In this document: piece by piece, positions 1-64,000 of the stretch
How the letters are laid out: every line of letters starts with the position of its first letter
How positions within the stretch are numbered: position 1 is the first letter of the stretch
Origin: a virus
Lineage: Duplodnaviria > Caudoviricetes
Strand: one strand, 5' to 3'
IMG/VR virus record: IMGVR_UViG_3300032007_000058
Coordinates: 1 to 64,000 of that record
DNA: 64,000 nucleotides
The notes under the pieces: model-generated
What the model saw: the letters and a program-made list of their open reading frames with translations, nothing else
Database searches by the model: none
What the model was told of the DNA's origin: nothing
Made by a program: the position numbers and the translations under genes

Positions 1-2
1 GC

Positions 3-899
3 CCCCCGGTAGATAGTATCGCCGATGCACTCCCGAAGGATATGGTGTTCATGGCTGACCTCGACGCCTGGGGGCGTGTACGTTTGATATTTGGGGATGG
101 GCAGAACGGGCGCATCCCGCGCAGGGACGACAAGATAACGGCAAGATATCGTGTCGGCGGCGGGATCGCTGGAAACGTAGCCCCTGACACTATCACGATC
201 ATGCGCGATATCGCCACGGATAGCAATGGGGAGCGCGTCCCCGTTACTGTGACGAATCCAGGATGGGCGGCAGGGGGGAAGGATCCAGAGAGCGCTGCCA
301 GCATAAAGCGATGGGCCCCCCGTTTTTTCGAGGCGCAGGCTCGCTGCGTGACACAGGGGGATTACGAGGCGTTTGCTATGGCGTTCCGTGATCCCGAAGC
401 GGGGGCGTTTGCGAAGGCAAGGGCCTTCGTTCGAGAGAGGACAGGCGAGGCCAATGTGATCCGCTACTACGTCCTCGCATACGGGAACGGTAAAGGGAAT
501 GTCGCCGCGCCTCCACAGGCCTTGAAAGATGCGCTTCGGGCCTATATCGACAAGTATAAGATGCTGACGGATTGGATAGAGATCGAGGACGGGCGATGGC
601 GGGAGGTAGACATCAGGGGGACAGTGCGCATAGCCAATGGAGTGAAAGCGTCTGAAGCATTGGCTGATATCGAGGCTGCCGTCTCTGCCCTTTTCGACCT
701 GGACGTTAGAGAGATGGGCGAACCTCTGCGGATATCCGATCTTTATGCGGCGATAGACAGGGCTACAGGGGTCCTCCACGTGGAGCTGACGACGCCGACT
801 GCCACGGTCGAGGCGGAGAAAGACGAATTATTGATCCTTGGGACGGTCGCGTTGGAGGTGGAACACGAGGGGGCGGGCTCTGATGGGAAGAATATCTGA
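3..899 (+). CDS. Baseplate J-like protein (5'-truncated by window edge)
   Basis: Frame open from base 3; motifs GNVAPDTIT, AAGGKDPES, RCVTQGDYE, LRISDLYAAI typical of baseplate J/gp47. Confidence 0.85.
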   Translation, partial: PPVDSIADALPKDMVFMADLDAWGRVRLIFGDGQNGRIPRRDDKITARYRVGGGIAGNVAPDTITIMRDIATDSNGERVPVTVTNPGWAAGGKDPESAASIKRWAPRFFEAQARCVTQGDYEAFAMAFRDPEAGAFAKARAFVRERTGEANVIRYYVLAYGNGKGNVAAPPQALKDALRAYIDKYKMLTDWIEIEDGRWREVDIRGTVRIANGVKASEALADIEAAVSALFDLDVREMGEPLRISDLYAAIDRATGVLHVELTTPTATVEAEKDELLILGTVALEVEHEGAGSDGKNI

Positions 900-1950
900 T
901 ATAGTCCCTGCGCTCTACTACAGCGACAAAAATCGGCTCGAAGGGTTCTTAAGAGCTCTTGATCCGGAGATAGATGAGATCGAAAAGAAGATCCGTGGCG
1001 TACCAGAGCTGATCGATGTGGACCGTTGTCCTGACGATAAGCTCCCTTATCTTGCCTCGATGCTCAACTGCCCGCTCGTCGGAGAGTCCCCGTCGTTTTG
1101 GCGAAAACAGATACGAAATTGGCCTTACCTCTTAAAACTGAAGGGGACAGAGCGGAGCCTCGTCTTGGCGCTAGAGAGCGTTGGTGCGGATCATTATGCT
1201 ATCTACACCTATTTTCGCGATGCGGGTGGCGGATATGTAACAGAAAAGCCTGAAGGGGCCCCGTATTACAACGCTACAGATGGGCTCTGGCGCAATATCC
1301 GTACGCATTATTTTGGGGTGGAGGTCCATGTCGGGAAGGAATATGTCGAGGAACAAGGGTATCTATGGACAGTAGATGATATCCAGGAAAAACTAGCAGC
1401 CTGGATCGAGCGCGCTAAACCTTTTCACGCAGAGCTTTTGAACTTACTGATCCTGCCTCCGGACCTGATGCCTGACGATCACGTCTGCATCTGGGACTGG
1501 GACACATGGGACCACGGGCGGGCGCAGGAGTACGAGTTCGGCTCGCTGTCCCCGGTCCTGGGCGTGGGGGAGCTGGACCCGCTGCTGGAGCTGGCCGCCA
1601 CGATCTGGCGCGCCACCGGCGCGGTCTGCGACCGGGGGGCGGTCTGGGACTGCGTCCGATGGGAGGACGCGCTGCCCGCCGCGCGCTCGGAGCTCATCGC
1701 CGCCGGCCTGGGGCGGACCTTCTTCGCGGCGCTGGACTGGGGCGCGGCGGGGCCGCCCGCGCCGTGGTGGAGCGAGCAGCATGACTGGGACCACGGCTGG
1801 ACCTGGGACGAGACGACCCTGGAGACGGCCACGGCCACGGACTTCTCGTGTCGGGTGGGCATCGAGGGGACGTGGCGGGGGGCATCATGGGGATCCGTGA
1901 CCTGGAGCGACCGGCGCGGGGGCGGGGATGCCCCCGGCGGGGGCGCGTGA
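883..1950 (+). CDS. Phage tail protein I-like baseplate protein
   Basis: Follows gpJ; IDVDRCPDDKLPYLASML and LLKLKGT motifs; Trp-rich C-terminus (WD..W repeats). Confidence 0.75.
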   Translation: MGRISDIVPALYYSDKNRLEGFLRALDPEIDEIEKKIRGVPELIDVDRCPDDKLPYLASMLNCPLVGESPSFWRKQIRNWPYLLKLKGTERSLVLALESVGADHYAIYTYFRDAGGGYVTEKPEGAPYYNATDGLWRNIRTHYFGVEVHVGKEYVEEQGYLWTVDDIQEKLAAWIERAKPFHAELLNLLILPPDLMPDDHVCIWDWDTWDHGRAQEYEFGSLSPVLGVGELDPLLELAATIWRATGAVCDRGAVWDCVRWEDALPAARSELIAAGLGRTFFAALDWGAAGPPAPWWSEQHDWDHGWTWDETTLETATATDFSCRVGIEGTWRGASWGSVTWSDRRGGGDAPGGGA

Positions 1951-1983
1951 CGCGGACGCATCGGATATGAGGAGGCCGACGAG

Positions 1984-2472
1984 ATGGCGATAATGACACT
2001 GGCCGCGCGGGTGGAGCTGGCGCGGCAGCTCTTCGAGATGCCCCTGCACATGGCCCTGGGCCTGGGGGGCGAGGGCTGGGGCGAGACGGCCCCGGCGGTG
2101 GACTACGGGGCCACGGCCCTGGTGCGGGAGATCGGACGCAAGGCCGTCTTCCGGAAGTTCTACGTCACGGAGGACGACGCGGGGGAGCTGATCCTGCCCG
2201 GCGACCGGCGCTTCACCACCTCGCTGACGCCCACGCGCCACATCTACGTGCAGTTCATGTTCGATTACGGCGAGGGCGTGGGCGGGGCGATCCGCGAGAT
2301 GGGGCTCTTCGCCGGGACGGTCCCGAAGGCGGGGCTCCCGGAGCACCAGACGTACTTCACGCCCGAGGAGCTGGACGACGCGGGGACGCTCATCACCCTG
2401 GAGCACCCGGATACGCCAGATACATTCACTCCCCAGAAAAAGGGGACGTATGAAGAAGTCATCACGATATAG
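1984..2472 (+). CDS. Baseplate/tail-collar structural protein
   Basis: 162 aa in tail operon; IREMGLF motif common to fibre-attachment proteins. Confidence 0.6.
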   Translation: MAIMTLAARVELARQLFEMPLHMALGLGGEGWGETAPAVDYGATALVREIGRKAVFRKFYVTEDDAGELILPGDRRFTTSLTPTRHIYVQFMFDYGEGVGGAIREMGLFAGTVPKAGLPEHQTYFTPEELDDAGTLITLEHPDTPDTFTPQKKGTYEEVITI

Positions 2473-2487
2473 GAGGGAGGCGGGAGC

Positions 2488-5400
2488 ATGACCTCGGAGG
2501 AGCTGAAGAGCCTGGTGGGACATCCGGATTTCTACGACCGCTGGGCGAAGGAGGACCTGTGGGACTTCCTGGCCATCATCAGCGGCCGGGCCTTCCAGGG
2601 CGCGGAGATCAACGAGATCCAGCACGTCCTGGACGAGAAGATCAGCGCGCTGGGGCGGACGCTGTACGCGGACGGCACGGTCATCGAGGGCTGCGACATC
2701 GCCATCGACCCCGACGCGGGCGTGGCGGACCTGGGCGCGGGGAAGGTGGCCCTGGACGGGAAGATCCGCGGGGTGGAGGCCGCCCGCCTGAACATCCCCG
2801 GCGGGGACGCGCGGGTGGGAATCTGGCTCAAGGCCCGCGTCATCACGGAGAAGGAGGACGGCAGCTTCCTCAGCCCGGCGGTGGGCATGGGCGAGTACCG
2901 GAAGCCGGGGGCCTACCGCATCGTGGTCACGGCGGAGTGGGGCCTGGACGGCGAGGGCCTGACCGCCCCCTTCTACGCGATTTATCGCATCACGAACTGG
3001 CAGGTGTCCAACCAGTACTACGGCGAGAACACGCCGGAATGGCTGGACGCCCTGGCGCGGTACGACCGGGACAGCAACAGCCACTACGTGGTCGAGGGCC
3101 TGCGGGTGACGGCCCTGCCCAACGCGGACAGCGCCGACGACGGCGTGAAACAGACGTATTCCATCAGCGAGGGGCTGGCCCACGTGCGGGGCTACGAGGC
3201 GCGGCTGTCCCACGCGGTGCGCCTGGTGGTGGAGGAGGACGCGGACCTGTATCAGGTGCAGAGCGAGGCGCACCAGTACGACAGCACCGGGGGCCAGGCC
3301 GTCATCCCCGTGCATCAGACGCCCATCGAGGCCATCGCCAGCGTGCGCGTGACGAAGGAGCGCACCGTGGAGCTGACGCATGGGAGCTACACCGGATGCA
3401 GCGACGACCTGCCCGATACCAGCGTGATCAAGATCGTCTCGGTGGTCCAGGGCGGCACGACGTACACCGACGGCACGGACTTCCAGCGAAACGCCAACCG
3501 GGTGGACTGGTCCCTCATGGGCGCGGAGCCCGCGCCGGGCAGCCGGTACACGGTGGTCTACCACTACCGGACCAACGTGACGCCGGACGCATCAGACGCC
3601 ACGAGCCTGACGCTCTCGGGCCTGGTGGAGGGCTCGCTGGTGGAGCTGGATTACACCTACCGAATGCCGCGCCGGGACAAGATCGTGATATACAAGGATT
3701 CGACGGTGGCGCTGGTGAAGGGCGTCCCGCACCGATACGCGCCGGTCCTGCCCGCGACGCCATCAGACGCGCTCTGCCTGGCGGAGGTGGAGCAGGGCTG
3801 GGTGGGGCTGCCGAAGGTGTCGAACGTGGCGGTGCAGGCCGTGCGCATGGACGACCTGAACGAGATGCAGGAGGGCATCCGCGCCCTGTACCGGAACGTG
3901 GCCAGCCTGAAGATGCAGATGGACGCATCCTTCTCGGCCCCGACCAGCGCCGACAACGTCTTCGTGGACCCGCTCTTCGACGACGACATGCGCGACGCCG
4001 GCACGCCCCAGACGGCGATGATCGCGGGCCAGGCGCTCCAGCTCCCCATGGAGATAGCCTTCCAGACGCTGGAGACGGGGCGCGACCTGGCCCTGGCGGC
4101 CTCCCCGGTCCCCCTCATCGTCCAGGAGCAGCACACCAAGTGCATGAAGGTGAACCCCTACCTGGCCTTCGACCCCATGCCCGTCCAGGTGGGGCTGACC
4201 CCTGCGGTCGACCGCTGGACGGACACGGCCCGCGCCAGGGAGATCATCAACGCCGCCGAGCTGGACGCGCTCCAAGCCAGGGCGGCGGCGTTGCGGAAAG
4301 CGAACAGCGGCTGGACCCTGGGGCTGGTCACCGTTGGGCAGGGGACCGTCCTGACCGAGGACGCGGAGGGGACGCTGCGCCAGATCGACGTGGCCCTGAG
4401 CGCGGCGGGCTTCGGCCCCGGCGAGGGCCCCATCGCGCTGACCTTCGACGGGCTCCAGATCCCCTACATCGGGGAGGACCACGCGGACGCGGGGGGGAAG
4501 TGGACCTGCACCTTCACGATACCGGCGGGCGTCCCCACGGGATCCCGCCTGGTCCACGTCGAGGGCCCCCACTCCCAAGGGGACGCGATCTTCGTCGGCA
4601 TCCGCAACATCTCGACCGCCGTGACGCGCCTCCGGTATTCCGTCTTCCGGGCCACCCCCGTCGATCCCCTGGCCCAGACCTTCATGCTGAACGAGGACCG
4701 CCACGTGGCGGGGGTGGATTTCTGGCTGTGTCAGAACGGCGTCTCCCGCCTGCGCGTGGAGATCCGCGAGACGGACCTCGGCTTCCCGACCCAGGACGTG
4801 GTGGCCCAGTGCGTGCTGGACCCGGCGGACCTGAACGCGGGGACCTGGAACCGCGCGATATTCGAGACGCCAGCGCTCCTCACGGCGGGGACGATGTACG
4901 CGATCACGCTCCTCTCGGATACGTCCGATCACGAGGTGGGCATCACGGAACTGGGCGACTACGACACGGAGACGGGCTGGGTGCGGTCCCAGGCGTACCA
5001 GACGGGGGTGCTGCTCTCCAGCTCCAACGCGAACACCTGGACGGCGCACCAGAGCGCGGACCTGGCCTTCCGGCTGCTGGGGGCGGATTTCCACGAGCAT
5101 CGCCAGGCCGTGGAGCTGGGGACGCTGGACCTGACCGGGATGACGGACATCCTGGCGATGGCGGAGGTGGAGACCACCAGCGCCGCCACGGGCGTGACCT
5201 TCGTCCTCCGGAAGGAGGGCGCGGAGGTGGCCCGGATGCAGGCCTGGCAGGGGATGAGCTTCGCCGAGCCCCTGGACGGGGCCCACACGCTGGAGGCGGA
5301 GCTCTTCGGCGACGCGAAGTATTCCCCCATCCTGGGGCGCGATCCCCAGGTGATGCTGGGCAAGGTCGGGACCTTCGGGGACTACGTGAGCCGCGCGTTC

Positions 5401-5667
5401 AAATGCGGCGCGGGAAAGCGGGTGATGGTCACCACTTCCGACTACGCCCCCGTGGGGGCGACCGTGAAGGTGTACGTGGAGACGGCCTCCGGCGTCTGGA
5501 CCGAGGCGGCGGCCTCCACGTCGGAGCCCATCGGCGACGGGTGGTATCGGGACGTGCGCTTCGTCCCGTGCGATCTGGCGCAGACGAGGCTGAAGATCGA
5601 GCTGACGGGCGGCCCCGGCGCGAGGCCGATGGTGACGGACATCAGCGCCGTCGTCCTGCCCGCGTGA
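2488..5667 (+). CDS. Large tail/baseplate structural protein (DUF4815-like)
   Basis: 1059 aa, RBS GGAGG; FQGAEINEIQ, LARYDRDSNSHYVVEG, FVDPLFDDDMRD, DPLAQTF, GVLLSSSNANTW motifs recalled from DUF4815 proteins. Confidence 0.75.
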   Translation: MTSEELKSLVGHPDFYDRWAKEDLWDFLAIISGRAFQGAEINEIQHVLDEKISALGRTLYADGTVIEGCDIAIDPDAGVADLGAGKVALDGKIRGVEAARLNIPGGDARVGIWLKARVITEKEDGSFLSPAVGMGEYRKPGAYRIVVTAEWGLDGEGLTAPFYAIYRITNWQVSNQYYGENTPEWLDALARYDRDSNSHYVVEGLRVTALPNADSADDGVKQTYSISEGLAHVRGYEARLSHAVRLVVEEDADLYQVQSEAHQYDSTGGQAVIPVHQTPIEAIASVRVTKERTVELTHGSYTGCSDDLPDTSVIKIVSVVQGGTTYTDGTDFQRNANRVDWSLMGAEPAPGSRYTVVYHYRTNVTPDASDATSLTLSGLVEGSLVELDYTYRMPRRDKIVIYKDSTVALVKGVPHRYAPVLPATPSDALCLAEVEQGWVGLPKVSNVAVQAVRMDDLNEMQEGIRALYRNVASLKMQMDASFSAPTSADNVFVDPLFDDDMRDAGTPQTAMIAGQALQLPMEIAFQTLETGRDLALAASPVPLIVQEQHTKCMKVNPYLAFDPMPVQVGLTPAVDRWTDTARAREIINAAELDALQARAAALRKANSGWTLGLVTVGQGTVLTEDAEGTLRQIDVALSAAGFGPGEGPIALTFDGLQIPYIGEDHADAGGKWTCTFTIPAGVPTGSRLVHVEGPHSQGDAIFVGIRNISTAVTRLRYSVFRATPVDPLAQTFMLNEDRHVAGVDFWLCQNGVSRLRVEIRETDLGFPTQDVVAQCVLDPADLNAGTWNRAIFETPALLTAGTMYAITLLSDTSDHEVGITELGDYDTETGWVRSQAYQTGVLLSSSNANTWTAHQSADLAFRLLGADFHEHRQAVELGTLDLTGMTDILAMAEVETTSAATGVTFVLRKEGAEVARMQAWQGMSFAEPLDGAHTLEAELFGDAKYSPILGRDPQVMLGKVGTFGDYVSRAFKCGAGKRVMVTTSDYAPVGATVKVYVETASGVWTEAAASTSEPIGDGWYRDVRFVPCDLAQTRLKIELTGGPGARPMVTDISAVVLPA

Positions 5668-5697
5668 CGTGCGCCCGATGGAAGGAGATGATGGAGG

Positions 5698-7476
5698 ATG
5701 GCCGATGTGACCGCGACGCCGGGGATGGACCCGGCCCCCGCGCCCCTGGTGGACGACCGGACCGCGCGGGGCTGGCCCCTGCCGCACCGGCGTAACAAGA
5801 TCGCCACGGACAACGAGCGCCTGCGCGCGGCCCTGTCCAGCATCGACACGGAGCTGACGGCGGCTGATACCTTCGCCGCCGCCACGGACAGGGAGCTGGC
5901 GCGGTACGAGGAGGCGACGGACGCCACCCTGGACCAGCACCGCACGGAGCTGGACGCCCTGGACCGCGACAAGGCGAACGAGGCGTCGGTGTCCCAGCGC
6001 TTCGAGACCCTGGGCGCGTCGGTCCAGTTCAGCTTCGACACGCTGCTCCACGACGACCTGCATGAGATCGACACCGGCACCTACCGCCACCTGACGCAGG
6101 CGCAGCAGGCGGCGCTCCCGGCGGGGCTGTCGGCCAGCAACCGGTTCGTGGCCGAGGCCCGCGTCATCGCGGAGGTGGACCTGGGCGCGGCGGCCCGGAC
6201 GGCATCGGCCCGCATCCCGGACGGCATCGGCCTCTGGGCCAGCGTGAAGGGCCTGGGCATCTTCCGGCTGGACCGGGCGTCGGTGGAGCCCCCGGACGGG
6301 GAGACATCGATCCTCCCCCAGACGGGGGCGGGCCGCTGGCTCCTCCAGGCCCCGGCCCCGGAGGAGGCCGTGGCGATGGCCGAGGACCTGCTGGTGGACA
6401 CCGTATGGCTGGGCCCCACCTCGACGAGCACGACATCCATATCCGCACATCTTACGGCCAATAGGTCATACGTCATCGGCGCGGAGGGCTGGCGGCTGCT
6501 GGGCGTGACGCCGCCGGCGGGGCTGCCGCTCCACTGGACCCACGCGGTGGACGGGACCAGCGTGACGATAACGTTCTACAACGACACGGACGCGCAGATA
6601 TCGCTGCCCGCGCAGACCTTCGGGTTCACCCTCCTGGTCCCCACGCCCGTGACGGCCCGTGGGCGGCGGGTCATGAACTGGCTCCTGCGGGCGCGCCCGT
6701 CCGGGGCGGAGGTGGACGGGACGATGGCGGGCCTCCCCGAGGCGCGGGAGGCCCTGGAGGAGATCGGCGGGAGCGCGAAGATGACGGCCCGCCTCCTGGG
6801 GGACGGGGCGGCGCTGGCCGCCGTGGGGGGATCGCGGGCGGCGACGGCGGCCCTGTTCTCCGGGAAGGCCGCGCAGGGCGCGCTCATAGCGGGGCTCGGC
6901 GCGAACGCGGCCAACGCCCCCGGCACGCTCTACGTCCAGCTCGCGTCCCATCGTCCCGCGATGGAGGGCATCTTCTGGGACCACCACGGCCTCGCCGCGC
7001 GGATCTGGGGCGTGAATGGCACGAATACCTGGATGGCCGAGGGCCTGGGGCTCGACGTGATGTTCCGGGATACCTGGTGCGCGTCGAACTTCCAAGTGAT
7101 ACATGGCGCGCAGCGCTACGGCCAAAACAAAGAACTGGTGGCGGTCTTGATCTCCATGGGCTGGACGCGGCAGGAGCACATCGTCCAGGACCTGGAAAAC
7201 GCCGGCGGTCAGATCGCGCCGAGCCTCCGCGAGGCCGAGGGCGTGCTCTTCATCTGGGTCGGGGGGCGGGGCTCGTCCGTGAACATGAACGTGAAGAACG
7301 GCAACGGGGTGGCTGTGTTCACGGCCAGCGTGGGCGCGGTCGCGTCAGCGTCGTGGGCGGTCCAAGAGAACAGCGGAAATTATATGCCGAGCATCATCAT
7401 CCACCCGTCCGTGCCGCTGTCCCTGTCCACGCACGGGAGCTGGGTGGCGGACCTCTGGGTCCCGCCGGCGCTGTAG
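5698..7476 (+). CDS. Tail fibre / receptor-binding protein
   Basis: 592 aa after the baseplate genes; N-terminal TARGWPLPH docking motif plus coiled coil; followed by a DUF4376 gene. Confidence 0.65.
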   Translation: MADVTATPGMDPAPAPLVDDRTARGWPLPHRRNKIATDNERLRAALSSIDTELTAADTFAAATDRELARYEEATDATLDQHRTELDALDRDKANEASVSQRFETLGASVQFSFDTLLHDDLHEIDTGTYRHLTQAQQAALPAGLSASNRFVAEARVIAEVDLGAAARTASARIPDGIGLWASVKGLGIFRLDRASVEPPDGETSILPQTGAGRWLLQAPAPEEAVAMAEDLLVDTVWLGPTSTSTTSISAHLTANRSYVIGAEGWRLLGVTPPAGLPLHWTHAVDGTSVTITFYNDTDAQISLPAQTFGFTLLVPTPVTARGRRVMNWLLRARPSGAEVDGTMAGLPEAREALEEIGGSAKMTARLLGDGAALAAVGGSRAATAALFSGKAAQGALIAGLGANAANAPGTLYVQLASHRPAMEGIFWDHHGLAARIWGVNGTNTWMAEGLGLDVMFRDTWCASNFQVIHGAQRYGQNKELVAVLISMGWTRQEHIVQDLENAGGQIAPSLREAEGVLFIWVGGRGSSVNMNVKNGNGVAVFTASVGAVASASWAVQENSGNYMPSIIIHPSVPLSLSTHGSWVADLWVPPAL

Positions 7477-7486
7477 GAGGTGCGAG

Positions 7487-8029
7487 ATGAGCTATATCCT
7501 GTGGCACGAGGAATGGGGGCCCCTGATGCGCGTGGACGCGGACCGGAAGACGGCCCGCCTGCGCGAGGGGGAGATGGCGATCCCCTGCGAGGAGGGGGCG
7601 GACCCCGGCGACCGGGAGCGCTGGGCGCGGGAGGCCGAGGAGTGGAAGGCCCGCATCCCGACGATGGAGGAGCTTCGGGAGGCGAAGCTGGACGAGCTGG
7701 CGGCCTCGCGCTGGGCGGCGGAGACGGGCGGCGTGAGCGTGGGGGGTATGACCATCCGCACGGACCGGGAGAGCCAGGGCATGATCACGGGCGCGGCCCT
7801 CCAGGCGATGATAGATCCGGAGTATACCTGCCGCTGGAAGGCGGGGGAAGGGTTCGTGGACCTGGACGCGCAGACGATCCTGGGGGCGGCGATGGCGGTG
7901 CGGGCGCACGTCCAGGCATGCTTCGACCGCGAGGCAGAACTGGCGGCCCGCGCAGCGGCGGCCTCCACGCCGAAGGATCTGGAGGCGATCTCCTGGGAGG
8001 AGAAAGGAGAAGTGAGCGAAGATGCGTGA
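7487..8029 (+). CDS. DUF4376-domain tail fibre assembly protein
   Basis: LAASRWAAETGGV, IRTDRESQ, WKAGEGFVDL, VRAHVQACFDRE. Confidence 0.85.
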   Translation: MSYILWHEEWGPLMRVDADRKTARLREGEMAIPCEEGADPGDRERWAREAEEWKARIPTMEELREAKLDELAASRWAAETGGVSVGGMTIRTDRESQGMITGAALQAMIDPEYTCRWKAGEGFVDLDAQTILGAAMAVRAHVQACFDREAELAARAAAASTPKDLEAISWEEKGEVSEDA

Positions 8030-8426
8030 CGACAAGACCGCGCGGGGCTGGGACCTGCCCCACGCGGATAACTACCTAGAGGACGATGTGGAGCGCCTTC
8101 GGGGCGCATTGACCGCAGCCGATGAGGACATGACCGATGTATCCGATTCCATCTCCGCTATCCAGGCCGATCTGGCGCAACGCCCGAAGGACGTCGTGAT
8201 CACATCGCACGCACTCACTGCCGCCGAGGTCACGGCAAAGTCCTTCACGCTACCGTCCACGCCGGACGGCGCGGTGCTCGTTTCGGTGCTGGGCCTGGTC
8301 CATCGGCCCGGCGTGGATTATGCGGTCTCGGGAAACACTCTATCCTGGAACGGCCTGGGCTTGGAGCAGAACGCCCTGGTCGAGGGGGATGTGTTTGTTT
8401 TGGTCTACAAGACGAAAGGGGCATAA
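8022..8426 (+). CDS. Short tail-fibre adaptor with duplicated N-terminal docking domain
   Basis: DDKTARGWDLPH...DVERLRGAL resembles the N-terminus of 5698..7476; C-terminal GVDYAVSGNTLSW...GDVFVLVY beta domain. Confidence 0.6.
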   Translation: MRDDKTARGWDLPHADNYLEDDVERLRGALTAADEDMTDVSDSISAIQADLAQRPKDVVITSHALTAAEVTAKSFTLPSTPDGAVLVSVLGLVHRPGVDYAVSGNTLSWNGLGLEQNALVEGDVFVLVYKTKGA

Positions 8427-8429
8427 AAA

Positions 8430-9045
8430 ATGAAGCTGGATCCAAGGGGCATCGATACTGAGGCAGTGTTACGGGGGGGGGGGTAGTAACACTACTCTAG
8501 CCCAGATGGTGGAAGATGTAGCGGCGTCGGTAAAGAACGGGAATAGCGAGCTCCCCCCCTTTCCCGGCGGGGCAAGTATCGCAGGAGCAGCAGGTCCTTC
8601 TAGGTATATGCAGATTCGCGGCGACTTTGACGACAAGGGGCGCGTGGCCATTAATTTATTCGATACTCATTTAGAGTTGTTTAAGGATGAGGGTGAAGGG
8701 TGGATCTCACGCGCGGTATATATACCCCACGAGGATACGGGATGGGTAGAGCTTACGACGGGGAACGTATGGTATCGCAGGCGGGATGGGGTCGTGTATG
8801 TGCGGGTGTTCGTTACGCCTACATTCACGGTAATCCCGGGGGCAACGGTCCATGTATTCGCGACTTTACCCGAAGGATGCCGCCCCCCCATGCGTATGGA
8901 GAGCGTCATTAGCGTCGAGCATCCCGATATGCCAGCCAGATGTGCTCAATTCTTTGTTGAGCCAGACGGAGGAATAAAGATGTGGTCCTATACCGCTATA
9001 CCAGCTGGGACGAATGTCATTGGGGCTATCTCTTTCCCGGTCTAG
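8430..9045 (+). pseudogene. Small receptor-binding-like protein frameshifted at a G11 tract (8473-8483); G10 would give a 204 aa ORF
   Basis: ATG 8430 reads MKLDPRGIDTEAVLRGGG-stop; the +1 frame continues into ORF 8506..9045, which resembles 9701..10288 (DTGWV/DSGWV, TLPEG). Confidence 0.7.
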
Positions 9046-9093
9046 TCAGGAGGCCTTACGCCTCCTGTGTTTGATATTTTGGAGGTGCGAAAG

Positions 9094-9679
9094 ATGCAGT
9101 TAGAGCAGCGCGGAATGTCTCTCCCATACGCATTCAGCCAGATGTTCGGTGACGCTCCAAAGCCTGACGGCGGGCTGAGCGGTGAGGCGAATGGGCTCAA
9201 TTTCTTACCAATTAGTCATGAATGGTCAGGGGGGGGGGGGAGAAACTGACCTTCCTGCTACTTGGAGATCTTTTTACCTGACCTGGAGCAGCAAGGGATG
9301 GGTAAGAACGAGCGGGTTGATATGTGTCACGCTGGGAGAATGGCTTATTCCCCCGCGTTTAATGATATTTAACGTGATTACGGGGGCAATTGATCCGTTA
9401 GTGTCATATTGTGTTTATGAGCCATTGACGCGGGGGACGTACATGCAGACGGCGGGCGGATTAGGGGCCGACGTAGCGTCTACGGAGCACCCTTTCCCGG
9501 GAAATATCGATATTCGATATGAGGGGAAACTATCCGTAGATGGGGCGAGGGCAGAACATACCCTGCGTGTGATATGCCCTGAAGGACGGTGGAGCCATGG
9601 CTGGGTGCTGTATACGTCCAGCGCGACGGAATGGGGCGACGCATACGTGCTCACGCCGATGAGGGTCGAATTGCGGTAG
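9094..9679 (+). pseudogene. Second small tail-associated protein frameshifted at a G12 tract (9229-9240); G11 would give a 194 aa ORF
   Basis: RBS GGAGG plus ATG 9094 (MQLEQRG...) stops at 9249; the next frame continues ETDLPATW... to 9679. Confidence 0.65.
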
Positions 9680-9700
9680 ATAGAGTGAGGGGGATAAAGG

Positions 9701-10288
9701 ATGAAAGTAGAAGAGCGGGCCGTCGATACCGACGGGATGCAGCAAATAGCGCGGATAGTCTCAAATATTCCGGAGAGCGACGGGAATAAAGGCTCGATAT
9801 ATGCGGCGGAGGATGGGATCCATCTCAAGGTCATCGATCTTCCGTTTGCGCATGATAAGGTACAGGTCAGCTTCACAAACGAGAATATAAAGTTTTGGAA
9901 ACACGATGTGGACGGGGACTGGCGGGTCGTAAAGACCTATACGGCGGATGATGATTCGGGATGGGTCACGCTTCCAAGCGGGCTCAGAGTTCGACGCATA
10001 AGAAATATAGTATATATCAGCTCATACATCGAAATTTCAAGAGAGTTTCCAATGTGGCAACCATACACCATCGATACGTTGCCTGAGGGGTTTTTTGCCT
10101 CAAATTGGGGGAGTATAGGGTTTCCCGCCCTTTTTGATTGTTATGTGGGCGAAGGGATCCCGCTCACCGTTATGGTACATATATACATAAATGGTGCAAC
10201 AATCACGATGTATCAGCGCGATTATAATGTTCCAGCGTTGGCCCCGCGTTCAGGGTATCTTTTGTTTTTTGTTTCTATCCCGCTATGA
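9701..10288 (+). CDS. Small receptor-binding-like protein (intact paralogue)
   Basis: 195 aa; MKVEERAVDTD start; DDSGWVTLPSGLRVRRIRNIVYI and TLPEGF resemble fibre tip domains. Confidence 0.6.
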   Translation: MKVEERAVDTDGMQQIARIVSNIPESDGNKGSIYAAEDGIHLKVIDLPFAHDKVQVSFTNENIKFWKHDVDGDWRVVKTYTADDDSGWVTLPSGLRVRRIRNIVYISSYIEISREFPMWQPYTIDTLPEGFFASNWGSIGFPALFDCYVGEGIPLTVMVHIYINGATITMYQRDYNVPALAPRSGYLLFFVSIPL

Positions 10289-10611
10289 TGCTGGTTTTGG
10301 TGTGTGCGTTTTTTTGTGGTGTGGTCCATGAGTTGGGACATTATTTGGCGGCGCTTTACTTCGGTAAAGTTTTAAGATTCCGCTTTAGTTTCGGGCGGTT
10401 CTATGTCCCGCGATATATTTGGAACATGCCCCAGATGGAGAGATGGAAGCAGCGGGTCGTTGCGGTGTCGGGGTTCGCGACGGAGGGCTTCGTAGCTGGG
10501 GCGCTGTGTGGTGGTGGCTGGCCCTGGATGGCCGGGGCCTTCGTGGTGCATCTGGCGGCGTATCCGTTCTACGCGGGTACGGCGTCCGATTTCAAATGGT
10601 TCAAGGAGTGA
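10285..10611 (+). CDS. Small membrane protein with HEXXH motif (M50-like)
   Basis: Hydrophobic segments; VHELGHY motif. Confidence 0.55.
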   Translation: MMLVLVCAFFCGVVHELGHYLAALYFGKVLRFRFSFGRFYVPRYIWNMPQMERWKQRVVAVSGFATEGFVAGALCGGGWPWMAGAFVVHLAAYPFYAGTASDFKWFKE

Positions 10612-11390
10612 TGATCATGTGGGAGAAATTGAAGGAGATCAAGAAATGGGTCGTGGAGAAGGTGCTCTGGGTCGAACGCGAGCTGAAGGGCAAAAGCGGC
10701 GCGGAGAAACGGGAGGTCGTCGTGAGAATGCTGAACGACATCATCGACCTGCCGTGGGTCCCGGAGTGGATTGAAGGGTATGCCATCGGGTGGCTGGTGG
10801 ACTTCGTATGCGACGCACTGAACCGCCTGCTGGGGCACGACTGGAGCGGCGCGACGCTGAACGAGGACAACGTTGAAAAACTGGCGGCGGCGCTGGACGC
10901 GCCGGTGTCGGCGGTGAGCGCCGTGGCGGAAAAGCAGGGACTGAGCGTGGACGAGCGCATCGAAGAGCTGTATAAGGAATACGTCCTGAAGAACGAGACG
11001 CCCCCGGCGGACGAGCAGCTCACGCCGCACTTCGCGAAGAGCGAATTTGCCTGCAAGTGCGGATGCGGGGAGTTTGACATGGACCCGGACATCGTGAAAA
11101 TGTGCGAGACCATACGGACGGAGCTGAACATGCCCGTGATGGTCAACAGCGGGAGGCGGTGCGTGAAGTACAACGCGAAGGTGAAGGGAGCGGCGAAGGA
11201 CAGCCAGCACACGAAGGGCAAGGCGGTGGACTTGAGCTGCGCGGTGGGGCCGAAGAAGCTCTATGAGACCATTAAGCGGCTTTACGACGAGGGGAAGCTG
11301 CCGGGGCTGGAATATTGCTTGAGGTATCCCACGTTCGTACACATCGACGTGGGGCCGGCGCGCAAGCAGCGGTTCGCCGTAAGGGGGTAG
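10611..11390 (+). CDS. Endolysin, peptidase M15 (Zn D-Ala-D-Ala peptidase) with helical N-terminal extension
   Basis: TPHFAKSEFACKCGCG, VNSGRRC, SQHTKGKAVD, FVHIDV; RBS AAGGAG; start 10611 or 10617. Confidence 0.9.
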   Translation: MIMWEKLKEIKKWVVEKVLWVERELKGKSGAEKREVVVRMLNDIIDLPWVPEWIEGYAIGWLVDFVCDALNRLLGHDWSGATLNEDNVEKLAAALDAPVSAVSAVAEKQGLSVDERIEELYKEYVLKNETPPADEQLTPHFAKSEFACKCGCGEFDMDPDIVKMCETIRTELNMPVMVNSGRRCVKYNAKVKGAAKDSQHTKGKAVDLSCAVGPKKLYETIKRLYDEGKLPGLEYCLRYPTFVHIDVGPARKQRFAVRG

Positions 11391-11394
11391 CGCC

Positions 11395-11787
11395 ATGCAG
11401 AGGGGAGAGGTGATCCAAATGCAAGAGGAAACGCGGACCTTCCTCCAGGTCCTCAGTATCGCGGGGCTTGGAGGCGGGATCAATTACATCCGTCATCATC
11501 GGAGCGGGGGCTTCCGCGCGTTGGAGCTAGCCGCCAGTATCGCCGTCTCCGCCTTCGCAGGGATGGAGGCCCATTTCCTAGTCCGGTGGATGGGCCTGAG
11601 CGTGGATCTCCAGTTTGCTATCGCCGGGATCGCGGGGTACGGCGGCGGCGTGCTGCTCGATACCGCCGTGAACATCGCCCACCAGATCATGCACGCCCGC
11701 GCTGGGACGAAGGCGGGCGAGACTGGAAAGACGCAGGGCTCGACGGATATCCTGGGGACGCAGCCGGATGCGAAAGAAAAGAAGTAG
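11395..11787 (+). CDS. Holin (LydA-like)
   Basis: Directly after the endolysin; three hydrophobic segments, LGGGINYI, AIAGIAGYGG; two possible starts (11395/11419). Confidence 0.75.
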   Translation: MQRGEVIQMQEETRTFLQVLSIAGLGGGINYIRHHRSGGFRALELAASIAVSAFAGMEAHFLVRWMGLSVDLQFAIAGIAGYGGGVLLDTAVNIAHQIMHARAGTKAGETGKTQGSTDILGTQPDAKEKK

Positions 11788-11825
11788 TTATCGCTTGCAT
11801 TTTGTAAGCCTGTCACCTTCCTACG

Positions 11826-11853
11826 CGGGGCCCTTCGGGGCCCCGTTTTTTTT
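11826..11853 (+). terminator. Rho-independent terminator of the late operon
   Basis: CGGGGCCC-TTCG-GGGCCCCG followed by T8. Confidence 0.9.
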
Positions 11854-11968
11854 GTACTTGAAAGCTACTATACAAGCCGTCCATCTTCCGTTATTTAGGT
11901 ATAAATACCTATAGTAATTATATTTATAATGAAGTATGATTAAACCATCAAGAAAGGAGGTGAGGACG

Positions 11969-12154
11969 GTGGACGAGGAAACAAGGCAGCTCATCCGAGA
12001 CCTGAACGGGCTCCTCTAGACCCTGATAGCAAGCCTAGCACTCTACTTCAGCTACCAGGCCTACCGAAAAAGGCCCAAGGCCCCGGATGAGCGGAAACGG
12101 AAGCGCCCCAAACGGGGCAGGCGGCGCAAGCGCCGAAACAGGCGCAAGCGCTAA
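11969..12154 (+). pseudogene. Small membrane protein with Arg/Lys-rich tail, interrupted by in-frame TAG (12017-12019)
   Basis: Strong RBS AAGGAGGTG; VDEETRQLIRDLNGLL*TLIASLALYFSYQAYRKRPK...RRKRRNRRKR. Confidence 0.55.
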
Positions 12155-12215
12155 GACCGAGGGGGGAGGTCGGATCTCCCCCCTACTTCCAAATTTTACC
12201 ACGTCCACCGTTAGG

Positions 12216-12383
12216 ATGGGAAAGTTCCAGAAGGCTTTTTTAGTGTTGGCCCCGGCGTTGTTGGCAGCTTCCACGCCGCTCTATGACTGGGACAGGGAGG
12301 CGCTCTCCTTCGTGCTGTTCGGCGTCGCCCTGGGGGCTTGGGGGGCCGCCCTAGCGGCCTGGCTAGGCACGCGGGGACGGTGA
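12216..12383 (+). CDS. Small two-TM membrane protein
   Basis: 55 aa, two hydrophobic stretches; weak RBS. Confidence 0.4.
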   Translation: MGKFQKAFLVLAPALLAASTPLYDWDREALSFVLFGVALGAWGAALAAWLGTRGR

Positions 12384-12388
12384 GCGGG

Positions 12389-12667
12389 ATGGACGTCGAG
12401 GATTTCGTCTCGGTGGCGGAGGCAGTGGAGATATCCGGATACGATCGGATGCACATCGCCCTCCTCTGCCGCCAGGGCAGGCTTCCCGGCGCGCGAAAGA
12501 TGGGGAGCCAGTGGATCATCCCGCGCAAGGCGCTCCAAGAGTACATGCCCGCGCCGCCCGGTCCCAGGCCGGGCTCGAAGCGGGTGAAGGAGGATCCCCT
12601 GGAGGCGGAGCTGAAGGAGGCCATCGCCAGGGGGAAAGCGAGAAAAGAGAGAGGCGACGGGGGATAG
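12389..12667 (+). CDS. Excisionase-type HTH (HTH_17) DNA-binding protein
   Basis: FVSVAEAVEISGY...LCRQGRLPGARKMGSQWIIP. Confidence 0.85.
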   Translation: MDVEDFVSVAEAVEISGYDRMHIALLCRQGRLPGARKMGSQWIIPRKALQEYMPAPPGPRPGSKRVKEDPLEAELKEAIARGKARKERGDGG

Positions 12668-12686
12668 CCCCCGCCGCCTCTTTTTT
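12651..12686 (+). terminator. Probable Rho-independent terminator
   Basis: GAGGCGACGGGGG/CCCCCGCCGCCTC imperfect stem plus T6. Confidence 0.65.
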
Positions 12687-12771
12687 GCGCCCTTGCGCCC
12701 CTCCACACCGGGCCCCCAAAAATATAATAAGATCATACTGCGAGGATACCAATAAGAAACGGAGGGTCGGT

Positions 12772-13500
12772 ATGAGTTTCACGAAGATGCTCTGCGAGGC
12801 GCTGGACATCCCGAGGCCGGAGGAGAAGCTGAAGCCCATCGAGCATGGCGGGCGATGCGGGATGTGCGGCGGGGAAGAGGGGCCGTTCTATCGCGGCCAG
12901 GACCTATGCAGCAATAGCAACGCCGTCTTCCTAGAGGTCTTCCACGGCGCGGACTGCCCTGTGTGCGTTTATTGCGCCTCGCTGTTCAAGGCGCAAAATC
13001 CCAAGCTCTGCAATACGGGGAGCAAGGCTATGTGCGTCATCGACGGGGTAGGGGGGCTCCCTGTCATCGCCAGGGACAGCGCGGAGAAGTTCGATAGGCC
13101 CTGCTGGACGGACCTAGTTAAGGCGGTGAGGATCGGTGCCCCCTGCGTAATAATCCTCTCCACCAATACAAAGAAACGCGTCTGGCCGATAGCGAAAAGC
13201 GGCTTCATCGGCGAGAACACGCCAGTGACGCTGAGCGACAACGAGCTGGACCTTAACACGACCATCTATATCGACTGGGGCGAGATGCTTAAGGACCTTG
13301 CGTATGTCGAAAGCCTAATGACGGCGGGGCTGGCGAAGGGGATGCTGTTTAGCTCCCTGCTGAAGGGCTTGCCGCCCGAGGGTTGGACGGCGGAAGATAT
13401 TATCGAGGCCGAGATGAAGATGTCCATCATACGCACGAAGAAGCACGCCCCATTCGTTCAACTTATCGCACAGAAAGCGAAGGAGGAAGCGCTATCATGA
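12772..13500 (+). CDS. csf1: Type IV CRISPR-associated Csf1 (Cas8-like, Zn-finger)
   Basis: CGMC...CVYC zinc motif, P...ILSTNTKKRVW motif, position directly before csf2/csf3-like RAMPs. Confidence 0.72.
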   Translation: MSFTKMLCEALDIPRPEEKLKPIEHGGRCGMCGGEEGPFYRGQDLCSNSNAVFLEVFHGADCPVCVYCASLFKAQNPKLCNTGSKAMCVIDGVGGLPVIARDSAEKFDRPCWTDLVKAVRIGAPCVIILSTNTKKRVWPIAKSGFIGENTPVTLSDNELDLNTTIYIDWGEMLKDLAYVESLMTAGLAKGMLFSSLLKGLPPEGWTAEDIIEAEMKMSIIRTKKHAPFVQLIAQKAKEEALS

Positions 13501-14930
13501 GATTTGAGGCGAAGCCGAACGTCATCGAGATGATCCTGACCGCCCAGAGCCCCATCATCCACGGGGACCCCGCTGTGACGCGGGACACGAATATCACCAC
13601 GTTCAACCGCCAGAAGCAGATCCTTCCGCTTGCGCCTGTATTCTCCGGGAACGGGGACGATGAGCGGCTACTGAAGGCTATCGCTGAGGCCCACCCCGTC
13701 ACGCCGGGGCTGAAAAAGCTATTCTCCCAGTCCTCGACGGCGGAAGTAGTCTCCGTGATCCTCATCCGGCTCTTTATCGAGATCTACAGCGGGAAGGGGC
13801 TCTTCGTCGATGCGGACCGGTACTCCATGCTGGAAGGGCGCGTGAAGGCCGTATCTATGAAGGCGGGCTCGCTCTCTACGTTCTGGGGCGGGCTCCTGGA
13901 CGCGATGGACGTAGACATCCAGCCGGGGGCCTACGATGCGATGCTGGCCGATATCTTCTCCCTGTCTCGAAAGCTCCAAGCCCTGGCGCTATCTATCTTG
14001 GTCGAGATCGGGGCCGTAGCGATCTTCAAGGCCCGCCTCTGGAATAACGCGCTACGGGACGCCAGGCGTGACGAGGAGCTTAAAGAGGGCGGTGCGAGCG
14101 AGGGATTGACCGAGACGCTGGACCTCTTGTCTATGCTGGATGATCCGGCGGATATCCAGCGCAAGGAAGCCGAGAGCTCTGTGGTCGAGGTCCCGACGGT
14201 CTCCCCCAACACCATCCGCAATCGTGTCATCCGCACGCCGGGATGGGAACACCTTTGCGCGGCGCTAGGGATCGACGCGATGCATCCGGGCGATGGGGAC
14301 CTGCCCATCGGGGTGGAGGCACTGTTCGTGAATGGCGGGAACATCGAGAGCGGCGGGAAGCAGCCGAACGCGCCTGAGGCTATGGCGAACGCCATCCGGC
14401 GGAAGTATCCGCTCGTGGACCTGCTGGGCGGGGTGATAAACTCCGTCATCCTGGGGCGCTCCTGCCTTTCGGTGAATTCGTGGCTGGTATGCAGGGAGAA
14501 TGCTTCCATCCTGGAACATACCAGCGCGGCGGGGCGAAGCAACCTCCGTATCAGCTCCTTCCAGATGGTGGACAGCGAGATGAAGATCAGGACGAAGACA
14601 TCGCGCGGCGTGGGGCAGTCCATGGCGAACGCGGAATCCCTGGCGATCGGGTCGGAGATCTTCGTGCGCCTGACACTGGCCCCGTTCACCCAGGATATCA
14701 CGAAGGGGGCGCTATTCGCGGCGCTGAGGACCTTCCAGGCCATGCCTCACGTCGGGGGGCATTCCAGCACTGGCGGCGGGCTGATGGATATGGATCTGAC
14801 GCGGGGGATGGAGGGAGAGGACGCCCTGCTCGCCCTTTATGAGGACTATCTGGAGGAGCATAAGGAGGAGCTGCGGCAGGGGCTCGTGACGGGCACCCTA
14901 GCGATCGGGGATAAGGCGCTGTGCGTGTGA
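13497..14930 (+). CDS. csf2: Type IV Cas7-like RAMP Csf2 with ~185 aa helical insertion
   Basis: LTAQSPIIHG, FNRQK, VPTVSPNTIRN, LFVNGGNI, YPLVDLLGG, E.LAIG and C-terminal Gly loop VGGHSSTGGG. Confidence 0.85.
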   Translation: MRFEAKPNVIEMILTAQSPIIHGDPAVTRDTNITTFNRQKQILPLAPVFSGNGDDERLLKAIAEAHPVTPGLKKLFSQSSTAEVVSVILIRLFIEIYSGKGLFVDADRYSMLEGRVKAVSMKAGSLSTFWGGLLDAMDVDIQPGAYDAMLADIFSLSRKLQALALSILVEIGAVAIFKARLWNNALRDARRDEELKEGGASEGLTETLDLLSMLDDPADIQRKEAESSVVEVPTVSPNTIRNRVIRTPGWEHLCAALGIDAMHPGDGDLPIGVEALFVNGGNIESGGKQPNAPEAMANAIRRKYPLVDLLGGVINSVILGRSCLSVNSWLVCRENASILEHTSAAGRSNLRISSFQMVDSEMKIRTKTSRGVGQSMANAESLAIGSEIFVRLTLAPFTQDITKGALFAALRTFQAMPHVGGHSSTGGGLMDMDLTRGMEGEDALLALYEDYLEEHKEELRQGLVTGTLAIGDKALCV

Positions 14931-14940
14931 GGTGAGGGGA

Positions 14941-15672
14941 ATGTATACTCCCGACCTGCTGAAGCCTTATGAGGAGAGATATCGGGGCATCGTTCCTCAG
15001 GGGATGAAGGTAGAGGCTGTCTTGGAGGACCGCTTCATCGCTACCGAGCCGGTGACGCTAGATGGGCTCCTGGCCTGGGCCGTGGTCCAGGAGGCGCAGA
15101 ATGAGGCCGGGGAGAGGATACCCTTTCAGGAGAGGGAGGATATCGCCTTCATGCCCCTGCCCCTCAAGATACTGTGGGCGGATGAGGCGGGCGGCCCGCT
15201 ATGGTGTGCGTCGTTCTTCCTCCCCGACGAGGTGGACTGTGACGTGGAATATATGCACAAGCGAGCGCCGGACGGGCATAGGACGAAGAGCAAGCATCCC
15301 GAGTCCTTCGGCGTGAAGGGCGTGACGGGGCGATGGGCGGAACGTCGGACGCCGTTCCCCGTCACTCTTGCCCGAAAGCTGGAAGCATGGTGCCTGGGGG
15401 ACGTCGCCGAGGTCCGGCGGCTCCTCCAGTACGTCACGCACGTAGGGAAGAAGACGGCGGCGGGGTTCGGTATCGTGCGGGAGTGGATCGTCGAGCCCGC
15501 CGATATCCAGGAACGGGACTGCCTCATCCGGGACGGGAAGCTGGTACGGAACGTCCCTGCGGGATATGGCGGCATCGAGACCGAGGCTCCAACAGAGCTG
15601 CTGGGCTGGGCCCCTCCGTATTGGGACCCGGCGTTCTATGGGGCTGGCTTCCGCTTCGGGGCGCGGATATGA
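14941..15672 (+). CDS. csf3: Type IV Cas5-like RAMP Csf3
   Basis: VTLDGLLAWA, LPL...WCAS, GDVAEVRRLL..VTHVGKKTAAGFGIVREWIVE. Confidence 0.88.
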   Translation: MYTPDLLKPYEERYRGIVPQGMKVEAVLEDRFIATEPVTLDGLLAWAVVQEAQNEAGERIPFQEREDIAFMPLPLKILWADEAGGPLWCASFFLPDEVDCDVEYMHKRAPDGHRTKSKHPESFGVKGVTGRWAERRTPFPVTLARKLEAWCLGDVAEVRRLLQYVTHVGKKTAAGFGIVREWIVEPADIQERDCLIRDGKLVRNVPAGYGGIETEAPTELLGWAPPYWDPAFYGAGFRFGARI

Positions 15673-15721
15673 GAGCGTTACAAAACTGCGCCATGGTACA
15701 AAAAAATAACATACATGCGGG

Positions 15722-16447
15722 GTGGTGATGGATATGATCGTGACAGGGAGCGCCCTACGCGATACGGAGACGAAGGCGAAGATCGCGGCAGAAGCGGCCT
15801 GTCTCCTACGGCCATCTGCCCCGGTCAGTCCCCTGGTCTGGGAGATCGGGGATACAGGGGCCTCAAAGGATGAGCCAAGGCATGTGGGCGTATTGCCGCC
15901 GGAGCGCCACGAGGGGGCGGCGCAGATGCTCCGGCAGATGGGATTCGTCTGGACCGTCTCTATATGGGCGAAGAAGTGTACGGATGAAACGGTGGACGAC
16001 CTGATCGTCGAGGTGGCTGTGGGTCTTTTGGCGCTGGGGCTGGTTGTGCGCGTCCCCCGCCCTGAGCTCGTCGAGCGTGTCGTGTCCGGGGACTACGAGC
16101 CCGTCTGTATGCGGCACGTGAAGGTCTTGTCTGGGGGACGAAGGTTTATCTTGACTTGGCCCAGTGAGAAAGATAACGGCCTCTACGACGCGCTTAAGCG
16201 CGTGCCCGGCGCGAGATGGGACCGGGCGCTTCGGGGCGTGACCTTACCGAAGGAGATGTATAACGAGATGCTGGACTTCGCCGAGGCTAACGGATTCCAG
16301 ATCTCGGAGGAGGCGCAGCGCTTGGCCGCCGAAGCGGAGGCCGTGTATAAGGCTACCGTCATCGTGGACGTGCAGCCCCGCGAGCTTGAGCCACCGGCCA
16401 GGCGGGGGATAGGAGAGATCGATGCGGAGCTTCGCGACGACGACTGA
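15722..16447 (+). CDS. Hypothetical protein with C-terminal HARP-like domain
   Basis: LYDALKRVPGARWD...VTLP...MLDFAEANGF; overlaps the SNF2 gene start. Confidence 0.55.
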   Translation: MVMDMIVTGSALRDTETKAKIAAEAACLLRPSAPVSPLVWEIGDTGASKDEPRHVGVLPPERHEGAAQMLRQMGFVWTVSIWAKKCTDETVDDLIVEVAVGLLALGLVVRVPRPELVERVVSGDYEPVCMRHVKVLSGGRRFILTWPSEKDNGLYDALKRVPGARWDRALRGVTLPKEMYNEMLDFAEANGFQISEEAQRLAAEAEAVYKATVIVDVQPRELEPPARRGIGEIDAELRDDD

Positions 16448-17882
16448 ATTGCTCCCGCATCAGGTGGAGGCGGTGGCGAAGCTCCTTCCATCGCGGGTCG
16501 GAGCGCTCTTTATGGAGATGGGGACGGGGAAGAGCAGGACTGCTATAGAGCTGGTCCGCCTGCGGGCGCGAAAGGTGGACCGGGTGCTCTGGTTCTGCCC
16601 CGTGTCTTTGAAGGAGACCGTAAGGCACGAAATCTTAAAACATACGGATTGTGCCCCGGAGGATGTCTGCGTTTTTGGGGATAAGACGGACGAGCGTACC
16701 GTGCCGAAGGGCCCCCTCTGGTACGTCATCGGGCTGGAAAGCGTGTCGCAGAGCAGGCGGGTGGCCTTGACGGCGGCGCGGCTGGCGACGAAAGATTCTT
16801 TCGCCATCGTGGACGAATCCAGCTATATCAAAGGGCATGAAGCACTGCGCACGCGGCGGCTCATCGTCTTCTGCGAGAAATGCCGCTATCGCATGATCTT
16901 GACGGGGACGCCCATGACACAGGGAGTACCTGACCTGTTCAGCCAGATGTATTTTCTCTCGCCAAAGATCCTTGGCTATCGGTCGTGGTATACCTTCGAG
17001 GCCAATCACCTGGAGTACGACAAGCGCCGAAAGGGGCTGCTCATCCGGGCGCATGACACGCAGGGATTAGCGGAGAAGATGCAGCCCTACGTCTTTCAGG
17101 TCACGAAGGGCGAATGTCTATCATTACCGGAGAAGCTATACGACCGCTATTATTTTGAGTTGACTCCTGAGCAGGAAAGGGCCTATGCCCAGGCAAAGAG
17201 CGATTTCGCGGACGCTCTGGCTGACGAAGGCGGCGATAGCTTTAGCTCCCTCCCGTTCTTTTATCTTTTTACGTCGTTGCAGTCCATCGTGTGCGGCTTC
17301 TGGCGCTATCGCCCCGAATGGTGGCGCAGGGACAAGGAATGGCCGATGCAGGTGGAGACCTTACCACACCGACGTATCGAGTGCATGATGGACGTGATCG
17401 GACGTATCCCCTCCAGCGAAAAGGTCATCATCTGGGCGAAGTACCGGCATTGCGTAGAGGAGATCGTAAAGAGCCTGAATACCGCATTTGGAGCGGATGC
17501 GGTGGCGCAGTTCCACGGCGGGATCCTGAGGCGGGGACGGGAGGCGGAGCTAGAGAAGTTTCGCACGTCGGCGCGGTTCCTCGTAGCGACGCAGTCCTGC
17601 GGCGGGCATGGGCTGACCTTGAACGAGGCTTCATATGTGATCTTCTATGCGGATGGATTTAAGTATTCCGAACGCCTCCAGGCGGAAGACCGCTGTCACC
17701 GTATCGGGCAGAGCCGCCCCGTCACCTATATCACGCTCTCCAGCAATGCGGGCATCGAGAACAGGATAGCTCAGGCCATCGCGAACAAGTCCGACGTCCT
17801 GCGGGACTTTAAGGCAGAGATCGATAAGGTCAAGGAGGAGGGGATAAGGGACCGGGCGAGAAAGATGGTGATGGAGCTATGA
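16422..17882 (+). CDS. SNF2/SWI2-family helicase
   Basis: LLPHQ, MEMGTGKS (Walker A), IVDESS (DExx), LTGTP, GGHGLTL, QAEDRCHRIGQ. Confidence 0.93.
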   Translation: MRSFATTTELLPHQVEAVAKLLPSRVGALFMEMGTGKSRTAIELVRLRARKVDRVLWFCPVSLKETVRHEILKHTDCAPEDVCVFGDKTDERTVPKGPLWYVIGLESVSQSRRVALTAARLATKDSFAIVDESSYIKGHEALRTRRLIVFCEKCRYRMILTGTPMTQGVPDLFSQMYFLSPKILGYRSWYTFEANHLEYDKRRKGLLIRAHDTQGLAEKMQPYVFQVTKGECLSLPEKLYDRYYFELTPEQERAYAQAKSDFADALADEGGDSFSSLPFFYLFTSLQSIVCGFWRYRPEWWRRDKEWPMQVETLPHRRIECMMDVIGRIPSSEKVIIWAKYRHCVEEIVKSLNTAFGADAVAQFHGGILRRGREAELEKFRTSARFLVATQSCGGHGLTLNEASYVIFYADGFKYSERLQAEDRCHRIGQSRPVTYITLSSNAGIENRIAQAIANKSDVLRDFKAEIDKVKEEGIRDRARKMVMEL

Positions 17883-19042
17883 GCGTCAAGAAGTACCTGA
17901 ACATCGACGTCTACGAGGCATTCCAGCGGCGGATGGACTTCATCTTTTCGGAGTTCGAGAATGTGACTATCTCTTTCAGCGGGGGCAAGGATTCTGGGCT
18001 GCTCCTTCACCTTGTGATGGATTTCGTGCGGACACATGGGATCACGAGGCGCGTAGGGCTATTCCATCAGGACATGGAGGCGCAGTATCAGTGTACGACG
18101 GATTTTGTCACGGACATGTTCGAGATGTACGCCGATAGTATGGAGCCTTATTGGTGGTGTATCCCCATAGCGTCGCGAACGGCTGTAGGGCAATATGAGA
18201 TGTTCTGGTATCCATGGGACGAGACCAAGCCTGAAGCGTGGATTCGTCCCCGCCCAGATCATCCTTATATTTATACGCTAGAGAACAACCCTATGGGGAG
18301 CTTCTATCGTTATCGAATGGAATATAAAGCCCATATGAAAGCGTTCACGCGCTGGTATTGTCATGCGCATGGAGGGGGACGGACAATAGCGCTCATGGGG
18401 ATGAGAGCAGACGAATCTTTGCGCCGATATCAGAGCATCGTGAACAAGCGTTCCGACTATAAGGGTAAAAAATGGATCACGCAAGAGCATGAGAACAGTT
18501 ATAGCTCATCGCCGCTCTATGACTGGACGACAGAAGATATCTGGCACGCCCATGCAGTGAAGGGATACACATATAATCGCGTCTACGACCTGTTTTATTT
18601 AGCTGGCTTGACTATCCATGATATGCGGGTAGCCAGTCCGTTCCACGAAGCTGCTACAGCGAGCCTTCATCTTTACAAGGTGCTAGAGCCTGAAACATGG
18701 ACGAAACTGCTTTGCCGCGTTTCAGGAGCAAATTTTGCAGCCCTCTATGGGAAGAGCTATGCGATGGGGTATCGCGGGCTCTCCTTACCCGAAGGATATA
18801 CGTGGGAGTCCTACGTCGCTTTTCTGTTAGCCTCCTTGCCGGAATATATGCGCAAGAATTATATTGAGCGTTTTGCGAAACTCGATATGGATGAGCCGCC
18901 ATGGCGCGAGATGGCTATCTGTATCCTGAAGAACGATCATCTTTGCCGTAATCTCAACGGCGCTAAGAAAAGAGCAGAGGCGCGCGTAAAACAGAAGGCA
19001 GAATGGCGAGAAGGTATATTCTCAAAATACGCTGACCTTTAA
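17879..19042 (+). CDS. ibrA: PAPS-reductase-like / DUF3440 protein (IbrA family)
   Basis: PP-loop SFSGGKDSG, MGMRADES, PLYDWTTEDIW, MRVASPF, RVSGANF, CILKND. Confidence 0.88.
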   Translation: MSVKKYLNIDVYEAFQRRMDFIFSEFENVTISFSGGKDSGLLLHLVMDFVRTHGITRRVGLFHQDMEAQYQCTTDFVTDMFEMYADSMEPYWWCIPIASRTAVGQYEMFWYPWDETKPEAWIRPRPDHPYIYTLENNPMGSFYRYRMEYKAHMKAFTRWYCHAHGGGRTIALMGMRADESLRRYQSIVNKRSDYKGKKWITQEHENSYSSSPLYDWTTEDIWHAHAVKGYTYNRVYDLFYLAGLTIHDMRVASPFHEAATASLHLYKVLEPETWTKLLCRVSGANFAALYGKSYAMGYRGLSLPEGYTWESYVAFLLASLPEYMRKNYIERFAKLDMDEPPWREMAICILKNDHLCRNLNGAKKRAEARVKQKAEWREGIFSKYADL

Positions 19043-19054
19043 GGAGATGATGTC

Positions 19055-19468
19055 ATGGATATCGTGATATACGAGAAGCGGTCACCTGAATTTTGGAGCT
19101 TGATGGGGCCGTTCTTCGCATCGCGGAAAGTCCGGCGCGATATATCCTCGATGTACGATGATGAGCGGTATGTTTGGATATTGGCTGTTGAAGATGGAAA
19201 GGTGTTAGGGTTCGTTGCGGTCCGCCCTTCAAGATCTAGCGCTCTATTATCGAGCCTTTACGTCAGAGAAGATAGTAGAGGAAAGGGGATTGCTCGTGCG
19301 TTGGTCTCTGCACATTTGGCATATTGCAGGGAACATAAGCTCTGGAAGGTATGCGTCACGGCTGCCCCATCATCGCGTGCGATCATGGAGAAGCATGGAT
19401 TTAGGGAGACGGGGGTACGAGGCAATAGCACGACGATGGAGGTCCATTTAGATGTCTACGGGCGCTGA
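19055..19468 (+). CDS. GNAT-family acetyltransferase
   Basis: LSSLYVREDSRGKGIARALV acetyl-CoA motif A; EKHGF. Confidence 0.85.
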   Translation: MDIVIYEKRSPEFWSLMGPFFASRKVRRDISSMYDDERYVWILAVEDGKVLGFVAVRPSRSSALLSSLYVREDSRGKGIARALVSAHLAYCREHKLWKVCVTAAPSSRAIMEKHGFRETGVRGNSTTMEVHLDVYGR

Positions 19469-20087
19469 TATTATGGATATGGCACAGGCCTTCTGCGCCC
19501 AGATAGAAGCCCTCCCCATGAAGGAGAAGATAGAAGGGCTTAACCTCGTCCGCAAGATGCTCCACCAGGTGAGCCCCTTCCGGGACGAGCCTGTGGACTG
19601 CGTGCTCTGGGTATCGAGCGAGGCTGTGGAGGGCAACGAGTACAACCCAAATTCCGTTGCGCCGCCGGAGATGCGGCTCCTGGAACTCTCTATCCAGGAG
19701 GACGGGTATACCCAGCCCGTGGTGACGAATCCCGAAGGGGAAAGCCTCTGGCGCGTAGTGGACGGCTTCCACAGGACGCGCGTCGCGAAGGAGAGCGCCG
19801 CCGTGCGGGAGCGTATCTTCGGTTATATCCCCGTCGTGGAGATACGGGCGGGGCGCGACGGGAAGCGGGACCGGATGGCCGCCACCATCCGCCACAACCG
19901 GGCGCGGGGCGTCCACGGCGTGGAGCGGATGTCGGACATCGTGGCGGAGCTCCATGGCCTGGGCTGGACGGACGCGGAGATCGCGAAGGAGCTGGGCATG
20001 GACGCGGATGAGGTCCTGCGCCTGAAACAGATCACCGGCCTGGCGGAGCTCTTTAGATCGGGCGGGTATTCGCGGGCGTGGGAATAA
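19452..20087 (+). CDS. ibrB: ParB/Srx-like protein (IbrB family)
   Basis: NEYNPNSVAPPEM, GYTQPVV, VVDGFHR, ATIRHNRARG, LGMDADEVLRLKQITGLAELF. Confidence 0.9.
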   Translation: MSTGADIMDMAQAFCAQIEALPMKEKIEGLNLVRKMLHQVSPFRDEPVDCVLWVSSEAVEGNEYNPNSVAPPEMRLLELSIQEDGYTQPVVTNPEGESLWRVVDGFHRTRVAKESAAVRERIFGYIPVVEIRAGRDGKRDRMAATIRHNRARGVHGVERMSDIVAELHGLGWTDAEIAKELGMDADEVLRLKQITGLAELFRSGGYSRAWE

Positions 20088-20102
20088 GGAGATAGGATCG
20101 AC

Positions 20103-20139
20103 GGGGGATAGCTCACGAAGAGCTATCCCCCGCTTTTTT
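20103..20139 (+). terminator. Terminator ending the csf-ibr operon
   Basis: GGGGGATAGCTC-ACGAA-GAGCTATCCCCC plus T6. Confidence 0.85.
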
Positions 20140-20157
20140 GTGCCTGGATATAGGGCA

Positions 20158-20442
20158 TCACTCGTCGCTCATTCCCTCTTTCATGGGTATGACCTCAAGA
20201 GGCCGATTCTTCCTTGGCCTCCTGACTGCGGCACAAGCAACGCGGATATCGTCAAATGGGACTTTGTAAAGTTTCGCCAGGTCCTCTGCGATACCCAACG
20301 GCAATTCAGCTTGACCAAGCTCATATCGCCTGAGCGTATCCGGGGCGACCCCTAGCGCCACAGCAGCTTGCGGTCGCGTCAGCCCCGCATCCGAACGCAA
20401 GGCCCCTAAAGGAGTTCGGTCTGCATTGCTCCATCGTGGCAT
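20158..20442 (-). CDS. XRE-family HTH regulator
   Basis: LRSDAGLTRPQAAVALGVAPDTLRRYELG; RBS GGAGG. Confidence 0.85.
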   Translation of the reverse strand: MPRWSNADRTPLGALRSDAGLTRPQAAVALGVAPDTLRRYELGQAELPLGIAEDLAKLYKVPFDDIRVACAAVRRPRKNRPLEVIPMKEGMSDE

Positions 20443-20483
20443 CTTCTTCACCTCCTGGATATATTATATACTATTTTTCACGT

Positions 20484-20541
20484 CTTAAAAACAAGGCCTT
20501 AATAATAAGTATATTTACTGATGTAAGGCCTTATTTTTAAG
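20484..20541. promoter_or_regulatory. 18-bp inverted-repeat operator pair in an AT-rich divergent promoter region
   Basis: CTTAAAAACAAGGCCTTA ... TAAGGCCTTATTTTTAAG (one mismatch, 22 nt apart). Confidence 0.65.
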
Positions 20542-20743
20542 GTATCATATAACCATCGAGCGAGGGAGATACTAAGAGCCCAAGCAGAGCAGATTGAAAA
20601 AATAAGCCCAGGCCTCGGGCAGACAAAGAGGTCCCCAGAAGCAGAGCGGGAGGGAAGAGCGCGAGATCGCCAAGAGGCCCGGAGAACGCCAAGAAGCGGA
20701 CGGAGGAGCAGGCAGACCTCTCAACGGTCGGCACTCGGGGACA

Positions 20744-20800
20744 GGTCGAAACCGGCGGTGACAGAGCCGGTCCAAGGGTAAAACCCTTGCTGATGAGACC
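20744..20800 (+). ncRNA. Type II hammerhead ribozyme
   Basis: GGTC-GAAA-CCGGC(loop)GCCGG-TC^-CAAGGGT(AAA)ACCCTTG-CTGATGA-GACC: all core nucleotides and three stems present; predicted cleavage after C20772. Confidence 0.9.
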
Positions 20801-20817
20801 AAAAGGAGGAGATCAAG

Positions 20818-21090
20818 ATGTTGCAGTTCGTAGAGTTTGAGGGAATTGACCACGCCAACATCGAGCTTTTCGACATCGCGGAGGAGGCCGGATGCACCGA
20901 GGCCATGGACCTCCTGCACGACGCCCACAAGTGGGCGAAGAGCAAGGAGGAGGCCTACGAGATGGTAAGGAAGGCCTTTTACGTCCTGCGCCTGGAGCAC
21001 GAGGACGTAATGAAGGAGAAGTTCGGGAAGAAGGTGTTCCCGGAATATACGGCCCTTTGCAAGACGAGGAAGGGGAGGAAGGGGGCGTAA
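20818..21090 (+). CDS. Early hypothetical protein (90 aa)
   Basis: RBS AGGAGG immediately after the hammerhead. Confidence 0.75.
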   Translation: MLQFVEFEGIDHANIELFDIAEEAGCTEAMDLLHDAHKWAKSKEEAYEMVRKAFYVLRLEHEDVMKEKFGKKVFPEYTALCKTRKGRKGA

Positions 21091-21129
21091 GCCCCCCCCT
21101 CCCCCCCACCATATCAGGAGGATAGCAAA

Positions 21130-21417
21130 ATGAAAAATATCACTCGGAAAGAACTTTTTAAGATGGGCATCAGGGCACTGGTAGAAAAAGAGCCGGAATG
21201 GATCTTCTACGGGATCCCGGACCTGCGAGAGGTCCTGAGCTATGCGGGAATCGAGGGTGCTGAGTTCGACGCCCTCATCAAAGCCGCCAGGGATAGCGAT
21301 AAGATCCAGCTCCACATAGGAGACGTGAGGTATATGACCCTAGACCAGGCACGAGCCCGTTTCACCGATGAAAACGGGTTTACCTTTGGGACCTTTACGA
21401 TAAGGAGGGGCTTATAA
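21130..21417 (+). CDS. Early hypothetical protein
   Basis: RBS AGGAGG; translationally coupled to the next ORF. Confidence 0.7.
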   Translation: MKNITRKELFKMGIRALVEKEPEWIFYGIPDLREVLSYAGIEGAEFDALIKAARDSDKIQLHIGDVRYMTLDQARARFTDENGFTFGTFTIRRGL

Positions 21418-21764
21418 TGGAGGGGACGAACTGGGCGGGCGTCATCGATCAGAACTGGGACGCGGCGCTGGCCGCGATGGTGAGGGCCGGATACGATTCA
21501 GCGGCCCTTGACGAGGATAGCGTCCTCACGGTGGAGATGGGGACCGACGGCGCGGTATCCCTGCGACGGGACAGGGTCGGGACTATCAGCCCCGAAGCGA
21601 AGGCCGGGGAGGCGCTGATCCTCTGGACGTACTGCACGGGGGATCGCTGGCACGGGGGCTATGACCCCGACCAGTACGCAAAGGTGGGGGCGGAGAAAGA
21701 TCTCTGGCTCCGCCTGCACCAGACCAACGGATACAGGCTCCCGGCGAGGCCCCGCCCCTGGTGA
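21417..21764 (+). CDS. Early hypothetical protein
   Basis: TAATG overlap with the previous gene. Confidence 0.65.
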   Translation: MEGTNWAGVIDQNWDAALAAMVRAGYDSAALDEDSVLTVEMGTDGAVSLRRDRVGTISPEAKAGEALILWTYCTGDRWHGGYDPDQYAKVGAEKDLWLRLHQTNGYRLPARPRPW

Positions 21765-21833
21765 AGCGGGGATCATATCACGACATTCCCTCGGGGGGTT
21801 TCCCCCGAGGGCAAATATAAGGAGGAGAATGAG

Positions 21834-22391
21834 ATGACAAAGTTTAACGTCACCGATCTGCATGGGAATATGTCTTGGGGTCTGCCCTGGAAGATCTCGC
21901 CATGGAGCGGCGATTTTATTGTCAGGCAGGATGATGGGGACTGGGTGGAGCCGTCGGGGATCGCCTATACCGACAACCAGAGCGAGGAGTTTGCGGAGCT
22001 GTACCTTGCCCCCCTGTGCGATAAGATCGAGGCTAAGGCAAAAGAGTGGGGCGAGGAGCTGGGCGAGAACTGGATGTTCGACGCCTGGCATGATACTGAG
22101 GATCCCGCCGAGGAGTGGAAGCCACAGGCGGAGGACTACGGGGCCTTTTGCCAGGCCCTCGCCAACGCCAACGCTCCCAGCTTCTACGGGGGCGATGACA
22201 GGGAGAGTGCCGCCGGGGCGCTCTTTGAGGATCCCGGCGATAACGAGGACTTCCAGTGGTGGATCGAGACCGCCTGCTGCCCCGATGGGTGGGTAGGGAA
22301 GATCATCATTGAAGCCGCCCAGGATGCGGCTTATGACGAGCTCCAGCGCCTCATGGAGGAGGCGGGCGAGGACGAGGAAGAGGAAGAGTAG
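21834..22391 (+). CDS. Acidic early hypothetical protein
   Basis: RBS AGGAGG; D/E-rich, 185 aa. Confidence 0.7.
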   Translation: MTKFNVTDLHGNMSWGLPWKISPWSGDFIVRQDDGDWVEPSGIAYTDNQSEEFAELYLAPLCDKIEAKAKEWGEELGENWMFDAWHDTEDPAEEWKPQAEDYGAFCQALANANAPSFYGGDDRESAAGALFEDPGDNEDFQWWIETACCPDGWVGKIIIEAAQDAAYDELQRLMEEAGEDEEEEE

Positions 22392-22465
22392 CGGGGGCTT
22401 GACGCCCCCCCTCTATACTCAAATATGGGGGGCGCAAGCCCCGACAACCCAAGGAGGTAATAATC

Positions 22466-22879
22466 ATGAAGTTTGTCCGTTACGGTGGCGCGAACAGTCA
22501 GGATAATGAGTTCTGTATCAAGAACTCTCAGGATTTTAACAAGCCCCCTGTCCGTCGTGGCATTTATGCTTTCCCCTTCGGGAAGACCGCCCGCCACCTC
22601 ATCGAGTGGAAGTATGGGAATGATAATTCCACTCGTAACGAGATCAGGGCCCTGCTGGCCCGCGATCGCCGTGATATCGAGTATCACGGCAACGTCTGGC
22701 ACCATCTGGACCCCAGCGCTGAGAGCATGGGGACCGTTGGCAGCTGGACGCTGGACCGCATCGACGTCTACGAGAAGAAGCTCCGCCGCCATATCGGACT
22801 CACGAAGTCTATCACGCTTCGTGATGGGACCCGTTTCAGCAATTCCATCCTGGAGGTGTTCCTCCCCGGAAAGGTTTAA
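22466..22879 (+). CDS. Early hypothetical protein
   Basis: RBS AAGGAGG. Confidence 0.7.
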   Translation: MKFVRYGGANSQDNEFCIKNSQDFNKPPVRRGIYAFPFGKTARHLIEWKYGNDNSTRNEIRALLARDRRDIEYHGNVWHHLDPSAESMGTVGSWTLDRIDVYEKKLRRHIGLTKSITLRDGTRFSNSILEVFLPGKV

Positions 22880-23073
22880 AAACTGGGGGCCTAGCGCCCC
22901 CTTATCCCCTAGGAGGTGAGACGATGAGACCGCGCGTCAAAAACGATTCCTGGTGCTACACAGCATCACGTACGGCGGCGCGTCGCAAGGTGCGCCGCCT
23001 GTCGAACAAGCGCCATCGCCAGGGCGATAAGGCGCTGATCCGTAACGAAAGATAGATAAAAGGAGGAGAAGCT

Positions 23074-23394
23074 ATGAAGATCGTGAATCGCACCCCGCAC
23101 CCTGTCTCACTCTGTGACGCGGACGGGAATATCCTTCGCGTCATCGAGAGCGACGGCCAGCCCATCCGTCTGGCCGCGAAGACCGTCCCCGCCGGGGACT
23201 GGGGCGGCGTTCCCCTTTCCCGGACCAAGTTCGGGGAGCCCGTCGGGATGCCTGAGCCCGAGGAAGGGACGCTCTACATCGTGTCCCAGCTCGTAAAGAG
23301 CGCCTTCCCCGGGCGGAAGGACCTGGTGGTCCCCGCCGAGGTCGTGCGAGACGCCGAGGGGAAGATCCTCGGGTGCCGGTCCCTGGGGCTCTAG
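23074..23394 (+). CDS. Conserved phage hypothetical protein
   Basis: MKIVNRTPHPV...GTLYIVSQLV...DLVVP...VRDAEGKILGC family pattern. Confidence 0.75.
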   Translation: MKIVNRTPHPVSLCDADGNILRVIESDGQPIRLAAKTVPAGDWGGVPLSRTKFGEPVGMPEPEEGTLYIVSQLVKSAFPGRKDLVVPAEVVRDAEGKILGCRSLGL

Positions 23395-23543
23395 GAGCCC
23401 ATGCGGTCATCCCCCATATCGTATCCTTGCCCCCGCATATACTGATAGACACACTGGGGGCAAGGCGTAACGCGCTTAGGGACTTGCATCCCATGCCGCA
23501 TTTGATAAAATACAGGCAAGACCTATTTTTTGGGAGGGCAAGC

Positions 23544-23825
23544 ATGAACAAAGCGGAGTTGGTCACGGAGATCGCGGAGAAGTTGGACCTGAGCAAGAAG
23601 GATGTCGGGCGCGTGCTCGACGAGGCATTTGCCTCGATCGGGGACGTCCTGGCGAAGGGGGACAAGTGTACGTTCATCGGGTTCGGGACCTTCGAGGTCC
23701 GGGACAGGGCGGCACGCGAGGGGCGCAACCCCCAGGACCCCACGAAGACCATCCAGATCCCCGCGCGGAAGGTCCCGGCCTTCAAGCCCGGCAAGGAGCT
23801 CAAGGAGAAGGTCGGAGGGAAGTAG
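23544..23825 (+). CDS. hup: HU family DNA-binding protein
   Basis: MNKAELV...IGFGTFEVRDRAAREGRNPQ...VPAFKPGKELKE. Confidence 0.95.
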   Translation: MNKAELVTEIAEKLDLSKKDVGRVLDEAFASIGDVLAKGDKCTFIGFGTFEVRDRAAREGRNPQDPTKTIQIPARKVPAFKPGKELKEKVGGK

Positions 23826-23830
23826 GCGAA

Positions 23831-23853
23831 GGGCGGGCGACCGCCCTTTTTTT
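23831..23853 (+). terminator. Terminator after hup
   Basis: GGGCGG-GCGA-CCGCCC plus T7. Confidence 0.85.
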
Positions 23854-23869
23854 GTTATAGGAGAAAGAC

Positions 23870-24196
23870 ATGGAGCCGAGGACGAACGGCTGGAAAGCTG
23901 CGCTGGACGCACTGGATGCTATCGCGAAGGGAGACAGGGCAGAGGATGTGCGCTTCGCCCTGGAACGCATCGCGCGGCTCATCGAAGCCTCCTCCCCCGA
24001 GGGGCTGAAGCTGACGGGCTGGCCCTGGGCGAAGTACGGGAAGGAACGTGTCTATATCCACGTCCTGGACGGGGACGGGCACTGCCTGGAAGATAGGATC
24101 TTCTGGGAGGCGGGGCGGCTGTACTGGCGATCCCAGCCGAGGGAAGCCCCGTGGTGGTGGCACCGCGTCTGGAGGGCATTAGCCTGCGTGAGTTGA
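23870..24196 (+). CDS. Hypothetical protein (WxKxGKxRxY motif)
   Basis: RBS AGGAG; WAKYGKERVYI. Confidence 0.65.
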   Translation: MEPRTNGWKAALDALDAIAKGDRAEDVRFALERIARLIEASSPEGLKLTGWPWAKYGKERVYIHVLDGDGHCLEDRIFWEAGRLYWRSQPREAPWWWHRVWRALACVS

Positions 24197-24255
24197 GTTT
24201 CCCCTTGGGGTCCGAAAGGACCTTATTTTTTTGACTTTTTCTTGATCTCCCCCCC

Positions 24256-24286
24256 TTGACATTATACTTGACAGCAAGTATAATGT
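24256..24286 (+). promoter_or_regulatory. Consensus sigma70 promoter overlapped by a perfect 12-4-12 palindromic operator (copy 1)
   Basis: TTGACA-17-TATAAT; ACATTATACTTG-acag-CAAGTATAATGT. Confidence 0.9.
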
Positions 24287-24340
24287 AAATATAAAGAAGG
24301 GGGCGGGGAACGAAGCCCCCGGAAAGAAGGAGGAGACGAA

Positions 24341-24493
24341 ATGACAAAGAAAGCCGAAGCGGCGGAGATGACGTGGATGGCATGGAGCTTGGCCTGGGAC
24401 CTGAAGGCTTACGCCGGGACGGACGAGGAGAAGGCCCAGTACGAAAGGGCCGCCTCCCTGATCCGGGAAGCCTACGAGACATTGAAAGCCTAG
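24341..24493 (+). CDS. Small early protein (50 aa; not in ORF track)
   Basis: RBS AAGGAGG; MTKKAEAAEMTWMAWSLAWDLKAY... Confidence 0.65.
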   Translation: MTKKAEAAEMTWMAWSLAWDLKAYAGTDEEKAQYERAASLIREAYETLKA

Positions 24494-24598
24494 CCCGCCG
24501 GCCAGGGCGAGCCAGGCAAAGGACAGCGGGGGGCCGGGCGGCCCCCCACCGAAATGATACCACAAGGCCCGCAGGAGCGGGCGGAAGGAGAGAGCAAA

Positions 24599-25003
24599 AT
24601 GAAGATGTCCAATATCGACGAGGGGAAAAAGATCTATGCGGGTATGGCCTGGTTGCACCAGAGCCCCCGTGAGGAGCGGAAGGAGCGCGAAAGCCTCCGG
24701 GGCGAGGAGTCGGAGCCCCTTCTGAAGGCGGCCTTCGGGGACGCGGAGTATCGCCTGGACCACCTGGACGGCTACGTCCCTCCCCAGAACGGGATGGGCG
24801 TCGTCCTCGACAGCGGGGGGTACTACGAGCGGAAGTCGGTCATTCACAGCCGCTCGCTGGAGGGGCTGCGGGGCCTCCTGGAGATTTGGGGGGCGACGTT
24901 CGAGAAGGACGTCACCTCCGACGGGGAGATCCAGAAGTGGAGCTGCGGGATCCTCCGGACCTTCCCCGACTCCCGCGGGGAGTACGCGATGACCGTGAGG
25001 TAG
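24599..25003 (+). CDS. Early hypothetical protein
   Basis: RBS AAGGAG. Confidence 0.65.
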   Translation: MKMSNIDEGKKIYAGMAWLHQSPREERKERESLRGEESEPLLKAAFGDAEYRLDHLDGYVPPQNGMGVVLDSGGYYERKSVIHSRSLEGLRGLLEIWGATFEKDVTSDGEIQKWSCGILRTFPDSRGEYAMTVR

Positions 25004-25058
25004 AAGGACGGGGGGCCGAAAGGCCCCCTTGAAAAATAATACCAGAGGGGGGAAAACA

Positions 25059-25862
25059 ATGTATATATACGTTTGGCTCGACGGCGAGGCCGTCGGGTAC
25101 AGTGATAGCTACATGGGAGCCACGGAGGAGATGAGTATCTTCAAGCCCTTTGGGTATCTCTACCTCTGCGAGAAGGACGCGGCCGGGGATGTGCAGTGGC
25201 TCCGCTGCAAGGCGTGGGACGAGTCCGGAGTCGATACCGCAGAGGAGGCGACGGCGCTCCTGAAGGAATATCTGGCCGCCGTGGCGGGCGTCTATGAGGC
25301 GATCCCTATCGTCTCCGAGGAGCGCCCCGAGCGCCCGGAGACCACCGCGGGGGAGTGGACGCGGGAGAAGGTCATCGAGGTCATTCGGGACGAGATGCTC
25401 CGTCGCGGCGTCGTGGAGGAGGACCTGACAAAAGCCCTCCGGTTCGCCGTCATGTGGACGGAGAATATGGGGCTCAAAGTGGAGCTGGGGCGACAGTGGC
25501 TAGTCATCCTCCCCAGCACCACGGAGAAGGAGATACGGGGTATCGTCGGGCTCTACGCATGGGACGTCCGTCAGGGATGGAAGGCCGGGGATACCAAGAC
25601 CTTACCTAAGACGCGCCAGCTTCAGGACGAGTTGAAGGATTATGTCTCTACCGCCGAGGGCGCGGCGCTTCTTGGCTACGGGCAGGAGTACGTGAACCTC
25701 CTCTGCCGCCAGGGGAAGCTCCCGGGGGCAAAAAAAATCGGGACGAGCTGGATGATCCCGCGAAAAGCTATCGAGGGGTACGTCCCCGGCCCGCAGGGAT
25801 TCGCGGCGCACCCGGAAAAAAATCCGAGGAAAAAGAAGGAGGATGGGGAGAAAATGCCGTAA
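25059..25862 (+). CDS. Hypothetical protein with C-terminal HTH_17 domain
   Basis: DYVSTAEGAALLGY...LCRQGKLPGAKKIGTSWMIP, paralogous to 12389..12667. Confidence 0.8.
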   Translation: MYIYVWLDGEAVGYSDSYMGATEEMSIFKPFGYLYLCEKDAAGDVQWLRCKAWDESGVDTAEEATALLKEYLAAVAGVYEAIPIVSEERPERPETTAGEWTREKVIEVIRDEMLRRGVVEEDLTKALRFAVMWTENMGLKVELGRQWLVILPSTTEKEIRGIVGLYAWDVRQGWKAGDTKTLPKTRQLQDELKDYVSTAEGAALLGYGQEYVNLLCRQGKLPGAKKIGTSWMIPRKAIEGYVPGPQGFAAHPEKNPRKKKEDGEKMP

Positions 25863-25924
25863 AGTATTGCAAACAGGTATTTTATCGCCATTAAATTTTT
25901 TTCGATAGTTTTTGATCTCCCCCC

Positions 25925-25955
25925 TTGACATTATACTTGGCAGCAAGTATAATGT
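25925..25955 (+). promoter_or_regulatory. Consensus sigma70 promoter with the same palindromic operator (copy 2)
   Basis: TTGACA-17-TATAAT; ACATTATACTTG-gcag-CAAGTATAATGT; flanks also similar to 24226-24345. Confidence 0.9.
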
Positions 25956-26012
25956 AAACATAAAGAAGGGGGCAGGAAACAAACAAGCCCCCGAGAAAGG
26001 GAGGAGAACAAA

Positions 26013-26861
26013 ATGATAATGAAGATGATCGACGCGAAGGCCCTGCTGGAGGAGAAGAAGATGGACGCCGCCACGATCCTCACCTCCCTCTCCATCGTGA
26101 GGATCCGGCGTCTCGCCTCCGAGATGGCCCTCCCCCTGGCCCGTGCCACCTGGCGGGGCCGCAAGGCCGAGATCATCGCCGCCTTCGTGGCGGGGATGGA
26201 GCAGGGGGAGGAGCATGGCACGTATATCCCGAGGGCGGTGCGTATCCTGGCCGCTCAGGGGGCTTACGAGAGCATCATCACCATCGGGGCACGGATGGTC
26301 GGGACCAATACCCGCCTCGGGGACGGCTTCTTCGACTTCGAGGATAGCCCCAAGGACGCCCAGGACGCCTTCTTCATGGAGGCTCTGGAGAAGAAGCTGG
26401 CCGACAGCGAGACGGATGTCCCCGCCGCCATCGCCCTGATTGAGAAGGTGGCGAAGGAGCTCGTGACCTGCACCGAGGAGCGGAAGGCCCATGATTGGGT
26501 CGAGAAGTCTGCGACGGTGGACTACACCGCCGAGAACGCGGCCTGGCACGCGGCCCTGTCGGAGATGCGCCGCGTCATCGAGACCGTCCAGGAGGGCGGC
26601 GACTTCGTGAGGACCATCGCCCTGAAGCGGGCGGTGGGGAAGATCGATGCGGCCCCCATCGACGGCGGCTATATCGCTAGGGCGAAGCTCTGGCGCGGGA
26701 AGGGCAAGACCCGCATCTACGTGAACGTGTACGATGCGGACGGGAAGCCCCAGCTTGCGACCCCCTACCTGGAGGATGGGGCTGTATACTGGCAGTATGG
26801 GGAGCCCCGTAAGCGCCCGGTCTGGGCGGAGTCGGTCATCGCCGCCATGATGGCGGTGTAG
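26013..26861 (+). CDS. Early hypothetical protein (C-terminal WxGKGKxRIY motif)
   Basis: RBS GGAGG downstream of promoter copy 2. Confidence 0.75.
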   Translation: MIMKMIDAKALLEEKKMDAATILTSLSIVRIRRLASEMALPLARATWRGRKAEIIAAFVAGMEQGEEHGTYIPRAVRILAAQGAYESIITIGARMVGTNTRLGDGFFDFEDSPKDAQDAFFMEALEKKLADSETDVPAAIALIEKVAKELVTCTEERKAHDWVEKSATVDYTAENAAWHAALSEMRRVIETVQEGGDFVRTIALKRAVGKIDAAPIDGGYIARAKLWRGKGKTRIYVNVYDADGKPQLATPYLEDGAVYWQYGEPRKRPVWAESVIAAMMAV

Positions 26862-27042
26862 GGAGAGGGATAGTTTATATCCGGATGGTCCGGGTATAAT
26901 GAGGGATAAAGCGAGGGCCGGACGGCCATCCGGCCCCACGCCGAAAAGAGCCCCAACGTGGGTGAAGCACGGGGGCGGGGATATCTTACCGCCTCCAAGG
27001 AAAAAGCGCCAGAGCGGCGCGATACTTAAGGAGGAGAAGAAA

Positions 27043-27630
27043 ATGATCATCATCAAGAGGAACGACCACCAGCTGGATGGGAGGAACTGGGACTCGGACC
27101 CCCTGGCCCTGCTGTGCCTCCACGGGGAGAAATGGGCCGGGTGGGGAGAGGCCGAGAAGGCCCAGGCCCGGAAGGAGCTCTTCGACGGGATCCGGAACGG
27201 CGAGGAGACGTTCCTTGGATACTACGGGATGGGGCTCAGTGTGTACCCATCAGGTAGGGAAGGTGGGGAAATCCGCCTCGAAACACGCGAGGGGATCGGG
27301 GACGATATCGGCGTCCGGTACGACCAGAAGTACACCTACCGTGTCGTCGGCGACGGGGCGGATGTGGTCGAATACGACCGCGCCCTGGACGTCGAAGGGC
27401 GGAAGGCCCCCCACGATATCTGGCGCTACCTCGTGGAGGCTACGGGGCTCTACGTCGATGCCCCCTTGGTCGAGGGGGCGATAGACGACCTGTTGAATTG
27501 GTTCGACCTGGATGCGCTGGAACGGTGGCACGAGAGGGAGTCTCGTTCCACGAGCGGGATGCGCGGCCCCGGTATCCACTTCCTCCACGCCTTCGGGGAG
27601 CGGATGCGCAAAAGGCGCGAGGCGGCATAA
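27043..27630 (+). CDS. Early hypothetical protein
   Basis: RBS AAGGAGG. Confidence 0.7.
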   Translation: MIIIKRNDHQLDGRNWDSDPLALLCLHGEKWAGWGEAEKAQARKELFDGIRNGEETFLGYYGMGLSVYPSGREGGEIRLETREGIGDDIGVRYDQKYTYRVVGDGADVVEYDRALDVEGRKAPHDIWRYLVEATGLYVDAPLVEGAIDDLLNWFDLDALERWHERESRSTSGMRGPGIHFLHAFGERMRKRREAA

Positions 27631-27721
27631 CCGCCAGAGGAGAAAAGTATAAGGGGGGGGACGGGCGACCGTCCCCCACAGCAAAAGCGCCGGACCGGCG
27701 CACATCGAGGAGGAGAAAAAA

Positions 27722-28093
27722 ATGATAAAGTTTTCGAGCATCGATAAAGCCTGTGGCGTCGCTGAGGAGCGGATCAGGGAGCGCCTGGGGGACCTCCCCA
27801 CGACGAAGGGGTGCGAGGTGTTAGACGGCAGAAAGTATGGATATACGAGCGCTCAGATCCTCTGGCACTTTATTGGCGGGGGTGCCGCATGGACGTGGGT
27901 AAATGTTACCCCTACGGGGGAGTGGGAATGGGACCATAGGGTGAACATCTGCTGCGCGGGCATGAGGGAGGGTATCCTTAACACGGCGACCGGGGAGTGG
28001 TGGTACATCCCTGAGCCCGATCCCGCTTCCGTGCACGCCGTAAACGCGGCGGGGCATAACTACTATAACCCCTTCGGGCTTATGGACCGCTAG
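27722..28093 (+). CDS. Early hypothetical protein
   Basis: RBS AGGAGG; Trp-rich. Confidence 0.7.
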   Translation: MIKFSSIDKACGVAEERIRERLGDLPTTKGCEVLDGRKYGYTSAQILWHFIGGGAAWTWVNVTPTGEWEWDHRVNICCAGMREGILNTATGEWWYIPEPDPASVHAVNAAGHNYYNPFGLMDR

Positions 28094-28157
28094 GGGGGGC
28101 AGGCTAGGGGGGGGACGGGCGACCGTCCCCTATAACTCTTTCTCGGGAGGTGTCTCT

Positions 28158-29789
28158 ATGCCGACGATATCGGAGAAGTACTTGGTCCAGCTCGCCGAGG
28201 CATTCCCTCGTGTGAAGAAGAGCACTAACACCAAGCGGAACTGGATCTATGACGCCCACGTGGCATTGGCCGCCGCGATGCCGGACAGGATCCTTCCCCC
28301 GCACAAGTATAAGGAGGGCGTCCGTAAGGGCGTCTATATCGATACGCGCCGCAGGGGCGTTGTCGAATTTCTCCAGATGCCCTTCCTCTCGGATATCGCC
28401 TATATGTTGGCGAGCGACCTTCCTGATCGCGTCATAAGGGCGAAGAGCTGCGTCATCGACGCGCTCAAGGGCACGAACTTACATAAGCTCAACAGTCTCC
28501 TAGAGCAGGCCTTCTATTCCACTATGGCCCAGCTGACGACCGTTATCCCCCCCGACGACTTGAAACATCCCTTCATGGCCTTAGCTGCGGCTTTCGCGGT
28601 GACATCCGTCTTCGCGAAGTTCTGCCTTGCCGCACAGACGGACCATATCTCCTTCACCTGGGGGACGGCCCACCTCTACGATCTTGTGCCTCGTCATGAC
28701 GGGAACTATCCCCCCTCTCTAGAGACATTGAATGACATGTGCATCATCCAGACCTGTAATATCCTCTCATACATGGCAATGGTGGGAAGCGTCGAAGCTA
28801 GGCCGGAACTCTCGCCCCCCACCATCCTCGACGATGATGCGCTCCTGATCGATTCCTGGGGGGCGGGCTGGTTGATATGGCAGCTTCTTGAGATGCGGCG
28901 GAAATACCCGCCGTCCACCTGCAAGACACAGACGGAGGCGATAGAACGGCTCTGCGTGCTGTTCACGACTTCGTTCACTTCTTGCGACCTGATCACTGGG
29001 ACCTTCTTAGAGGGGATGCCCGCCGTGGACGGGCCTTCGGCGGATATCCGGGACGAAGTGATCACGGAGCGCCGATACTCCCTCTGGCCGGGGATAACGG
29101 ATATCATCTGGAAGGAGGGGCGGCTCGAAAAGCTCACGCTCCTCGCTACGGAGCCGAAAGGGCATATCTTCTCCGTGCTACACGGGCGGATGGACCTATC
29201 CAGGGGCTACGGGGATTGGGCGGATGAGAAAGACGCCCCTGTCCGTCTTTTCGTAGAGGTCCCGTCTCTGGAGGATGAAGATGACTGGGCGCTCGCCAGG
29301 AAGAATGCGACGGACGGTCCCGATGAGCTCCTTATCCCCCTAGAGGTCATCCGGATGTGCTGCGTCCCCGCCGAGCAGAAGGCCCGGCGCGGGCGCGTCC
29401 CCTCGGGGTACGTCCAGACCCCGAAGAAGGCGAAGAAGGCGGATGCGGGACAGCCCCCCGCCGTCCGCGTAACCTACGTCCCCCGCGTGCAGTACCGACG
29501 GCCAGAGGGGGCGGCGGATAGCTCAGGCGGCGATGGAGAGGGCAGGACGGGGACGGGCCGGACACATGCCCTCCACCAGGTGGCGGGCTTCATCCGCCAG
29601 CTCCCGATCGACTGGAAGGCCTCGGAGACGGCCAGGCAGAACGCGGAGGCCAGCGGGATCTCCCTGCCCGCGCACGGGGTCACCTTCGTCCGCCCCCATT
29701 CCAGAGGTGGCGGCGAAGATAAGGAGACGGCCCCGCGCCGCACGGTGAAGGTCCGACGGCCAAGTAGCTCGGACGAGGAAGGAGCTTGA
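28158..29789 (+). CDS. Large hypothetical protein (543 aa) with conserved-looking C-terminal HQVAGFIR...TFVRPH motif
   Basis: RBS GGAGGT; long ORF. Confidence 0.75.
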   Translation: MPTISEKYLVQLAEAFPRVKKSTNTKRNWIYDAHVALAAAMPDRILPPHKYKEGVRKGVYIDTRRRGVVEFLQMPFLSDIAYMLASDLPDRVIRAKSCVIDALKGTNLHKLNSLLEQAFYSTMAQLTTVIPPDDLKHPFMALAAAFAVTSVFAKFCLAAQTDHISFTWGTAHLYDLVPRHDGNYPPSLETLNDMCIIQTCNILSYMAMVGSVEARPELSPPTILDDDALLIDSWGAGWLIWQLLEMRRKYPPSTCKTQTEAIERLCVLFTTSFTSCDLITGTFLEGMPAVDGPSADIRDEVITERRYSLWPGITDIIWKEGRLEKLTLLATEPKGHIFSVLHGRMDLSRGYGDWADEKDAPVRLFVEVPSLEDEDDWALARKNATDGPDELLIPLEVIRMCCVPAEQKARRGRVPSGYVQTPKKAKKADAGQPPAVRVTYVPRVQYRRPEGAADSSGGDGEGRTGTGRTHALHQVAGFIRQLPIDWKASETARQNAEASGISLPAHGVTFVRPHSRGGGEDKETAPRRTVKVRRPSSSDEEGA

Positions 29790-29792
29790 GAT

Positions 29793-31238
29793 ATGAAGGG
29801 CTTGCTATCGGGGCTGAAAGAGATGTTAGCCCGAAAAAAGCTGTTATCACGGGATGAGATCGCGGAGCTGCTGAACGTGAGCCAGGAGGCTTACGAGGCA
29901 TTCGAGAAGGCGTATCGCGTTCACGCCTTCGATACGGGGCCCATGGTGTCGGACCGTCCCTTCGATGTTAGCGTTAGGGACCTAGCCGCCAGCCGCGATG
30001 GAGCGCCGGAGCCAGACGACGATACGCGGGCGCGCCTCGACCGGATCGTCCAGCAGACCGTCGAGGAGCTAGACGCCCAGACCGCCGTGATGCGCTTCGT
30101 CGATGGTGATATGGTGGAGGAGCGCCCCGCCTTGCCAGATGGGGGAGGAAGGGAGCGCTTGACGCCAGAGGATATCGAGGATATCCCGCTGGATCTGAGG
30201 CCACAGGTCTTAGGGGACTATATGTCGATACATTGCGGAGAGAGCACTCCCTCCGTCCTGTTCATGTATCGTGAATACCTGCGGGCCCAGTCTTCCCGCA
30301 CCAGGATGATGTTCTATGGCAAATTTCGGCAGGGGCTGGATATCCTCGACCTAGACCCGATCCTGTACGAGATGCTGAAGATGAACCCCAACAGTATGTC
30401 GAAATGGTTGCCCGCAGTAGCTAAGGCGAATAGTCGGGGGAGGGCCTTCAGGATACCTGACACGACGATCGCCGCCGTGCCGATCACGTTGCTACAATTA
30501 TCGCGCATGGACTACGGCTGGCTAAACGACACGACGCTGAGGATCGTCGATGAGTACGCGCGGCGCGTGTTCGGCCTGGATGATAGGAAGGAGTACTTCG
30601 TGAAGACCGGGACATTCTCCTCGAAGTTCGACTTCAGGAACGCGCGGGTGGGGGGGGACGAGGTGAAGGATCTTGGAGAGTACCTGATGTTCCTCTCGAA
30701 TACAGCGGTGCTGATGGCCGGGCCGCTATCGACCCCGTGCATCTATGGGGCCTCGACGACGAACGAGTGGGTGGTCCGAGAGTACGTCCCGGACGTCGAG
30801 GATGATCCGTGCATCTATAAGGGCTTGCCGCTGCGTACGGAGTACCGCGTATTCGTAGACGCGGACGACCGCGAGGTGTTGGGGATGTCGCCGTACTGGG
30901 AGCCTGAGATGCTGAAGGAGCGCTTCTCTACCGGTAGGGACGCGAGCTCCCCGCATAGCATCCATGACTATATCATCATCCAGAAACATCAGGGCGTGAT
31001 GATGGAGCGATACGAACGGAACAAGGATCGCGTGCGCGAGGGGATAGCGGCCATGCTCCAGTATCTAGACCTTAGGGGGCAATGGTCTATCGACATCATG
31101 CAGAACGGGGACGATCTGTGGCTGATCGACATGGGGCTGGCCGCCAATAGCGCCCTGAGGGAGTGCGTGCCGCCTGGGAAACTCAAGGCCCCCGACGAGG
31201 AATGGATACCGGCTTTGCCATTGACAAAAGGGGCATGA
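29793..31238 (+). CDS. ATP-grasp-like protein
   Basis: FVKTGTFSSKFDF, WVVREYV, EYRVFVD, WSIDIMQNGDDLWLIDM resemble ATP-grasp catalytic segments. Confidence 0.55.
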   Translation: MKGLLSGLKEMLARKKLLSRDEIAELLNVSQEAYEAFEKAYRVHAFDTGPMVSDRPFDVSVRDLAASRDGAPEPDDDTRARLDRIVQQTVEELDAQTAVMRFVDGDMVEERPALPDGGGRERLTPEDIEDIPLDLRPQVLGDYMSIHCGESTPSVLFMYREYLRAQSSRTRMMFYGKFRQGLDILDLDPILYEMLKMNPNSMSKWLPAVAKANSRGRAFRIPDTTIAAVPITLLQLSRMDYGWLNDTTLRIVDEYARRVFGLDDRKEYFVKTGTFSSKFDFRNARVGGDEVKDLGEYLMFLSNTAVLMAGPLSTPCIYGASTTNEWVVREYVPDVEDDPCIYKGLPLRTEYRVFVDADDREVLGMSPYWEPEMLKERFSTGRDASSPHSIHDYIIIQKHQGVMMERYERNKDRVREGIAAMLQYLDLRGQWSIDIMQNGDDLWLIDMGLAANSALRECVPPGKLKAPDEEWIPALPLTKGA

Positions 31239-31279
31239 TCGATAAAATGATAACTATCTATCGATAAGGGGAGGGGGAG

Positions 31280-31456
31280 ATGGATAAGAAAGAAAAGACG
31301 GTCCAGATGATCGTTCGTATCCCGGAGGGTATAGCGAGGGAGTTTAAGGCCTTATGCGCCCTGAAGGGGATGACGATCCAGGCCGTCTTAGCGCGCGTGA
31401 TCAAGGAGTTTATCGAGAAAGAACGGGAAGAGAAGGAGCCCGAACGACCGACCTAG
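31280..31456 (+). CDS. Ribbon-helix-helix (ParG/Arc-like) regulator (not in ORF track)
   Basis: VQMIVRIPEGIAREFKALCALKGMTIQAVLARVIKEFI. Confidence 0.75.
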   Translation: MDKKEKTVQMIVRIPEGIAREFKALCALKGMTIQAVLARVIKEFIEKEREEKEPERPT

Positions 31457-31577
31457 CTTGGCGGCAAGACGGTCATCCGGGCAATGGAAAAGAGCCCCTA
31501 AAAGGGAGCCCCCTCACATGTCATAGTATAGCACGTGAGGGGCTTCCTTGGGCATGGGCTGTCAAGGAGGTCTTTTT

Positions 31578-31928
31578 ATGTCGGTCGATGCGGCGAAGTT
31601 CTTGGATCTGTTGGACGAGCGCGAGCAGGAGCTCATGCAGGCCTGCGTAGCGGCGGATAGGTCGGCATCTACCACGAAGATCTACGGATGCTACGAGGTG
31701 CGGCTGTGGGAGGATGGGACGGTCGAGACGATCTTCTGTCCCGGCGGGGATAAAGGGAAGGGGTACGTCGTCGCCGCCGTCTTCGAGGCCGAAGGCGAGG
31801 AAGCTATGACCGAGGAGCGATACGACCGCGAGGTCACCGCCGATGAGCTCCAGGAGTTCATCGCCTCGAAGCTTGAACAGTGCAGGTGCTACCTCCTGGA
31901 CAAGATCGAGGCCCAAGAGGACGAGTGA
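31578..31928 (+). CDS. Acidic hypothetical protein
   Basis: RBS AAGGAGG; converges on the integrase. Confidence 0.65.
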   Translation: MSVDAAKFLDLLDEREQELMQACVAADRSASTTKIYGCYEVRLWEDGTVETIFCPGGDKGKGYVVAAVFEAEGEEAMTEERYDREVTADELQEFIASKLEQCRCYLLDKIEAQEDE

Positions 31929-31954
31929 GGACGAGGCCCGCCGGAGAGCGGGCC

Positions 31955-33187
31955 TTATTTTTTATCCAGCCGCTCCACCGCTCGGAGCTTGGCCTCTGGG
32001 GCCAGGTGGGCGTAGCGGAGGGTCATCTTCATATCCGCGTGCCCCAGGAGCTCACGGACGGTGTTCAGGTCCACGCCCGCCATGACCAGTCGCGACGCGA
32101 AGTCGTGGCGCATGTCGTGCCAGCGGAAATCTTCTATCCCCGCCCTCTTTATTAGCCCGTCCCAAGCGCTGCGACAGCCCCCCATCGGGCCGTCTCCCTG
32201 TGGAGAGGGGAAGACCGGGGCGTCCCCTTCCCCTTTCGTCTGGGCTCGCCACTTATCGAGCACCTCCTGGGCGGTCTTGTTGAGGGGGATCCGTATGGTC
32301 TTCCCGCTCTTCGAGGACGCCGCGCGGACGGTCAGCACTCCGTCCTGGATGTCACTCCAGCGCAGGGCCAGGAGCGAGCCGCGCCGGATGCCCGTGTTGA
32401 GGGAGAGGAGCACCATCGGCTTCAGGTGGTCGGCGAAGTCTTCCTTATCTATATGGGGGAGAGGATCCATGTGCCGCGCCTTGAGCCATTCGTTGTATCG
32501 TTCCCTGGCGGCGCGGAGCTCGGCCTCGCGCTCCTCCATCGCCTCGAATAGACGTTCCCTCTCATCGTCGGAGAGATAGCGGACGCGGCTGTCCGATTCG
32601 TCCCGTAGCGTCTCCAATCTCCCTAGTGGATAGGTATCGATGATCTCCCGCTTGTAAGCCCAATTCAGGGCGGCTTTCAGGGCCGTGACCTTCCTATTTA
32701 TAGTGGATGTCATCAACCCCCGCTTCCGGGCCGCCGTTCTCCAGGCCTCGACGTCGTGGAGAGAGAGCGTATCGAGGTCACGGTCCAACAGGGGGGCGAA
32801 GGCCGATCGGAGGAGGGCGAGCGTTTCGCCGCCGCTGCGGCGGTTCTCCAGCACCCACGGGCCATAGACGTTATCGAGGAAGGCCCCGAAGGACATCCGC
32901 TCTGGGCGCGACTCCTTCTGCCAGGGCTCCTCTCCCTTGGCGAGCGCGGTGAGGAACTCTGTCGCCGCCAGCCGGGCGTCCGGCAATGAGATTAGGTCAG
33001 CGTCCCCGATCTTATAGTGAGATGACTTTCCAGAGGCTTTCCTGTAAAATACATACCACGTCTTCTTGCCCTTCGCGCCGACGTAGAGCTGGAAGCCCCG
33101 TGTCTGGGCATCGGACCACCACGTCCCCTTGTCCCCATCGGGCTTGACGGAGAGCAGGAAGGACTGTGTGAATCGTACCTTTGGCAT
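31955..33187 (-). CDS. int: Tyrosine integrase with N-terminal arm-binding domain
   Basis: TGIRRG, SKSGK, WHDMRHDFASRL, LLGHADMKMTLRY catalytic residues. Confidence 0.97.
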   Translation of the reverse strand: MPKVRFTQSFLLSVKPDGDKGTWWSDAQTRGFQLYVGAKGKKTWYVFYRKASGKSSHYKIGDADLISLPDARLAATEFLTALAKGEEPWQKESRPERMSFGAFLDNVYGPWVLENRRSGGETLALLRSAFAPLLDRDLDTLSLHDVEAWRTAARKRGLMTSTINRKVTALKAALNWAYKREIIDTYPLGRLETLRDESDSRVRYLSDDERERLFEAMEEREAELRAARERYNEWLKARHMDPLPHIDKEDFADHLKPMVLLSLNTGIRRGSLLALRWSDIQDGVLTVRAASSKSGKTIRIPLNKTAQEVLDKWRAQTKGEGDAPVFPSPQGDGPMGGCRSAWDGLIKRAGIEDFRWHDMRHDFASRLVMAGVDLNTVRELLGHADMKMTLRYAHLAPEAKLRAVERLDKK

Positions 33188-33213
33188 AAGGAGGCCTCCT
33201 TTCGTTAAAATCT

Positions 33214-33476
33214 TTGAAGCACCCTTGAAGCAATTATAGCACGCTCGATATGATCCAGTATGATCCAGTAGAAAAGGGGAAGGGACCTAAGACACGTCTC
33301 TACATGGGATAACAAGAAAAAGGCTTATGGATAGCGGGCTCAGTAAAATCGTCTACGAGGCCTTGCCAAGGTTGGGGTCGCGGGTTCAAATCCCGTCTTC
33401 CGCTCCAATATTTATAAGGGCTGAGGGGGTTTCCTCCAAAGCCCTTTTTTCATACCTTGAAGCACCCTTGAAGCAA
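33214..33476. other. attP region: core plus integrase arm-type repeats
   Basis: TTGAAGCACCCTTGAAGCAA at 33214-33233 and 33457-33476; TATGATCCAG x2 at 33249-33268; these flank the tRNA-derived core. Confidence 0.85.
33361..33407 (+). tRNA. 3' half only of tRNA-Gly(GCC) = attP core (not a complete tRNA)
   Basis: CC-TTGCCAA-GG anticodon loop, T-arm GGTTCAAATCC, acceptor end CTTCCGCTCCA; no matching 5' acceptor or D arm upstream. Confidence 0.88.
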
Positions 33477-33511
33477 ATCATGAGCTACCAGGAAGGGGGG
33501 AGGGGGTAACG

Positions 33512-34144
33512 ATGCGCGACCTAACGGGGCAGGTCTTCGGGCGACTCACAGTCATCGGCCTCGCACAGCCGAAGAATGGAAGGCGATATTGGCTATGCCG
33601 ATGCGAGTGCGGTAATGAAAAGGCTATCGAGGGGACGTCACTTGTAAGGGGCAAGTCTCAGAGCTGCGGATGTACGCGCCATGAGAAACTCAAAGACATG
33701 ACAGGGCAGGTATTCGGGAAGTTGACGGTCATCGGGTATGAAGGATCAAAGGACGATAATTCCCTCTGGCGCTGTCGGTGCGAGTGCGGTAAGGAGACGG
33801 TCGTCTCTAGGAGCGCGTTATTGAGCGGATCGACTACGAGCTGCGGGGAGTTTAAATGTGGAGCATGGCGGGCCAAAGAAGAAGTCGATAGGAGCATTAT
33901 CGGGAAACGCTTTGGCAGGCTCGTCGTAGTCGATTTCGTCGAGATGAGGGGCAGGAGGATAAGCTACTGGAAATGCCGATGTGACTGTGGCAACGAGAAG
34001 ATAGTATCGCGGAACAGTCTCAGGAACGGGAAGACGAGGAGCTGTGGATGTCTTCGCAGGGAGATGATCAAGGGCATCGAGCCTGGGGTGGGGCGGTATG
34101 TCCTCCCTGAGCTAGAGAGACGGGACGAGGGAGGCGTGAGCTAG
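33512..34144 (+). CDS. Protein with three Cys-rich repeats (DLTGxxFGRLTV...WxCxCxCG...SCGC)
   Basis: Three copies of the repeat usually found N-terminal to phage HNH/AP2 endonucleases; no nuclease domain. Confidence 0.8.
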   Translation: MRDLTGQVFGRLTVIGLAQPKNGRRYWLCRCECGNEKAIEGTSLVRGKSQSCGCTRHEKLKDMTGQVFGKLTVIGYEGSKDDNSLWRCRCECGKETVVSRSALLSGSTTSCGEFKCGAWRAKEEVDRSIIGKRFGRLVVVDFVEMRGRRISYWKCRCDCGNEKIVSRNSLRNGKTRSCGCLRREMIKGIEPGVGRYVLPELERRDEGGVS

Positions 34145-34147
34145 GCC

Positions 34148-34810
34148 ATGCGGGATCTTACAGGACAAGTCTTCGGGCGGCTCACGGTGTTGGGGGCAGC
34201 GTACACGAAAGGCGGGAGGTCCTATTGGAAATGCCGCTGTGAATGTGGGACGGAAAAGGTCATAGCAAGGAGCGCCCTCGTAAGCGGGAGGACGCGGAGC
34301 TGCGGATGTTCGCGCCACGATAAGCGCCCCTATAGGATCATAGACCTGACAGGACAGGTCTTTGGAAAGCTGACGGTCATAGAATTTGTAGCAAGGGACA
34401 AGGGCGCTACCTTTTGGCGTTGCCGCTGCGAGTGTGGGAAAGAAACGGTAGTGCGCAGAGAAGCCTTGCAGACCGGGGCGACAACGAGCTGTGGGAGTTT
34501 TTCATGTGGCGCATGGCGCGCTAGAGGGGAAATAGATACGACTTTTATTGGCAAGCGGTTTGGGCGACTGGTCGTGATCGCCTTTGCTTGGCGGGATAAA
34601 CGAAGGATGAGCCATTGGTTGTGTGAGTGCGATTGCGGCAATAAAAAGGTGATAGCGCATAGCGGCCTCACAAGTGGCAGGACAAAAAGCTGTGGGTGCT
34701 TGCGCAAGAAAAAATATATAGACGTTCCGCCAGGGGTAGGCTTGTACGTCGCTCCTAAGCATACATCTGATGCAGAGCATGGAGGTACTGATGAAGGAGA
34801 AAAAGCATAA
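34148..34810 (+). CDS. Paralogue with three Cys-rich repeats
   Basis: Colinear with 33512..34144, including CGAWRA and PGVG.YV motifs. Confidence 0.8.
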   Translation: MRDLTGQVFGRLTVLGAAYTKGGRSYWKCRCECGTEKVIARSALVSGRTRSCGCSRHDKRPYRIIDLTGQVFGKLTVIEFVARDKGATFWRCRCECGKETVVRREALQTGATTSCGSFSCGAWRARGEIDTTFIGKRFGRLVVIAFAWRDKRRMSHWLCECDCGNKKVIAHSGLTSGRTKSCGCLRKKKYIDVPPGVGLYVAPKHTSDAEHGGTDEGEKA

Positions 34811-37070
34811 TGACCTTACAGGGCAGGTATTCGGGCGGCTCACGGTCATCGGCTTTTCGCACGTAGGAGATGATGGAAGACTGCGGTATTGGGATTGTCA
34901 ATGTGAGTGTGGCAATAGAAAAGCTATCCCTGAGATATCGCTGTTGAGCGGTAGTGCGAATAGCTGCGGATGCTTGAGGAAAGAAATAGCCGCAGAGCTG
35001 ATGACGACGCATGGAGAGTCAAGGTCCCCTCTCTACAGGGTGTGGGCACGCTTAAAGAGCGTCTGTTACAACGAAAGCTATAAGGAGTACCCTAGCTATG
35101 GAGCAAAGGGGATAAAGGTCTGCGAGGCGTGGATGGGCTATGAGGGCTTCCGTGCGTGGGCATATGAGAATGGGTATAGCCCAGATAAAAAGCTCAGACT
35201 GATGAGGATAGATACTGATGGAGACTTTACGCCTGGTAACTGTAAATGGCAGGCCTCCAGCCCGCAGACGGATAAGGTAGAGGATATCCCGCGTAAAAAG
35301 AGATCGACAAGATCTGACCTAAAGGAGCAGGGAGGGGATGATCATCAGGGGGATATCGTAGCGCCCCCACGCAATGACCTGACCGGGCAGACCTTCGGTC
35401 GGGTCACGGTGCTGGGCTTTTCCCATAAGAAGGGGAAGATGCGATATTGGCTATGCCGCTGTGAGTGCGGGACCGAGAGGCCCTTCCCTGAGCGTGGGCT
35501 AGTGGAGGGCAAGACGAAGAGCTGCGGATGTATACGGAAAGAGCTCCCCTTGATGAAGGCCTCGAAGCATGGGGGCACAGGTAGCTTGCTCTATAACGTC
35601 TGGCACGCGCTCAAGGATGTCTGTCTCAACGAGAATAGCGGCGCGTATCATCGCTATGGGGCACGGGGGATAACGATCTGCGATGAGTGGCGCTATGATT
35701 TCGCCGTCTTTCGAGATTGGGCCTATGAGCATGGGTATAGCGTGTATCCCCCTGTCGTACTGAGGCGGCTCGATACGAGCGGGGACTTCGAGCCGGATAA
35801 TTGTATGTGGTTACGTGTCAAAAAGTCCAAGAAGATAGCCTATCGGGGCGTGGAGCATACCGTCGCGGAATGGGCCAGGATCTTTGGCGTGGATAAGGGG
35901 ACGTTGAGGCACAGGCTGAGGAATTGCGATCATGATCTGGCCGCCGCCTGCAAGGATCCTATCGGAAGGGATAAGAAGCAGATCGACCTCGATGCTTTGA
36001 TCCCTGCACCTAAGAGCGGGGCAAGAAAGCCTAAGAAAAGATGGGGAGACCTCACGGGACAGGTGTTTGGCCGTTTTACGGTGCTTGGATTCTCCCATAA
36101 AAAGGGGACCGTGAAATATTGGAGATGTCGGTGTGAGTGTGGAAATGAGAGGACCGTGGCGGCACAGTCCCTATTGAGCGGGGCGTCAAAGAGCTGCGGA
36201 TGTCTGAGGTCTTTGCGGCGTAAGGACCTGACCGGACAGGTATTCGGCAAGCTAACGGTCTTAGGCTATGCTGGATCGAACGGCTTTGTGAGCCTTTGGC
36301 GCTGTCGGTGCGAATGTGGGAATGAGATCGTGCTCCCAAGGGGCTCATTGACGACTGGCGCAACGAGAAGCTGCGGATGTTTAAAGCGTGGCCCAAAGAT
36401 GAAGGGGAAGGGCAAGATGGATATCATCGGGAAACGCTTTGGGCGGCTCACGGTGATAGCCTTCGATGGGATACGGGGGAGGAGAGCGAGCTATTGGCTT
36501 TGTCGTTGCGATTGCGGCAATGAGAAAGTTATCACACGTAGCAGCTTGATAAGCGGGAACACTAGGAGCTGCGGATGTCTGAAAAAAGAGGTCAATCCCA
36601 CCATGACACATGGCGGCTCTAATACAAATCTCTATAGACGATGGAATAGGGTAAGACACGATCCAAAGAGCACGATGTGCGATGAGTGGATGGAGTTTCC
36701 CGCCTTCAAAGATTGGGCCCTCGCTAACGGCTATGAGGAAGATAAGGAGCTATATCTCCACAGGAAAGTGCCACGTGAGGGATATACGCCTGAGAATTGC
36801 ACATGGATCCCGCGTGGGGAGCATTTTAAAGGGGGGCACAATAACGCAACGCGCAAAAAGTTAGCATACGGCGGATTGATGATGAAAACGACAGAGTGGG
36901 CCAAATTGCTTGGCGTTAGGAAGGAGGTCTTATATCAGAGGTTGTATAGATACGACAAGGACCTTGCGCGGGTCTGCAAAATCCCCTTCGATGGCAAGCA
37001 GGTAGACCTCGATACCATTGTCGAAGCGGAGAAAAAGCGGCTTGCGGGCAATGTTTTATCATTTCGGTGA
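34791..37070 (+). CDS. Multi-domain protein: five Cys-rich repeats, three HNH-like domains, two HTH-like tails
   Basis: LYxVW..LK..C, YG.xGIxxC.EW, RID.DG.F.P.NC.W segments interspersed with the repeats. Confidence 0.8.
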   Translation: MKEKKHNDLTGQVFGRLTVIGFSHVGDDGRLRYWDCQCECGNRKAIPEISLLSGSANSCGCLRKEIAAELMTTHGESRSPLYRVWARLKSVCYNESYKEYPSYGAKGIKVCEAWMGYEGFRAWAYENGYSPDKKLRLMRIDTDGDFTPGNCKWQASSPQTDKVEDIPRKKRSTRSDLKEQGGDDHQGDIVAPPRNDLTGQTFGRVTVLGFSHKKGKMRYWLCRCECGTERPFPERGLVEGKTKSCGCIRKELPLMKASKHGGTGSLLYNVWHALKDVCLNENSGAYHRYGARGITICDEWRYDFAVFRDWAYEHGYSVYPPVVLRRLDTSGDFEPDNCMWLRVKKSKKIAYRGVEHTVAEWARIFGVDKGTLRHRLRNCDHDLAAACKDPIGRDKKQIDLDALIPAPKSGARKPKKRWGDLTGQVFGRFTVLGFSHKKGTVKYWRCRCECGNERTVAAQSLLSGASKSCGCLRSLRRKDLTGQVFGKLTVLGYAGSNGFVSLWRCRCECGNEIVLPRGSLTTGATRSCGCLKRGPKMKGKGKMDIIGKRFGRLTVIAFDGIRGRRASYWLCRCDCGNEKVITRSSLISGNTRSCGCLKKEVNPTMTHGGSNTNLYRRWNRVRHDPKSTMCDEWMEFPAFKDWALANGYEEDKELYLHRKVPREGYTPENCTWIPRGEHFKGGHNNATRKKLAYGGLMMKTTEWAKLLGVRKEVLYQRLYRYDKDLARVCKIPFDGKQVDLDTIVEAEKKRLAGNVLSFR

Positions 37071-37087
37071 GGTCACCGAAATGATAA
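37056..37087. repeat. Perfect 15-bp inverted repeat with 2-nt spacer
   Basis: TTATCATTTCGGTGA-gg-TCACCGAAATGATAA. Confidence 0.9.
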
Positions 37088-37250
37088 CGTGACGGCAAAC
37101 AGGTAGACCTAGAGGCTATCGTCGCGGCTGAGAAAAAACGCCTCGGTGCATAAAATTGCTATTTTAGATACATGGCTCAAAATGCGTAAACACAGGAGGG
37201 GGCTTGATATATGTGAAAAATAGGCTTATATGATTAGTTGCAGTAGGGAC

Positions 37251-37490
37251 TAGACATATTGCGTAGATGTTGCTATAACTAGATAAAAGAGTGCTAGACG
37301 TCTCTCATCTTGCCGGAAGCGCGACGACTAGCACCTCAAACAGGGGGCGCCCCCGATGGGGAGCGTCAGGCCCTTACCTGTGTATTTTAACCGAATGGGC
37401 AACTAGTCTCAATAGGCTAAATGCACGGGTAAGGGCCTCCCCCTGATATCGAGAGGAGGCCATCCTAGCTATCGCCACTTCCAATGTCAA
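37251..37490. ncRNA. Putative structured non-coding RNA locus with convergent promoters
   Basis: + strand TAGACA-17-TATAAC (37251-37279); - strand TTGACA-17-TAGGAT in the higA 3' end; ~20-bp stem at 37368-37438 and further hairpins. Confidence 0.45.
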
Positions 37491-37749
37491 GGGATACTGT
37501 CGGATAGCGCCTCTTTTTCTTGCGATAAAGGGCCTCTAGGTCCAGCCAATATCGCGCACAGATCCCGAAGATAGTTTCAAGCCGCATCGCGATATCTTCT
37601 GACAGAGCGATATCTCCCCGTATCAGCCTGACGATATCTCCCTCTGCCATCGACATTTGATCTGCTAGGTCCTTGCGGCTTATCCCCCTATCCTCGGCCT
37701 GTTCCTGTATCGTCCACCCAGGGGGGATAGCTATCGTCTTATCTTCCAT
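37465..37749 (-). CDS. higA: HigA-family antitoxin (HTH), no adjacent toxin
   Basis: AIPPGWTIQEQ..., IAMRLETIFG..ARYWLDLEALY. Confidence 0.8.
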   Translation of the reverse strand: MEDKTIAIPPGWTIQEQAEDRGISRKDLADQMSMAEGDIVRLIRGDIALSEDIAMRLETIFGICARYWLDLEALYRKKKRRYPTVSLDIGSGDS

Positions 37750-37755
37750 GCTAGT

Positions 37756-38379
37756 TCACTCCACCATAGGCAAGTCTCCAAAGATGGGCGGATAGAGATC
37801 TTTCAGCTTTGCTCCTACGAGCCCCATGACCTCGCGGATAGCGGGATCGGCGGCGGGGTTGATCCAGCGCTCCTTGAGGATATGCCGCCAGGCGCGAAGG
37901 TTGGCTGTCATGCCCAGCTTGGTAGCGGCGCAGTTGGGAAGCACCGAGCGGGCCTGTTGGGGCTTTACGCCGCTGGCAATCATGGCGTTGTAGATTTCCG
38001 CTGTTTTCCAGACTATGGACTTCCACCCAATAAAAGCCTCGTTGTCTAAGGCCGGGATGGGCGCAATAACCTGAAGGGCAGATTTGGACAAGTCCACGTA
38101 ACGCTGAGATTGCTGAGAATAGGCTACGCCCACGCGGTGCCTGACGATCTGGTGCGATATCGACCGGGGTACGGTGAGCATGAAGGAGACGCAGACGTGC
38201 TCGATGACGCTCTCATGCCCGGATTGGACGAGCTTGCGGATGAATGCATCACGGGCCTCTTTCGTCTCGGACATAGGGCTGTCGTAGCAGGTCCGGGCCA
38301 TCGTCTCGATCTTCGTAAGGTCCGCGTCAGGGTCGACGGGGCCGATGAGCTGTGCGGCCATAGGGATGATCTCTATCAT
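37756..38379 (-). CDS. thyX: FAD-dependent thymidylate synthase ThyX
   Basis: GHESVIEH, RHRVGVAYSQQSQRY, LPNC, NLRAWRHIL.ER; own promoter TAGCCT-17-TATAAT. Confidence 0.95.
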   Translation of the reverse strand: MIEIIPMAAQLIGPVDPDADLTKIETMARTCYDSPMSETKEARDAFIRKLVQSGHESVIEHVCVSFMLTVPRSISHQIVRHRVGVAYSQQSQRYVDLSKSALQVIAPIPALDNEAFIGWKSIVWKTAEIYNAMIASGVKPQQARSVLPNCAATKLGMTANLRAWRHILKERWINPAADPAIREVMGLVGAKLKDLYPPIFGDLPMVE

Positions 38380-38589
38380 GGTGTATCGCCTCCTTATATG
38401 GTATTATATTAGCAGCATAAGAGATAGGCTAGTAACGCTCGCTCGTGAAGGGATAAGGCTGGGTCCCCGGATGGGGGTAGGCGGAAGCGCCAAGGAGCCC
38501 ATGCCCCTAGGGCGAGGAAGAGCCGAGATGATGTCTACCTGCTCCGGGCATCGCAGGCCGCCTATCCTTTGCCCCATTAATAAAGCATA

Positions 38590-38775
38590 GCCCCGTCCCT
38601 CGATAGAGGGGACGGGGCCGTCTTTTTAGAACATCCTTTCTTACTTATCTCAGGGAAAGAAGAAAGCCTCAGCCCCTCTCGACGTAGGCAGGGGGCGGCT
38701 CTTTAGGATATCCTTTCTTACTTCCCTTGAGGGAAGGAAGAAGATTCCCGCGCCTGTCGAGGGGGGCCGTCTCTT
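38590..38775. repeat. Degenerate ~77-bp tandem palindromic units, related copy at 39750-39795
   Basis: GGGGC.G.CT.TTTAG.A.ATCCTTTCTTACTT at 38615 and 38692, partial third at 38762. Confidence 0.6.
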
Positions 38776-38890
38776 TCTGCAAGCATGGCCGGATCCCCCT
38801 CCATTGCAGAGAGACCTTGGGATAAAGTGGAGCCCCTATCCAGCCGTGGACGGGGGCTCCTGCTATCTGCGATCTGGAGTTGCAGAAAGG

Positions 38891-39616
38891 CTACGCGCCT
38901 TCCTTGTACTTCTTCACTGCCCGATAGACCTGTAGCTTGTTATAGAGGTCTTCGCGGTGCATGGCCTTTATGTCGGCATCCCACTCCTCATCGCTGCGCG
39001 TATCCATGACCCCGAGATCCGCCATGACATCATCGGCGCTCTTTAGGTGCTCCTTCCGTGCGTCCGGCGGGAGCTCCATGATCTTGTCCAGCTCCTTTCC
39101 CCGCCGTTCCAGTTCGTCCCGTTCCACCTCCATGTCAGCCTCTTCCATTCCCCAGAACGTCATCTCGTAGAGCAATGCCGCTAAGAGCTCGGCAGATCCC
39201 ACGTCCTGGACGTTCCCATCGTCGAGATCGTATCCCATCAGCTCATCCCAAGATATGAAGTCGATAGCCCACGAGGTGGGGACGGACTTCATATATAGCA
39301 GGCGTTCTACGTCATCGTCGAAGAGGGCGGCGATATCCTCGATGCCGTCCATCTCAGGCATAGGGGCGAAGTCGTCTCTGATATCTTTCTTGGAGAATAG
39401 AGATACATCAGTCACGTATCTTCCATCGTACAGATATCGATGCCCCAGGATGATATGCTGTCCGTCAGGCGCTATCGCCCGTCCCCTCAGATCCTCGATG
39501 AGGGATTGATAGCTATCGCGGGCAAGCCCCCTATCATCGAACGCGCTATCACGGGCAGCTAGGGCCGCTAAGATGTCATCCATAGGGCAATTTTTCAGCA
39601 GGTCGCTGACGTTCAT
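38891..39616 (-). CDS. Acidic hypothetical protein (DUF6557-like)
   Basis: SWAIDFISWDELMG...LLYEMTFWG motif. Confidence 0.6.
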   Translation of the reverse strand: MNVSDLLKNCPMDDILAALAARDSAFDDRGLARDSYQSLIEDLRGRAIAPDGQHIILGHRYLYDGRYVTDVSLFSKKDIRDDFAPMPEMDGIEDIAALFDDDVERLLYMKSVPTSWAIDFISWDELMGYDLDDGNVQDVGSAELLAALLYEMTFWGMEEADMEVERDELERRGKELDKIMELPPDARKEHLKSADDVMADLGVMDTRSDEEWDADIKAMHREDLYNKLQVYRAVKKYKEGA

Positions 39617-39893
39617 CTCGAATGCCTCCTTATATCTAAAAGAGCATGATCTACCTTCCCGATGGAAAAGGGAATATGACCTTAGTCATAGACTGTATCT
39701 CCCTTTCCCTGTATATGACTTGTTCGAGGAAAGAAAGTGAGGAAAGGGGACGAGGAAAGAAGATCCCCGCGCCTCTACAGCGCGGGGGGCCGTCCAGACA
39801 CAGCCGAACGGGGATCTCGATCTTGGTCCCCGCGCCAGTCTTTCGACCAGACCCCTTCAAAGAAGGGGCGAGCTCCGCAGGGATGCGTGAGTA

Positions 39894-40451
39894 TTATAGC
39901 ATATCGAAGGGGACCGCGATGTTCCAGGGGATGTAACGCAGATCTCTCTGTTTGGCGATCCGGCCAAGGTCCACGATGTCCAAGGTCCCCGCTAGGATGA
40001 CGGATAGGAAGGTCGGGGCCCCGTCTGCGTCCCTCTGGATATGTCCCATCCTGAGCATCGCCAGCAGATCTAGGAAGGGCTGATGCACCGTTTCGTCGTC
40101 TGCCCCGTCGAGGATCAGGACGATGGGGATAGGGGACGCGGCGCACCATCGGCGCAAGGTCTGGAACATCTCCATAAGGTCGGACTGGCGCTCTATACAG
40201 TCCCGCAACTGCCCCGCTATATCTTCCGGGACGTCTGCCCCTTGGAGGATAAGGCGAGAGATGGCTTGGGCGAAGGCCGTTTCTTCCTGTAGGCTATCGG
40301 AGGGGATGGACTGGAGATCGATAGACAGGATAAGGCAGGCGGCCCCCAGGGACTTAGAGAGGGCCGCCGTGACGTGCTGTCTTGGGGCGCGGATGATGAG
40401 GTATTGTCCTTCCTTTACCATCTCCTCGATATGGGGCAAGGTCTTTTCCAT
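39894..40451 (-). CDS. Truncated AAA-like ATPase N-terminal domain, Walker A degenerate
   Basis: GQYLIIRAPRQ(no GKT)...PIVLILDGAD...FLSVILAG...PWNIAVPFD. Confidence 0.55.
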   Translation of the reverse strand: MEKTLPHIEEMVKEGQYLIIRAPRQHVTAALSKSLGAACLILSIDLQSIPSDSLQEETAFAQAISRLILQGADVPEDIAGQLRDCIERQSDLMEMFQTLRRWCAASPIPIVLILDGADDETVHQPFLDLLAMLRMGHIQRDADGAPTFLSVILAGTLDIVDLGRIAKQRDLRYIPWNIAVPFDML

Positions 40452-40454
40452 AGT

Positions 40455-40985
40455 TCAAAAAATAGTAGACTCTTTCCTAAATAGCGACGAGGCCGAAGTA
40501 AGAAGATCCCTTAAGCTAAGGCCGGATGTATTCCCTATAGGCGATCTCTGAGAAGAAGATTGTCTAAGCAACGCATAGATGAAATGAAGGAAGGATCGAG
40601 TATGATAGGCAGCATAGATGCAGTTTAACATATCGTTGACGACTCCCTTCAAAGGGGCTGGCAATCCTTCTAAAAAAGATATCGCATTTTGCTTAGAGTT
40701 AAGGATAGGAGAGGAAAAAGTCAAGTTGAATAACGTCTCCCTATCTAGCTTTTCTAGAGGGAGTTTGCCATCCACATAAGGATAAAAACGGCTTAAAAAC
40801 CTTTCAAGAGGCTTCAAGTCGTTCTTCCCCTCCATATCGTATCGCTGCGCTTTATGGACTAAAGCAACAAGGATAGTTATAGCCCGTGAATAAAAATAGA
40901 ACTTCAGAGCCTGAAAATATCCCACAGCGCGTGTGATGATCATCGTTACTAGCAAGAGTACGACAATATAGGAGAGACCGTTCAT
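40455..40985 (-). CDS. AT-rich membrane-anchored hypothetical protein
   Basis: N-terminal hydrophobic helix; low-GC codon usage. Confidence 0.6.
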   Translation of the reverse strand: MNGLSYIVVLLLVTMIITRAVGYFQALKFYFYSRAITILVALVHKAQRYDMEGKNDLKPLERFLSRFYPYVDGKLPLEKLDRETLFNLTFSSPILNSKQNAISFLEGLPAPLKGVVNDMLNCIYAAYHTRSFLHFIYALLRQSSSQRSPIGNTSGLSLRDLLTSASSLFRKESTIF

Positions 40986-41332
40986 TCCTTTTCACCTTCT
41001 TTTATGCCCACATCCTCTTTATTATAAGAAAAATGCTCTAGCTCCAGAAGTGCCATTTTTACACATTCCTTGATATCGTCTCGCCTTTCTTGAGTTGATC
41101 TAAGCAAGACTAGCTCGTAGAAATGGCGACTTGATAGAAATATCGACCTTACAACAAAAGCTATCATTACCGCTATGATGATACCCGGAATCACCCACGG
41201 ACCATAGGGTGTTTTTGTTAATTCCAGAATGATTTTGCCTATCCCCTCAAGAAAGGATGTCCAGCTTATAGCTAACCCTACCATCAACCCTAACAAGAAG
41301 AAGAAAGAGGATTTAAGGAAACGTGTCTTCAT
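40982..41332 (-). CDS. AT-rich two-TM membrane protein
   Basis: Two hydrophobic helices; ATGA overlap with the next gene. Confidence 0.6.
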   Translation of the reverse strand: MKTRFLKSSFFFLLGLMVGLAISWTSFLEGIGKIILELTKTPYGPWVIPGIIIAVMIAFVVRSIFLSSRHFYELVLLRSTQERRDDIKECVKMALLELEHFSYNKEDVGIKEGEKE

Positions 41333-41460
41333 TCTCTCTCACCATCTCCTCGATAGTGGCGGGACCTCTCTGTCCCATCTACCTAGCCCCTGTCTTGTGT
41401 CGTGTCCACTTTACGCAAGCCGGTTTGTGTAAAGTAAAACGAGATCTGCTTTACACAAGC

Positions 41461-42024
41461 CTATCGCTGCCACATTCCCCTCTCCCCTTCCCGTGCGTCG
41501 CGTTCGAGGTAGACGAATAGGTTCGCGTAACGGGCATTGGGCTGGATGGTCATGACCTGCCCGTACCCCTCGCTCAGGATGCGTGCGTTGAGCATCTTAT
41601 CCATGACCTCCCCTTCATCGTCTAAGTCCTCCGGTTCTTCTAGCCAGACGTAGGCCAGGAGGCGGCGATACCTGTCTCGGATCCCGACGTCGGTCTGTAG
41701 CCAGACCTCGCGATATGGGGGGAGTGCCGCTTCGGTGTATGCGCTGGCTTCGGGACCGTAGTACTGGACATCCTTCTGGGGGTGGACCGTCTCAGGCGTA
41801 TCCACCCCAAGAAAACGGACGCGCTCTCGTACATCATGCCCCTCATCGAGATGGACGAGGAAGATACAGGTATCCCCGTCGACCACGCGCTGGACCTCCG
41901 CCCTATAGAGTGTGTTAGGGCGAAATTCGGGGAGCGGGGCGGCGAGGGATGGGGCGGGGAGAGATAGGGCTAGGACCGTAAGAGAAACGGCCAAAACTAA
42001 AAACACGTAGGGCCATCTTCTCAT
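41461..42024 (-). CDS. Secreted thermonuclease (SNase family)
   Basis: Signal peptide; VVDGDT, VRFLGVDTPE, DRYRRLLAYV, ARxxxRGMW. Confidence 0.92.
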   Translation of the reverse strand: MRRWPYVFLVLAVSLTVLALSLPAPSLAAPLPEFRPNTLYRAEVQRVVDGDTCIFLVHLDEGHDVRERVRFLGVDTPETVHPQKDVQYYGPEASAYTEAALPPYREVWLQTDVGIRDRYRRLLAYVWLEEPEDLDDEGEVMDKMLNARILSEGYGQVMTIQPNARYANLFVYLERDAREGERGMWQR

Positions 42025-42044
42025 CGATATCTCTCCCTTCAATA

Positions 42045-43178
42045 TCACGCATCTGTATCGTTATGGGGGCTCTCTTCCTCCACTACGTCGGGCTCCTTCA
42101 TATCGGCTAAGGCGGCTCCCTTGTCGCTTAGGAGCCCATCTATCCGGGATAAGAGTTCATCCGCATGGGAATAGATATCATCCAAGGTCTTGATGGCTAC
42201 TTTGCTCTCGCCTATCCCAAGGTACTTATTAGCCGTACTGAAGTAGAGGCGGCAAATGACTTTCATCCTGCTATTATCGAGGAGGACGTTGCAATAGGTC
42301 TGGGTCTCACGCACGGATAGCCGCGAGACGTCGAGCTTTACGCGCAGTATCGCCTTGATGATGCTGAACGCATCGAGCTCTTCCTGAGAGGGCTCGGTCT
42401 TGACCTGTCCCTCAGCGTTCTCCTCGGGCGGCGTAGCCGCTTCTGCGGGATTCGTGGATGCCTGCTCCTCGGAGAGCGCAGAGGCCAGGCGGTCACTGAC
42501 CCTATCGCTGATGAACTGCGTCAGGGCCTTCTTGGTGATGACCTTGAATTTCTCTCGGGTATTTTCTGTCAGGCGTCCGTTGAATACCTGTGAGGCCATA
42601 TGGCGCACGAAATCCTCCGACGGCTCGGCGAGCTGTTCCATGAGGTAGAGCTTCATTGCCCCCGTGTACTTTAGCTCAGACGCGGTAGAGGTTATCTCCT
42701 CGATCGTGAATGCCGTCTTAGTGAATTTCTTTAACTCGCGTACGATCTGCTCGCTGATATTGCAGATCGAGAACTGGAGGAAAGGCTTTTGGTCCATGAT
42801 ATTGGCCTGGTCCAGATCGGTGTAGAAACGGTATTCATGTCCGTTCGTTAGGATCCCGATCGTCGCCGGGGTGGTATTGAAGTACCGAAGGAGCTGCCCT
42901 TCTTTGGAGACGTCGAGCGCGTCGCCGCTCCATTTCGCCTCGATGAGCATGATAGGCTTGCCATCCTTCAAAATGGCGTAGTCTACCTTTTCCCCTTTTT
43001 TCGTCCCCACATCAGCCGTGAACTCCGGGACGACTTCGGTGGGGTCAAAGACGTTGTACCCAAGGGCGCTGATGAAAGGAAGGATGAGCGCGGTCTTAGT
43101 GGCCTCTTCCGTCTGGATCATGTCCTTGCGTTCCGAATAGACCTTTGCCAACTGCTGGATCTGCTCGATCAATTCCAT
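42045..43178 (-). CDS. HsdR N-terminal-domain (type I restriction-like) protein
   Basis: EEATKTALILPFI..LGY, EVVPEF, GEKVDYAI, IEAK, QL.RYF, ILTNG. Confidence 0.85.
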   Translation of the reverse strand: MELIEQIQQLAKVYSERKDMIQTEEATKTALILPFISALGYNVFDPTEVVPEFTADVGTKKGEKVDYAILKDGKPIMLIEAKWSGDALDVSKEGQLLRYFNTTPATIGILTNGHEYRFYTDLDQANIMDQKPFLQFSICNISEQIVRELKKFTKTAFTIEEITSTASELKYTGAMKLYLMEQLAEPSEDFVRHMASQVFNGRLTENTREKFKVITKKALTQFISDRVSDRLASALSEEQASTNPAEAATPPEENAEGQVKTEPSQEELDAFSIIKAILRVKLDVSRLSVRETQTYCNVLLDNSRMKVICRLYFSTANKYLGIGESKVAIKTLDDIYSHADELLSRIDGLLSDKGAALADMKEPDVVEEESPHNDTDA

Positions 43179-43267
43179 GTCGATGACGCTCCTTTCATGT
43201 GTAGAACGGGCCTTTATCGAGGGGAGGAGACATTATCTCGGACGCCTCGACGCTCACATCCTAATGG

Positions 43268-43900
43268 TTATCCGTAGATAGAAGACCGATGGATGAAATC
43301 AGGTACGACCCCTAGCATCTTTCCAAGGAGACAAAGGTCGTCGAGATCATCGTTGGGAACAAAGATATCGTCATAATCCTTGTTGGACGCGTGGAGGCGG
43401 ATCCCATCTTTCTCAAAGATCACACCGCGCAGGAGCATCTTTCCTTTATAAAGAAAGATCCCTATGTCCCCGTTGTTGGGGCGGATATCCGCGATAAGGA
43501 TCTTATTCCCGCTATAGACGAATGGCTCCATACTATCCCCTTCAGAGGTGATGATATGATACCCGCCATCGCCGACCTGCCATGAATACCCCATAAGAAC
43601 TTTCTTCTCGATCGGCCATGCCCCTATCTCTTGCCATATGACCTCATCTGGATAGATATTACCTGGGCCACAACATACCTTGACCTCGGTCGAGACTATG
43701 GGCACCAATCCCATCTCGTCGTCAGCGAGGCGGACGTTGGATTCAAAACTTGGCTCCGGTCTTGCGGTCGTAGCATGGGATAGCTGTCCCTGCCCTGTTT
43801 CGTTGGACTCGCCGCTTAGATAGGCAATAGAAGTATTCAAGATATTGGCGATCTCACGTGTGAGTTCCATATCAGGGACACGCTCTCCTGACTCCCAACG
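43268..43900 (-). pseudogene. CI-like repressor with S24-type C-terminal domain; N-terminal HTH truncated
   Basis: Frame opens after TAG (43901-43903) at RWESGERVPDMEL...; GDSMEP present; first HTH helices absent. Confidence 0.6.
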
Positions 43901-43929
43901 CTACAGTCATAAAAAGTATAGATTCCCTC

Positions 43930-43957
43930 TTGACTAGACTGTTTGGTCTTATATAAT
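43930..43957 (+). promoter_or_regulatory. Rightward early promoter (PR-like)
   Basis: TTGACT-16-TATAAT flanked by GACTGT/GACAGT operator-like repeats. Confidence 0.65.
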
Positions 43958-44009
43958 TATGACAGTTTATGCTTTGTAGGACCTAATGGACCTAAAGGGA
44001 GTGATCAAG

Positions 44010-44477
44010 GTGCAGAGAGGAGGCGTATTTCAAAGACGGCTCCGGGGATTGAGAAAAAAAATGGGACTGACCCAGGAAGACCTGGGGAGGCTTGTAATGG
44101 TCTCAGTCAAGACTATCCAACGATGGGAGGATGGGACTCGCTCCCCGCGTGCGGATGAGCTCACGAGGCTAGCCGTCGTTCTGAATGTCCCCGAAATAGC
44201 GTTTTTTGAGGGGGCTAATGAAGGTATAAAAGAATTCAAGCTAATTCTCGACAAGGAGGGGGAGTGTTCTTTGGATATGGTGAACATGAGCGCTACGGCG
44301 CCCGATGCGAAGGTAATGGTCGTCAGTGGGGATCGCATCGCGATCCAGACAAACTTAAAGACGGTGGGGATGACGAAGGACGCCGCGTACAAGGCGATGA
44401 TCGAGACATTCAACGAGACATTCGAAGACGCCTGGGCGCAGCAGGAGAAGTGGCGCGAGAGGAAGTCGCAGGGTTAG
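44010..44477 (+). CDS. XRE/Cro-like HTH regulator
   Basis: LRKKMGLTQEDLGRLVMVSVKTIQRWEDG. Confidence 0.88.
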   Translation: MQRGGVFQRRLRGLRKKMGLTQEDLGRLVMVSVKTIQRWEDGTRSPRADELTRLAVVLNVPEIAFFEGANEGIKEFKLILDKEGECSLDMVNMSATAPDAKVMVVSGDRIAIQTNLKTVGMTKDAAYKAMIETFNETFEDAWAQQEKWRERKSQG

Positions 44478-44514
44478 TCCCCTGCGCTGACTCGCCCCCT
44501 TCAGAGGAGGGGAT

Positions 44515-44862
44515 ATGAGGAGGATCGACATGGAGACAAGGAAAAGGAGGCGGGCGCTTACCCCTAAGGCGAAAGGGGAGAGGGAGGCGGAGGTATTAGC
44601 GCCATTGACACCGCGTCTCCTGACCGATGAAGGGGCAGCGCGTTATTTAGGGGTCGGTGTGGCTTTGCTCCGACAGATGCGTACCGAAACGCCACTGCGT
44701 TTCACGGAGGAGACTTGGGCGGCCGCCCTGGAGAAGAACGATATCGCCCCGATCCCCTTCCTGAAGATCGGGCGCTCTATCCGATACGATGTCCGTGCCC
44801 TGGACGACTGGATCAGCCGCCAGAGGGTCATCGGGCAACTACCACAGGCGAAGGAGGCGTGA
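44515..44862 (+). CDS. Excisionase/AlpA-like HTH protein
   Basis: LLTDEGAARYLGV...FLKIGRSIRYDVRALDDWI. Confidence 0.8.
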   Translation: MRRIDMETRKRRRALTPKAKGEREAEVLAPLTPRLLTDEGAARYLGVGVALLRQMRTETPLRFTEETWAAALEKNDIAPIPFLKIGRSIRYDVRALDDWISRQRVIGQLPQAKEA

Positions 44863-45237
44863 TATGTTCGCGTTTTTTAAGAGGTTGCGGGAGCGCCGTC
44901 GGGCGCGTCTGAAGGAGCGGGTCCAGAGCATCATCCTCTGCGACCGGCTGTTATCCTCGGGGACTCTTATGAGGACGTGGCGGAGAAGGGGGGGGCATAG
45001 ATAGAGCAATAGCCAACGTTGAGACCCAAAGGTCAAATAAGGCAAGCGCTGAGTCGCGGCTTGGCTAGTCAAGGTATGTCTAGGCAAGTCATGGATCCTG
45101 GGAAAGGAGGAGATGGTATGCAGCGCGAGGAGAGAGAGATGGACCTGAGCTGGCCGGTCATTTCCGATGAGGCTTCCGAGTCCGACCTGGTGAGAGCCGT
45201 CATCCTGGACCAGTTCAGCGAGGAGAGGGAGTAAGGC

Positions 45238-45402
45238 ATGGCGGAGAAGCGCTACTCCTTGCGTGTCGTCCTAGACAAGGCGACGCATCAGGCCCTTCTG
45301 GAAAGGGCTGGGCTGCTCAACAGTACGGTGGAGGAGGAGGCCTACCACGCGATCAGAGCATCGCTGAGGAGGCGGCTCGTGCGAAAGGAGGACGATAACT
45401 GA
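45238..45402 (+). CDS. Small RHH-like protein (not in ORF track)
   Basis: YSLRVVLDKATHQALLERA; TGATG coupling to the next gene. Confidence 0.5.
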   Translation: MAEKRYSLRVVLDKATHQALLERAGLLNSTVEEEAYHAIRASLRRRLVRKEDDN

Positions 45403-45764
45403 TGGCCCTCGTACCGGACGCGGCGCTGGCCGCCGAGATCCGCGCCCTTCGGAAGGAGCCGACCCCGGACCGCCGGACGAAGATCCGGAAGGCGGGGCAG
45501 ACGCTCCGGTCGGTGCCCCTGGAGGGCGGGCTCGACGAGCTCCTCCGGGAGCACGAGCGGGCCGCCGTGGCAGTCCTGGTGGCGGGCTCGCTCATCGCGG
45601 ACCGCTGGAGCCACACGGCGAAAGCCCTGGCCTGGGCCTACGCAGTCATGGATCTCTATCGGGACGACGCGCAATTCCCGGAGGCCGTGAGCCCCAGCTT
45701 CCACCCCACGTATCTATGGCATTTCATCGAGCCCTTCGCGCGGATGGCGGGGGAGGAGAAGTGA
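45402..45764 (+). CDS. Hypothetical protein
   Basis: Coupled ORF, high GC3. Confidence 0.6.
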   Translation: MALVPDAALAAEIRALRKEPTPDRRTKIRKAGQTLRSVPLEGGLDELLREHERAAVAVLVAGSLIADRWSHTAKALAWAYAVMDLYRDDAQFPEAVSPSFHPTYLWHFIEPFARMAGEEK

Positions 45765-45890
45765 CGTGATCGCCTGGGACTTCCTGCTACTGTGCGCGTG
45801 TTTCTTCATCGAATATGGATGGGACTGATGTGGGTGCTATTGGTCGTCGCTATCGTGTGGGTGCTTCTGTTCTATGACGGGAGAAGGTGA

Positions 45891-46103
45891 ATGTGCATGA
45901 GGGGAAAGGGGCGGAAGAAGTTATGGCATATATGCATATCTTCTTTAAAAGACGAAGATATCGCTAAGCTCAAGGCATTAGCGAAGCAGGAGCATCGGAG
46001 CATCTCTAACTTTGTCACGCACATCTTGCTCGAATACCTCAAGAAGCATAAGAGGCGTTTTGTAGGTGGTGGAGAGGAGGAGAGGGATGAGCTCATCGGA
46101 TGA
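45891..46103 (+). CDS. RHH (CopG/Arc-like) regulator
   Basis: LKALAKQEHRSISNFVTHILLEYL. Confidence 0.7.
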   Translation: MCMRGKGRKKLWHICISSLKDEDIAKLKALAKQEHRSISNFVTHILLEYLKKHKRRFVGGGEEERDELIG

Positions 46104-46380
46104 GCGTAAGGCGTGGCGGGATTTTGTCGAGGTGTTAGGGGGCTCCGGCCAGCAGTCGAAGGCAGCGGGCAATAGGCGGAGCTCGTTCGGCCTGCGGGGG
46201 TTATCTCCCACCGTCAAGAAGCACAGATTCGAGCCCGGCAAGAAGTACGTGATCGGAGAGGAGCGGGTGAAGTATCTCCGCAAAGAAGGGGAGCATCACG
46301 TTTTCGTCTCCGTGTCGGGTGGCTGGCGGACGAGCTGGACGGACATGCAGTTGGCAGGCGAGGAGGTGAGGAATGGATAA
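46066..46380 (+). CDS. Hypothetical protein
   Basis: C-terminus resembles the C-terminus of 49681..50364 (HVF...GGW..[ST]WTD/FTD.Q); start uncertain. Confidence 0.55.
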   Translation: MVERRRGMSSSDERKAWRDFVEVLGGSGQQSKAAGNRRSSFGLRGLSPTVKKHRFEPGKKYVIGEERVKYLRKEGEHHVFVSVSGGWRTSWTDMQLAGEEVRNG

Positions 46381-46581
46381 GTAAGTACACACTAAAGCGA
46401 AAGGGGGCGATGGGGCGATGAGGAGGACACGGAAGTACGGGAGGTCCATCAGCGCCAGGATGGGATACGAGATGGAGCTCTACCTGCGGGCGAAGGCCGA
46501 GGCGCGGGGCGAGAGCGTGGGCGAGATGATCCGCCGCGCGGTCGCTAAGGACATGAGAGAGAAGATGAGGGATGAGTAGGC

Positions 46582-46887
46582 ATGGCGAAGACGTCGAAGT
46601 ATCCGGAGAAGGTATGCTTCTCCATGCCGTCGTGGATGTATGAGAGGGTCGTTCACGTTGCAGATCAGAATGGCATATCCATCGCCGAGATCGGACGCAG
46701 GGCGCTGAAAGCGTTCCTTAGACAAGATCCGGGGAGTATGGGGATGGGGAAGAGCCTTGTGAGGACCTCCTTCATGATCCCTCATAGGATGAAGAAGAAT
46801 CTGATCTGTACAGCGGAGTCGGCGAACGTGACCGAGCCCGAGCTGGTCCGGCGTGCGCTGGCGCGATATCTAGGGAGGTGGAACTAG
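46582..46887 (+). CDS. Tandem RHH protein
   Basis: Two beta-helix-helix units (KVCFSMP..., RTSFMIP...ELVRRAL). Confidence 0.65.
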   Translation: MAKTSKYPEKVCFSMPSWMYERVVHVADQNGISIAEIGRRALKAFLRQDPGSMGMGKSLVRTSFMIPHRMKKNLICTAESANVTEPELVRRALARYLGRWN

Positions 46888-47153
46888 ACATGATGAGCGC
46901 GATGGAGATGAGATCCTTGCGGCGGGCGATCGCGTGGGTGCTGGACCCGGAAAGGCTGCTGGAGGAGAGGGAGATCTGCGATGTGCAGTGCTACGGGTGC
47001 GAGCATGAGGGGAAGGACGGCTGCCTCGTCAACGTGCTGGCGTGGGAGGATGGGTGCGAGCGGAAGTGGCTCTGGGACGACATCTGCAAGATCTTCGAGG
47101 ACGCAGCCGTCCAGGTCGAGGATCTGCTGGAGCAGGCGGGGTGTCTGGATTGA
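46878..47153 (+). CDS. Hypothetical Cys-containing protein
   Basis: ORF in the early right operon. Confidence 0.5.
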   Translation: MELDMMSAMEMRSLRRAIAWVLDPERLLEEREICDVQCYGCEHEGKDGCLVNVLAWEDGCERKWLWDDICKIFEDAAVQVEDLLEQAGCLD

Positions 47154-47322
47154 TCGAGCCCCAGCGGGGAGGGGCTCGACCGAAAAGTAGGACTATAAGA
47201 GGATAAGGTGAGGATACCATGAAAAGGCTCATAACGCAATGGTTGGAGGCTCGGAAGGCTAGGAAGGCCGAGAGGACGCGGCGTAGGCTCCATCTCGTCG
47301 TCGCATTGGATAGGGGGGATGA

Positions 47323-48057
47323 GTGATGTCGAAAGTAGAGGCGAAGGTGGCGAAGAAGGCGAAGGCCCATAGGCGGTATCGCCTGGCGGACGGTACGCCC
47401 GTTCCCGGCGTGACTACAGTGCTGGGCGTGATCAATAAGCCCGCGCTGGTGAAGTGGGCTAATAACCTGGGGCTCCAAGGGATCGATAGCAGCGCCTACG
47501 TGGATGAGACGGCCCGCGTGGGGACCTTGGGGCACGAGATGATCCAGGAGTACCTCGGCGGCCCGGCTTGGGACCGTGGGGCTTGGGACGCGGGGCAAGT
47601 AGACCTGGCCGAGAACGCGGTCTTGAGCTTCTTCGAGTGGGAGCGGCAGACGGGGTATCGGATGCAGACGATCCATATCGAGCTTCCCCTTGTCAGCGAG
47701 ATCAACCGCTACGGCGGGACGATCGACTGGTACGGCGAGATCGGCGGTCAGCGCTGGCTGGTGGACATAAAGACGTCGAAGGGGCTCTGGCCGGAGCACG
47801 TGTACCAGGTAGCGGCCTATTGGATGATGCTCCAGGAGAACGGGCTCCCCGTGGACGGGGTACGCCTCCTTCGGGTAGGGCGCACCGAGGACGAGGGGTT
47901 TGACGACCACGTTATCGACGTCCCGAAGCTCAACGTGGCTTATAACGTGTTCATGTCCGCCTTGATGCTCTATCGGGCGAAGGCGGAGTTTGAACGGTAC
48001 GAGAAGGCTGAGAAGATCGAGACCGCCCCAGAGAGGGCGAAGAAAGAGGTGGCATGA
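47323..48057 (+). CDS. PD-(D/E)XK exonuclease (Cas4/YqaJ-like partner of the annealase)
   Basis: PGVTTVLG, GTLGH, YGGTIDW, LVDIKTS, QVAAY. Confidence 0.85.
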   Translation: MMSKVEAKVAKKAKAHRRYRLADGTPVPGVTTVLGVINKPALVKWANNLGLQGIDSSAYVDETARVGTLGHEMIQEYLGGPAWDRGAWDAGQVDLAENAVLSFFEWERQTGYRMQTIHIELPLVSEINRYGGTIDWYGEIGGQRWLVDIKTSKGLWPEHVYQVAAYWMMLQENGLPVDGVRLLRVGRTEDEGFDDHVIDVPKLNVAYNVFMSALMLYRAKAEFERYEKAEKIETAPERAKKEVA

Positions 48058-48058
48058 G

Positions 48059-49153
48059 ATGACGACGGCGATAGCGAACGTGGCCCCCCAGGAAGGGACG
48101 ATGTACCAGTGGACGCCGGAGCAGGTGGAGACCATCAAGAGGACCGTGGCGAAGGACGCCTCGGGGCCTGAGCTGGAGATGTTCCTGCACCTGAGCCGGA
48201 CCTACGGGCTGGACCCATTCGCGAAGGAGATCTGGTTCATCAAGATGGACCGGACCCCCACGATCTTCACCTCCCGCGATGGGTATCTGAAGATCGCTAA
48301 CCGCGACCCCCACTTCCAGGGGATGGAGGCGGATGTGGTTTACGAGGGCGACTCTTTCAGGAAGACGAAAGACGGCGTAGATCACGTTTACGGCGTAAGG
48401 GACAGGGGACAGCCTATTGGGGCGTATTGCTTCGTACATCGGGATGATAGGGATTACCCGACGTATATCTACGCCCCCTTCAAGGACTACAACAAAGGCG
48501 GCAACTGGAACAAGTACCCCCACGCCATGATCCTCAAGGTAGCCGAGGCCCAGGCCCTCAAGCGGGCGTTCTGTATCAGCGGCCTGGTCACGCGCGAGGA
48601 GATCGAGGAGGAGCCCGAGGAGCAGCGCCCTGTGACTAGGAGGGCGGCGGCTCCGGCTCCACAGAGCGCGGAGATGGACAGGAAGTCTGGGCTGTGGCAC
48701 AGGCTCCTGGACGCCTTCGATGGAGATGTGGACGCGGCGAAGGCCCTGGCCCTGAAGGTCACGGGCGGGCGTGGCTCGAAGGAGTGGACGGAGGCGGATA
48801 TGTCCGCTCTTGAAGAGGCGATCGATGGGCTCACCGTGCCCCAGCCGCAGGAAGTGGGGACCATCATCCCGGAGATGCTCCCCCTCGACGAACCTCCCGC
48901 CCAGGACGCCGCCGCTCCTATCGAGCCCGAGGTGGTCGAGGAGGAGCCTGAGACGCCGGAGGATAGGATGCGTGCAGAGATACAGGAGCTCCTCGGATCC
49001 GGCGGTCTGGACCTCTCCTTGCCAGAGCGAGAGCAATTCGTCTGGGAGCGGACGAAGAAGACGGATCTGAAGGCCCTGTCCATGGGGGAGCTGTCGAAGG
49101 TAGCCAGGGACGCGCGGGGGCAGTTAGAGAAGCGCGCCAAAGTCGAGGAGTGA
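48059..49153 (+). CDS. bet: RecT/Bet-family single-strand annealing protein
   Basis: GLDPFAKEIWFIK, SRDGYLKIA, GAYC.V, MILKVAEAQALKRAF. Confidence 0.9.
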   Translation: MTTAIANVAPQEGTMYQWTPEQVETIKRTVAKDASGPELEMFLHLSRTYGLDPFAKEIWFIKMDRTPTIFTSRDGYLKIANRDPHFQGMEADVVYEGDSFRKTKDGVDHVYGVRDRGQPIGAYCFVHRDDRDYPTYIYAPFKDYNKGGNWNKYPHAMILKVAEAQALKRAFCISGLVTREEIEEEPEEQRPVTRRAAAPAPQSAEMDRKSGLWHRLLDAFDGDVDAAKALALKVTGGRGSKEWTEADMSALEEAIDGLTVPQPQEVGTIIPEMLPLDEPPAQDAAAPIEPEVVEEEPETPEDRMRAEIQELLGSGGLDLSLPEREQFVWERTKKTDLKALSMGELSKVARDARGQLEKRAKVEE

Positions 49154-49162
49154 TAAAGAACC

Positions 49163-49663
49163 ATGGCGACAGGGTTGAATCAAGTGACGTGCCTTGGGGG
49201 GCTGACGAAGGACCCCGAAGTGCAGCAAGGGCGTGACGGGGGATCTGCGTGGCTGCGCTTCTCCCTGGCCTGTGGCCGTAATGCGAAAGATAGGGACGGG
49301 CAGTGGCGCGAGGAGACGGACTATGTGCCCTGCATCGCTTTTGGACGCACGGCGGAGAATATCGAGAAACACTGCGTCAAGGGCACGCGGATCCTCGTGA
49401 TGGGGAGCCTGAAGAACAAGGAATATAAGACCAGGGACGGCGAGAGGCGCTGGGATACGCGCGTCTATGTGTCGTCGTTCTGCTTCGCTGGCGGGAAGAG
49501 GAAAGACGACGACAGGGGCTACGACGATAGCCGCAGGGACGCGCCACCGCCTCGGGGCAAGGAAGATGAATTCCCCTCGGACTTCAGCGAGTACGAGGGC
49601 GGCGGATTCTCCTTTCGCGAAGGCCCACAGGTGAACGGCGAGGAAGTGGAGATCCCATTTTGA
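49163..49663 (+). CDS. ssb: Single-stranded DNA-binding protein
   Basis: GGLTKDPE, FSLAC, KGTRILVMGSL, acidic C-terminal EIPF. Confidence 0.93.
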   Translation: MATGLNQVTCLGGLTKDPEVQQGRDGGSAWLRFSLACGRNAKDRDGQWREETDYVPCIAFGRTAENIEKHCVKGTRILVMGSLKNKEYKTRDGERRWDTRVYVSSFCFAGGKRKDDDRGYDDSRRDAPPPRGKEDEFPSDFSEYEGGGFSFREGPQVNGEEVEIPF

Positions 49664-49680
49664 GAGAGGGGGTGCAGGGC

Positions 49681-50364
49681 ATGATCTTCGGGAAAGAGAT
49701 CCGGGCGCGGCGTCTGGAGCTGGGGCTATCACAGCCAGCGCTGGAGCGCCTGTCGGGTGTGGGCTACCGTGTCATCTCGAGTATCGAGAGCGGGGTACGC
49801 TTTGGCTCCTATGAGTCCCGGCTCGCCCTGGCTCGTGCCCTGGCCCTGGATGAAGCCGCGATGGTGGAGGGGGCTGACTCCCACGAGTTCGCTCCGATAG
49901 GCTCCGGCGAGAAACTTCGGGCGCGGCGGGAGGAGCTAGAGCTCTCGATCGCAGAGCTGGCGCGGATAGCCGGGACGAACGAGGAGACCATCTCTAAGGC
50001 CGAGAGAGGCAAGACTAGACCTTTATTATCGACCTGGACTCGCTTAGAGAAGGCCTTGCTCCGATACGCCAGTGCGATAGGGGGATCCTCTAGTGTTATA
50101 TCCACGCGTCCCTACGTGTACCGTTATAAAGGGAAGGTCCTAGCGCATTCCTTCACGGAGGGGCAGGCGTACATCTTCGTCCTGCGGCGGGGGCGGGCAG
50201 ATGCGATGGGGCCTTTCCATATCTCGAATACACGGCGCTTCGTGTTCCTGCGGGACGAGCCGGGGCAGGGCTGCCTGCTCCACGTGTTCCGCCATCACGA
50301 GGGCGGCTGGCTGGAGACCTTCACCGACGCGCAGTGTAGCGATTACAAGATCTCGGAGGTGTAG
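49681..50364 (+). CDS. Double XRE-HTH protein
   Basis: Two HTH units (RLELGLSQ..., REELELSIAELA...). Confidence 0.8.
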   Translation: MIFGKEIRARRLELGLSQPALERLSGVGYRVISSIESGVRFGSYESRLALARALALDEAAMVEGADSHEFAPIGSGEKLRARREELELSIAELARIAGTNEETISKAERGKTRPLLSTWTRLEKALLRYASAIGGSSSVISTRPYVYRYKGKVLAHSFTEGQAYIFVLRRGRADAMGPFHISNTRRFVFLRDEPGQGCLLHVFRHHEGGWLETFTDAQCSDYKISEV

Positions 50365-50366
50365 AG

Positions 50367-50963
50367 ATGGCAAAGGAGAAAGAGGACTGGGGGCGGCGGC
50401 TCCTGGCGTTCTATAGCCCGTATCCCGGCGCGGGAAAGACCACGGCGGCGCGGCGGGCGCTCGACGGGCGACGATGCAAAAAGTACCGCATCGCCTTCGC
50501 CGACCCGCTATACGACATCGTGGCCAGCATCAGCGCCCACCTGGGGCTGGCGGCGAAGCACGGCGAGCTGCGGGACAGGAAGGACGAGCCCCTGCCCGAG
50601 CTGGGCGGCGCGTCGGTCCGGGACCTCCTGATCGGATTCGGCGCGAAGGGCCGCGAGATCTTCCCCGACCTCTGGGTGGAGTTCATGCGCGGGCGGCTGG
50701 GCAACTTCTCGCGCATCGGGGAGACGTGGATCGCCATCGACGACCTGCGTTTCCCCAACGAGTACGCGATGCTCCGGGAGGAGGGCGCGAAGATCGTGCG
50801 CGTCACGGTGCCGGGCCGCGAGATCGTCCCATCCGAGACGGAGGCCCTTCTGGAGGGTTTCGCCTTCGACGCGGAGCTGGTGAATCTCCAGGAGGACATG
50901 CGCACCTTCGATGCCCAGGTGGACGTCCTCTGCCGCGACCTGTTCCCGGAGGCCGGGGCGTGA
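50367..50963 (+). CDS. Deoxynucleotide monophosphate kinase
   Basis: PGAGKTT, IAFADPL, VRDLLI.FG, IDDLRFPNE. Confidence 0.85.
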   Translation: MAKEKEDWGRRLLAFYSPYPGAGKTTAARRALDGRRCKKYRIAFADPLYDIVASISAHLGLAAKHGELRDRKDEPLPELGGASVRDLLIGFGAKGREIFPDLWVEFMRGRLGNFSRIGETWIAIDDLRFPNEYAMLREEGAKIVRVTVPGREIVPSETEALLEGFAFDAELVNLQEDMRTFDAQVDVLCRDLFPEAGA

Positions 50964-51280
50964 CCGGGGCGGCACCGAGGGACTGGACGCTCCGTGGGCT
51001 CATGGACGCCATCGAGCGCTGGAAGCCCGACAAGGACCGCCCGAAGGAGGACGCGCTGGCATTGCTACTCCTCACGACGATCGCGGGGGTCTTCCTCGCC
51101 GCCGATGGGGAAAAGGTGCAGTACAAGGAGCGGACGCGCGACGTGGGGCACGTCGACGGCTTCCTGGTGAACCGCTACCGGCGTATGGAAGTGATGGGCG
51201 TCCCCTTCGAGGCGATGGGATTCACGGAGGCCGAGAAGGCCCAGATCCGGGACTGGTACGAGATGGAGGGAGATGCATGA
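50960..51280 (+). CDS. Hypothetical protein
   Basis: GTGA overlap with the kinase stop. Confidence 0.55.
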   Translation: MTGAAPRDWTLRGLMDAIERWKPDKDRPKEDALALLLLTTIAGVFLAADGEKVQYKERTRDVGHVDGFLVNRYRRMEVMGVPFEAMGFTEAEKAQIRDWYEMEGDA

Positions 51281-51597
51281 GATCCATCGAGGGCAAGATG
51301 CCCAAGGGCATCAAGAAGGGCGCGGCGCGGTGCTCCATCTGCAAGGAGCCTATCCCCGCGGGCATCCGCATCCGCGCGGCGATCGAGCGGGACCGGGACG
51401 ACCCGGACGGGCCGCCCGTGATATCCCCGGTCCATCCGGCCTGCCTGGCCCAGTACCTCCGGCGGCATCCGGACTGGACGGACCACCGGGACGATCCGGG
51501 GGCCCTCCCCGACGCGCTGGTGCGGCGGTTCTGGGTGGACCTGGGCCGGAGGAAGGGCTGGGGCGATTTTATCGAGCGGGCGCTGCCGCTCTGTTAG
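51277..51597 (+). CDS. Hypothetical Zn-finger-like protein
   Basis: CSIC...HPAC motif; ATGA overlap. Confidence 0.55.
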   Translation: MRSIEGKMPKGIKKGAARCSICKEPIPAGIRIRAAIERDRDDPDGPPVISPVHPACLAQYLRRHPDWTDHRDDPGALPDALVRRFWVDLGRRKGWGDFIERALPLC

Positions 51598-51607
51598 GAG
51601 GATGCGT

Positions 51608-51763
51608 ATGGACAGGCCAAAGCCAAAGGGCGAGAAGCGCAAGGTGGTGGGCGTCGCTATGCCGGAAGACGTCTACCGCGCGATATGCGACAAGGCGGTG
51701 AAGGAGCATCGGAGCGTGTCCAACCTGATCGCCCACATCCTGGCCACATCGGTCGAGCGGTGA
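51608..51763 (+). CDS. RHH regulator (not in ORF track)
   Basis: VVGVAMPEDVYRAICDKAVKEHRSVSNLIAHIL. Confidence 0.7.
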   Translation: MDRPKPKGEKRKVVGVAMPEDVYRAICDKAVKEHRSVSNLIAHILATSVER

Positions 51764-51784
51764 CGCCACCGAGATATAGGAGGA

Positions 51785-52114
51785 ATGCACATGAACATGG
51801 CGAAGCTCCAGAGGGAGATACACGAGAACGCCGTCGCCCACGGATGGTGGGACGAGCCCCGGACTTTCGGCGACGTCATCGCGCTGTGCCACAGCGAGCT
51901 GTCCGAGGCGCTGGAGGCGCACCGGAACGGCGAGGCGATGGCCTGGACGAACGAGGCCGGGAAGCCCGAGGGCGTGGCCGTGGAGATGGCGGACTGCATC
52001 ATCCGCATCCTCGACTGGGCGGGGCACGAGGGGATGGACATGGAGACGCTCGTGTGGAGGAAGCACGAGTACAACAAGACGCGCCCGTACCGGCACGGAG
52101 GGAAGGCGCTATGA
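51785..52114 (+). CDS. MazG-like nucleotide pyrophosphohydrolase
   Basis: HSELSEALEA, EMADCIIRILD, YNKTRPYRHG. Confidence 0.88.
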   Translation: MHMNMAKLQREIHENAVAHGWWDEPRTFGDVIALCHSELSEALEAHRNGEAMAWTNEAGKPEGVAVEMADCIIRILDWAGHEGMDMETLVWRKHEYNKTRPYRHGGKAL

Positions 52115-52130
52115 CTGGGGGCAAGGCGCT

Positions 52131-52334
52131 GTGATGGGCGAGCGAATCATCAGGAACGCGGCCAGGTGCAACCACTGCGGGGACATCATCGAGAGCAAGC
52201 ACAGGCACGATTTTAAATCATGTTCTTGCGGGCGGATTTTTGTGGACGGCGGGCATTGTTACCTGCGATGGGGCGCTATGCGTATGGATGATTTCACGGA
52301 CCTGTCAGAGGTTGAGGAGGTAGACGATGAGTGA
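52131..52334 (+). CDS. Small Zn-binding phage protein
   Basis: CNHCGDIIES.HRHDF..CSCG...VDGG. Confidence 0.8.
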   Translation: MMGERIIRNAARCNHCGDIIESKHRHDFKSCSCGRIFVDGGHCYLRWGAMRMDDFTDLSEVEEVDDE

Positions 52335-52626
52335 AAAATTGAAACCCTGTCCATTCTGTGGCGGGGATGCTGAGTTTAAAGAAGACATCTATGTCCAAGA
52401 CGGTGACAAAGGCAGCTATGCGAAAGTCTCGTGTTCCAGATGTTTGGCATGTATATCAGATGGCGGACAGTGGTTCGATCAAGAGTCGCACGATCTCATG
52501 AAGAACAGTGTTATCGAGGATTGGCAACGACGCGCAGATAAGGAGCTGGAAAAGGTGACGATGTTCTTAAATCGTCTGCACAAAGCAGTTGATAAAGCTG
52601 TCATGATCGTAGAAGAGTGGCTATAG
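52327..52626 (+). CDS. Lar-family restriction alleviation protein 1
   Basis: LKPCPFCGG...CSRC...WQRR. Confidence 0.8.
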   Translation: MSEKLKPCPFCGGDAEFKEDIYVQDGDKGSYAKVSCSRCLACISDGGQWFDQESHDLMKNSVIEDWQRRADKELEKVTMFLNRLHKAVDKAVMIVEEWL

Positions 52627-52638
52627 GAGGCCCCATCG

Positions 52639-52833
52639 ATGAGTAAAGAGCTTGATCCATGCCCCAGGTGCGGGACCAGGAGATGGCTGAAGGAGGTCTG
52701 CTACGACACCATCCCCACCCAGCGCTTCTATACGATCCGATGTGACAAGTGCAAGCTGGAGGGATGGATAACTGGAAGCCATGAGGAAGCTATATTCGAG
52801 TGGAATTGGGGGATGGCCCATGGCGGTTATTGA
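52639..52833 (+). CDS. Lar-family protein 2
   Basis: LDPCPRCG...CDKC...AIFEWN. Confidence 0.7.
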   Translation: MSKELDPCPRCGTRRWLKEVCYDTIPTQRFYTIRCDKCKLEGWITGSHEEAIFEWNWGMAHGGY

Positions 52834-53170
52834 ACTTAGGCCTTGCACGTTCTGCGGCGGGGAGGCCGAGATGGAGATGGACGAGGCCGGGCTGCATCTG
52901 GTGCGGTGCCAGGAGTGCGCGATGGCGACGCCCCCGGAATATCGCCCGGACCAGGCGGTGGCGGACTGGAACGCGATGTGGGACGGGGCCCTGAAACCCT
53001 GCCCCTTCTGCGGCGAGGATGCGATCGCCGCGTATGACAGCCGGGGGCTGCCCTGCGTCATGTGCAGGCGGTGCGCATGCCGTACCGCCCCGTGCATCGG
53101 GGAGCCCAGCCCGGAGGCGAACCTGAAGGCCGCCCGCGCCGCCTGGAACAGGAGGGCGTGCGATGCGTGA
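52820..53170 (+). CDS. Lar-family protein 3 (two domains)
   Basis: LRPCTFCGG...CQEC...WN and LKPCPFCG...CRRC...AWNRR. Confidence 0.8.
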   Translation: MAVIELRPCTFCGGEAEMEMDEAGLHLVRCQECAMATPPEYRPDQAVADWNAMWDGALKPCPFCGEDAIAAYDSRGLPCVMCRRCACRTAPCIGEPSPEANLKAARAAWNRRACDA

Positions 53171-53339
53171 GGAGCTGAAGCCCTGCCCGTTCTGCGGCAG
53201 CTCGAACGTCCGCTTCTATGAGAGGCGGGGGGCGTACCAGGCGGCTTGCATGGATTGCGAGGCCCGCGCCCAGTACGCCTACTCCAGGAAGGAGGCCGTC
53301 TCCAATTGGAACAGGAGGGCTGGAAATGAGAACGAGTAG
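53163..53339 (+). CDS. Lar-family protein 4 (not in ORF track)
   Basis: MREELKPCPFCGS...CMDC...AVSNWNRR. Confidence 0.85.
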   Translation: MREELKPCPFCGSSNVRFYERRGAYQAACMDCEARAQYAYSRKEAVSNWNRRAGNENE

Positions 53340-53604
53340 AAAGCTGAAGCCGTGCCCACTTGACGACATAATTTCCGCTAGGGAGTACATCGAATTGGAG
53401 CCCTGCCCGTTCTGCGGGAGCTCGAATCTTTACCTCGGCGAACTCAACGGCCCGCTTGAAGACGGGATGACGGTTTACGTCCGTTGCCTGGATTGCGGGG
53501 CGACGATCGAGGGCGAGGGCGTCCATCCCGAGGACGAGACGCGCCGGGGGCTGGCGACGCGGGACGCGGCGGCGCGGTGGAATAAGCGTGAGTGGAAGAG
53601 ATGA
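53326..53604 (+). CDS. Lar-family protein 5
   Basis: LEPCPFCGS...CLDCG...ARWNKR. Confidence 0.8.
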   Translation: MRTSRKLKPCPLDDIISAREYIELEPCPFCGSSNLYLGELNGPLEDGMTVYVRCLDCGATIEGEGVHPEDETRRGLATRDAAARWNKREWKR

Positions 53605-53888
53605 GCAGCTACACGTCCGGGCCGTGGCGGGTCGGCCCCCCGATCTTTGATGGCGATGTCATCTTCGCCCCGCCTCAGACCGAGGGGCGCAGAAACGAGG
53701 TCGTCGCCATGGGGATTTTAAACAAGGCCGACGCCCGATTGATCGCCGCCGCGCCAGATCTGTTGAGGCTTTTGAGGATCGCTTACGACGATCTCCGCGA
53801 GCTCGGGTTTTGTACCGTATTGCCCGAGATCGATGAGATCCTTACGAGGATCGAGGGCAAAGAAGGGAAGGATCTAAATGAGCCTTGA
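53601..53888 (+). CDS. Conserved phage hypothetical protein
   Basis: YTSGPWRV...ADARLIAAAPDLL. Confidence 0.75.
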   Translation: MSSYTSGPWRVGPPIFDGDVIFAPPQTEGRRNEVVAMGILNKADARLIAAAPDLLRLLRIAYDDLRELGFCTVLPEIDEILTRIEGKEGKDLNEP

Positions 53889-54189
53889 GCCAGAGGGCGG
53901 CCCGTGGAACATTTACCCGCTTGAGGACGGGGATGAGCTGCTTGACGCCCATAACGATATCCTCTTGAAGTTTCCTGTAGGTATCGAGCCAAAAACAAAG
54001 CGGGCGATAGTCGCTGTGCCAGAGCTTTTAGATGAGCTGCACGCCCTTTTGGACTATATGCCTTATGTCCCTGCTTACCAGTGTTACAAAGGTCCGGGCG
54101 AGACGTGGGACGATGCCATACGGGCCCATGAGGACGTCGAGCGTGTGCTGGCGTTATTGAGGCGTATCTATGGCGAGGAGAAGGCATGA
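53878..54189 (+). CDS. Hypothetical protein, related to the previous gene
   Basis: GPWNI...AIVAVPELL. Confidence 0.6.
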   Translation: MSLEPEGGPWNIYPLEDGDELLDAHNDILLKFPVGIEPKTKRAIVAVPELLDELHALLDYMPYVPAYQCYKGPGETWDDAIRAHEDVERVLALLRRIYGEEKA

Positions 54190-54264
54190 GCGAGGCCCCC
54201 GCGCCAACGGGGGCCCCGCATGAGACATACCGAAGCATATCACCTATAGAGGAGAGTATAGCAC

Positions 54265-55878
54265 ATGATAAGACTGGAAGGAAGCATCGACTATTACCCG
54301 ACCCCCGCCGCGTTCCTTGAGGATATCACTCGGGGGCTGGACTGGAAGATGGTCGGCTCTGCCTTGGAGCCTTCGGCCGGGAAGGGGGATATCGCGGAGT
54401 TCCTGCTGCGCAAGATGGAGCCGCGATACTGGTATGGGGTCAAGGAGCGGACGGTGGATATCGACTGCATCGAGATCGAGCCGGACCTGCGCTCCATCCT
54501 GATCGGGAAGGGCTTTCGCGTAGTGCATGACGACTTCCTGACGCTCCATACCTACAAGCACTACAGCCTGATCCTGATGAACCCGCCATTCTCCGAGGGG
54601 GCGAAACATCTCCTGAAGGCTATCGAGGTCCAGTCCGTCTCTGGGGGAGATATCATCTGCATCTTGAACGCGGAGACGCTGCGGAACGCATACACGAACG
54701 AGCGTGGATCGCTCCTGAGAAAGCTGGACGCGATGGGGGCGGATATCGAGTATCACGAGGGCGCGTTCTCTCACGCGGAGCGCCCTACGGATGTCGATGT
54801 CGCCGTCGTGAAGGTAACGGTCCCCGCGCCGGTGCGGAGGAGCACGGTCTTCGACACGCTGCGCGAAAAGAAGTACGAGGAGATCCAGCGGGAGATGGAG
54901 GAGCGCGAACTGGCCCCATCAGATATCGTGTCCGCCTATGTCGCCCAGTACGACCGGGAGGTCGAGTGGGGGCTGCGGCTCTGGGACGAGTTTCAGATCA
55001 TGCGGGGCGGGGCGTTGAAGCGGACGACTCCGATCTCGATATGCATCGCGAACGGGTACAACGACAAGGAGGATTTTGGCATCAACGCCTACGTGCAGGC
55101 GGTGCGGCGGAAGTATTGGGATACGCTATTCAAGACGCCGCAGCTTACGGACAAGATGACGTCTAATCTGAGGAGCGAGTATCTGTCGCAGGTAGATACC
55201 TTCGTGGGGTACGACTTCTCCTATTTCAACGTCAAGACAGTCATGGCCGATATCGCTAAGAATCTGACATCGGGCGTGGAGGAGTGCATCCTGCGGCTCT
55301 TCGACCAACTCTCGGCGGACCACGCCTGGGAGCCTGGAACGCAGAACAACGTCCACTATTACGATGGCTGGGCGACCAATAAGAGCTGGTATATCAACAA
55401 GCGGGTGGTCCTGGCATCGATGAGGACGTGGGACGACACCTTCAAGAGATACAGCTTTGATTACGGCGTGCGTGAGAAGCTGGCGGATATCGAGAAGGCG
55501 TTGAACTACCTGGATAGCGGTCGGACGGATGAGATCGACCTGGAGGCGCGGCTCCAAGCGGCCCAGGAGGCCCAGCGGGTCAGGGACGTGGACCTAAAGT
55601 ATTTCAAGGCTACGTTCTATAAGAAGGGGACCTGTCATATCGAATTTAAGGATGAGCGGCTCCTTAAGAAGCTCAACATCTTCGGGAGCCAGCGCAAGGG
55701 TTGGCTCCCCAGCGGCTACGGCAGGCGGCGCTATGCGGATATGTCGAAGGAGGAGCAGCATGTCATCGATTCCTTCGAGGGGGCTGCGGCCTACGAGCGG
55801 ACGGTGAGCGATGCGGGATACTTCCTGTTCAACGCGGCGCGGGCTATCCCGATGCTCCAGGGGGCGACTACGGCATGA
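54265..55878 (+). CDS. DNA amino-methyltransferase with DUF4942-like C-terminal domain
   Basis: DYYPTP, LEPSAGKG (SAM), LMNPPF (catalytic), YKKGTCHIEF. Confidence 0.88.
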   Translation: MIRLEGSIDYYPTPAAFLEDITRGLDWKMVGSALEPSAGKGDIAEFLLRKMEPRYWYGVKERTVDIDCIEIEPDLRSILIGKGFRVVHDDFLTLHTYKHYSLILMNPPFSEGAKHLLKAIEVQSVSGGDIICILNAETLRNAYTNERGSLLRKLDAMGADIEYHEGAFSHAERPTDVDVAVVKVTVPAPVRRSTVFDTLREKKYEEIQREMEERELAPSDIVSAYVAQYDREVEWGLRLWDEFQIMRGGALKRTTPISICIANGYNDKEDFGINAYVQAVRRKYWDTLFKTPQLTDKMTSNLRSEYLSQVDTFVGYDFSYFNVKTVMADIAKNLTSGVEECILRLFDQLSADHAWEPGTQNNVHYYDGWATNKSWYINKRVVLASMRTWDDTFKRYSFDYGVREKLADIEKALNYLDSGRTDEIDLEARLQAAQEAQRVRDVDLKYFKATFYKKGTCHIEFKDERLLKKLNIFGSQRKGWLPSGYGRRRYADMSKEEQHVIDSFEGAAAYERTVSDAGYFLFNAARAIPMLQGATTA

Positions 55879-56060
55879 CGGGCGACGAGAGCGTGGAGCT
55901 AGAGGGGCGCTTTGTGGTCTTGACGAAGGCTCTGTGGCGGGTGCTGGAGGAGACCTCCGAAGCGCAGGTATGTCACCCATCGGCGCTGATGGAGATATTG
56001 CTCTGGCGGGGGATAAGAAGGATGCAAAAGGAGGGACACGATGGCTCTATCGAGGAATAG
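55875..56060 (+). CDS. Small hypothetical protein
   Basis: ATGA overlap with the MTase stop. Confidence 0.5.
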   Translation: MTGDESVELEGRFVVLTKALWRVLEETSEAQVCHPSALMEILLWRGIRRMQKEGHDGSIEE

Positions 56061-56198
56061 GCGGATCCGCGAGTTGATCGTGAAACAGGAGGAGCTTCGC
56101 CAGCGCGCCGCGTGGGCGCAGGGCGAGGAGCGGATAAGGCTCCTAGACGAACTAGAGGAGATCGGTGGGCAGTTGGACGTTATGAAAGGAGGACGCAG

Positions 56199-56831
56199 AT
56201 GATGCGTAATGAGGACTTGCCGGGCGCGCGAGAGTTCCGCTGCCCCGTGGACGGACGCACGAAGAAGACGGATATAGAGGTATCCGCGATGGTCTTATTA
56301 GGGTGCAAGAGGTGTATGTCGTACCAGAGCAAGACCTGCTCCGGCCCGGAGGTCGTGGGGGAGGCGAAGGAGACGAAGCCCATGCCGCCCTTGCCTCCCT
56401 TCATAGAGAAGCTGGAGGAGATGGCGAGGGAGATGCCTACGCCGAAGGGAGAGGATCTCCGGCCTGGTCGCAAGATCAAGGCGAAGCCTGGGTCCAAGCC
56501 CCAAGGGCGTAAGCCGGAGGCCGCCCCGGAGCCCCCCGCCGCCCCCTCGGAGACGACGCCCACGGGGCAGGACGTGCGGGAATGCCGCGCAGCGATCATG
56601 GGGCTCATCGAGGAGGCCTTGAGAATGAAGGATATCCGCACGGTCCGTATCGACGAGATGGTGAGGACCTTACGCGAGGAGCTGTTCGCCGCGAAGGCCG
56701 CCGGGGTAGGTTGGAGGAAGTTAGCCGCCTGTCTGCGCCAGTACGGCTACGCCATCAGCGAGAACTCGCTGAAGCGTGGGCTGGAGCGAGCCAAAGCGAA
56801 GGAGGAGAACGGGGATGGCGGGAAAGCCTAG
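56199..56831 (+). CDS. Hypothetical protein, N-terminal Cys motif
   Basis: RBS AAGGAGG; FRCP...GCKRC...C. Confidence 0.6.
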   Translation: MMRNEDLPGAREFRCPVDGRTKKTDIEVSAMVLLGCKRCMSYQSKTCSGPEVVGEAKETKPMPPLPPFIEKLEEMAREMPTPKGEDLRPGRKIKAKPGSKPQGRKPEAAPEPPAAPSETTPTGQDVRECRAAIMGLIEEALRMKDIRTVRIDEMVRTLREELFAAKAAGVGWRKLAACLRQYGYAISENSLKRGLERAKAKEENGDGGKA

Positions 56832-57144
56832 GCCGTCGGTGTATCCGGAGGTAATAGGGAGTAAGATCCCGCTACAGATGAGGGTGCAGCTATTGCTCCA
56901 TTTGAAGCGGAAGGGGAGGACGCTCAACGATGTCGCGCGGGATGCGTTGGATGCGTACCTAAAAAGCGAGATCGAGGAGGCAAAGTGGAGAGACCCAAAT
57001 ACGGAGAATATCAAGGTCAGGATCACGGCGGATATGAGATCCGACGTTATACACGCGGCAGCGAAGGCGGCTATCAGCGAGGCAGAGCTGCTCCGTCGTG
57101 CGATCGGGGCGTACCTGGAGACGACAGAATGGGTTGCCCGGTAA
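56815..57144 (+). CDS. Tandem RHH regulator
   Basis: TLNDVARDALDAYL and ISEAELLRRAIGAYL. Confidence 0.7.
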   Translation: MAGKPRPSVYPEVIGSKIPLQMRVQLLLHLKRKGRTLNDVARDALDAYLKSEIEEAKWRDPNTENIKVRITADMRSDVIHAAAKAAISEAELLRRAIGAYLETTEWVAR

Positions 57145-57222
57145 GGAAAAGGATAATAAAAGTCAAACATTTTAAACACTGATAGGTCTATAGCATTGGG
57201 TAGTATGTAGGAGGCGTGAAAG

Positions 57223-58353
57223 ATGGCATGGATCGAAGCCCATCAGGGGCTTGCGCAACACCCAAAGACGAAACGCATGGCCCGGATGCTGGGCATCTCG
57301 ACAGCCGAGGCTATCGGGCATCTGTTCATGCTCTGGTGGTGGGGCATGGACTACGCTCAGGATGGGGATCTGTCGAAGTACGATGAACTTGACATCGCTG
57401 ACGCCGCGCAATGGACCGGTGACGCAAAGGCATTTATCGACGCCTTGAAAAATTGCGGACCTGGGGATTCTTCGGGCTTCATCGACGAGCACGACGGGAG
57501 GGTATCCCTTCACGATTGGGACGCATACGCGGGACGCCTCTTTAACATCCGCGAGCAGAATCGGGAGAGGCAGGCGAGGCATAAAGAGCAAAAAAAGATC
57601 GAGGCCGCGCGTGAGCAACGGGATAGTGACGCGGATATAACAGACGGGTCACGCGTTAGTAACGCGTCGGTAACGCGTGAGCAACGGGACGATAACGCAC
57701 AGGTAACGCGTTATAAAAGCGTTAGTAACGCGCCGGTAACGCGTATACATAACATAACCAACATAACAGAACAGAACAAGACAGAACAAGACCTACAAGA
57801 CCTACCCCCCCCTACCCCCCCCGCCGGGGGGAGCCCCCCCGAGGGGGACTCGCAGGCGTCATCGGGAGGCCCCGAAAGCCCCCCTAGCTCCGTAGGGGGC
57901 GAGGCAGGGAACGGGCAGGGCTGCACGCTCTCGCAGGTGATCCGGCTCTGGAACGAGGAGCTAGGGCCTCTCGGGTTCCCGAAGGTCGCGAAGGGGACGC
58001 CCGCGCGGGACAGGTGCTTCAGCGCGCGCGTCGGGGAACAGGCAGAGCGGAGAGACCTGGAGTGGTGGCGGGAGCGTATCGCCCAGCTCGCCGCGTCGGA
58101 CTTCATGCGCTCATCGGCCAGAGATAAGGCCAACTGGCTCAACTTCGACTGGCTGCTGAACGAGAGCAACCTCGTGAAGGTCGTCGAAGGGCGCTACGCG
58201 AACGGTAAGAGCCTGCCCGCTAGGAGCGGGGGGGCAAGGTCTTCGCCGCCAAGCGCCCGGGATGCCCCGATGACCTACGAGGAGGCCGTCGCAAAGTTCC
58301 GAGGTAGCAGTACCGCTGTGGACGTGGAATATATCGACGTCGAGGAGGGATGA
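57223..58353 (+). CDS. Phage replication initiator (replisome organiser)
   Basis: MAWIEAHQGLAQHPKT, AIGHL..LWWW, LHDWD.Y, NFDWLL. Confidence 0.88.
   Translation: MAWIEAHQGLAQHPKTKRMARMLGISTAEAIGHLFMLWWWGMDYAQDGDLSKYDELDIADAAQWTGDAKAFIDALKNCGPGDSSGFIDEHDGRVSLHDWDAYAGRLFNIREQNRERQARHKEQKKIEAAREQRDSDADITDGSRVSNASVTREQRDDNAQVTRYKSVSNAPVTRIHNITNITEQNKTEQDLQDLPPPTPPAGGSPPEGDSQASSGGPESPPSSVGGEAGNGQGCTLSQVIRLWNEELGPLGFPKVAKGTPARDRCFSARVGEQAERRDLEWWRERIAQLAASDFMRSSARDKANWLNFDWLLNESNLVKVVEGRYANGKSLPARSGGARSSPPSARDAPMTYEEAVAKFRGSSTAVDVEYIDVEEG
57652..57806 (+). repeat. Iteron-like repeats inside the initiator gene: probable ori
   Basis: GTAACGCG at 57659, 57670, 57703, 57725, 57736, then an A-rich AACAG/ACAAGAC run. 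Confidence 0.75.
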
Positions 58354-59006
58354 CCATGCGGAAGGACGAATTCAACGCATTTCGAGAGCTCATGTCCCGA
58401 GCGGCGGATATCACCGTCATGCCCAACGGGAAGGACCTGGAGCGCGTCACGCTGGCGCTGTTCGAGGGGCTGGAATCGTATCCGTTCGTGGACGTGGCCG
58501 AGGCCGTGGCGGCCTATTGCCGGTCTGAGCGATTCTTCCCGATGCTGGCGGATATCGTGGAGCGCATCGAGGGCAAGGGCAGTGACAAGGGGCTCCTAGC
58601 TTGGAGCATGGTCCTGAAGGCCGTGGCCCGCTATGGGCACTGGGAGTCCGTGCGCTTCCCGGACCCGACGATCCACTGGGCCGTGGCGCACATGGGGGGA
58701 TGGCGGCACTTATCGCCCCGCATCACGGACGATAACGAGCGTTTCCTGGCGCAGGACTTCGCTCGCTGGTACGCCATAGGCGAGCGGGCGATATCGGCGG
58801 GCGAGGAGCCCCCAGCCTACCTCGTGGGCGAACACGAGGCGGACAACAGGGCACGGGGCTACGCCATGCGTGGGATCCGTGACGTGGAGACAGGGCGTAT
58901 CCTGCCAAGCGGGGAGGCTCCAGCTCTGGGGGCGTCCACGGCGCAAGCCAAGCCATTGATCCAGCTCGTAGCTGGCGGGATGGACGCCCGAGAGGCCGTG
59001 CGATGA
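58350..59006 (+). CDS. Replication accessory protein (DUF6475-like)
   Basis: ERFFPMLADI, AWSMV, SVRFPDP.IH.AV..MGGW. Confidence 0.7.
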   Translation: MTMRKDEFNAFRELMSRAADITVMPNGKDLERVTLALFEGLESYPFVDVAEAVAAYCRSERFFPMLADIVERIEGKGSDKGLLAWSMVLKAVARYGHWESVRFPDPTIHWAVAHMGGWRHLSPRITDDNERFLAQDFARWYAIGERAISAGEEPPAYLVGEHEADNRARGYAMRGIRDVETGRILPSGEAPALGASTAQAKPLIQLVAGGMDAREAVR

Positions 59007-59380
59007 AGACGCTATTGAGCGTCACTCTGGCCGGGCTGCCCCCGACGGTCAATCACCTGTACCGGACATCGCCTCGGGGCTTCCGGTACAAGACCAAGGC
59101 TGGGAAGGTCTGGCAGGAGGACACGGCCCTGATACTCCGGACGGCGTGGGGGGGCAAGCCGCCGCTGGGCAAGGAGGACGGCATCTTCGTGCAGGTCTTG
59201 TTCATGATGGGCAACGAGCGGGCCTGGGATATGGACAACCGGATCAAGGCCCTACAGGACTGCCTCCAGATGGCGGGCATCGTCCGTGACGACCGGGAGA
59301 TAGACCACCTCTGGGTCGACCGGGAGAGGGGACTGGCGACCGACGCCACCAAGGTCTCTGTGGGGACGGTGGCTGGCTGA
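59003..59380 (+). CDS. rusA: RusA-family Holliday junction resolvase
   Basis: LPPTVNHLY, DMDNRIKALQDCL...GIVRDD. Confidence 0.92.
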   Translation: MKTLLSVTLAGLPPTVNHLYRTSPRGFRYKTKAGKVWQEDTALILRTAWGGKPPLGKEDGIFVQVLFMMGNERAWDMDNRIKALQDCLQMAGIVRDDREIDHLWVDRERGLATDATKVSVGTVAG

Positions 59381-59904
59381 TGGGGGGCGAAGGTATGTCC
59401 GAGCATGACCTGGTTCTGGCCGAAGATACGCGGGCGTCCTCTACGCCCATCAAGGACCGTCCCTACTGGCCCTTCCGCTTCGCGGAGCGGTGTCTGTACG
59501 AGTTCCACGAGAATGCCGCCAGGCTGGATATCCTGCGTGAGGACCTAAAGGTCCTGGATTCGACGACCTCCGCAGCGGTCCCGAAATATGACCCGCTCTC
59601 GATACACGGCGGGGGACCGTCGGATAACGTCTCGGCCCGGCTGGAGCGCATCGAGAAGCTGGAGGAGGATATCAAGCGGCTGGATCGGCGCGTCAGCCCC
59701 ATCCAGAGGCTCATCGATGACCTGGGGGCTCCCTACGTCCTGGACGATTCCCCGAAGGCCGAGATGTTCAAGATCTTGGAGCTATATTACTTCGGCAATA
59801 ACGTCTGGACCACCGTAGCCAGGGAGCTCCACATGGCGAAGCGCACGTTCTTCCGGAAGCGCGAGGATCTGGTCCGGTTAGCCATCCGCTACATGGGGCT
59901 CTGA
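59380..59904 (+). CDS. ArpU/RinA-like late transcription activator
   Basis: Last gene before the packaging module; C-terminal ILELYYF...VARELHMAKRTFFRKR HTH. Confidence 0.75.
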   Translation: MGGEGMSEHDLVLAEDTRASSTPIKDRPYWPFRFAERCLYEFHENAARLDILREDLKVLDSTTSAAVPKYDPLSIHGGGPSDNVSARLERIEKLEEDIKRLDRRVSPIQRLIDDLGAPYVLDDSPKAEMFKILELYYFGNNVWTTVARELHMAKRTFFRKREDLVRLAIRYMGL

Positions 59905-59910
59905 TCCATG

Positions 59911-59950
59911 TGGCACTAATTTGGCACTGGCGTGGCACTGGCGTGGCACT
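59911..59950 (+). promoter_or_regulatory. Four TGGCACT direct repeats at 11-bp spacing before the late promoter
   Basis: Starts at 59911, 59922, 59933, 59944; TG-N-TATCAT extended -10 at ~59967-59975. Confidence 0.75.
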
Positions 59951-60080
59951 GATATCCGTTTTCCTGTGGTATCATCATAGCGTCGAATAGCGCGAGAAAG
60001 ACATCTCTCATGATCTCCTCGATGGGGGCGTCCTGTATACGGACGCCCTTTATCTTTATGCGCGGAAAGGGAAAGACATC

Positions 60081-60698
60081 ATGCCGAACGACAATATCAG
60101 CATCGCAGGGACGGTCAAGGTCCTGCCCGTAAAGGACCTGAAGGGGTACGAGAAGAATCCCCGCAAGAACGATAACGCGGTGGAGGCCGTAGCGAACAGC
60201 ATCAGGGAGTTCGGTTTCAAGGTCCCTGTCATCGTCGACAAGGACAACGTGATCGTCGCCGGACATACGCGCATAAAGGCCGCCAAGCAGCTTGGCCTGA
60301 CGGAGGTCCCCGTCATCGTCGCCGATGACCTGACGCCGGAACAAGTCAAGGCCTTCCGCCTAGCCGATAACAAGGTCGCCGGGCTCGCGGGCTGGGATTG
60401 GGACATGCTCGCAGCCGAGATGGACGCTATCACCGATATCGACATGGGGCTCTTCTCGTTCGACGCCATCCCCACGAGCGAGGAGATCGAGTCCTTCTTC
60501 GAGCCTATCCCCTCCTCGCAGGACGGGGAAGGGACGCCTGCCCCCAACACAGCGCCAGGGGAGCCGGACGCTCCAAGGGGAGAGGCCCCGGCGCGTCAGG
60601 TCGAACGGGTCTCGTCCGTGGATAGCGGGGAAGCGTCGTATCTCAGGATCACTTGCCCGCACTGCGGGGAGACGATCGTGCTGAACGACGGCGCATGA
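60081..60698 (+). CDS. ParB/Srx N-terminal domain protein
   Basis: YEKNPRKND, SIREFGF, IVAGHTR, AFRLADNK; C-terminal CPHCG. Confidence 0.92.
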   Translation: MPNDNISIAGTVKVLPVKDLKGYEKNPRKNDNAVEAVANSIREFGFKVPVIVDKDNVIVAGHTRIKAAKQLGLTEVPVIVADDLTPEQVKAFRLADNKVAGLAGWDWDMLAAEMDAITDIDMGLFSFDAIPTSEEIESFFEPIPSSQDGEGTPAPNTAPGEPDAPRGEAPARQVERVSSVDSGEASYLRITCPHCGETIVLNDGA

Positions 60699-61546
60699 AG
60701 ATCTATCTCGTTGGCGGGCATGGCAACATCGAGCGTATCGAGCCCCCGGTCTCGCCACAGGACCTAAAACGCCTCAACTGCCTTGTGAGCATGATCGCCT
60801 TCAGGCGCTTCAGGTACGCCCCGCATGAGTTCAAGAGCTTCATGCTCGATAGCGGGGCTTTCTCGTTCCTGCGTGGCGCCTCGGATGCGCCGGACTGGGA
60901 CAAGTACCTCGACCGATACATCGCCTGCATCAACGAGAACGCTATCGACCTGTTCTTCGAGCTGGATATCGACCCCCTCGTCGGGTACGAGAAAGTCAAG
61001 GAGTTTAGGGCACGCCTGGTGCGAGAGACGGGTAAATTTCCCATCCCCGTATGGCATAAGTCCAGGGGGAGGGACGAATGGCTCCGCATGTGCAGCGAGT
61101 ATCCCTACGTCGCCATCGGGGGCTTCGCCATAAAGGTCTTCAAGCCGTCGGAATTCCGCTTCATCCCCTACCTCCTCGACGAGGCGCATAAGCGCGGGGC
61201 GAAGGTCCATGGGCTCGGGTTCACTTGGCTGCGGCTGCTCGACAAGTACCCCTTCGATAGCGTCGACTCCAACAGTTGGACGGCTGGGAGCATGTACGGG
61301 AATATCTACAAGTTCCACAACGGGCAGATGAAGCTCTTGGGGCGCTCTAATCGGGACGGCAGGGGCAGAGGTAAGGGGCACGAGCTGCACCGCAATAATT
61401 TCTACGAGTGGCTGAGATACGCCGAGTACATGGAGGCAAAATACAGCGATGAGAAAGATCGTCCACAGGGTCGAGGACGGTATGGACAGGCAGGATATCC
61501 TCTGCACGACGTACCAGATGCGCAATTTCTACACGCAGTTCCATGA
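60695..61546 (+). CDS. TGT-like (DpdA-like) base-exchange transglycosylase
   Basis: MLDSGAFS, FELD, PIPVWH, VHGLG, PFDSVDSNSW; similar to TGT-barrel motifs; overlaps the next gene by 98 nt. Confidence 0.65.
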   Translation: MKIYLVGGHGNIERIEPPVSPQDLKRLNCLVSMIAFRRFRYAPHEFKSFMLDSGAFSFLRGASDAPDWDKYLDRYIACINENAIDLFFELDIDPLVGYEKVKEFRARLVRETGKFPIPVWHKSRGRDEWLRMCSEYPYVAIGGFAIKVFKPSEFRFIPYLLDEAHKRGAKVHGLGFTWLRLLDKYPFDSVDSNSWTAGSMYGNIYKFHNGQMKLLGRSNRDGRGRGKGHELHRNNFYEWLRYAEYMEAKYSDEKDRPQGRGRYGQAGYPLHDVPDAQFLHAVP

Positions 61547-62267
61547 CGGCTTCTTCAGCAACCTCGACGTCATGAACTACATCCAGCACTACCGGGCGGC
61601 GCAGATGGCGAAGAAGGGCGATAACGTCGTGGACGTCTGCTGTGGGCGCTCGCTGATGCTCCCGCTCCTCCGCTACCACGCGAAGGACATCGCCAGCTAT
61701 ACGGGCGTCGATATCTCGAAGGCGAATATCGGCGAGGCGATGCGGGGCTGTGTCAAGAAGGACCTGAAGCCCCAGGACCTCGCATCCTACTACCCCTTCA
61801 AGGTCGCCTGGAAGCTAGGGAACGTTGCGGAGATGAGCAAGGTCATCCCTGAAGGGTCCGCCGACCTCGTGATCTATACATCGGCGATCGAGCATATGCA
61901 CCCGGATGACGGGCGCAAGAGCCTGGAGGAATGCGCGAAGATCATGAAGCCTGGGGCGACGATGATCCTGTCCTGTCCCAATACCCCTGGCAATGGCTAC
62001 GACGCGCAATATCGAGCCCACGTCTACGAGTGGGGATACGACGAGCTCAAGGTGGCGCTTGAGGAGATCGGGCTCAGGGTAGAGCAGGAGGTCGGCCTCG
62101 TGCTTGGAGCTAAGGAGATGGACGAGCTCTATGCCGCCCAGCCCGAGGACGTGAGGCAGTTCTACGCGAGGATGAAGGGATACCTGCCCATGCCCTGGCT
62201 GTCGGTAGTGATGGCGGTCCCATTCCCCAAAGCGTCCAAGGAGCTCTTATTCATCGTGAGGAGGTAA
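61449..62267 (+). CDS. Class I SAM-dependent methyltransferase
   Basis: VVDVCCG, YTGVDIS, SAIEHM, LKPG-like MKPG, HVYEW. Confidence 0.85.
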   Translation: MRKIVHRVEDGMDRQDILCTTYQMRNFYTQFHDGFFSNLDVMNYIQHYRAAQMAKKGDNVVDVCCGRSLMLPLLRYHAKDIASYTGVDISKANIGEAMRGCVKKDLKPQDLASYYPFKVAWKLGNVAEMSKVIPEGSADLVIYTSAIEHMHPDDGRKSLEECAKIMKPGATMILSCPNTPGNGYDAQYRAHVYEWGYDELKVALEEIGLRVEQEVGLVLGAKEMDELYAAQPEDVRQFYARMKGYLPMPWLSVVMAVPFPKASKELLFIVRR

Positions 62268-62292
62268 CGCGCCCCTGGTGGGCAAAGGAAAC

Positions 62293-62964
62293 ATGAGCAA
62301 GACAGATAACAACTTAGCGATATTGACGGTCCTGTTCGTCGTGAGCCTCGTCATCTCGAACGTGGTCACGGCGAAGCTGTTTTATACCGGTGTCCCCCTG
62401 TGGGGGGAGGTGGTGGTCCTGCCAGGGGCCGTCGTCTGCTACGCGCTGACGTTCCTGTGCACTGATATCATTGGCGAGATCTGGGGCAAGGCAGCGGCGA
62501 GCCGTGCGGTAGTCTACGGCTTCATCGGCCAGGTAGCGGCGTCCCTGATGATCCTGTTCACCCAGATGCTCCCCACCGTCAGCCCAGAGCTCCAGGCGGC
62601 CTATGACACCCTCCTGGGGCAGAACCACATCTTCGTCTTCGGCTCGCTGGTCGCCTACTTCGCGTCGCAGCTCTGGGACGTGTATATCTTCCACGCCATA
62701 CGCGAACGGTGGCTGTCGAGGCGTGGGACCACATCGGCGCGGTGGATCTGGAACAACGTAAGCACGATGACCAGCCAGCTCATCGACACGGTCCTCTTCG
62801 CGGGCATCTCGTTCGGCATCGGCTTCGGCTGGCTGTTCGATCCGCATATGCGAGGGGCGCTCCTCTCGATGATGGCCGGGCAGTACGTCTTTAAATTCCT
62901 GCTGGCGGCGCTGGATACGCCGTTCTTCATGTTCTTCACCAGGGGCACAGAGGCGCTATCGTAG
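62293..62964 (+). CDS. yhhQ: VUT/YhhQ-family queuosine-precursor transporter
   Basis: SNVVTAK, YALTFLCTDIIGEIWG, GSLVAYFASQ.WD, RN-like NN.STM.SQLIDT, LAALDTPF. Confidence 0.93.
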   Translation: MSKTDNNLAILTVLFVVSLVISNVVTAKLFYTGVPLWGEVVVLPGAVVCYALTFLCTDIIGEIWGKAAASRAVVYGFIGQVAASLMILFTQMLPTVSPELQAAYDTLLGQNHIFVFGSLVAYFASQLWDVYIFHAIRERWLSRRGTTSARWIWNNVSTMTSQLIDTVLFAGISFGIGFGWLFDPHMRGALLSMMAGQYVFKFLLAALDTPFFMFFTRGTEALS

Positions 62965-63029
62965 CGTGCCCAGGGCAGTACTAGGGGGGCCGGTAGGTAG
63001 AGCTTGAGTGGGGAGCGAGGTGAGAGGAT

Positions 63030-63482
63030 ATGGCGAAGAGGGGACGGCCTAGGAAAGAGTTCGATCGAAAGCTATTCGAGTCGCTCTGTGGGCTCCAGTG
63101 TACGCTCGATGAAATAGCCTCGGTATTCAGTTGCGATAACAAGACTGTGGAACAATGGTGTAAACGTGAGTACGGCAAGAATTTCTCCGAGATTTTTAGG
63201 GAAAAGAGGAATATCGGCAAAATATCGCTCAGGCGGGCACAATGGAGATTGGCGGAGAAGTCCCCTGCTATGGCTATCTTCCTCGGCAAGAACTTCCTGG
63301 GGCAGACCGATAAGCAGGACGTAGAGGTCTCTGGCCCTAATAACGCCCCAGTCGTCATGAAGCACCAATACGACCTGAGCGGGCTCTCCATGGGCGAGAT
63401 AATGACTCTGGAGGCGATCCTGTCTAAAGTAGAGAGCAATAAGGCGGGGGGCGTCAAGGATGGACCTACCCAGCCTGAGTGA
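63030..63482 (+). CDS. terS: Terminase small subunit
   Basis: GRPRKEFD...CTLDEIA...SLRRAQW.LA..SPAMAIFLGKNFLGQ.D. Confidence 0.88.
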   Translation: MAKRGRPRKEFDRKLFESLCGLQCTLDEIASVFSCDNKTVEQWCKREYGKNFSEIFREKRNIGKISLRRAQWRLAEKSPAMAIFLGKNFLGQTDKQDVEVSGPNNAPVVMKHQYDLSGLSMGEIMTLEAILSKVESNKAGGVKDGPTQPE

Positions 63483-64000
63483 GGTACGAGCCTGGAAGCG
63501 GGAGCTGGCCTGCAAAGATTATGGAGCTTACGTCGAGCTGGTCCATCGCGGGCGCTGGAGACGGGCAAGACATCTCGACCTGTTATGCAGCCTCCTTAGA
63601 TCCGTCGAGGATGGGACAATTCCGCGACTTATGGTCTCGATGCCTCCGCGCCATGGCAAGTCTATGGCGGTGACAGAGACCTTCCCGAGCTGGTTCTTGG
63701 GGAAGCAGCCGGACCGTCGCGTCATCGAAGTTAGCTATGGCGATAAATTCGCTCAGAAATTCGGGCGCGCCAATCGCCGTAAGATCGACGAATTTGGGAT
63801 GGAGCTCTTTGGCGTTTCCATATCCAGCGATAACGCCTCAGTGACGAACTGGGGGATCAAGGGGCGTGCTGGGGGTATGATATCAGCCGGGGTCGGTGGG
63901 GGCATCACCGGGGAGGGGGCGGACCTGCTTATCATCGACGACCCCATCAAGAACCGCAAGGAGGCGGAGTCCCTGACCTACCGCGAGACCTTATGGGCGG
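63460..64000 (+). CDS. terL: Terminase large subunit (3'-truncated by window edge; not in ORF track)
   Basis: MVSMPPRHGKS Walker A, SYG...A..FGR, AGVGGGITGEGADLLIIDDPIKN. Confidence 0.95.
   Translation, partial: MDLPSLSEVRAWKRELACKDYGAYVELVHRGRWRRARHLDLLCSLLRSVEDGTIPRLMVSMPPRHGKSMAVTETFPSWFLGKQPDRRVIEVSYGDKFAQKFGRANRRKIDEFGMELFGVSISSDNASVTNWGIKGRAGGMISAGVGGGITGEGADLLIIDDPIKNRKEAESLTYRETLWA

Follow-up and report, generated by a model that had tools for sequence, protein, structure and literature searches.

A type IV-B-lineage Csf module lacking its CysH-like enzyme shares a phage operon with an SNF2-IbrA-IbrB cassette

Why would a temperate phage carry a CRISPR-type effector module in one operon with a helicase, a PP-loop enzyme, an acyltransferase and a ParB-like protein, and do these genes act together? 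The question arises from the window analysed here, the first 64,000 nucleotides of the phage record IMGVR_UViG_3300032007_000058 (85.9 kb; CheckV completeness 72%). The source is a temperate phage, probably of a Chloroflexota/Anaerolineae host, and the operon lies in an accessory slot with the lysis genes on one side and the immunity switch on the other. Positions 12772-20087 constitute a single tightly packed operon of eight + strand genes, the junctions of which overlap or are separated by at most 12 nt, except for an AT-rich gap of 49-55 nt between csf3 and the fourth gene, p4, which could hold an internal promoter. A GC-rich hairpin with T-runs on both strands (12650..12681; terminator scan and direct sequence reading) closes the upstream unit; behind it, positions 12700-12760 are AT-rich and promoter-like. 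After 12681 the scan detected a single strong terminator on the + strand, an intrinsic one at 20102..20132, in which a T-run follows a 13-bp stem with 9 GC pairs. Co-transcription of the csf genes with those for SNF2, IbrA, GNAT and IbrB, as claimed in the preliminary description, is borne out. On the other side of the upstream hairpin, a small DNA-binding protein of the HTH_17/excisionase type (12390..12667, + strand; phrog_6401 1.5e-7, phrog_2655 4e-5) has a 50%-identical homologue (15554-15763, HTH_17) adjoining the csf module of a related locus (L002), and may be a regulator.

The first three genes form a genuine phage-borne module of the type IV-B lineage, as judged from the folds of Csf1 and Csf2 and the profile of Csf3. 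The csf1 gene (12772..13500, + strand) encodes a Cas8-like large subunit of 242 aa, the AF2 model of which (pLDDT 87, pTM 0.84) was matched by Foldseek to 8rc3_G and 7xg1_A (E 2-4e-6) and 8rc2_G only. Its similarity to these type IV-A large subunits extends over ~200 residues (Z 11.3, 10.9 and 8.2; next match 3.4), the ~240-aa chains being called Csf1 by exclusion, as neither Csf2 nor Csf3. Sequence profiles yielded no significant match (TIGR03114, E 0.064), and the N-terminal Cys-rich, zinc-finger-like region is consistent with the published description of a zinc-finger domain in Cas8/Csf1 (PMC11519345). The model identifies the product as Csf1, the type IV signature large subunit.

The csf2 gene (13497..14930, + strand; 477 aa), which overlaps csf1 by 4 nt, has only weak sequence matches to its relatives (TIGR03115, E 0.0022; profile against the 7JHY Csf2, E 0.0023). 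Its AF2 model (pLDDT 76; Foldseek E 2.5e-6) reaches Z 19.6 with the IV-A1 Csf2 (8rfj_D) and 17.6 with the IV-B Csf2 (7jhy_a; rmsd 2.9 over 221 residues), as against only ~13 with type III Csm3, and identifies the protein as a type IV Csf2, a RAMP protein of the Cas7 kind. The model carries an all-helical insert of ~170 residues (about residues 55-225) with a weak profile match to the 7JHY Cas11 (E 0.21), and the overlap between csf1 and csf2 leaves no ORF for a separate cas11; the insert probably replaces Cas11. One nucleotide after csf2, csf3 (14932..15672, + strand; likely start at the ATG at 14941, with a GAGGGG ribosome-binding site 5' of it) matches TIGR03116 with E 1.3e-20 over 201/223 positions; because its 74 bits fall below the 140-bit equivalog cut-off, this indicates homology and not equivalog status. 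Together with a phmmer match to the PDB Csf3 7xfz_B (E 0.0066) and the PF27782 Csf3 matches of its relatives, sequence similarity identifies the product as a type IV Cas5, homologous to Csf3. The Cas assignments of the preliminary description stand. No CRISPR-like repeats were detected in the whole 85.9-kb record, nor any match at E<=1 to Cas1, Cas2, Cas6_C or DEAD_2/DinG, nor any to the Cas6 proteins of relatives used as queries, in agreement with the array-less state described earlier; given a completeness of 72% for the record, the absences are provisional. Moreover, some relatives (L002, L006) do possess Cas6, and therefore being array-less and Cas6-less does not characterize the family throughout.

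The remaining genes have a different affiliation. The product of p4 (15722/15728-16447, + strand), described earlier as HARP-like, matched no Pfam family at E<=0.1 and no NCBIfam model, PF07443 (HARP) had no match in the phage record at E<=10, and a 'HARP domain-containing' cluster in the Atlas search scored in the chance range (feature score 0.78); the label is not supported. Immediately 5' of the helicase-IbrA-ParB genes of Clostridium phage phiCs5676-1 is a homologue of p4 (32% identity, E 4e-17), and the Atlas model resembles long phage SNF2 proteins in their N-terminal parts (TM 0.42-0.47). We prefer to regard p4 as an N-terminal portion that has been split off from a phage SNF2 helicase, belonging to the SNF2-IbrAB cassette and not to the csf module. 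No similarity of p4 to the Cas6 proteins of relatives was detected. The SNF2-family helicase/translocase core (16422..17882, + strand; 486 aa) matches PF00176 (1.7e-16, 60.6 bits) and Helicase_C PF00271 (9.8e-13, 48.8 bits), both above cut-offs, as well as phrog_62 (5.3e-93), with GTGKS as Walker A and DESS as motif II.

An IbrA-type PP-loop ATP pyrophosphatase follows (17879..19042, + strand), with PF11922 (DUF3440; 1.2e-44) and PF01507 (PAPS_reduct; 2e-11) above cut-offs, phrog_2302 at 1.7e-88 and an intact SGGKDS PP-loop motif; it is the sole PAPS-reductase-family gene in the 85.9-kb record. Between ibrA and ibrB lies a gene for a GNAT acyltransferase (19055..19468, + strand; Acetyltransf_10, 1.5e-16) with the acyl-CoA motif RGKGIA, nearly an orphan in a word-based search and weakly resembling (27% identity, E 1e-6) the GNAT that adjoins IbrAB in another csf locus (L006). 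The last gene (19452..20087, + strand) encodes IbrB, a ParB/Srx-like protein with a C-terminal HTH-like tail (phrog_2159, 5.9e-68), in which the DGFHR motif is present and Pfam ParB_N stays below its cut-off (E 0.0024); it is 41-54% identical to IbrB/ParB-like proteins of three cultured phages, the 54% being to that of phiCs5676-1. In E. coli, IbrA and IbrB received the designation 'co-activators of prophage gene expression'.

Comparison with the csf family at large (75 loci in 38 clusters) revealed what is unusual about the operon. The usual gene order is csf1-csf2-cysH-csf3, and in 31 of the 34 clusters in which the csf2-csf3 position could be read, csf2 is followed by CasCysH (~250 aa), including the 83%-identical L013 and the 65%-identical L002; CasCysH is likewise close to invariant in IV-B (PMC7038947). 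In L018 its place is taken by an N6_N4 methylase (E 9e-18), in L048 by a radical SAM enzyme of the B12-binding kind, and additional genes occur in the slot elsewhere (GT2 in L020, a GT25-like gene in L027 and a methylase-like gene in L006). The window alone has an empty slot, its csf2 and csf3 lying 1 nt apart, and tblastn with three CasCysH proteins against the phage record, 72% complete, recovered only IbrA and chance-level matches, indicating loss of CasCysH. Relatives carry CasCysH as a separate gene between csf2 and csf3, and the CysH-like protein by which IV-B is defined is not IbrA. Similarity between IbrA and CasCysH reaches E 2.7e-10 at best and is more often 0.002-0.02; because this relationship is distant, IbrA is not an orthologous replacement.

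The csf and ibr genes co-occur in other genomes, so that one of the refuting conditions named in the preliminary description does not apply. IbrA-IbrB lie beside or inside the csf operon in four independent clusters: in the window; in L006/L007, directly upstream of csf and with a GNAT; in L024, in the order csf1-csf2-cysH-ibrA-ibrB-csf3 with overlapping genes; and in L067, 0.8 kb downstream of csf and convergent. IbrAB of L067 occupies the position held by terminase and portal genes in the near-twins L063 and L066, a pattern equally compatible with insertion of a mobile cassette at a hot spot and with selection for linkage. Most csf loci of the family have no IbrAB within 8-10 kb. Conversely, the p4-SNF2-IbrA-IbrB cassette is found without csf, in the same post-lysis slot, in cultured Clostridium, Lactobacillus and Streptococcus phages, and IbrA-IbrB without csf occur in a different neighbourhood in Gaia-type mycobacteriophages. 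The operon is thus a composite of two modules, the Csf module and an enzyme cassette, and because each is found without the other, both work alone; they also share a preference for one accessory region. Coupling of a Cascade-like complex to 'remodelling', as put forward earlier, is not supported, because SNF2 (like p4) adjoins csf in the window and in no other cluster, and the cassette is free-standing in csf-less phages. A literature search found no report of a type IV-B/IbrAB pairing and no biochemical function described for IbrA/IbrB or any IV-B system; the recurrent pairing in related phages offers a testable clue to type IV-B function.

How could the two modules be connected? To our reading that the Csf complex cooperates with modifying enzymes that can be exchanged, and that the IbrA cassette here stands in for the lost CysH-like enzyme, we assign roughly even chances. 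Two mobile modules would have been joined in the accessory slot. One, a nuclease-less and array-less Csf effector, is expected to form an RNA-bound filament as in the solved IV-B complex. The other, a cassette widespread among phages that comprises split SNF2, IbrA and IbrB and here has a GNAT inserted, looks like an ATP-driven nucleic-acid-modifying set, in which SNF2 would move along or open DNA, IbrA would activate a group by adenylation, GNAT would transfer an acyl group and IbrB would bind DNA or nucleotides. The csf2-csf3 position would be an enzyme slot, held by CasCysH and at times joined or taken over by a DNA methylase, glycosyltransferase, radical SAM enzyme or IbrA-IbrB, with the Csf complex as a nucleic-acid-binding platform for whichever enzyme occupies it; with CasCysH deleted in this phage, the downstream IbrA cassette may now be the enzyme arm. 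Physical or functional coupling of the complex and the cassette is suggested by this arrangement, DNA is the most likely substrate, and the purpose may be self-marking as protection from restriction, or else a conflict with rival elements or the host.

A serious rival, to which we give a distinctly smaller though substantial chance, is that two independent accessory modules merely share a permissive post-lysis slot, their co-transcription being incidental and each acting alone. The csf-less cassettes of cultured phages at the same genomic position, the many csf loci without IbrAB, the confinement of csf-adjoining SNF2 and p4 to the window and the coming and going of the cassette between near-identical phages (L067 versus L063/L066) all speak for it. 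Yet four independent linkages in ~34 clusters contrast with an IbrA frequency of 0.44% in cultured phages (223/50,697 records), the IbrA-IbrB pair of L024 is embedded in the csf operon, flanked by cysH and csf3 and with reading frames that overlap, and the sole locus with an empty enzyme slot has IbrA next door.

The operon structure also invites the view that the split SNF2 provides the Csf complex with its helicase, comparable to DinG in IV-A and RecD in IV-D, with silencing guided by RNAs borrowed from a host CRISPR array. Recruitment of helicases has happened repeatedly among type IV lineages (PMC7038947) and SNF2 lies downstream of csf3 in the same operon, but SNF2 and p4 accompany IbrA-IbrB in csf-less phages and are beside csf in none of the other clusters, and the record (72% complete) contains no array or Cas6, which renders this explanation improbable. 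Still harder to credit is that the Csf module is in decay, having become functionless when its essential CasCysH partner was deleted: the near-invariance of CasCysH in IV-B (PMC7038947) and in the csf family would favor it, but all three csf genes are intact, their translational coupling and all family-invariant residues are kept, and L018 and L048 also do without cysH. The csf genes are under purifying selection, the dN/dS of csf2 being 0.10 against the 83%-identical relative, similar to the 0.08 between two cysH-bearing relatives. We attach equally little credence to the Csf complex being a sponge for host crRNAs or small RNAs, i.e., an anti-CRISPR decoy, next to an unrelated anti-restriction function of the IbrA cassette; the idea was raised, though judged unlikely, in PMC7038947, and the RNA bound by the solved IV-B complex is heterogeneous (PMC7937560), but no direct evidence was found and the repeated gain of modifying enzymes in an internal operon slot is left unexplained.

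Among known systems, Dnd/Ssp and Dpd pair a PP-loop enzyme of the PAPS-reductase family (DndC, SspD) with a ParB-like protein (DndB, DpdB), and Dpd adds SNF2-like helicases. The window likewise unites a PP-loop enzyme, a ParB-like protein and SNF2, with weak DpdE and DrmD matches for SNF2 and a weak one to DndC for IbrA (E 1e-4), but, unlike these phosphorothioation and 7-deazaguanine DNA modification systems, has no cysteine desulfurase, DndC cysteine pair, TGT or restriction arm (comparison partly after PMC8175902, PMC12839542). The order p4-like gene, SNF2-type helicase, IbrA, IbrB and the post-lysis position are shared with phiCs5676-1 (OR574845), Lactobacillus phage CR28 (OQ627802) and Streptococcus phage CHPC877 (MH937467), the cassette proteins of phiCs5676-1 being 32-54% identical to those of the window and its p4-like protein longer (389 aa); unlike the window, all three lack csf and a GNAT between ibrA and ibrB. 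As in IV-A (DinG) and IV-D (RecD), a Csf1/Csf2/Csf3 effector is followed by a superfamily 2 helicase gene, and the best matches of the Csf1 and Csf2 models are IV-A structures; unlike in those subtypes, the helicase is an SNF2 protein travelling with IbrAB and not with csf, and Cas6 and an array are missing. Also among the closest references is IV-B, with csf1-cas11-csf2-csf3 and a cysH-like gene, e.g., in Mycobacterium sp. JS623 (PDB 7JHY; PMC7937560, PMC8175902, PMC7038947). The window shares with it Csf1, Csf2 and Csf3, the lack of an array, Cas6, adaptation genes, nuclease and DinG/RecD-type helicase (in a 72% complete record, SNF2 being present), carriage on a mobile element, the CasCysH signature in relatives and a Csf2 model that superposes on the 7JHY Csf2. 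It departs from IV-B in having neither CasCysH nor a separate cas11, Csf2 bearing the helical insert instead, in an operon that includes split SNF2, IbrA, GNAT and IbrB, and in a csf family that resides in tailed phages of Chloroflexota-type hosts and not on actinobacterial plasmids.

The eight plus-strand genes at 12772–20087 (csf1, csf2, csf3, p4, SNF2, ibrA, GNAT and ibrB) had been taken for a single operon in the preliminary description, correctly so: their junctions are tight, and a strong terminator at 20102–20132 marks the 3′ end. Overlaps of 4 nt join csf1 to csf2 and SNF2 to ibrA, p4 and SNF2 overlap by 26 nt and GNAT and ibrB by 17 nt; 12 nt lie between ibrA and GNAT, and 1 nt between csf2 and csf3, the latter more likely starting at ATG 14941, which has a GAGGGG site in front. 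The sole real gap, 49–55 nt of AT-rich sequence between csf3 and p4, may harbor an internal promoter. Upstream of csf1 are a hairpin (12650–12681) and an AT-rich stretch. A separate HTH_17-type gene (12390–12667) is located just 5′ of csf1, and a 50% identical one is found near the csf module of L002, one of the related csf loci surveyed here. In three further loci, the csf1 frame runs upstream through HTH-like N-terminal sequence (L020:477–1412, L022:5751–6659 and L023:6832–7749), which could represent either a regulator gene overlapping csf1 or a fusion of the HTH sequence to Csf1.

The source is a temperate tailed phage. Its full record is linear, 85,940 bp long and 72% complete by CheckV, the window covering bases 1–64000. 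Endolysin (10419–11390) and holin (11395–11787) genes lie upstream of the operon; a repressor-like HTH gene on the minus strand (20158–20451) lies beyond it, with a divergent AT-rich promoter region next downstream, and an integrase is encoded at 31955–33187. Relatives of the Csf genes are present in IMG/VR contigs as well as in metagenome-assembled genomes of Chloroflexota (Anaerolineales, Bellilinea), from which we infer that a Chloroflexota host is likely. No tRNAs were found, and Rfam gave no match in the window at gathering thresholds; at E ≤ 1, region 11700–21500 yielded chance-level miRNA-type hairpin matches only, with no hammerhead and no CRISPR repeat family. At 20744–20800, CUGAUGAG and GAAAC motifs are visible at the place of a candidate type II hammerhead ribozyme, divergent if present. 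Elsewhere, a 766-aa protein (34770–37070) has the unusual architecture of up to five separate matches to phage HNH endonucleases (phrog_374, 1.3e-183), and a 537-aa protein (54265–55878) carries a DNA-methyltransferase-like region at its N-terminus (phrog_6263, 1.6e-22), making it a further candidate DNA-modification gene of the phage outside the operon.

Sequence support for the Cas proteins is uneven, with NCBIfam type IV models matching Csf3 at E 1.3e-20, Csf2 at 0.0022 and Csf1 at 0.064, and their Cas identity is settled by predicted structure. The Csf2 model, built on a 19-sequence alignment (pLDDT 76), matches type IV-A Csf2 with Z 19.6 and the solved type IV-B Csf2 (7JHY) with Z 17.6 (rmsd 2.9 Å over 221 residues), compared with about 13 at most for type III Csm3. 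Since the NCBIfam value was the best that sequence profiles gave for Csf1, and Csf1 profiles found no match in the PDB, the assignment of this protein rests on its modeled fold (pLDDT 87, pTM 0.84). The model matches three PDB chains alone, 8rc3_G (Z 11.3), 7xg1_A (Z 10.9) and 8rc2_G (Z 8.2), none of which is Csf2 or Csf3; the next match has Z 3.4, and the lower, weak ones are C-terminal regions of Cas10/Cmr2. An N-terminal cysteine cluster agrees with the zinc finger at the N-terminus of published Cas8/Csf1 (PMC11519345). Neither CRISPR-like repeats nor Cas1, Cas2, Cas6 or DinG-type domains were found across the whole 85.9-kb record, itself 72% complete. At 477 aa, Csf2 is long because of a predicted all-helical insert of ~170 residues (~residues 55–225; window 13660–14170). 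Searched with a profile, 1.84 billion representatives yielded about 125 full-length proteins of this long form, the nearest relatives of which are ordinary Csf2 proteins of ~280 aa lacking the insert. No separate cas11 gene occurs in the family, and the Cas11 chain of 7JHY matches the Csf2 family profile weakly (E 0.21). Cultured phages gave no match by megablast with the whole region or by tblastn with Csf2; an IMG/VR scan with the single Csf3 protein also gave none, and alignment-based scans did give matches.

We surveyed 75 loci of this Csf family; grouping at 90% Csf2 identity reduces them to 38 clusters, and the gene after csf2 is readable in 34 of these. In 31, it encodes a CysH-like PAPS-reductase protein of ~250 aa (CasCysH), in the order csf1-csf2-cysH-csf3. 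Each of the remaining three is different: an N6_N4 DNA methylase takes the place of cysH in one (L018/L034/L060; E 9e-18; L018:11401–12126), a B12-binding radical SAM enzyme does so in another, where a methylase follows csf3 (L048:2586–3845 and 4676–5848), and in the window there is nothing between csf2 and csf3. The 83% identical relative L013 has cysH directly after csf2, so the deletion in the window phage is recent. Several loci hold a second gene in this slot: a GT2 (L020:3497–4171) or GT25-like (L027:12430–13053) glycosyltransferase, a methylase-like protein (L006), a 235-aa protein of no assigned family (L063), or IbrA plus IbrB (L024). Beside csf, a Cas6 (PF01881) or Cas6e-like (PF08798) protein is encoded in L002 (13034–13777) and L006/L007 (L006:4854–5522 and 13877–14449) despite the absence of a nearby array, no CRISPR-like repeats being found within 10 kb of csf in L002, L005, L006 and L007. 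By tblastx, L002 and the window genome share few genes and no long synteny, most of the signal being noise. The CysH-like protein of L002 has a weak plus-strand tblastn match at window 37760–38071 (E 0.001, 21% identity), where there is no long plus-strand ORF and the similarity is probably due to chance. On a 4-kb metagenomic contig, an AcrVA2-like gene (PF26125; L079:2252–3217) adjoins a short-form csf2-csf3 pair.

The genes downstream of csf3 belong to a cassette that is not special to csf. IbrA (PAPS_reduct plus DUF3440, with an intact SGGKDS motif), IbrB (ParB/Srx, DGFHR motif), SNF2 and GNAT are all well supported in their identities, and a search for GNAT homologues returned only its own cluster. 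IbrA was detected by tblastn in 223 of 50,697 cultured-phage records. In Clostridium phage phiCs5676-1, Lactobacillus phage CR28 and Streptococcus phage CHPC877, a p4-like gene, a helicase, IbrA and IbrB follow one another right after the lysis genes and ahead of the cro/antirepressor region, that is, in the same accessory slot as in the window but without any csf gene. In mycobacteriophage Gaia, IbrA and then a ParB-like gene come after a gene annotated as a helicase, and in a Microcystis phage IbrA comes after a pair of ParB genes. The label HARP-like previously attached to p4 is unproven, as the protein has no match in Pfam, NCBIfam or to HARP. A p4 homologue (32% identity) precedes the helicase in phiCs5676-1, and the Atlas model of p4 resembles the N-terminal regions of long phage SNF2 proteins (TM 0.42–0.47); on these grounds, we read p4 and SNF2 as a putative split SNF2 helicase of the IbrAB cassette. 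Because relatives have Cas6 after csf3, p4 was also compared with three Cas6 proteins, and this identity was rejected when BLASTP revealed no similarity.

Are the two modules functionally linked, or do they simply share a hot spot? Chance adjacency of independent modules, the main rival to a functional link, is somewhat unlikely in our estimation, although it accounts for several observations: each module clearly functions without the other elsewhere, near-identical phages differ in whether they carry IbrAB (L067 versus L063/L066), IbrA is only distantly related to CasCysH, and SNF2 and p4 adjoin csf in the window alone. For this last reason, the coupling to remodelling proposed in the preliminary interpretation stays hypothetical; its HARP label is unproven, and its array-less Csf module within one operon stands, so that this interpretation is supported in part. 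Against chance, IbrA-IbrB is linked to this csf family in four independent clusters, and each has its own arrangement: in the window the pair follows csf on the same strand, in L006/L007 it directly precedes csf together with a GNAT, in L024 it is inserted between cysH and csf3, where the genes overlap, and in L067 it is convergent, 0.8 kb downstream. Four in about 34 clusters is far above expectation from the 0.44% background, which is drawn from cultured phages rather than from matched accessory regions. Furthermore, the slot inside this one-complex operon repeatedly collects modifying enzymes, and the sole empty-slot locus has IbrA, the only other PAPS-reductase-family enzyme of the record, next door. 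Complex prediction for Csf1 and Csf3 with IbrA scored 0.00, which we count neither for nor against binding.

Three further alternatives are minor. That SNF2 serves the Csf complex as a DinG-like effector helicase appears improbable. The chance that the Csf module is a decaying remnant is slighter still: csf2 evolves with a dN/dS of 0.10 in the window phage and 0.08 between two cysH-bearing relatives, and the Csf proteins retain every family-invariant residue, a pattern of sequence constraint indicating genes that are not decaying. A Csf complex acting as an RNA sponge, likewise a minor reading, is given equally little credence.

Functional coupling, to which we assign an even chance, would make the Csf ribonucleoprotein a nucleic-acid-binding platform and the modifying enzymes its output arm; in the window phage, IbrA would take over the part of CasCysH with help from IbrB, GNAT and SNF2. 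The chemistry we judge most likely, itself a doubtful proposal overall, is modification of DNA or RNA by adenylation followed by group transfer. Quite speculatively, type IV-B Csf complexes might be RNA-scaffolded delivery platforms for exchangeable writers, such as CasCysH, IbrA-IbrB, DNA methylases, glycosyltransferases and radical SAM enzymes. The full writer here would be SNF2-IbrA-GNAT-IbrB, and the Csf filament would select the sites at which it places a new, ATP-dependent and possibly acylated mark on DNA or RNA; if so, the mark could shield phage DNA or reprogramme the host.

Our literature search, which covered DUF3440, IbrA together with CRISPR, and Csf2 in combination with ParB or PAPS reductase, turned up no account of a link between type IV-B and IbrA/IbrB, a variable enzyme slot between csf2 and csf3, or a cysH-less type IV-B module next to an IbrA cassette. 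Type IV-B systems are known from plasmids, prophages, some lytic phages and an archaeal virus, as are their lack of arrays and their association with cysH (PMC7038947, PMC8175902, PMC10848311); the near-invariant CysH-like partner has been termed key to their function (PMC7038947, PMC8175902), a 2018 study (bioRxiv 10.1101/270033) pointed out N6-methylases and ADP-ribosyltransferases encoded nearby, and the 2025 classification lists no experimentally established function (PMC12669027). The csf family surveyed here provides natural swap experiments, its slot being occupied by a methylase, glycosyltransferases, a radical SAM enzyme or IbrA-IbrB, and these exchanges suggest that type IV-B serves to modify nucleic acids and supply concrete proteins for joint study. 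In the window phage, where the slot is empty and the IbrA cassette lies downstream, type IV-B meets a second unexplained system, the IbrA/IbrB cassette that is widespread in phages.

Follow-up and report, generated by a model that had tools for sequence, protein, structure and literature searches.

A complete type II hammerhead ribozyme occupies positions 20744-20800 (+ strand) of the window, the 64,000-nt stretch of viral DNA analysed here, which belongs to the 85,940-bp IMG/VR record IMGVR_UViG_3300032007_000058 (Duplodnaviria; Caudoviricetes). It stands directly before the first gene of a rightward operon that, from the arrangement of its neighbours, is the early operon of a temperate phage, and it is probably a functional self-cleaving hammerhead that processes the leader of this operon. 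The most likely role suggested by its sequence and placement is host-independent removal of the leader, which would leave an early mRNA that starts with a 5'-OH on a hairpin. The assignment draws on the architecture of the motif, on its membership in a covarying family of phage-borne ribozymes, and on the fixed position of that family just before ribosome-binding sites (RBSs).

Architecture of the Ribozyme

An earlier note on this DNA had described a type II hammerhead lying 3 nt upstream of an early-gene RBS. This description is borne out by the sequence, by the minimum free energy (MFE) fold, by a descriptor scan and by a covariance model designated R1, with the Shine-Dalgarno (SD) sequence beginning at 20804. 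[quoted passage not shown] As read from the sequence, the 5' strand of stem II, GGUC (11.4-11.1; 20744-20747), is followed by G12, A13 and A14 (20748-20750) and then by the stem III hairpin (20751-20771; -10.0 kcal/mol), in which A15.1 (20751) pairs with U16.1 (20771) and CCGGC (20752-20756) forms five G-C pairs with GCCGG (20766-20770) around a 9-nt loop. The predicted scissile bond lies between C17 (20772), the last base of the GUC triplet (20770-20772), and C1.1 (20773), a position fixed by hammerhead numbering. The stem I hairpin (20773-20789; -8.0 kcal/mol) is built from CAAGGG(U) (20773-20779) and (A)CCCUUG (20783-20789) and contains 6 bp plus a U-A closing pair, with a loop that can be given as UAAAA or AAA. 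It leads into the catalytic core strand CUGAUGA (C3-A9; 20790-20796), which is invariant in the family alignment, and into the 3' strand of stem II, GACC (10.1-10.4; 20797-20800), which begins with the G10.1-C11.1 pair (G20797-C20747).

All conserved core positions are thus present (C3, U4, G5, A6, N7, G8 and A9; G12, A13 and A14; the A15.1-U16.1 pair; and H17, which is C and not G), in a molecule with 4 bp in stem II, 6 bp in stem III and 6-7 bp in stem I. The core residues named in the earlier note (CUGAUGA, GAAA and the GUC cleavage triplet) can each be located in the sequence, and its stem counts (7 bp in stem I, 5 bp in stem III and an open stem II of GGTC/GACC) agree with both the sequence and the MFE fold. 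Directly 5' of stem II lies an unpaired A (20743, + strand) that is conserved in 58 of the 62 family members, although its column was left free in the search pattern.

Folding of positions 20735-20812 returns exactly the hammerhead three-way junction as the MFE structure, and this fold is retained in the MFE structure of the whole 316-nt leader. Within the full leader, the partition function assigns the hammerhead fold an equilibrium probability of only ~0.16, a value that counts against the proposed processing; the local fold z-score at the ribozyme site is -1.0, and the stability of the 4-bp stem II is -3.8 kcal/mol. [quoted passage not shown] In the window ribozyme, loop I (UAAAA) has no complementarity to the 3' tail AAAAGGAGG, so that the pseudoknot of the RF02276 type (at least 4 bp) is absent, which is a further point against fast cleavage. 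[quoted passage not shown] Masking of the core by the 3' tail was considered and rejected, since the best duplex between core and tail in the window has 4 bp and -2.8 kcal/mol. Some subclass members (in L019, L035, L044, L072, L080 and L113) have a CAUCAG tail right after stem II; being complementary to the core CUGAUG, this tail could form a self-masking alternative hairpin, and it is absent from the window.

The type II descriptor demanded GAAA, CUGANGA, U16.1, H17 and stems of at least 3, 4 and 4 bp. On both strands of the 85,940-bp record it matched 20744-20800 and no other site, and in 300 dinucleotide-preserving shuffles of the window it gave a single relaxed match and none at the observed stringency. 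Unique in the record and rare in shuffled sequence, the ribozyme motif is beyond chance.

A Pseudoknot-Free Subclass Missed by Rfam

The earlier note had proposed a search with Rfam type II hammerhead models as a check, and this check gave a negative result. Nothing was found at the ribozyme site by Rfam 15 at the gathering threshold over the window, by a scan of 20600-20900 (301 nt) at E<=10, or by a search of the whole 85.9-kb record with RF02276 (Hammerhead_II; gathering threshold 37 bits). The reason emerged from relatives in viral contigs. The search pattern prescribed 21 bases, copied from the window, for the core and three stem II pairs, and it imposed nothing on stems I and III. This pattern recovered at least 120 viral loci, many of them with 2-7 copies, and 145 of the 149 matches listed fold or parse as proper hammerheads. 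Two forms are represented among the listed matches. One is the form already published, with loop I paired to the 3' tail in a pseudoknot; the other is shorter, has no pseudoknot and combines a 4-bp stem II of GGUC/GACC, preceded by an A, with a stem I of 6 bp whose 5-nt loop is of the type U-N-A-N-G.

RF02276 recognises the pseudoknot form, with scores of 40-47 bits for copies in L041 and L043, whereas it calls none of 14 pseudoknot-free copies with a 4-bp stem II (0/11 in eight loci and 0/3 in L125-L127). The subclass copies that it misses (L008, L029, L030, L036, L064, L092, L094, L108 and L125-L127) score 50-79 bits with R1. Because RF02276 models the pseudoknot form and recovers none of the tested short-form copies, the silence of Rfam at the window site represents a sensitivity gap and not counter-evidence, and the negative search was overruled by this calibration as an argument against a hammerhead. 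The practical consequence is that the annotation of phage genomes passes over ribozymes without a pseudoknot and with a 4-bp stem II, which a model of the R1 kind would recover.

R1 was built from 12 ungapped short-form copies from other viral contigs. It aligns all 59 model positions with the window site at 64.6 bits (E ~1e-15), a score that is partly by construction because the training copies had been retrieved with 21 core and stem II bases from the window, and it detects no second copy in the 85.9-kb record. The window also matches the subclass in features that the retrieval pattern left free, including the pairing of stems I and III, the fourth stem II pair, A20743 and the G-C pair closing stem I, as well as the 6-bp length of stem I, the 5-nt loop I of the form U-N-A-N-x (its U and A) and an A after stem II. 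In the 62-member R1 alignment, 99.8% of the cells are paired and compensatory change is seen at 13 of the 16 pairs; the window ribozyme ranks 18th of 62 by score. Its loop I ends in A where most subclass copies have G, which tells somewhat against it, although nine other aligned members share this ending.

The stem I sequence of the window recurs identically in L094, L125, L126 and L127, where stem III differs and is fully compensated. L125 and L127, which came from a metagenome scan, are near twins of the window ribozyme: they have the same stem I, a loop UAAAG and the same A-rich spacer followed by GGAGG, and their stem III is entirely unlike that of the window yet fully paired, with unrelated flanking genes. 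Window positions 20767-20810, which comprise the 3' half of the hammerhead, the spacer and the SD, are 91% identical to L125:84-129 over 46 nt. Such sharing hints that a ribozyme and its RBS may be exchanged among phage genes as one modular unit. In L125 and L127 the hammerhead is followed ~330 nt downstream by a twister-sister ribozyme (RF02681, 40.2 bits), so that one small gene is flanked by a hammerhead and a twister-sister (L125:63-117 and 450-523; L127:2066-2120 and 1660-1733). A tRNA gene is found at L094:4463-4534 (- strand), a few kb from the subclass hammerhead with the window-identical stem I.

Placement Before Genes

The family is found on the coding strand, where it fills short intergenic gaps, and the upstream stop codon often lies 0-5 nt before stem II. 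Among the matches listed, an ORF starts no more than 30 nt downstream of 27 of the 38 short-form and 78 of the 108 pseudoknot-form copies, usually with an SD. Dense arrays occur in L044:2148-5080 (at least 12 copies) and L106:169-2847 (at least 5), with a spacing of 250-900 nt between small ORFs.

The window ribozyme is placed as is typical of its subclass: it shares the strand of the gene that it precedes, the start codon comes 10-35 nt later, and an SD lies in the gap. The SD of the first early gene, AGGAGG (20804-20809, + strand), follows the ribozyme after 3 nt, the same spacing as in the family, and the ATG of the first ORF of the rightward operon (20818-21090, + strand) follows after 17 nt. 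This ORF encodes an orphan protein of 90 aa that belongs to no Pfam or PHROG family and, in a search of 5.8 billion proteins, had no match but itself; the other genes downstream of the ribozyme are small orphans too. Searches for related loci with the 90-aa ORF and with the repressor described below, and a search for contigs encoding the ORF, returned no orthologous locus. Unlike most of the family, the window ribozyme heads its operon, with no same-strand ORF upstream and no abutting stop codon, although a minority of the hammerhead family likewise lacks an adjacent upstream ORF. Ten divergent ORFs near other hammerheads, as defined by a greedy ORF caller that is noisy in GC-rich DNA, encode no HTH domain.

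The Immunity Region and the Purine-Rich Leader

The hammerhead lies in a separate transcription unit, because a strong intrinsic terminator (20102-20132, + strand), consisting of a 13-bp stem and a T run, closes the upstream operon of Csf, SNF2, PAPS-reductase and ParB genes. Downstream of this terminator is a divergent repressor-like gene (20158-20451, - strand) with HTH_3 and HTH_31 matches (Pfam, 1.5e-10 and 1.2e-07). Candidate sigma-70-like promoters are predicted at 20436-20506, and an AT-rich divergent promoter region contains an operator-like 18-nt inverted repeat (I1; 20484-20541; 94% complementary) with two AAGGCCTT palindromes. This octamer is present six times in the window against 0.82 expected (20493-20500, 20525-20532 and 20971-20978, and also at 31346, 50050 and 60348), and its third copy (20971) sits 153 nt into the first early ORF. 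The HTH repressor probably uses these copies as its operators. Genes for a tyrosine integrase and a RecT protein are likewise present in the record, and, as read from its genes and sites, the region is laid out like the immunity region of a temperate phage together with its rightward early operon.

The putatively released leader (20560-20743, + strand; the 5' end is uncertain and the coordinate approximate) is purine-rich and U-poor, with 68.5% purine and 6.5% T, a composition that falls in the top 0.25% of equal-sized windows, and it contains many GGA motifs. It has no ORF with a canonical start and is apparently non-coding; the possibility that it is translated was rejected on this ground, the open frames being arginine- and glutamate-rich low-complexity read-through that ends inside the ribozyme. 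Within the leader there is no Rfam match (scan of 20600-20900 at E<=10), no tandem repeat and no significant fold (z = -0.06), and phage records contain no homologue of it. On the opposite strand, a terminator-like hairpin with a U run (20606-20620, - strand) lies antisense to the leader and could stop leftward antisense transcription before the repressor promoter.

Proposed Processing of the Early Leader

The ribozyme would be transcribed within the 5' leader of the rightward early operon, from a promoter and operator that adjoin the divergent repressor gene, and would fold into the three-way junction once the stem II 3' strand GACC emerges. It would then cut itself between C20772 and C20773, and the products would part, since only the 4-bp stem II holds them together. 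The leader, of ~200-250 nt, would depart carrying a 2',3'-cyclic phosphate on the nucleotide that follows the stem III hairpin. The early mRNA would open with a 5'-OH nucleotide that is already paired in stem I, and from this new end it is 31 nt to the SD and 45 nt to the AUG. We infer on this basis the transcription start, cleavage in vivo and an effect on the stability or expression of the early message. The earlier note had anticipated this outcome in its main parts. Its predicted cleavage after 20772, its 5'-OH, hairpin-started mRNA and its release of a ~200-nt purine-rich, apparently non-coding leader are all consistent with the hammerhead numbering, with the base composition and lack of a canonical-start ORF in the leader, and with membership in a covarying family.

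The likely benefit of such processing would be a uniform 5' end of the early message, made without host RNases. Pathways of 5'-end-dependent decay use a 5' phosphate and a single-stranded tail. The new end would have neither a triphosphate nor a monophosphate and no single-stranded tail, and a paired 5'-OH end of this kind should offer poor access for 5'-end-dependent decay. The message would also be uncoupled from whatever the leader does or binds. Unmasking of the RBS by cleavage is not predicted, since the partition function gives an accessibility of 0.62-0.65 for the region from SD to AUG (20804-20820) before cleavage and of 0.56 after it. An insulator that acts by freeing the RBS was accordingly discarded as a candidate, the predicted SD accessibility being alike in uncleaved and cleaved RNAs, and any benefit would come from the chemistry or structure of the new 5' end or from removal of the leader. 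With this proviso, the modelling leaves a role as insulator or stabiliser plausible. The 5'-OH product of the glmS ribozyme is degraded by RNase J1 in Bacillus, and a 5'-OH can thus mark an RNA for decay. The direction of the effect of cleavage is uncertain because such an end can have this consequence in some hosts.

Alternative Roles

An active ribozyme might for this very reason lower expression. The triphosphate and the leader would be lost and the 5'-OH exposed to an RNase J-type host exonuclease, which would curb leaky expression of early genes while the promoter is repressed, or cut the early phase short. The glmS ribozyme provides a precedent, and the site adjoins a lysogeny switch, where curbing leakage would matter. 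Damping nevertheless appears unlikely, given that the new 5' end is paired from its first nucleotide in stem I (-8.0 kcal/mol), which makes it a poor entry site for a 5' exonuclease, and that the family precedes many ordinary phage genes in arrays, a distribution that fits processing better than destruction.

It is alternatively conceivable that the ribozyme serves mainly to make the leader, a ~200-nt purine-rich functional RNA that might be a protein sponge, a regulator or a cargo of a type IV Csf complex. The hammerhead would then give the leader a defined, hairpin-protected 3' end without a terminator, and both the RNA and the mRNA would derive from one promoter. The leader is unusually long for the family, most copies of which follow a stop codon within 0-5 nt, and its extreme composition and many GGA motifs would accord with such a function; its lack of an Rfam match, of a significant fold, of repeat structure and of a homologue in phage records would not. 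All told, we regard a leader-producing role as quite unlikely.

The possible connection with Csf proteins arises from a phage-borne type IV CRISPR-Cas-like effector module at window positions 13383-15672 (more widely 12511-20087). It encodes Cas7/Csf2 (5.8e-25), with a weak Cas11-like stretch at residues 147-232, and Cas5/Csf3 (1.4e-37), followed by an SNF2 helicase, a PAPS-reductase/DUF3440 protein, a GNAT protein and a ParB-like protein. The nearest Csf3 relatives in named records are those of Rhodococcus and Mycobacterium plasmids and of Skermania phage SPI1, at 25-34% identity; a contig search placed Csf3 relatives only on contigs of at most 2.8 kb, with none among genome contigs. The 85.9-kb record contains no CRISPR array anywhere, and the Cas7/Cas5 module ends 640 nt upstream, a conjunction that favours an RNA supplied by the ribozyme. 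Against this stand the strong terminator and the divergent repressor gene, which separate the Csf operon from the ribozyme unit. Furthermore, no Csf homologue is encoded at any of the at least 120 hammerhead-bearing viral loci listed. Conversely, R1 and the descriptor detect no hammerhead within 12 kb of eight type IV loci on plasmids and a phage, seven with a nearby PAPS-reductase gene (including Mycobacterium sp. JS623 and Skermania phage SPI1) and one of type IV-A, and Rfam detects none in the six of these that were scanned. On these grounds a link between the ribozyme and the Cas module was rejected. That the hammerhead forms the 3' end of a specific functional leader is a very improbable proposition; such a leader might be loaded into the neighbouring array-less Csf (Cas7/Cas5) complex, which is type IV-B-like, and stand in for a crRNA processed by Cas6, or it might titrate a host regulator that binds GGA.

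Least credible of all is a chance match or an inactive relic without a role: the silence of the Rfam hammerhead models, a local fold z-score of only -1.0 and the lack of an orthologue that would show purifying selection at the site could be cited for it, but shuffled sequence hardly ever contains the motif, R1 recognises it with an E-value of 1e-15, every core position and the unselected features specific to the subclass are intact, the canonical SD and AUG spacing is preserved, and the Rfam miss is accounted for by the sensitivity gap of RF02276.

Relation to Known Systems

Removal of the early leader by a self-cleaving RNA, as favoured here, has several counterparts. Both this kind of ribozyme and such a placement have been published (PMC3088659). 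Bacteria and prophages frequently carry type II hammerheads, often on the flanks of single genes, and a role in the processing of long phage transcripts has been proposed for them (PMC3088659; Perreault et al., 2011). Cleavage in vivo is documented in D. vulgaris for three type II hammerheads that have phage-like genes nearby (PMC8782182). The window ribozyme resembles the published type II examples (PMC3088659; RF02276) in its core, its open-stem-II permutation, its phage setting, its location on the gene strand and its position just before an RBS. It differs from them in that its loop I, of only 5 nt, forms no pseudoknot with the 3' tail, in that its stem II has 4 bp instead of 1-3 bp, and in that it occurs once, heading an operon, instead of belonging to an intercistronic array. 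With the intercistronic arrays of uncultivated phages (L043, L044 and L106) it shares the family and the distance to SD and AUG; the arrays abut the upstream stop codon (0-5 nt), whereas the window ribozyme follows ~200 nt of non-coding leader and is the one copy in 85.9 kb.

In the lambda N leader, a long early leader that contains the protein-binding nut site is processed by a host enzyme, RNase III, which cuts it shortly before the RBS that serves the first gene. RiboJ-type insulators, engineered from a type III satellite-RNA hammerhead, combine a ribozyme and a hairpin to fix the 5' end of an mRNA whatever its promoter. The window ribozyme is related to both by analogy of working only, with no RBS unmasking predicted in its case.

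A closer parallel is the hammerhead of the haloviruses HF1 and HF2: only 13 nt separate it from the first early ORF, and the mapped 5' end of the transcript falls no more than 3 nt from the cleavage site (PMC3088659). Because this mRNA end coincides with the cleavage site, the HF1/HF2 ribozyme is a direct precedent for the arrangement in the window, where a ribozyme likewise precedes the start of the first ORF of an early polycistronic operon by a few nucleotides (17 nt). HHphage, as the HF1/HF2 ribozyme is called, has a variant core, requires very high Mg2+ and belongs to a lytic archaeal virus; the window ribozyme has a consensus core and belongs to a temperate phage that is apparently bacterial, as indicated by its sigma-70-like promoters, SD sequences and integrase. 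The operon-head position beside a lysogeny switch, the long purine-rich leader and the membership in a subclass missed by standard annotation are the points of interest of this locus, and they make it a clean test case for the role of phage hammerheads, whether in the definition and stabilisation of the 5' end, in the release of a leader or in damping.

Follow-up and report, generated by a model that had tools for sequence, protein, structure and literature searches.

The packaging genes of a temperate phage, which probably infects an Oscillospiraceae bacterium such as Faecalibacterium, are preceded by four contiguous genes on the plus strand: a ParB_N-domain gene, a homologue of the DNA-guanine transglycosylase gene dpdA, a gene for a class I SAM-dependent methyltransferase, and a gene for a YhhQ/COG1738 transporter (Table 1). 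We consider it probable that these genes form a salvage-type 7-deazaguanine DNA-modification module, through which an imported and methylated deazaguanine would replace guanine in the DNA of the temperate phage. They lie in a 64-kb window, the whole stretch of DNA analysed here, of an 85,940-bp virus record (CheckV completeness 72%).

According to this model, YhhQ would import a queuosine-precursor base that is made neither by the phage nor, probably, by its host. The basic, TGT-fold DpdA would exchange guanines of replicated phage DNA for the imported base by two-aspartate transglycosylation, and the acidic ParB_N protein, which ends in CPHCG and appears to be coupled to DpdA translation, would assist it by analogy with bacterial DpdB. 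The methyltransferase would methylate the deazaguanine, either as the free base or once it is in DNA, and so yield a methylated derivative. The module stands at the head of the packaging operon.

Table 1. Features of the module and its surroundings, in window coordinates.
Feature	Position	Strand	Evidence
Four direct copies of KTGGCACT	59910..59950	+	sequence read; candidate regulator-binding array
Terminator-like hairpin, then T-rich tail	60024..60050	+	consensus scan
ParB_N-domain partner protein	60081..60698	+	PF02195, phrog_620, DpdA linkage
DpdA-type DNA-guanine transglycosylase	60695..61546	+	phrog_887, hhalign to 9g DpdA, AF2 fold
Class I SAM-dependent methyltransferase (candidate tailoring enzyme)	61449..62267	+	Methyltransf_23/11/25, AF2, cluster linkage
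YhhQ/COG1738 queuosine-precursor transporter	62278..62964	+	Vut_1, TIGR00697
terS, terminase small subunit	63030-63482	+	phrog_309 3.1e-10
terL, N-terminal part of large subunit	63460 to window end (64000)	+	phrog_4758 2.3e-52, Terminase_6N

Genomic setting of the module

The first-pass annotation had placed a TGT-like gene, a methyltransferase gene and a YhhQ gene side by side, after a ParB-domain gene and before terminase. This layout holds: all four genes are present on one strand, and the packaging genes begin with terS and terL directly 3' of the YhhQ gene. Position 60081, from which that annotation counted the cluster, is the start of the ParB gene and not of the TGT-like gene. On the other side, a predicted terminator-like hairpin of 10 pairs, 7 of them G-C, stands between a regulator-like gene and the module. 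Right behind the stop of the same regulator-like gene, copies of KTGGCACT follow each other at exactly 11-bp spacing, and four of the five occurrences of this motif within the window fall in the array; we regard it as a candidate regulator-binding site ahead of the module and the late operon. The place of the module, behind this hairpin and just ahead of terS, is compatible with, though no proof of, the first-pass suggestion of late expression coupled to packaging. No preQ1 riboswitch, and no other Rfam family, turned up in a search of positions 59000-64000.

The transglycosylase is of the DpdA type

The TGT-like open reading frame had been listed as 60653-61546. We reassigned its start to the ATG at 60695, which overlaps the stop codon of the ParB gene as ATGA and is almost certainly the true start. 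The resulting protein has 283 residues and a pI of 9.3 (family median 9.2) and matches phrog_887, 'queuine tRNA-ribosyltransferase', at E 3.4e-44; Pfam and NCBIfam return no match. When its family alignment is compared by hhalign with the DpdA of phage 9g (gp03), to which it is about 28% identical, the match has a probability of 98.9% and an E-value of 1.3e-17 over 219 columns, and the LDSGAF, LDxxxD, HGxG and DSSSW motifs line up. Searching the sequence against PDB chains gave nothing at E 10, so the relationship to TGTs is shown by the fold search: for the AlphaFold (AF2) model (pLDDT 85.7), each of the best 50 chains found with VIA-align is a TGT (Z 15.4-16.0, rmsd 3.7-4.1 over 244-252 residues), and the model has a predicted TGT-type (beta/alpha)8 barrel. 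Both the hhalign match and the barrel (Z 16 over about 245 residues) bear out the first-pass assignment of this gene to the DpdA type.

The conserved core stops near residue 252, and the last ~31 residues are a low-confidence, unconserved tail in the part of the gene that overlaps the methyltransferase gene. Among 30 homologues the motifs LDSGAF, ELDxD, WH, HGLG and DSVDS are invariant, with D52 in LDSGAF, D91/D93 in ELDID, H172 in HGLG and D188/D191 in FDSVDS. Assigned by motif, following PMC10164549 and without structure superposition, these residues include the predicted catalytic aspartates, with the general acid/base in the DSG motif and the nucleophile in the late DS..DS motif, and the base-recognising Asp and His. 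A scan of IMG/VR with the single DpdA sequence gave no confirmed locus, and an alignment-based scan was needed.

The TGT-like enzyme could instead act on tRNA, in which case the module would serve to raise the level of queuosine-type tRNA modification while the phage infects. DpdA does belong to the TGT superfamily, and the predicted hosts rely on precursor salvage for Q-tRNA. Nevertheless, we find this very hard to credit. The protein is homologous to 9g DpdA and not to canonical TGTs, whose family PF01702 gives no match at E 0.01 in either a protein or a six-frame search of the record; no cysteine is invariant among the 30 homologues, which leaves no conserved TGT zinc site; there are no tRNA genes in the window; a ParB_N protein invariably accompanies the DpdA; and the hosts have their own TGT already. 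We infer that DpdA targets DNA rather than tRNA.

A ParB-like partner with a CPHCG tail

The ParB_N protein (205 aa, pI 4.5) matches PF02195 at residues 12-92 (E 9.8e-10) and phrog_620 (1.8e-55). It carries a GxxRxxA box (AGHTRIKAA), and beyond residue ~100 it consists only of an acidic linker and the C-terminal CPHCG motif. The first-pass annotation used this gene as an upstream landmark, correctly as to position, but missed its place in the module: it is immediately 5' of DpdA in 132 of 135 loci, and it shares the ATGA overlap with it. The CxxC tail (CPHCG) is found in 97 of 99 distinct partners. In a reverse search the tail went together with DpdA: both were found in 16 cases and neither in 53, with 6 and 1 discordant; a few ParB_N-CxxC genes have DNA methylases downstream in place of DpdA. 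Judged from sequence and gene order, the ParB-like gene is a near-universal, translationally coupled member of the module with a family-specific tail.

We propose, by analogy with bacterial DpdB, that this protein acts as a DpdA accessory. Bacterial DpdA requires the ParB-like ATPase DpdB, and the DpdA-DpdB-DpdC system of Salmonella Montevideo likewise combines a TGT-fold DpdA with a ParB-superfamily protein (PMC10164549). Similar to DpdB, the phage protein has an N-terminal ParB fold. However, DpdB has a DGQQR NTPase motif and a helical SspE-like C-terminal domain (PMC10164549), whereas the phage proteins are short (about 180-205 aa) and acidic, with GxxRxxA and the CPHCG tail, and the NCBIfam Dpd models do not match the one in the window. 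Because it has neither DGQQR nor the C-terminal domain, it is at most an analogue of DpdB and not a member of that family. Such a helper is not generally required, since the studied DpdAs of phages 9g and BCD7, unlike the lineage in the window, have no ParB neighbour and VH7D DpdA2 functions alone in E. coli (PMC10516641). Our literature search found no description of the ParB-CPHCG partner; the sole remark concerned mycobacteriophage CRB2, in which a ParB-like ORF adjoining DpdA was put forward as a possible dpdB (PMC6392294).

Compared to the bacterial Dpd machinery, the phage module has no restriction genes (dpdD-K), and its methyltransferase stands where DpdC would. In sister phage modules the methyltransferase slot holds a DUF6884 protein that is weakly related to YaaA/DUF328. 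We take DUF328 to be the family of DpdC, so that these modules would mirror the three-part DpdA-DpdB-DpdC layout. Fusobacterium phage phiFN37 (OR492271, CDS0147-0144) has the same order and overlap of ParB-like gene, DpdA (33% identical), slot gene and transporter, but its slot gene encodes a DUF6884 protein and not a methyltransferase, and the entry annotates the genes singly rather than as a system.

The precursor is probably salvaged rather than synthesised

YhhQ has 228 residues if it starts at GTG 62278, with an alternative ATG at 62293. It scores above the curated cut-offs for COG1738 transporters, with 142 bits (2.4e-41) for Vut_1 (PF02592; cut-off 27.2) and 121 bits (5.4e-35) for TIGR00697, 'queuosine precursor transporter' (cut-off 50.95). 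Against the E. coli-type model NF008406 it reaches only 30 bits, far under the cut-off of 252.

The initial reading of the window, that folE, queD, queE and queC are absent and that the phage imports its precursor, is strengthened on both counts. A six-frame HMM search of the full record found no QueC, PTPS/QueD, GTP cyclohydrolase I (FolE), radical SAM (QueE), QueF or canonical TGT. At 72% completeness this does not prove their absence from the whole phage; in relatives, de novo genes always adjoin DpdA. Among 81 distinct DpdA relatives, 63 have only a transporter, 17 only de novo genes and none both, which makes the two mutually exclusive in 80 of the 81. Faecalibacterium and Gemmiger genomes that harbour related prophages encode a bacterial TGT (1e-156), with no credible QueC and no QueF. 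Salvage rather than synthesis of the precursor is well supported.

Hutinet et al. (2019; PMC6884629) noted phages in which DpdA stands alone or is joined by YhhQ only, and which may depend on imported precursor. The DpdA1 systems of phages such as 9g and CAjan (PMC6884629, PMC10516641) have a homologous transglycosylase and the same expected outcome, a deazaguanine replacing guanine in DNA. Relative to the 9g system, the window module is without FolE, QueD, QueE and QueC and adds the class I methyltransferase.

A methyltransferase family tied to deazaguanine clusters

The methyltransferase (272 aa, pI 6.7) starts at 61449. Public gene calls begin at M24 and thereby lose an invariant CTTYQ motif, whereas alignments with homologues of 58-82% identity begin at residue 1-2. 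It matches Methyltransf_23 (1.9e-13), Methyltransf_11 and Methyltransf_25, and the segments VDVCCGRS and YTGVDIS are invariant in its family. A glycine-rich motif I, an acidic post-I residue and a seven-strand Rossmann-like fold mark it as a class I SAM enzyme. The AF2 model (pLDDT 88.5) matches many such enzymes at Z 15.7-17.7 (about 17): about 50 class I enzymes are tied in the structure search, a viral-structure search returned generic methyltransferases and capping enzymes, and the ESM Atlas gave generic names only. Since small-molecule and RNA methyltransferases match equally well, the fold gives no clue to the substrate. The calculated pI does not suggest DNA binding.

Close homologues, to 35% identity, lie in 7-deazaguanine (DpdA or Que) clusters in 79 of 79 cases from IMG/VR and 9 of 10 from prokaryote genomes, a total of 88/89 that includes archaeal and proteobacterial contigs at 35-46% identity. 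The farthest homologue, at 34% identity in a Ktedonobacteria genome, sits with PTPS, radical SAM, aminotransferase and kinase genes but without DpdA, and this different nucleotide-related cluster indicates that the association may fade below about 35%. The gene is usually next after DpdA and often takes QueC's place in de novo clusters. The family comprises 750 proteins at E <= 0.001, with thousands of member sequences in some clusters, and it occurs in prophages of Faecalibacterium prausnitzii; our literature search found no description of it. One related F. prausnitzii prophage lies around 2.35 Mb in NZ_CP186691.1. Because every close homologue sits in a deazaguanine cluster, we tie the methyltransferase to that pathway, as a dedicated family and a candidate new tailoring enzyme. 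The earlier suggestion that it may produce a methylated derivative is thus borne out in outline, through this tie to the pathway. We also considered whether methyltransferase-linked DpdAs form one clade, that is, a specialised DpdA. This was rejected, as the DpdA tree requires at least 4-7 gains or losses of the methyltransferase and so shows no visible specialisation of DpdA for it.

While it is conceivable that the enzyme acts on some other target (a DNA base, tRNA or a small molecule) and merely travels with DpdA in a modification island before terminase, we think this improbable. DNA methylases commonly hold the same position in temperate phages, some follow ParB_N-CxxC genes as noted above, and there are weak PHROG matches to 'tRNA methyltransferase' and weak Pfam and PDB matches to cap guanine-N7 methyltransferases. 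Against this stand the confinement to deazaguanine clusters, which persists in the distant archaeal and proteobacterial contigs, the fact that phage homologues outside such clusters are only ~27% identical, and the sequence itself, in which no DPPY/NPPY-type DNA-methylase motif is visible.

Candidate substrates of the methyltransferase

The leading candidates are the carboxyl of 7-carboxy-7-deazaguanine (CDG), which would give a methyl ester, and the amine of preQ1. In the former case the enzyme would be a carboxyl O-methyltransferase that takes over QueC's substrate, acting on CDG or on dCDG in DNA to make an undescribed 7-methoxycarbonyl base. The distribution of QueC argues for this: among loci with QueD and QueE, 15 have the methyltransferase without QueC and 21 QueC without the methyltransferase, with 1 having both and 1 neither. 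The swap is seen across several lineages (61-75% identity) and in a 35%-identical Pseudomonadota contig, and one pair of loci (L039 and L049), whose flanks are 94-96% identical, differs in having a DpdA-methyltransferase cassette in place of DpdA and QueC. Moreover, DpdA2 is able to insert CDG and dCDG is natural (PMC10516641), and carboxyl methylation of modified bases by class I enzymes has precedent, e.g. CmoM (PMC12783734). The carboxyl methylases ChlM and Trm9 are among the best structural matches, but these are tied and hence do not discriminate. Two lineages (L163 and L173) have QueC and the methyltransferase together, however, and many members adjoin a QueF-L-like protein that would be expected to need the preQ0 nitrile. 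In addition, most of the family, including the window, is in transporter-only clusters, where CDG is not known to be imported. We therefore hold the carboxyl reading as a doubtful proposal.

We are equally tentative about N-methylation of the aminomethyl group of preQ1 or dPreQ1, which would yield the known base mdPreQ1 and make the enzyme a non-orthologous replacement of DpdM. mdPreQ1 is the sole methylated deazaguanine known from phage DNA (PMC10516641), preQ1 is imported by YhhQ-type and QueT-type transporters, and the likely hosts, which have a bacterial TGT but neither QueC nor QueF, must live on imported precursor. This is also the simplest reading for clusters of only the methyltransferase plus YhhQ. 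It leaves unexplained the usual lack of QueC, and the constant lack of canonical QueF, in de novo clusters that carry the methyltransferase; such phages could not reach preQ1 unless both enzymes came from the host.

DpdM itself, known from phage phiSM of Cellulophaga and phage VH7D of Vibrio, is likewise a phage methyltransferase beside deazaguanine genes that adds one methyl (PMC10516641). It is a metal-binding DUF3109 protein with CxxxCxxCC (PMC10516641), whereas the window enzyme is a Rossmann-type class I protein of unrelated fold and family, with no similarity to DpdM; we rejected this identity. DpdM phages also have a full preQ1 pathway including QueF, which clusters with the window-type methyltransferase never have. 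A further comparison is HuiC of the huimycin/dapiramicin pathways (bioRxiv 10.64898/2026.04.15.718813), a class I, Methyltransf_11-type enzyme. HuiC methylates free preQ0 and so offers a precedent for methylation of a 7-deazaguanine base before incorporation. In contrast to the window module, it belongs to an Actinomycetota secondary-metabolite pathway without DpdA, and it methylates O6, which in genomic DNA would interfere with base pairing.

Implications

A more far-reaching possibility, which we entertain with reserve, is that the methyltransferase makes a base new to DNA that is common in gut prophages such as those of F. prausnitzii, and that the ParB_N-CPHCG protein is an obligatory DpdA loader or activator. 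The best-supported such base would be the CDG methyl ester; beside a QueF-L-like gene it could be a methylated archaeosine-like base. The gene-to-chemistry prediction is a species 14 Da above a known deazaguanine nucleoside. Modified gut-phage DNA may be under-represented or mis-called in metagenomes by some sequencing chemistries.

7-Deazaguanine DNA modification shields phages from restriction enzymes and Cas9, and the host glycosylases that hunt such DNA tell substituents at position 7 apart (bioRxiv 10.1101/2025.10.29.685425). Given this discrimination, a new tailoring enzyme would be a new move in the arms race, here made by an unnamed, large and deazaguanine-restricted family in prophages of a major human-gut species. 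That the ParB_N-CPHCG partner is near-universal suggests a need for a ParB-type helper in this DpdA lineage, as in bacterial DpdA; if true, this would tie the phage systems to the bacterial ones in mechanism.

Organization of the locus

The window covers bases 1-64000 of a linear source record (85,940 bp, 72% complete by CheckV), which is that of a temperate phage with an integrase gene. The first-pass annotation had described a TGT-like gene, a methyltransferase and a YhhQ transporter as contiguous, after a ParB gene and before terminase, and the gene order over 60081-62964 on the plus strand confirms this. The four genes are tightly packed, the ParB_N stop overlaps the TGT-like start as ATGA, and the terminase small and large subunit genes lie directly downstream. 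A gap of 176 bp separates the ParB_N start from the regulator-like gene (phrog_36). Just past the stop of that gene, 5' of a hairpin and the ParB start, lie four of the five KTGGCACT occurrences in the window. They may form an array at which a regulator of the late operon binds, and the first of the two pairs is also compatible with GG-N10-GC (sigma-54-like) spacing. A few kb upstream, a 537-aa protein matches phrog_32703 best (3.5e-41) and also phrog_6263 (1.6e-22), both annotated as DNA methyltransferase; judged by these matches, it may provide a second, conventional DNA-modification function.

Positions of the module and its surroundings in the window
Feature	Position	Strand	Remark
Integrase gene	31955-33187		
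537-aa protein gene	54265-55878		
Replication-initiator, DUF6475 (unrelated to DUF6884), RusA and regulator-like genes	57223-59904	+	upstream of module
KTGGCACT x4	59910-59950	+	direct repeats, exact 11-bp spacing; sequence scan
Terminator-like hairpin	60024-60050	+	in gap before module
ParB_N protein gene	60081-60698	+	
TGT-like gene (DpdA)	60695-61546	+	start almost certainly ATG 60695
Class I SAM methyltransferase gene	61449-62267	+	
DpdA/methyltransferase overlap	61449-61546		98 nt
YhhQ/Vut_1 transporter gene	62278-62964	+	

The TGT-like gene is a DpdA

As had been proposed from the sequence, the TGT-like gene is a DpdA. Its protein matches PHROG 887 ('queuine tRNA-ribosyltransferase', 3.4e-44) and nothing in Pfam, NCBIfam or a PDB sequence search. 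The alignment of a 30-homologue profile to phage 9g DpdA has 98.9% probability (E 1.3e-17). The motifs LDSGAF, LDxxxD, HGxG and DSxDS are in register between the two; in Salmonella DpdA the matching motifs supply the Asp that acts as general acid/base, the Asp and His that recognise the base, and the nucleophilic Asp (PMC10164549). All 50 structures that best match the AlphaFold model (pLDDT 85.7) are TGTs, at Z 16 over about 245 aligned residues. No cysteine is conserved across the family alignment, so the TGT zinc site is absent. The family is basic (median pI 9.2), unnamed and very large, with 3825 proteins at E <= 0.001, none of which has a precomputed Pfam domain. Many homologues (P0007, P0008, P0017, P0026, P0089, P0091 and P0121 among them) begin with two to five tandem M-D-[IL]-Y-L-A-G segments before the barrel, which could be a genuine repeat or else alternative start sites stacked in a row; the window protein has one copy.

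Homologues stop near residue 252. The window DpdA has lost this stop and gained 31 low-confidence residues reaching into the methyltransferase gene, which accounts for the overlap. Methyltransferase homologues (58-82% identity) align from residue 1-2, and the gene therefore starts at 61449. Public gene calls, which resolve the overlap by starting at M24, lose the invariant CTTYQMRNF motif.

A ParB_N partner with a CxxC tail

The first reading of the locus was largely right; the late, packaging-coupled expression that it proposed is inferred from where the genes lie. It overlooked that the ParB-like gene is part of the module. In 132 of the 135 loci with enough upstream DNA, the gene immediately preceding DpdA, in the same orientation, encodes a ParB_N protein, and its stop frequently overlaps the DpdA start (the window, phiFN37 and the loci L003 and L004). 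These partners are acidic proteins of about 180 aa (pI about 4.6). Among 99 distinct ones, 91 carry a GxxRxxA box and 97 a C-terminal CxxC, mostly CPHCG. This tail tracks DpdA: when relatives were searched for in reverse, starting from the ParB protein, tail-bearing matches had DpdA downstream in 16 cases and lacked it in 6, and tail-less matches, many of them long fusions, had it in 1 and lacked it in 53. Among the six exceptions, one precedes a DpdA-like gene of divergent sequence (L202) and three precede DNA methylase genes (L234, L243 and L249). The ParB_N-CxxC type seems to assist DNA-modifying enzymes more generally.

In bacteria, DpdA depends on DpdB, an ATPase of the ParB superfamily (PMC10164549), and a ParB-like ORF adjoining DpdA in mycobacteriophage CRB2 was once proposed as dpdB (PMC6392294). 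Unlike DpdB, however, the phage protein has neither the DGQQR motif nor the C-terminal domain, and is therefore an analogue rather than a member. Any requirement for the helper, if real, would be lineage-specific, because DpdA has no ParB_N neighbour in phages 9g and BCD7 and VH7D DpdA2 functions alone in E. coli (PMC10516641).

Precursor salvage and candidate hosts

HMM searches covering all six frames of the entire record found no QueC, QueD, FolE, radical-SAM enzyme, QueF or canonical TGT. We gathered relatives by DpdA profile (80 IMG/VR loci) and by methyltransferase (80), plus assemblies, and classified neighbouring genes using seed proteins. For 81 distinct DpdAs the downstream DNA spans 3 kb or more. 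A transporter (YhhQ or QueT, PF06177) without de novo genes follows 63 of them, QueD-QueE-FolE without a transporter follows 17, both follow none and neither follows 1. This mutual exclusion indicates that the transporter stands in for synthesis, and the import argued for in the first-pass annotation is thus well supported.

Closely related prophages reside in Faecalibacterium prausnitzii, other Faecalibacterium and Gemmiger genomes. These genomes carry bacterial TGT (E 1e-156) and no QueF, and their QueC matches are not credible, scoring 23 bits at best and lying in long ORFs of unrelated kind; on gene content, such hosts would themselves have to live on imported precursor. The window G+C of about 59% fits hosts of this kind.

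A variable tailoring slot after DpdA

The gene position following DpdA forms a variable tailoring slot. In different relatives it is empty or is occupied by a DUF6884 protein, a small T-fold protein (about 100 aa), QueC, a methyltransferase, or a methyltransferase with the T-fold protein.

The DUF6884 proteins occur in many sister modules (e.g. L004:6903-7313, L002:6736-7170) and are weakly related to YaaA/DUF328 (E 3e-5 to 1e-4), which we take to be the family of DpdC. If so, these phages mirror bacterial DpdA-DpdB-DpdC and may use imported preQ0 to produce dADG. The T-fold protein matches archaeosine synthase QueF-Like (PDB 5jyx, E 1.8e-4, catalytic Cys aligned) and occurs only in transporter-type clusters, with or without the methyltransferase, never with QueC-QueD-QueE. 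Its family (e.g. L056:2782-3087, L003:6740-7081, L081:2174-2485) has invariant Cys, Glu and His and is not recognised by Pfam. In one de novo cluster, a small phosphoribosyltransferase-domain gene (L013:8262-8588; PF00156, E 7e-9) between QueC and QueD hints at a possible nucleotide-level step in some lineages.

The methyltransferase is found as ParB-DpdA-methyltransferase-QueF-L-like-QueT (more than 60 loci, mostly one gut lineage), the same with YhhQ (6 loci), with QueD-QueE-FolE lacking QueC (15 loci, several lineages), with QueC (L163 and L173), and with YhhQ alone (the window and L161). On a DpdA tree its label requires a minimum of 4 changes and as many as 7, and it is therefore a mobile accessory rather than the mark of one DpdA clade. 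In the phages L039 and L049, flanks 94-96% identical enclose DpdA plus QueC in one and DpdA plus methyltransferase in the other, the DpdAs being 65% identical. On the same backbone, L181:3001-5104 has a ParB_N-CPHCG gene directly followed by QueD-QueE-FolE, with no DpdA, QueC or methyltransferase between, an apparent deletion variant.

A dedicated methyltransferase family

The methyltransferase family is tight (88 invariant columns among 22 sequences) and large (750 proteins, some clusters having hundreds to thousands of members). That it belongs to the pathway, and may yield a methylated derivative as first suggested, is supported in outline by its tie to deazaguanine clusters. These hold 79/79 close IMG/VR homologues, nearly always directly after DpdA, and 9/10 matches from prokaryote genomes, among them Pseudomonadota and Bathyarchaeia copies at 35-46% identity on contigs. 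The exception, which is 34% identical and comes from a Ktedonobacteria genome, lies beside PTPS, radical-SAM, aminotransferase and kinase genes. No relationship links the enzyme to DpdM, a DUF3109 protein and the only known deazaguanine DNA methylase (PMC10516641). Its model (pLDDT 88.5) has a standard class I fold, tied among many small-molecule and RNA methyltransferases (Z 16-17.7). Weak but recurrent similarity to cap guanine-N7 methyltransferases is a possible lead only.

Beyond these gene identities, folds, motifs and linkage, we infer that YhhQ would enlarge the precursor pool of the infected cell, that DpdA and its ParB-like helper would exchange guanine for the precursor base in replicated DNA before packaging, and that the methyltransferase would place one methyl group on the deazaguanine. 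Where QueD and QueE are both present, 21 loci have QueC only, 15 the methyltransferase only, 1 both and 1 neither, counts that are not phylogenetically independent. The way in which the methyltransferase replaces QueC where synthesis is de novo suggests a methyl ester of CDG or dCDG, a reading weakened by the two clusters that carry QueC as well as the methyltransferase and by the many transporter-only clusters. For the window, the simplest reading is that preQ1 is N-methylated to give mdPreQ1, a known base, which leaves the QueC pattern unexplained. Methylation at a ring position common to all derivatives would fit every cluster context, and HuiC, which O6-methylates preQ0, is a precedent (bioRxiv 10.64898/2026.04.15.718813), but it too does not explain that pattern. 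The methyl ester, if true, would be a new base.

Significance

The core of the module was already known, since phage DpdA systems and the reliance of some phages on YhhQ-imported precursor have been published (PMC6884629). New are the definition of the ParB_N-CPHCG partner family, a dedicated class I methyltransferase family frequently substituting for QueC, and the picture of the tailoring slot as modular across a DpdA lineage of gut phages that is very large and has no name. Because host glycosylases attack deazaguanine DNA with substituent specificity (bioRxiv 10.1101/2025.10.29.685425), there is a selective reason for such deazaguanine diversification.
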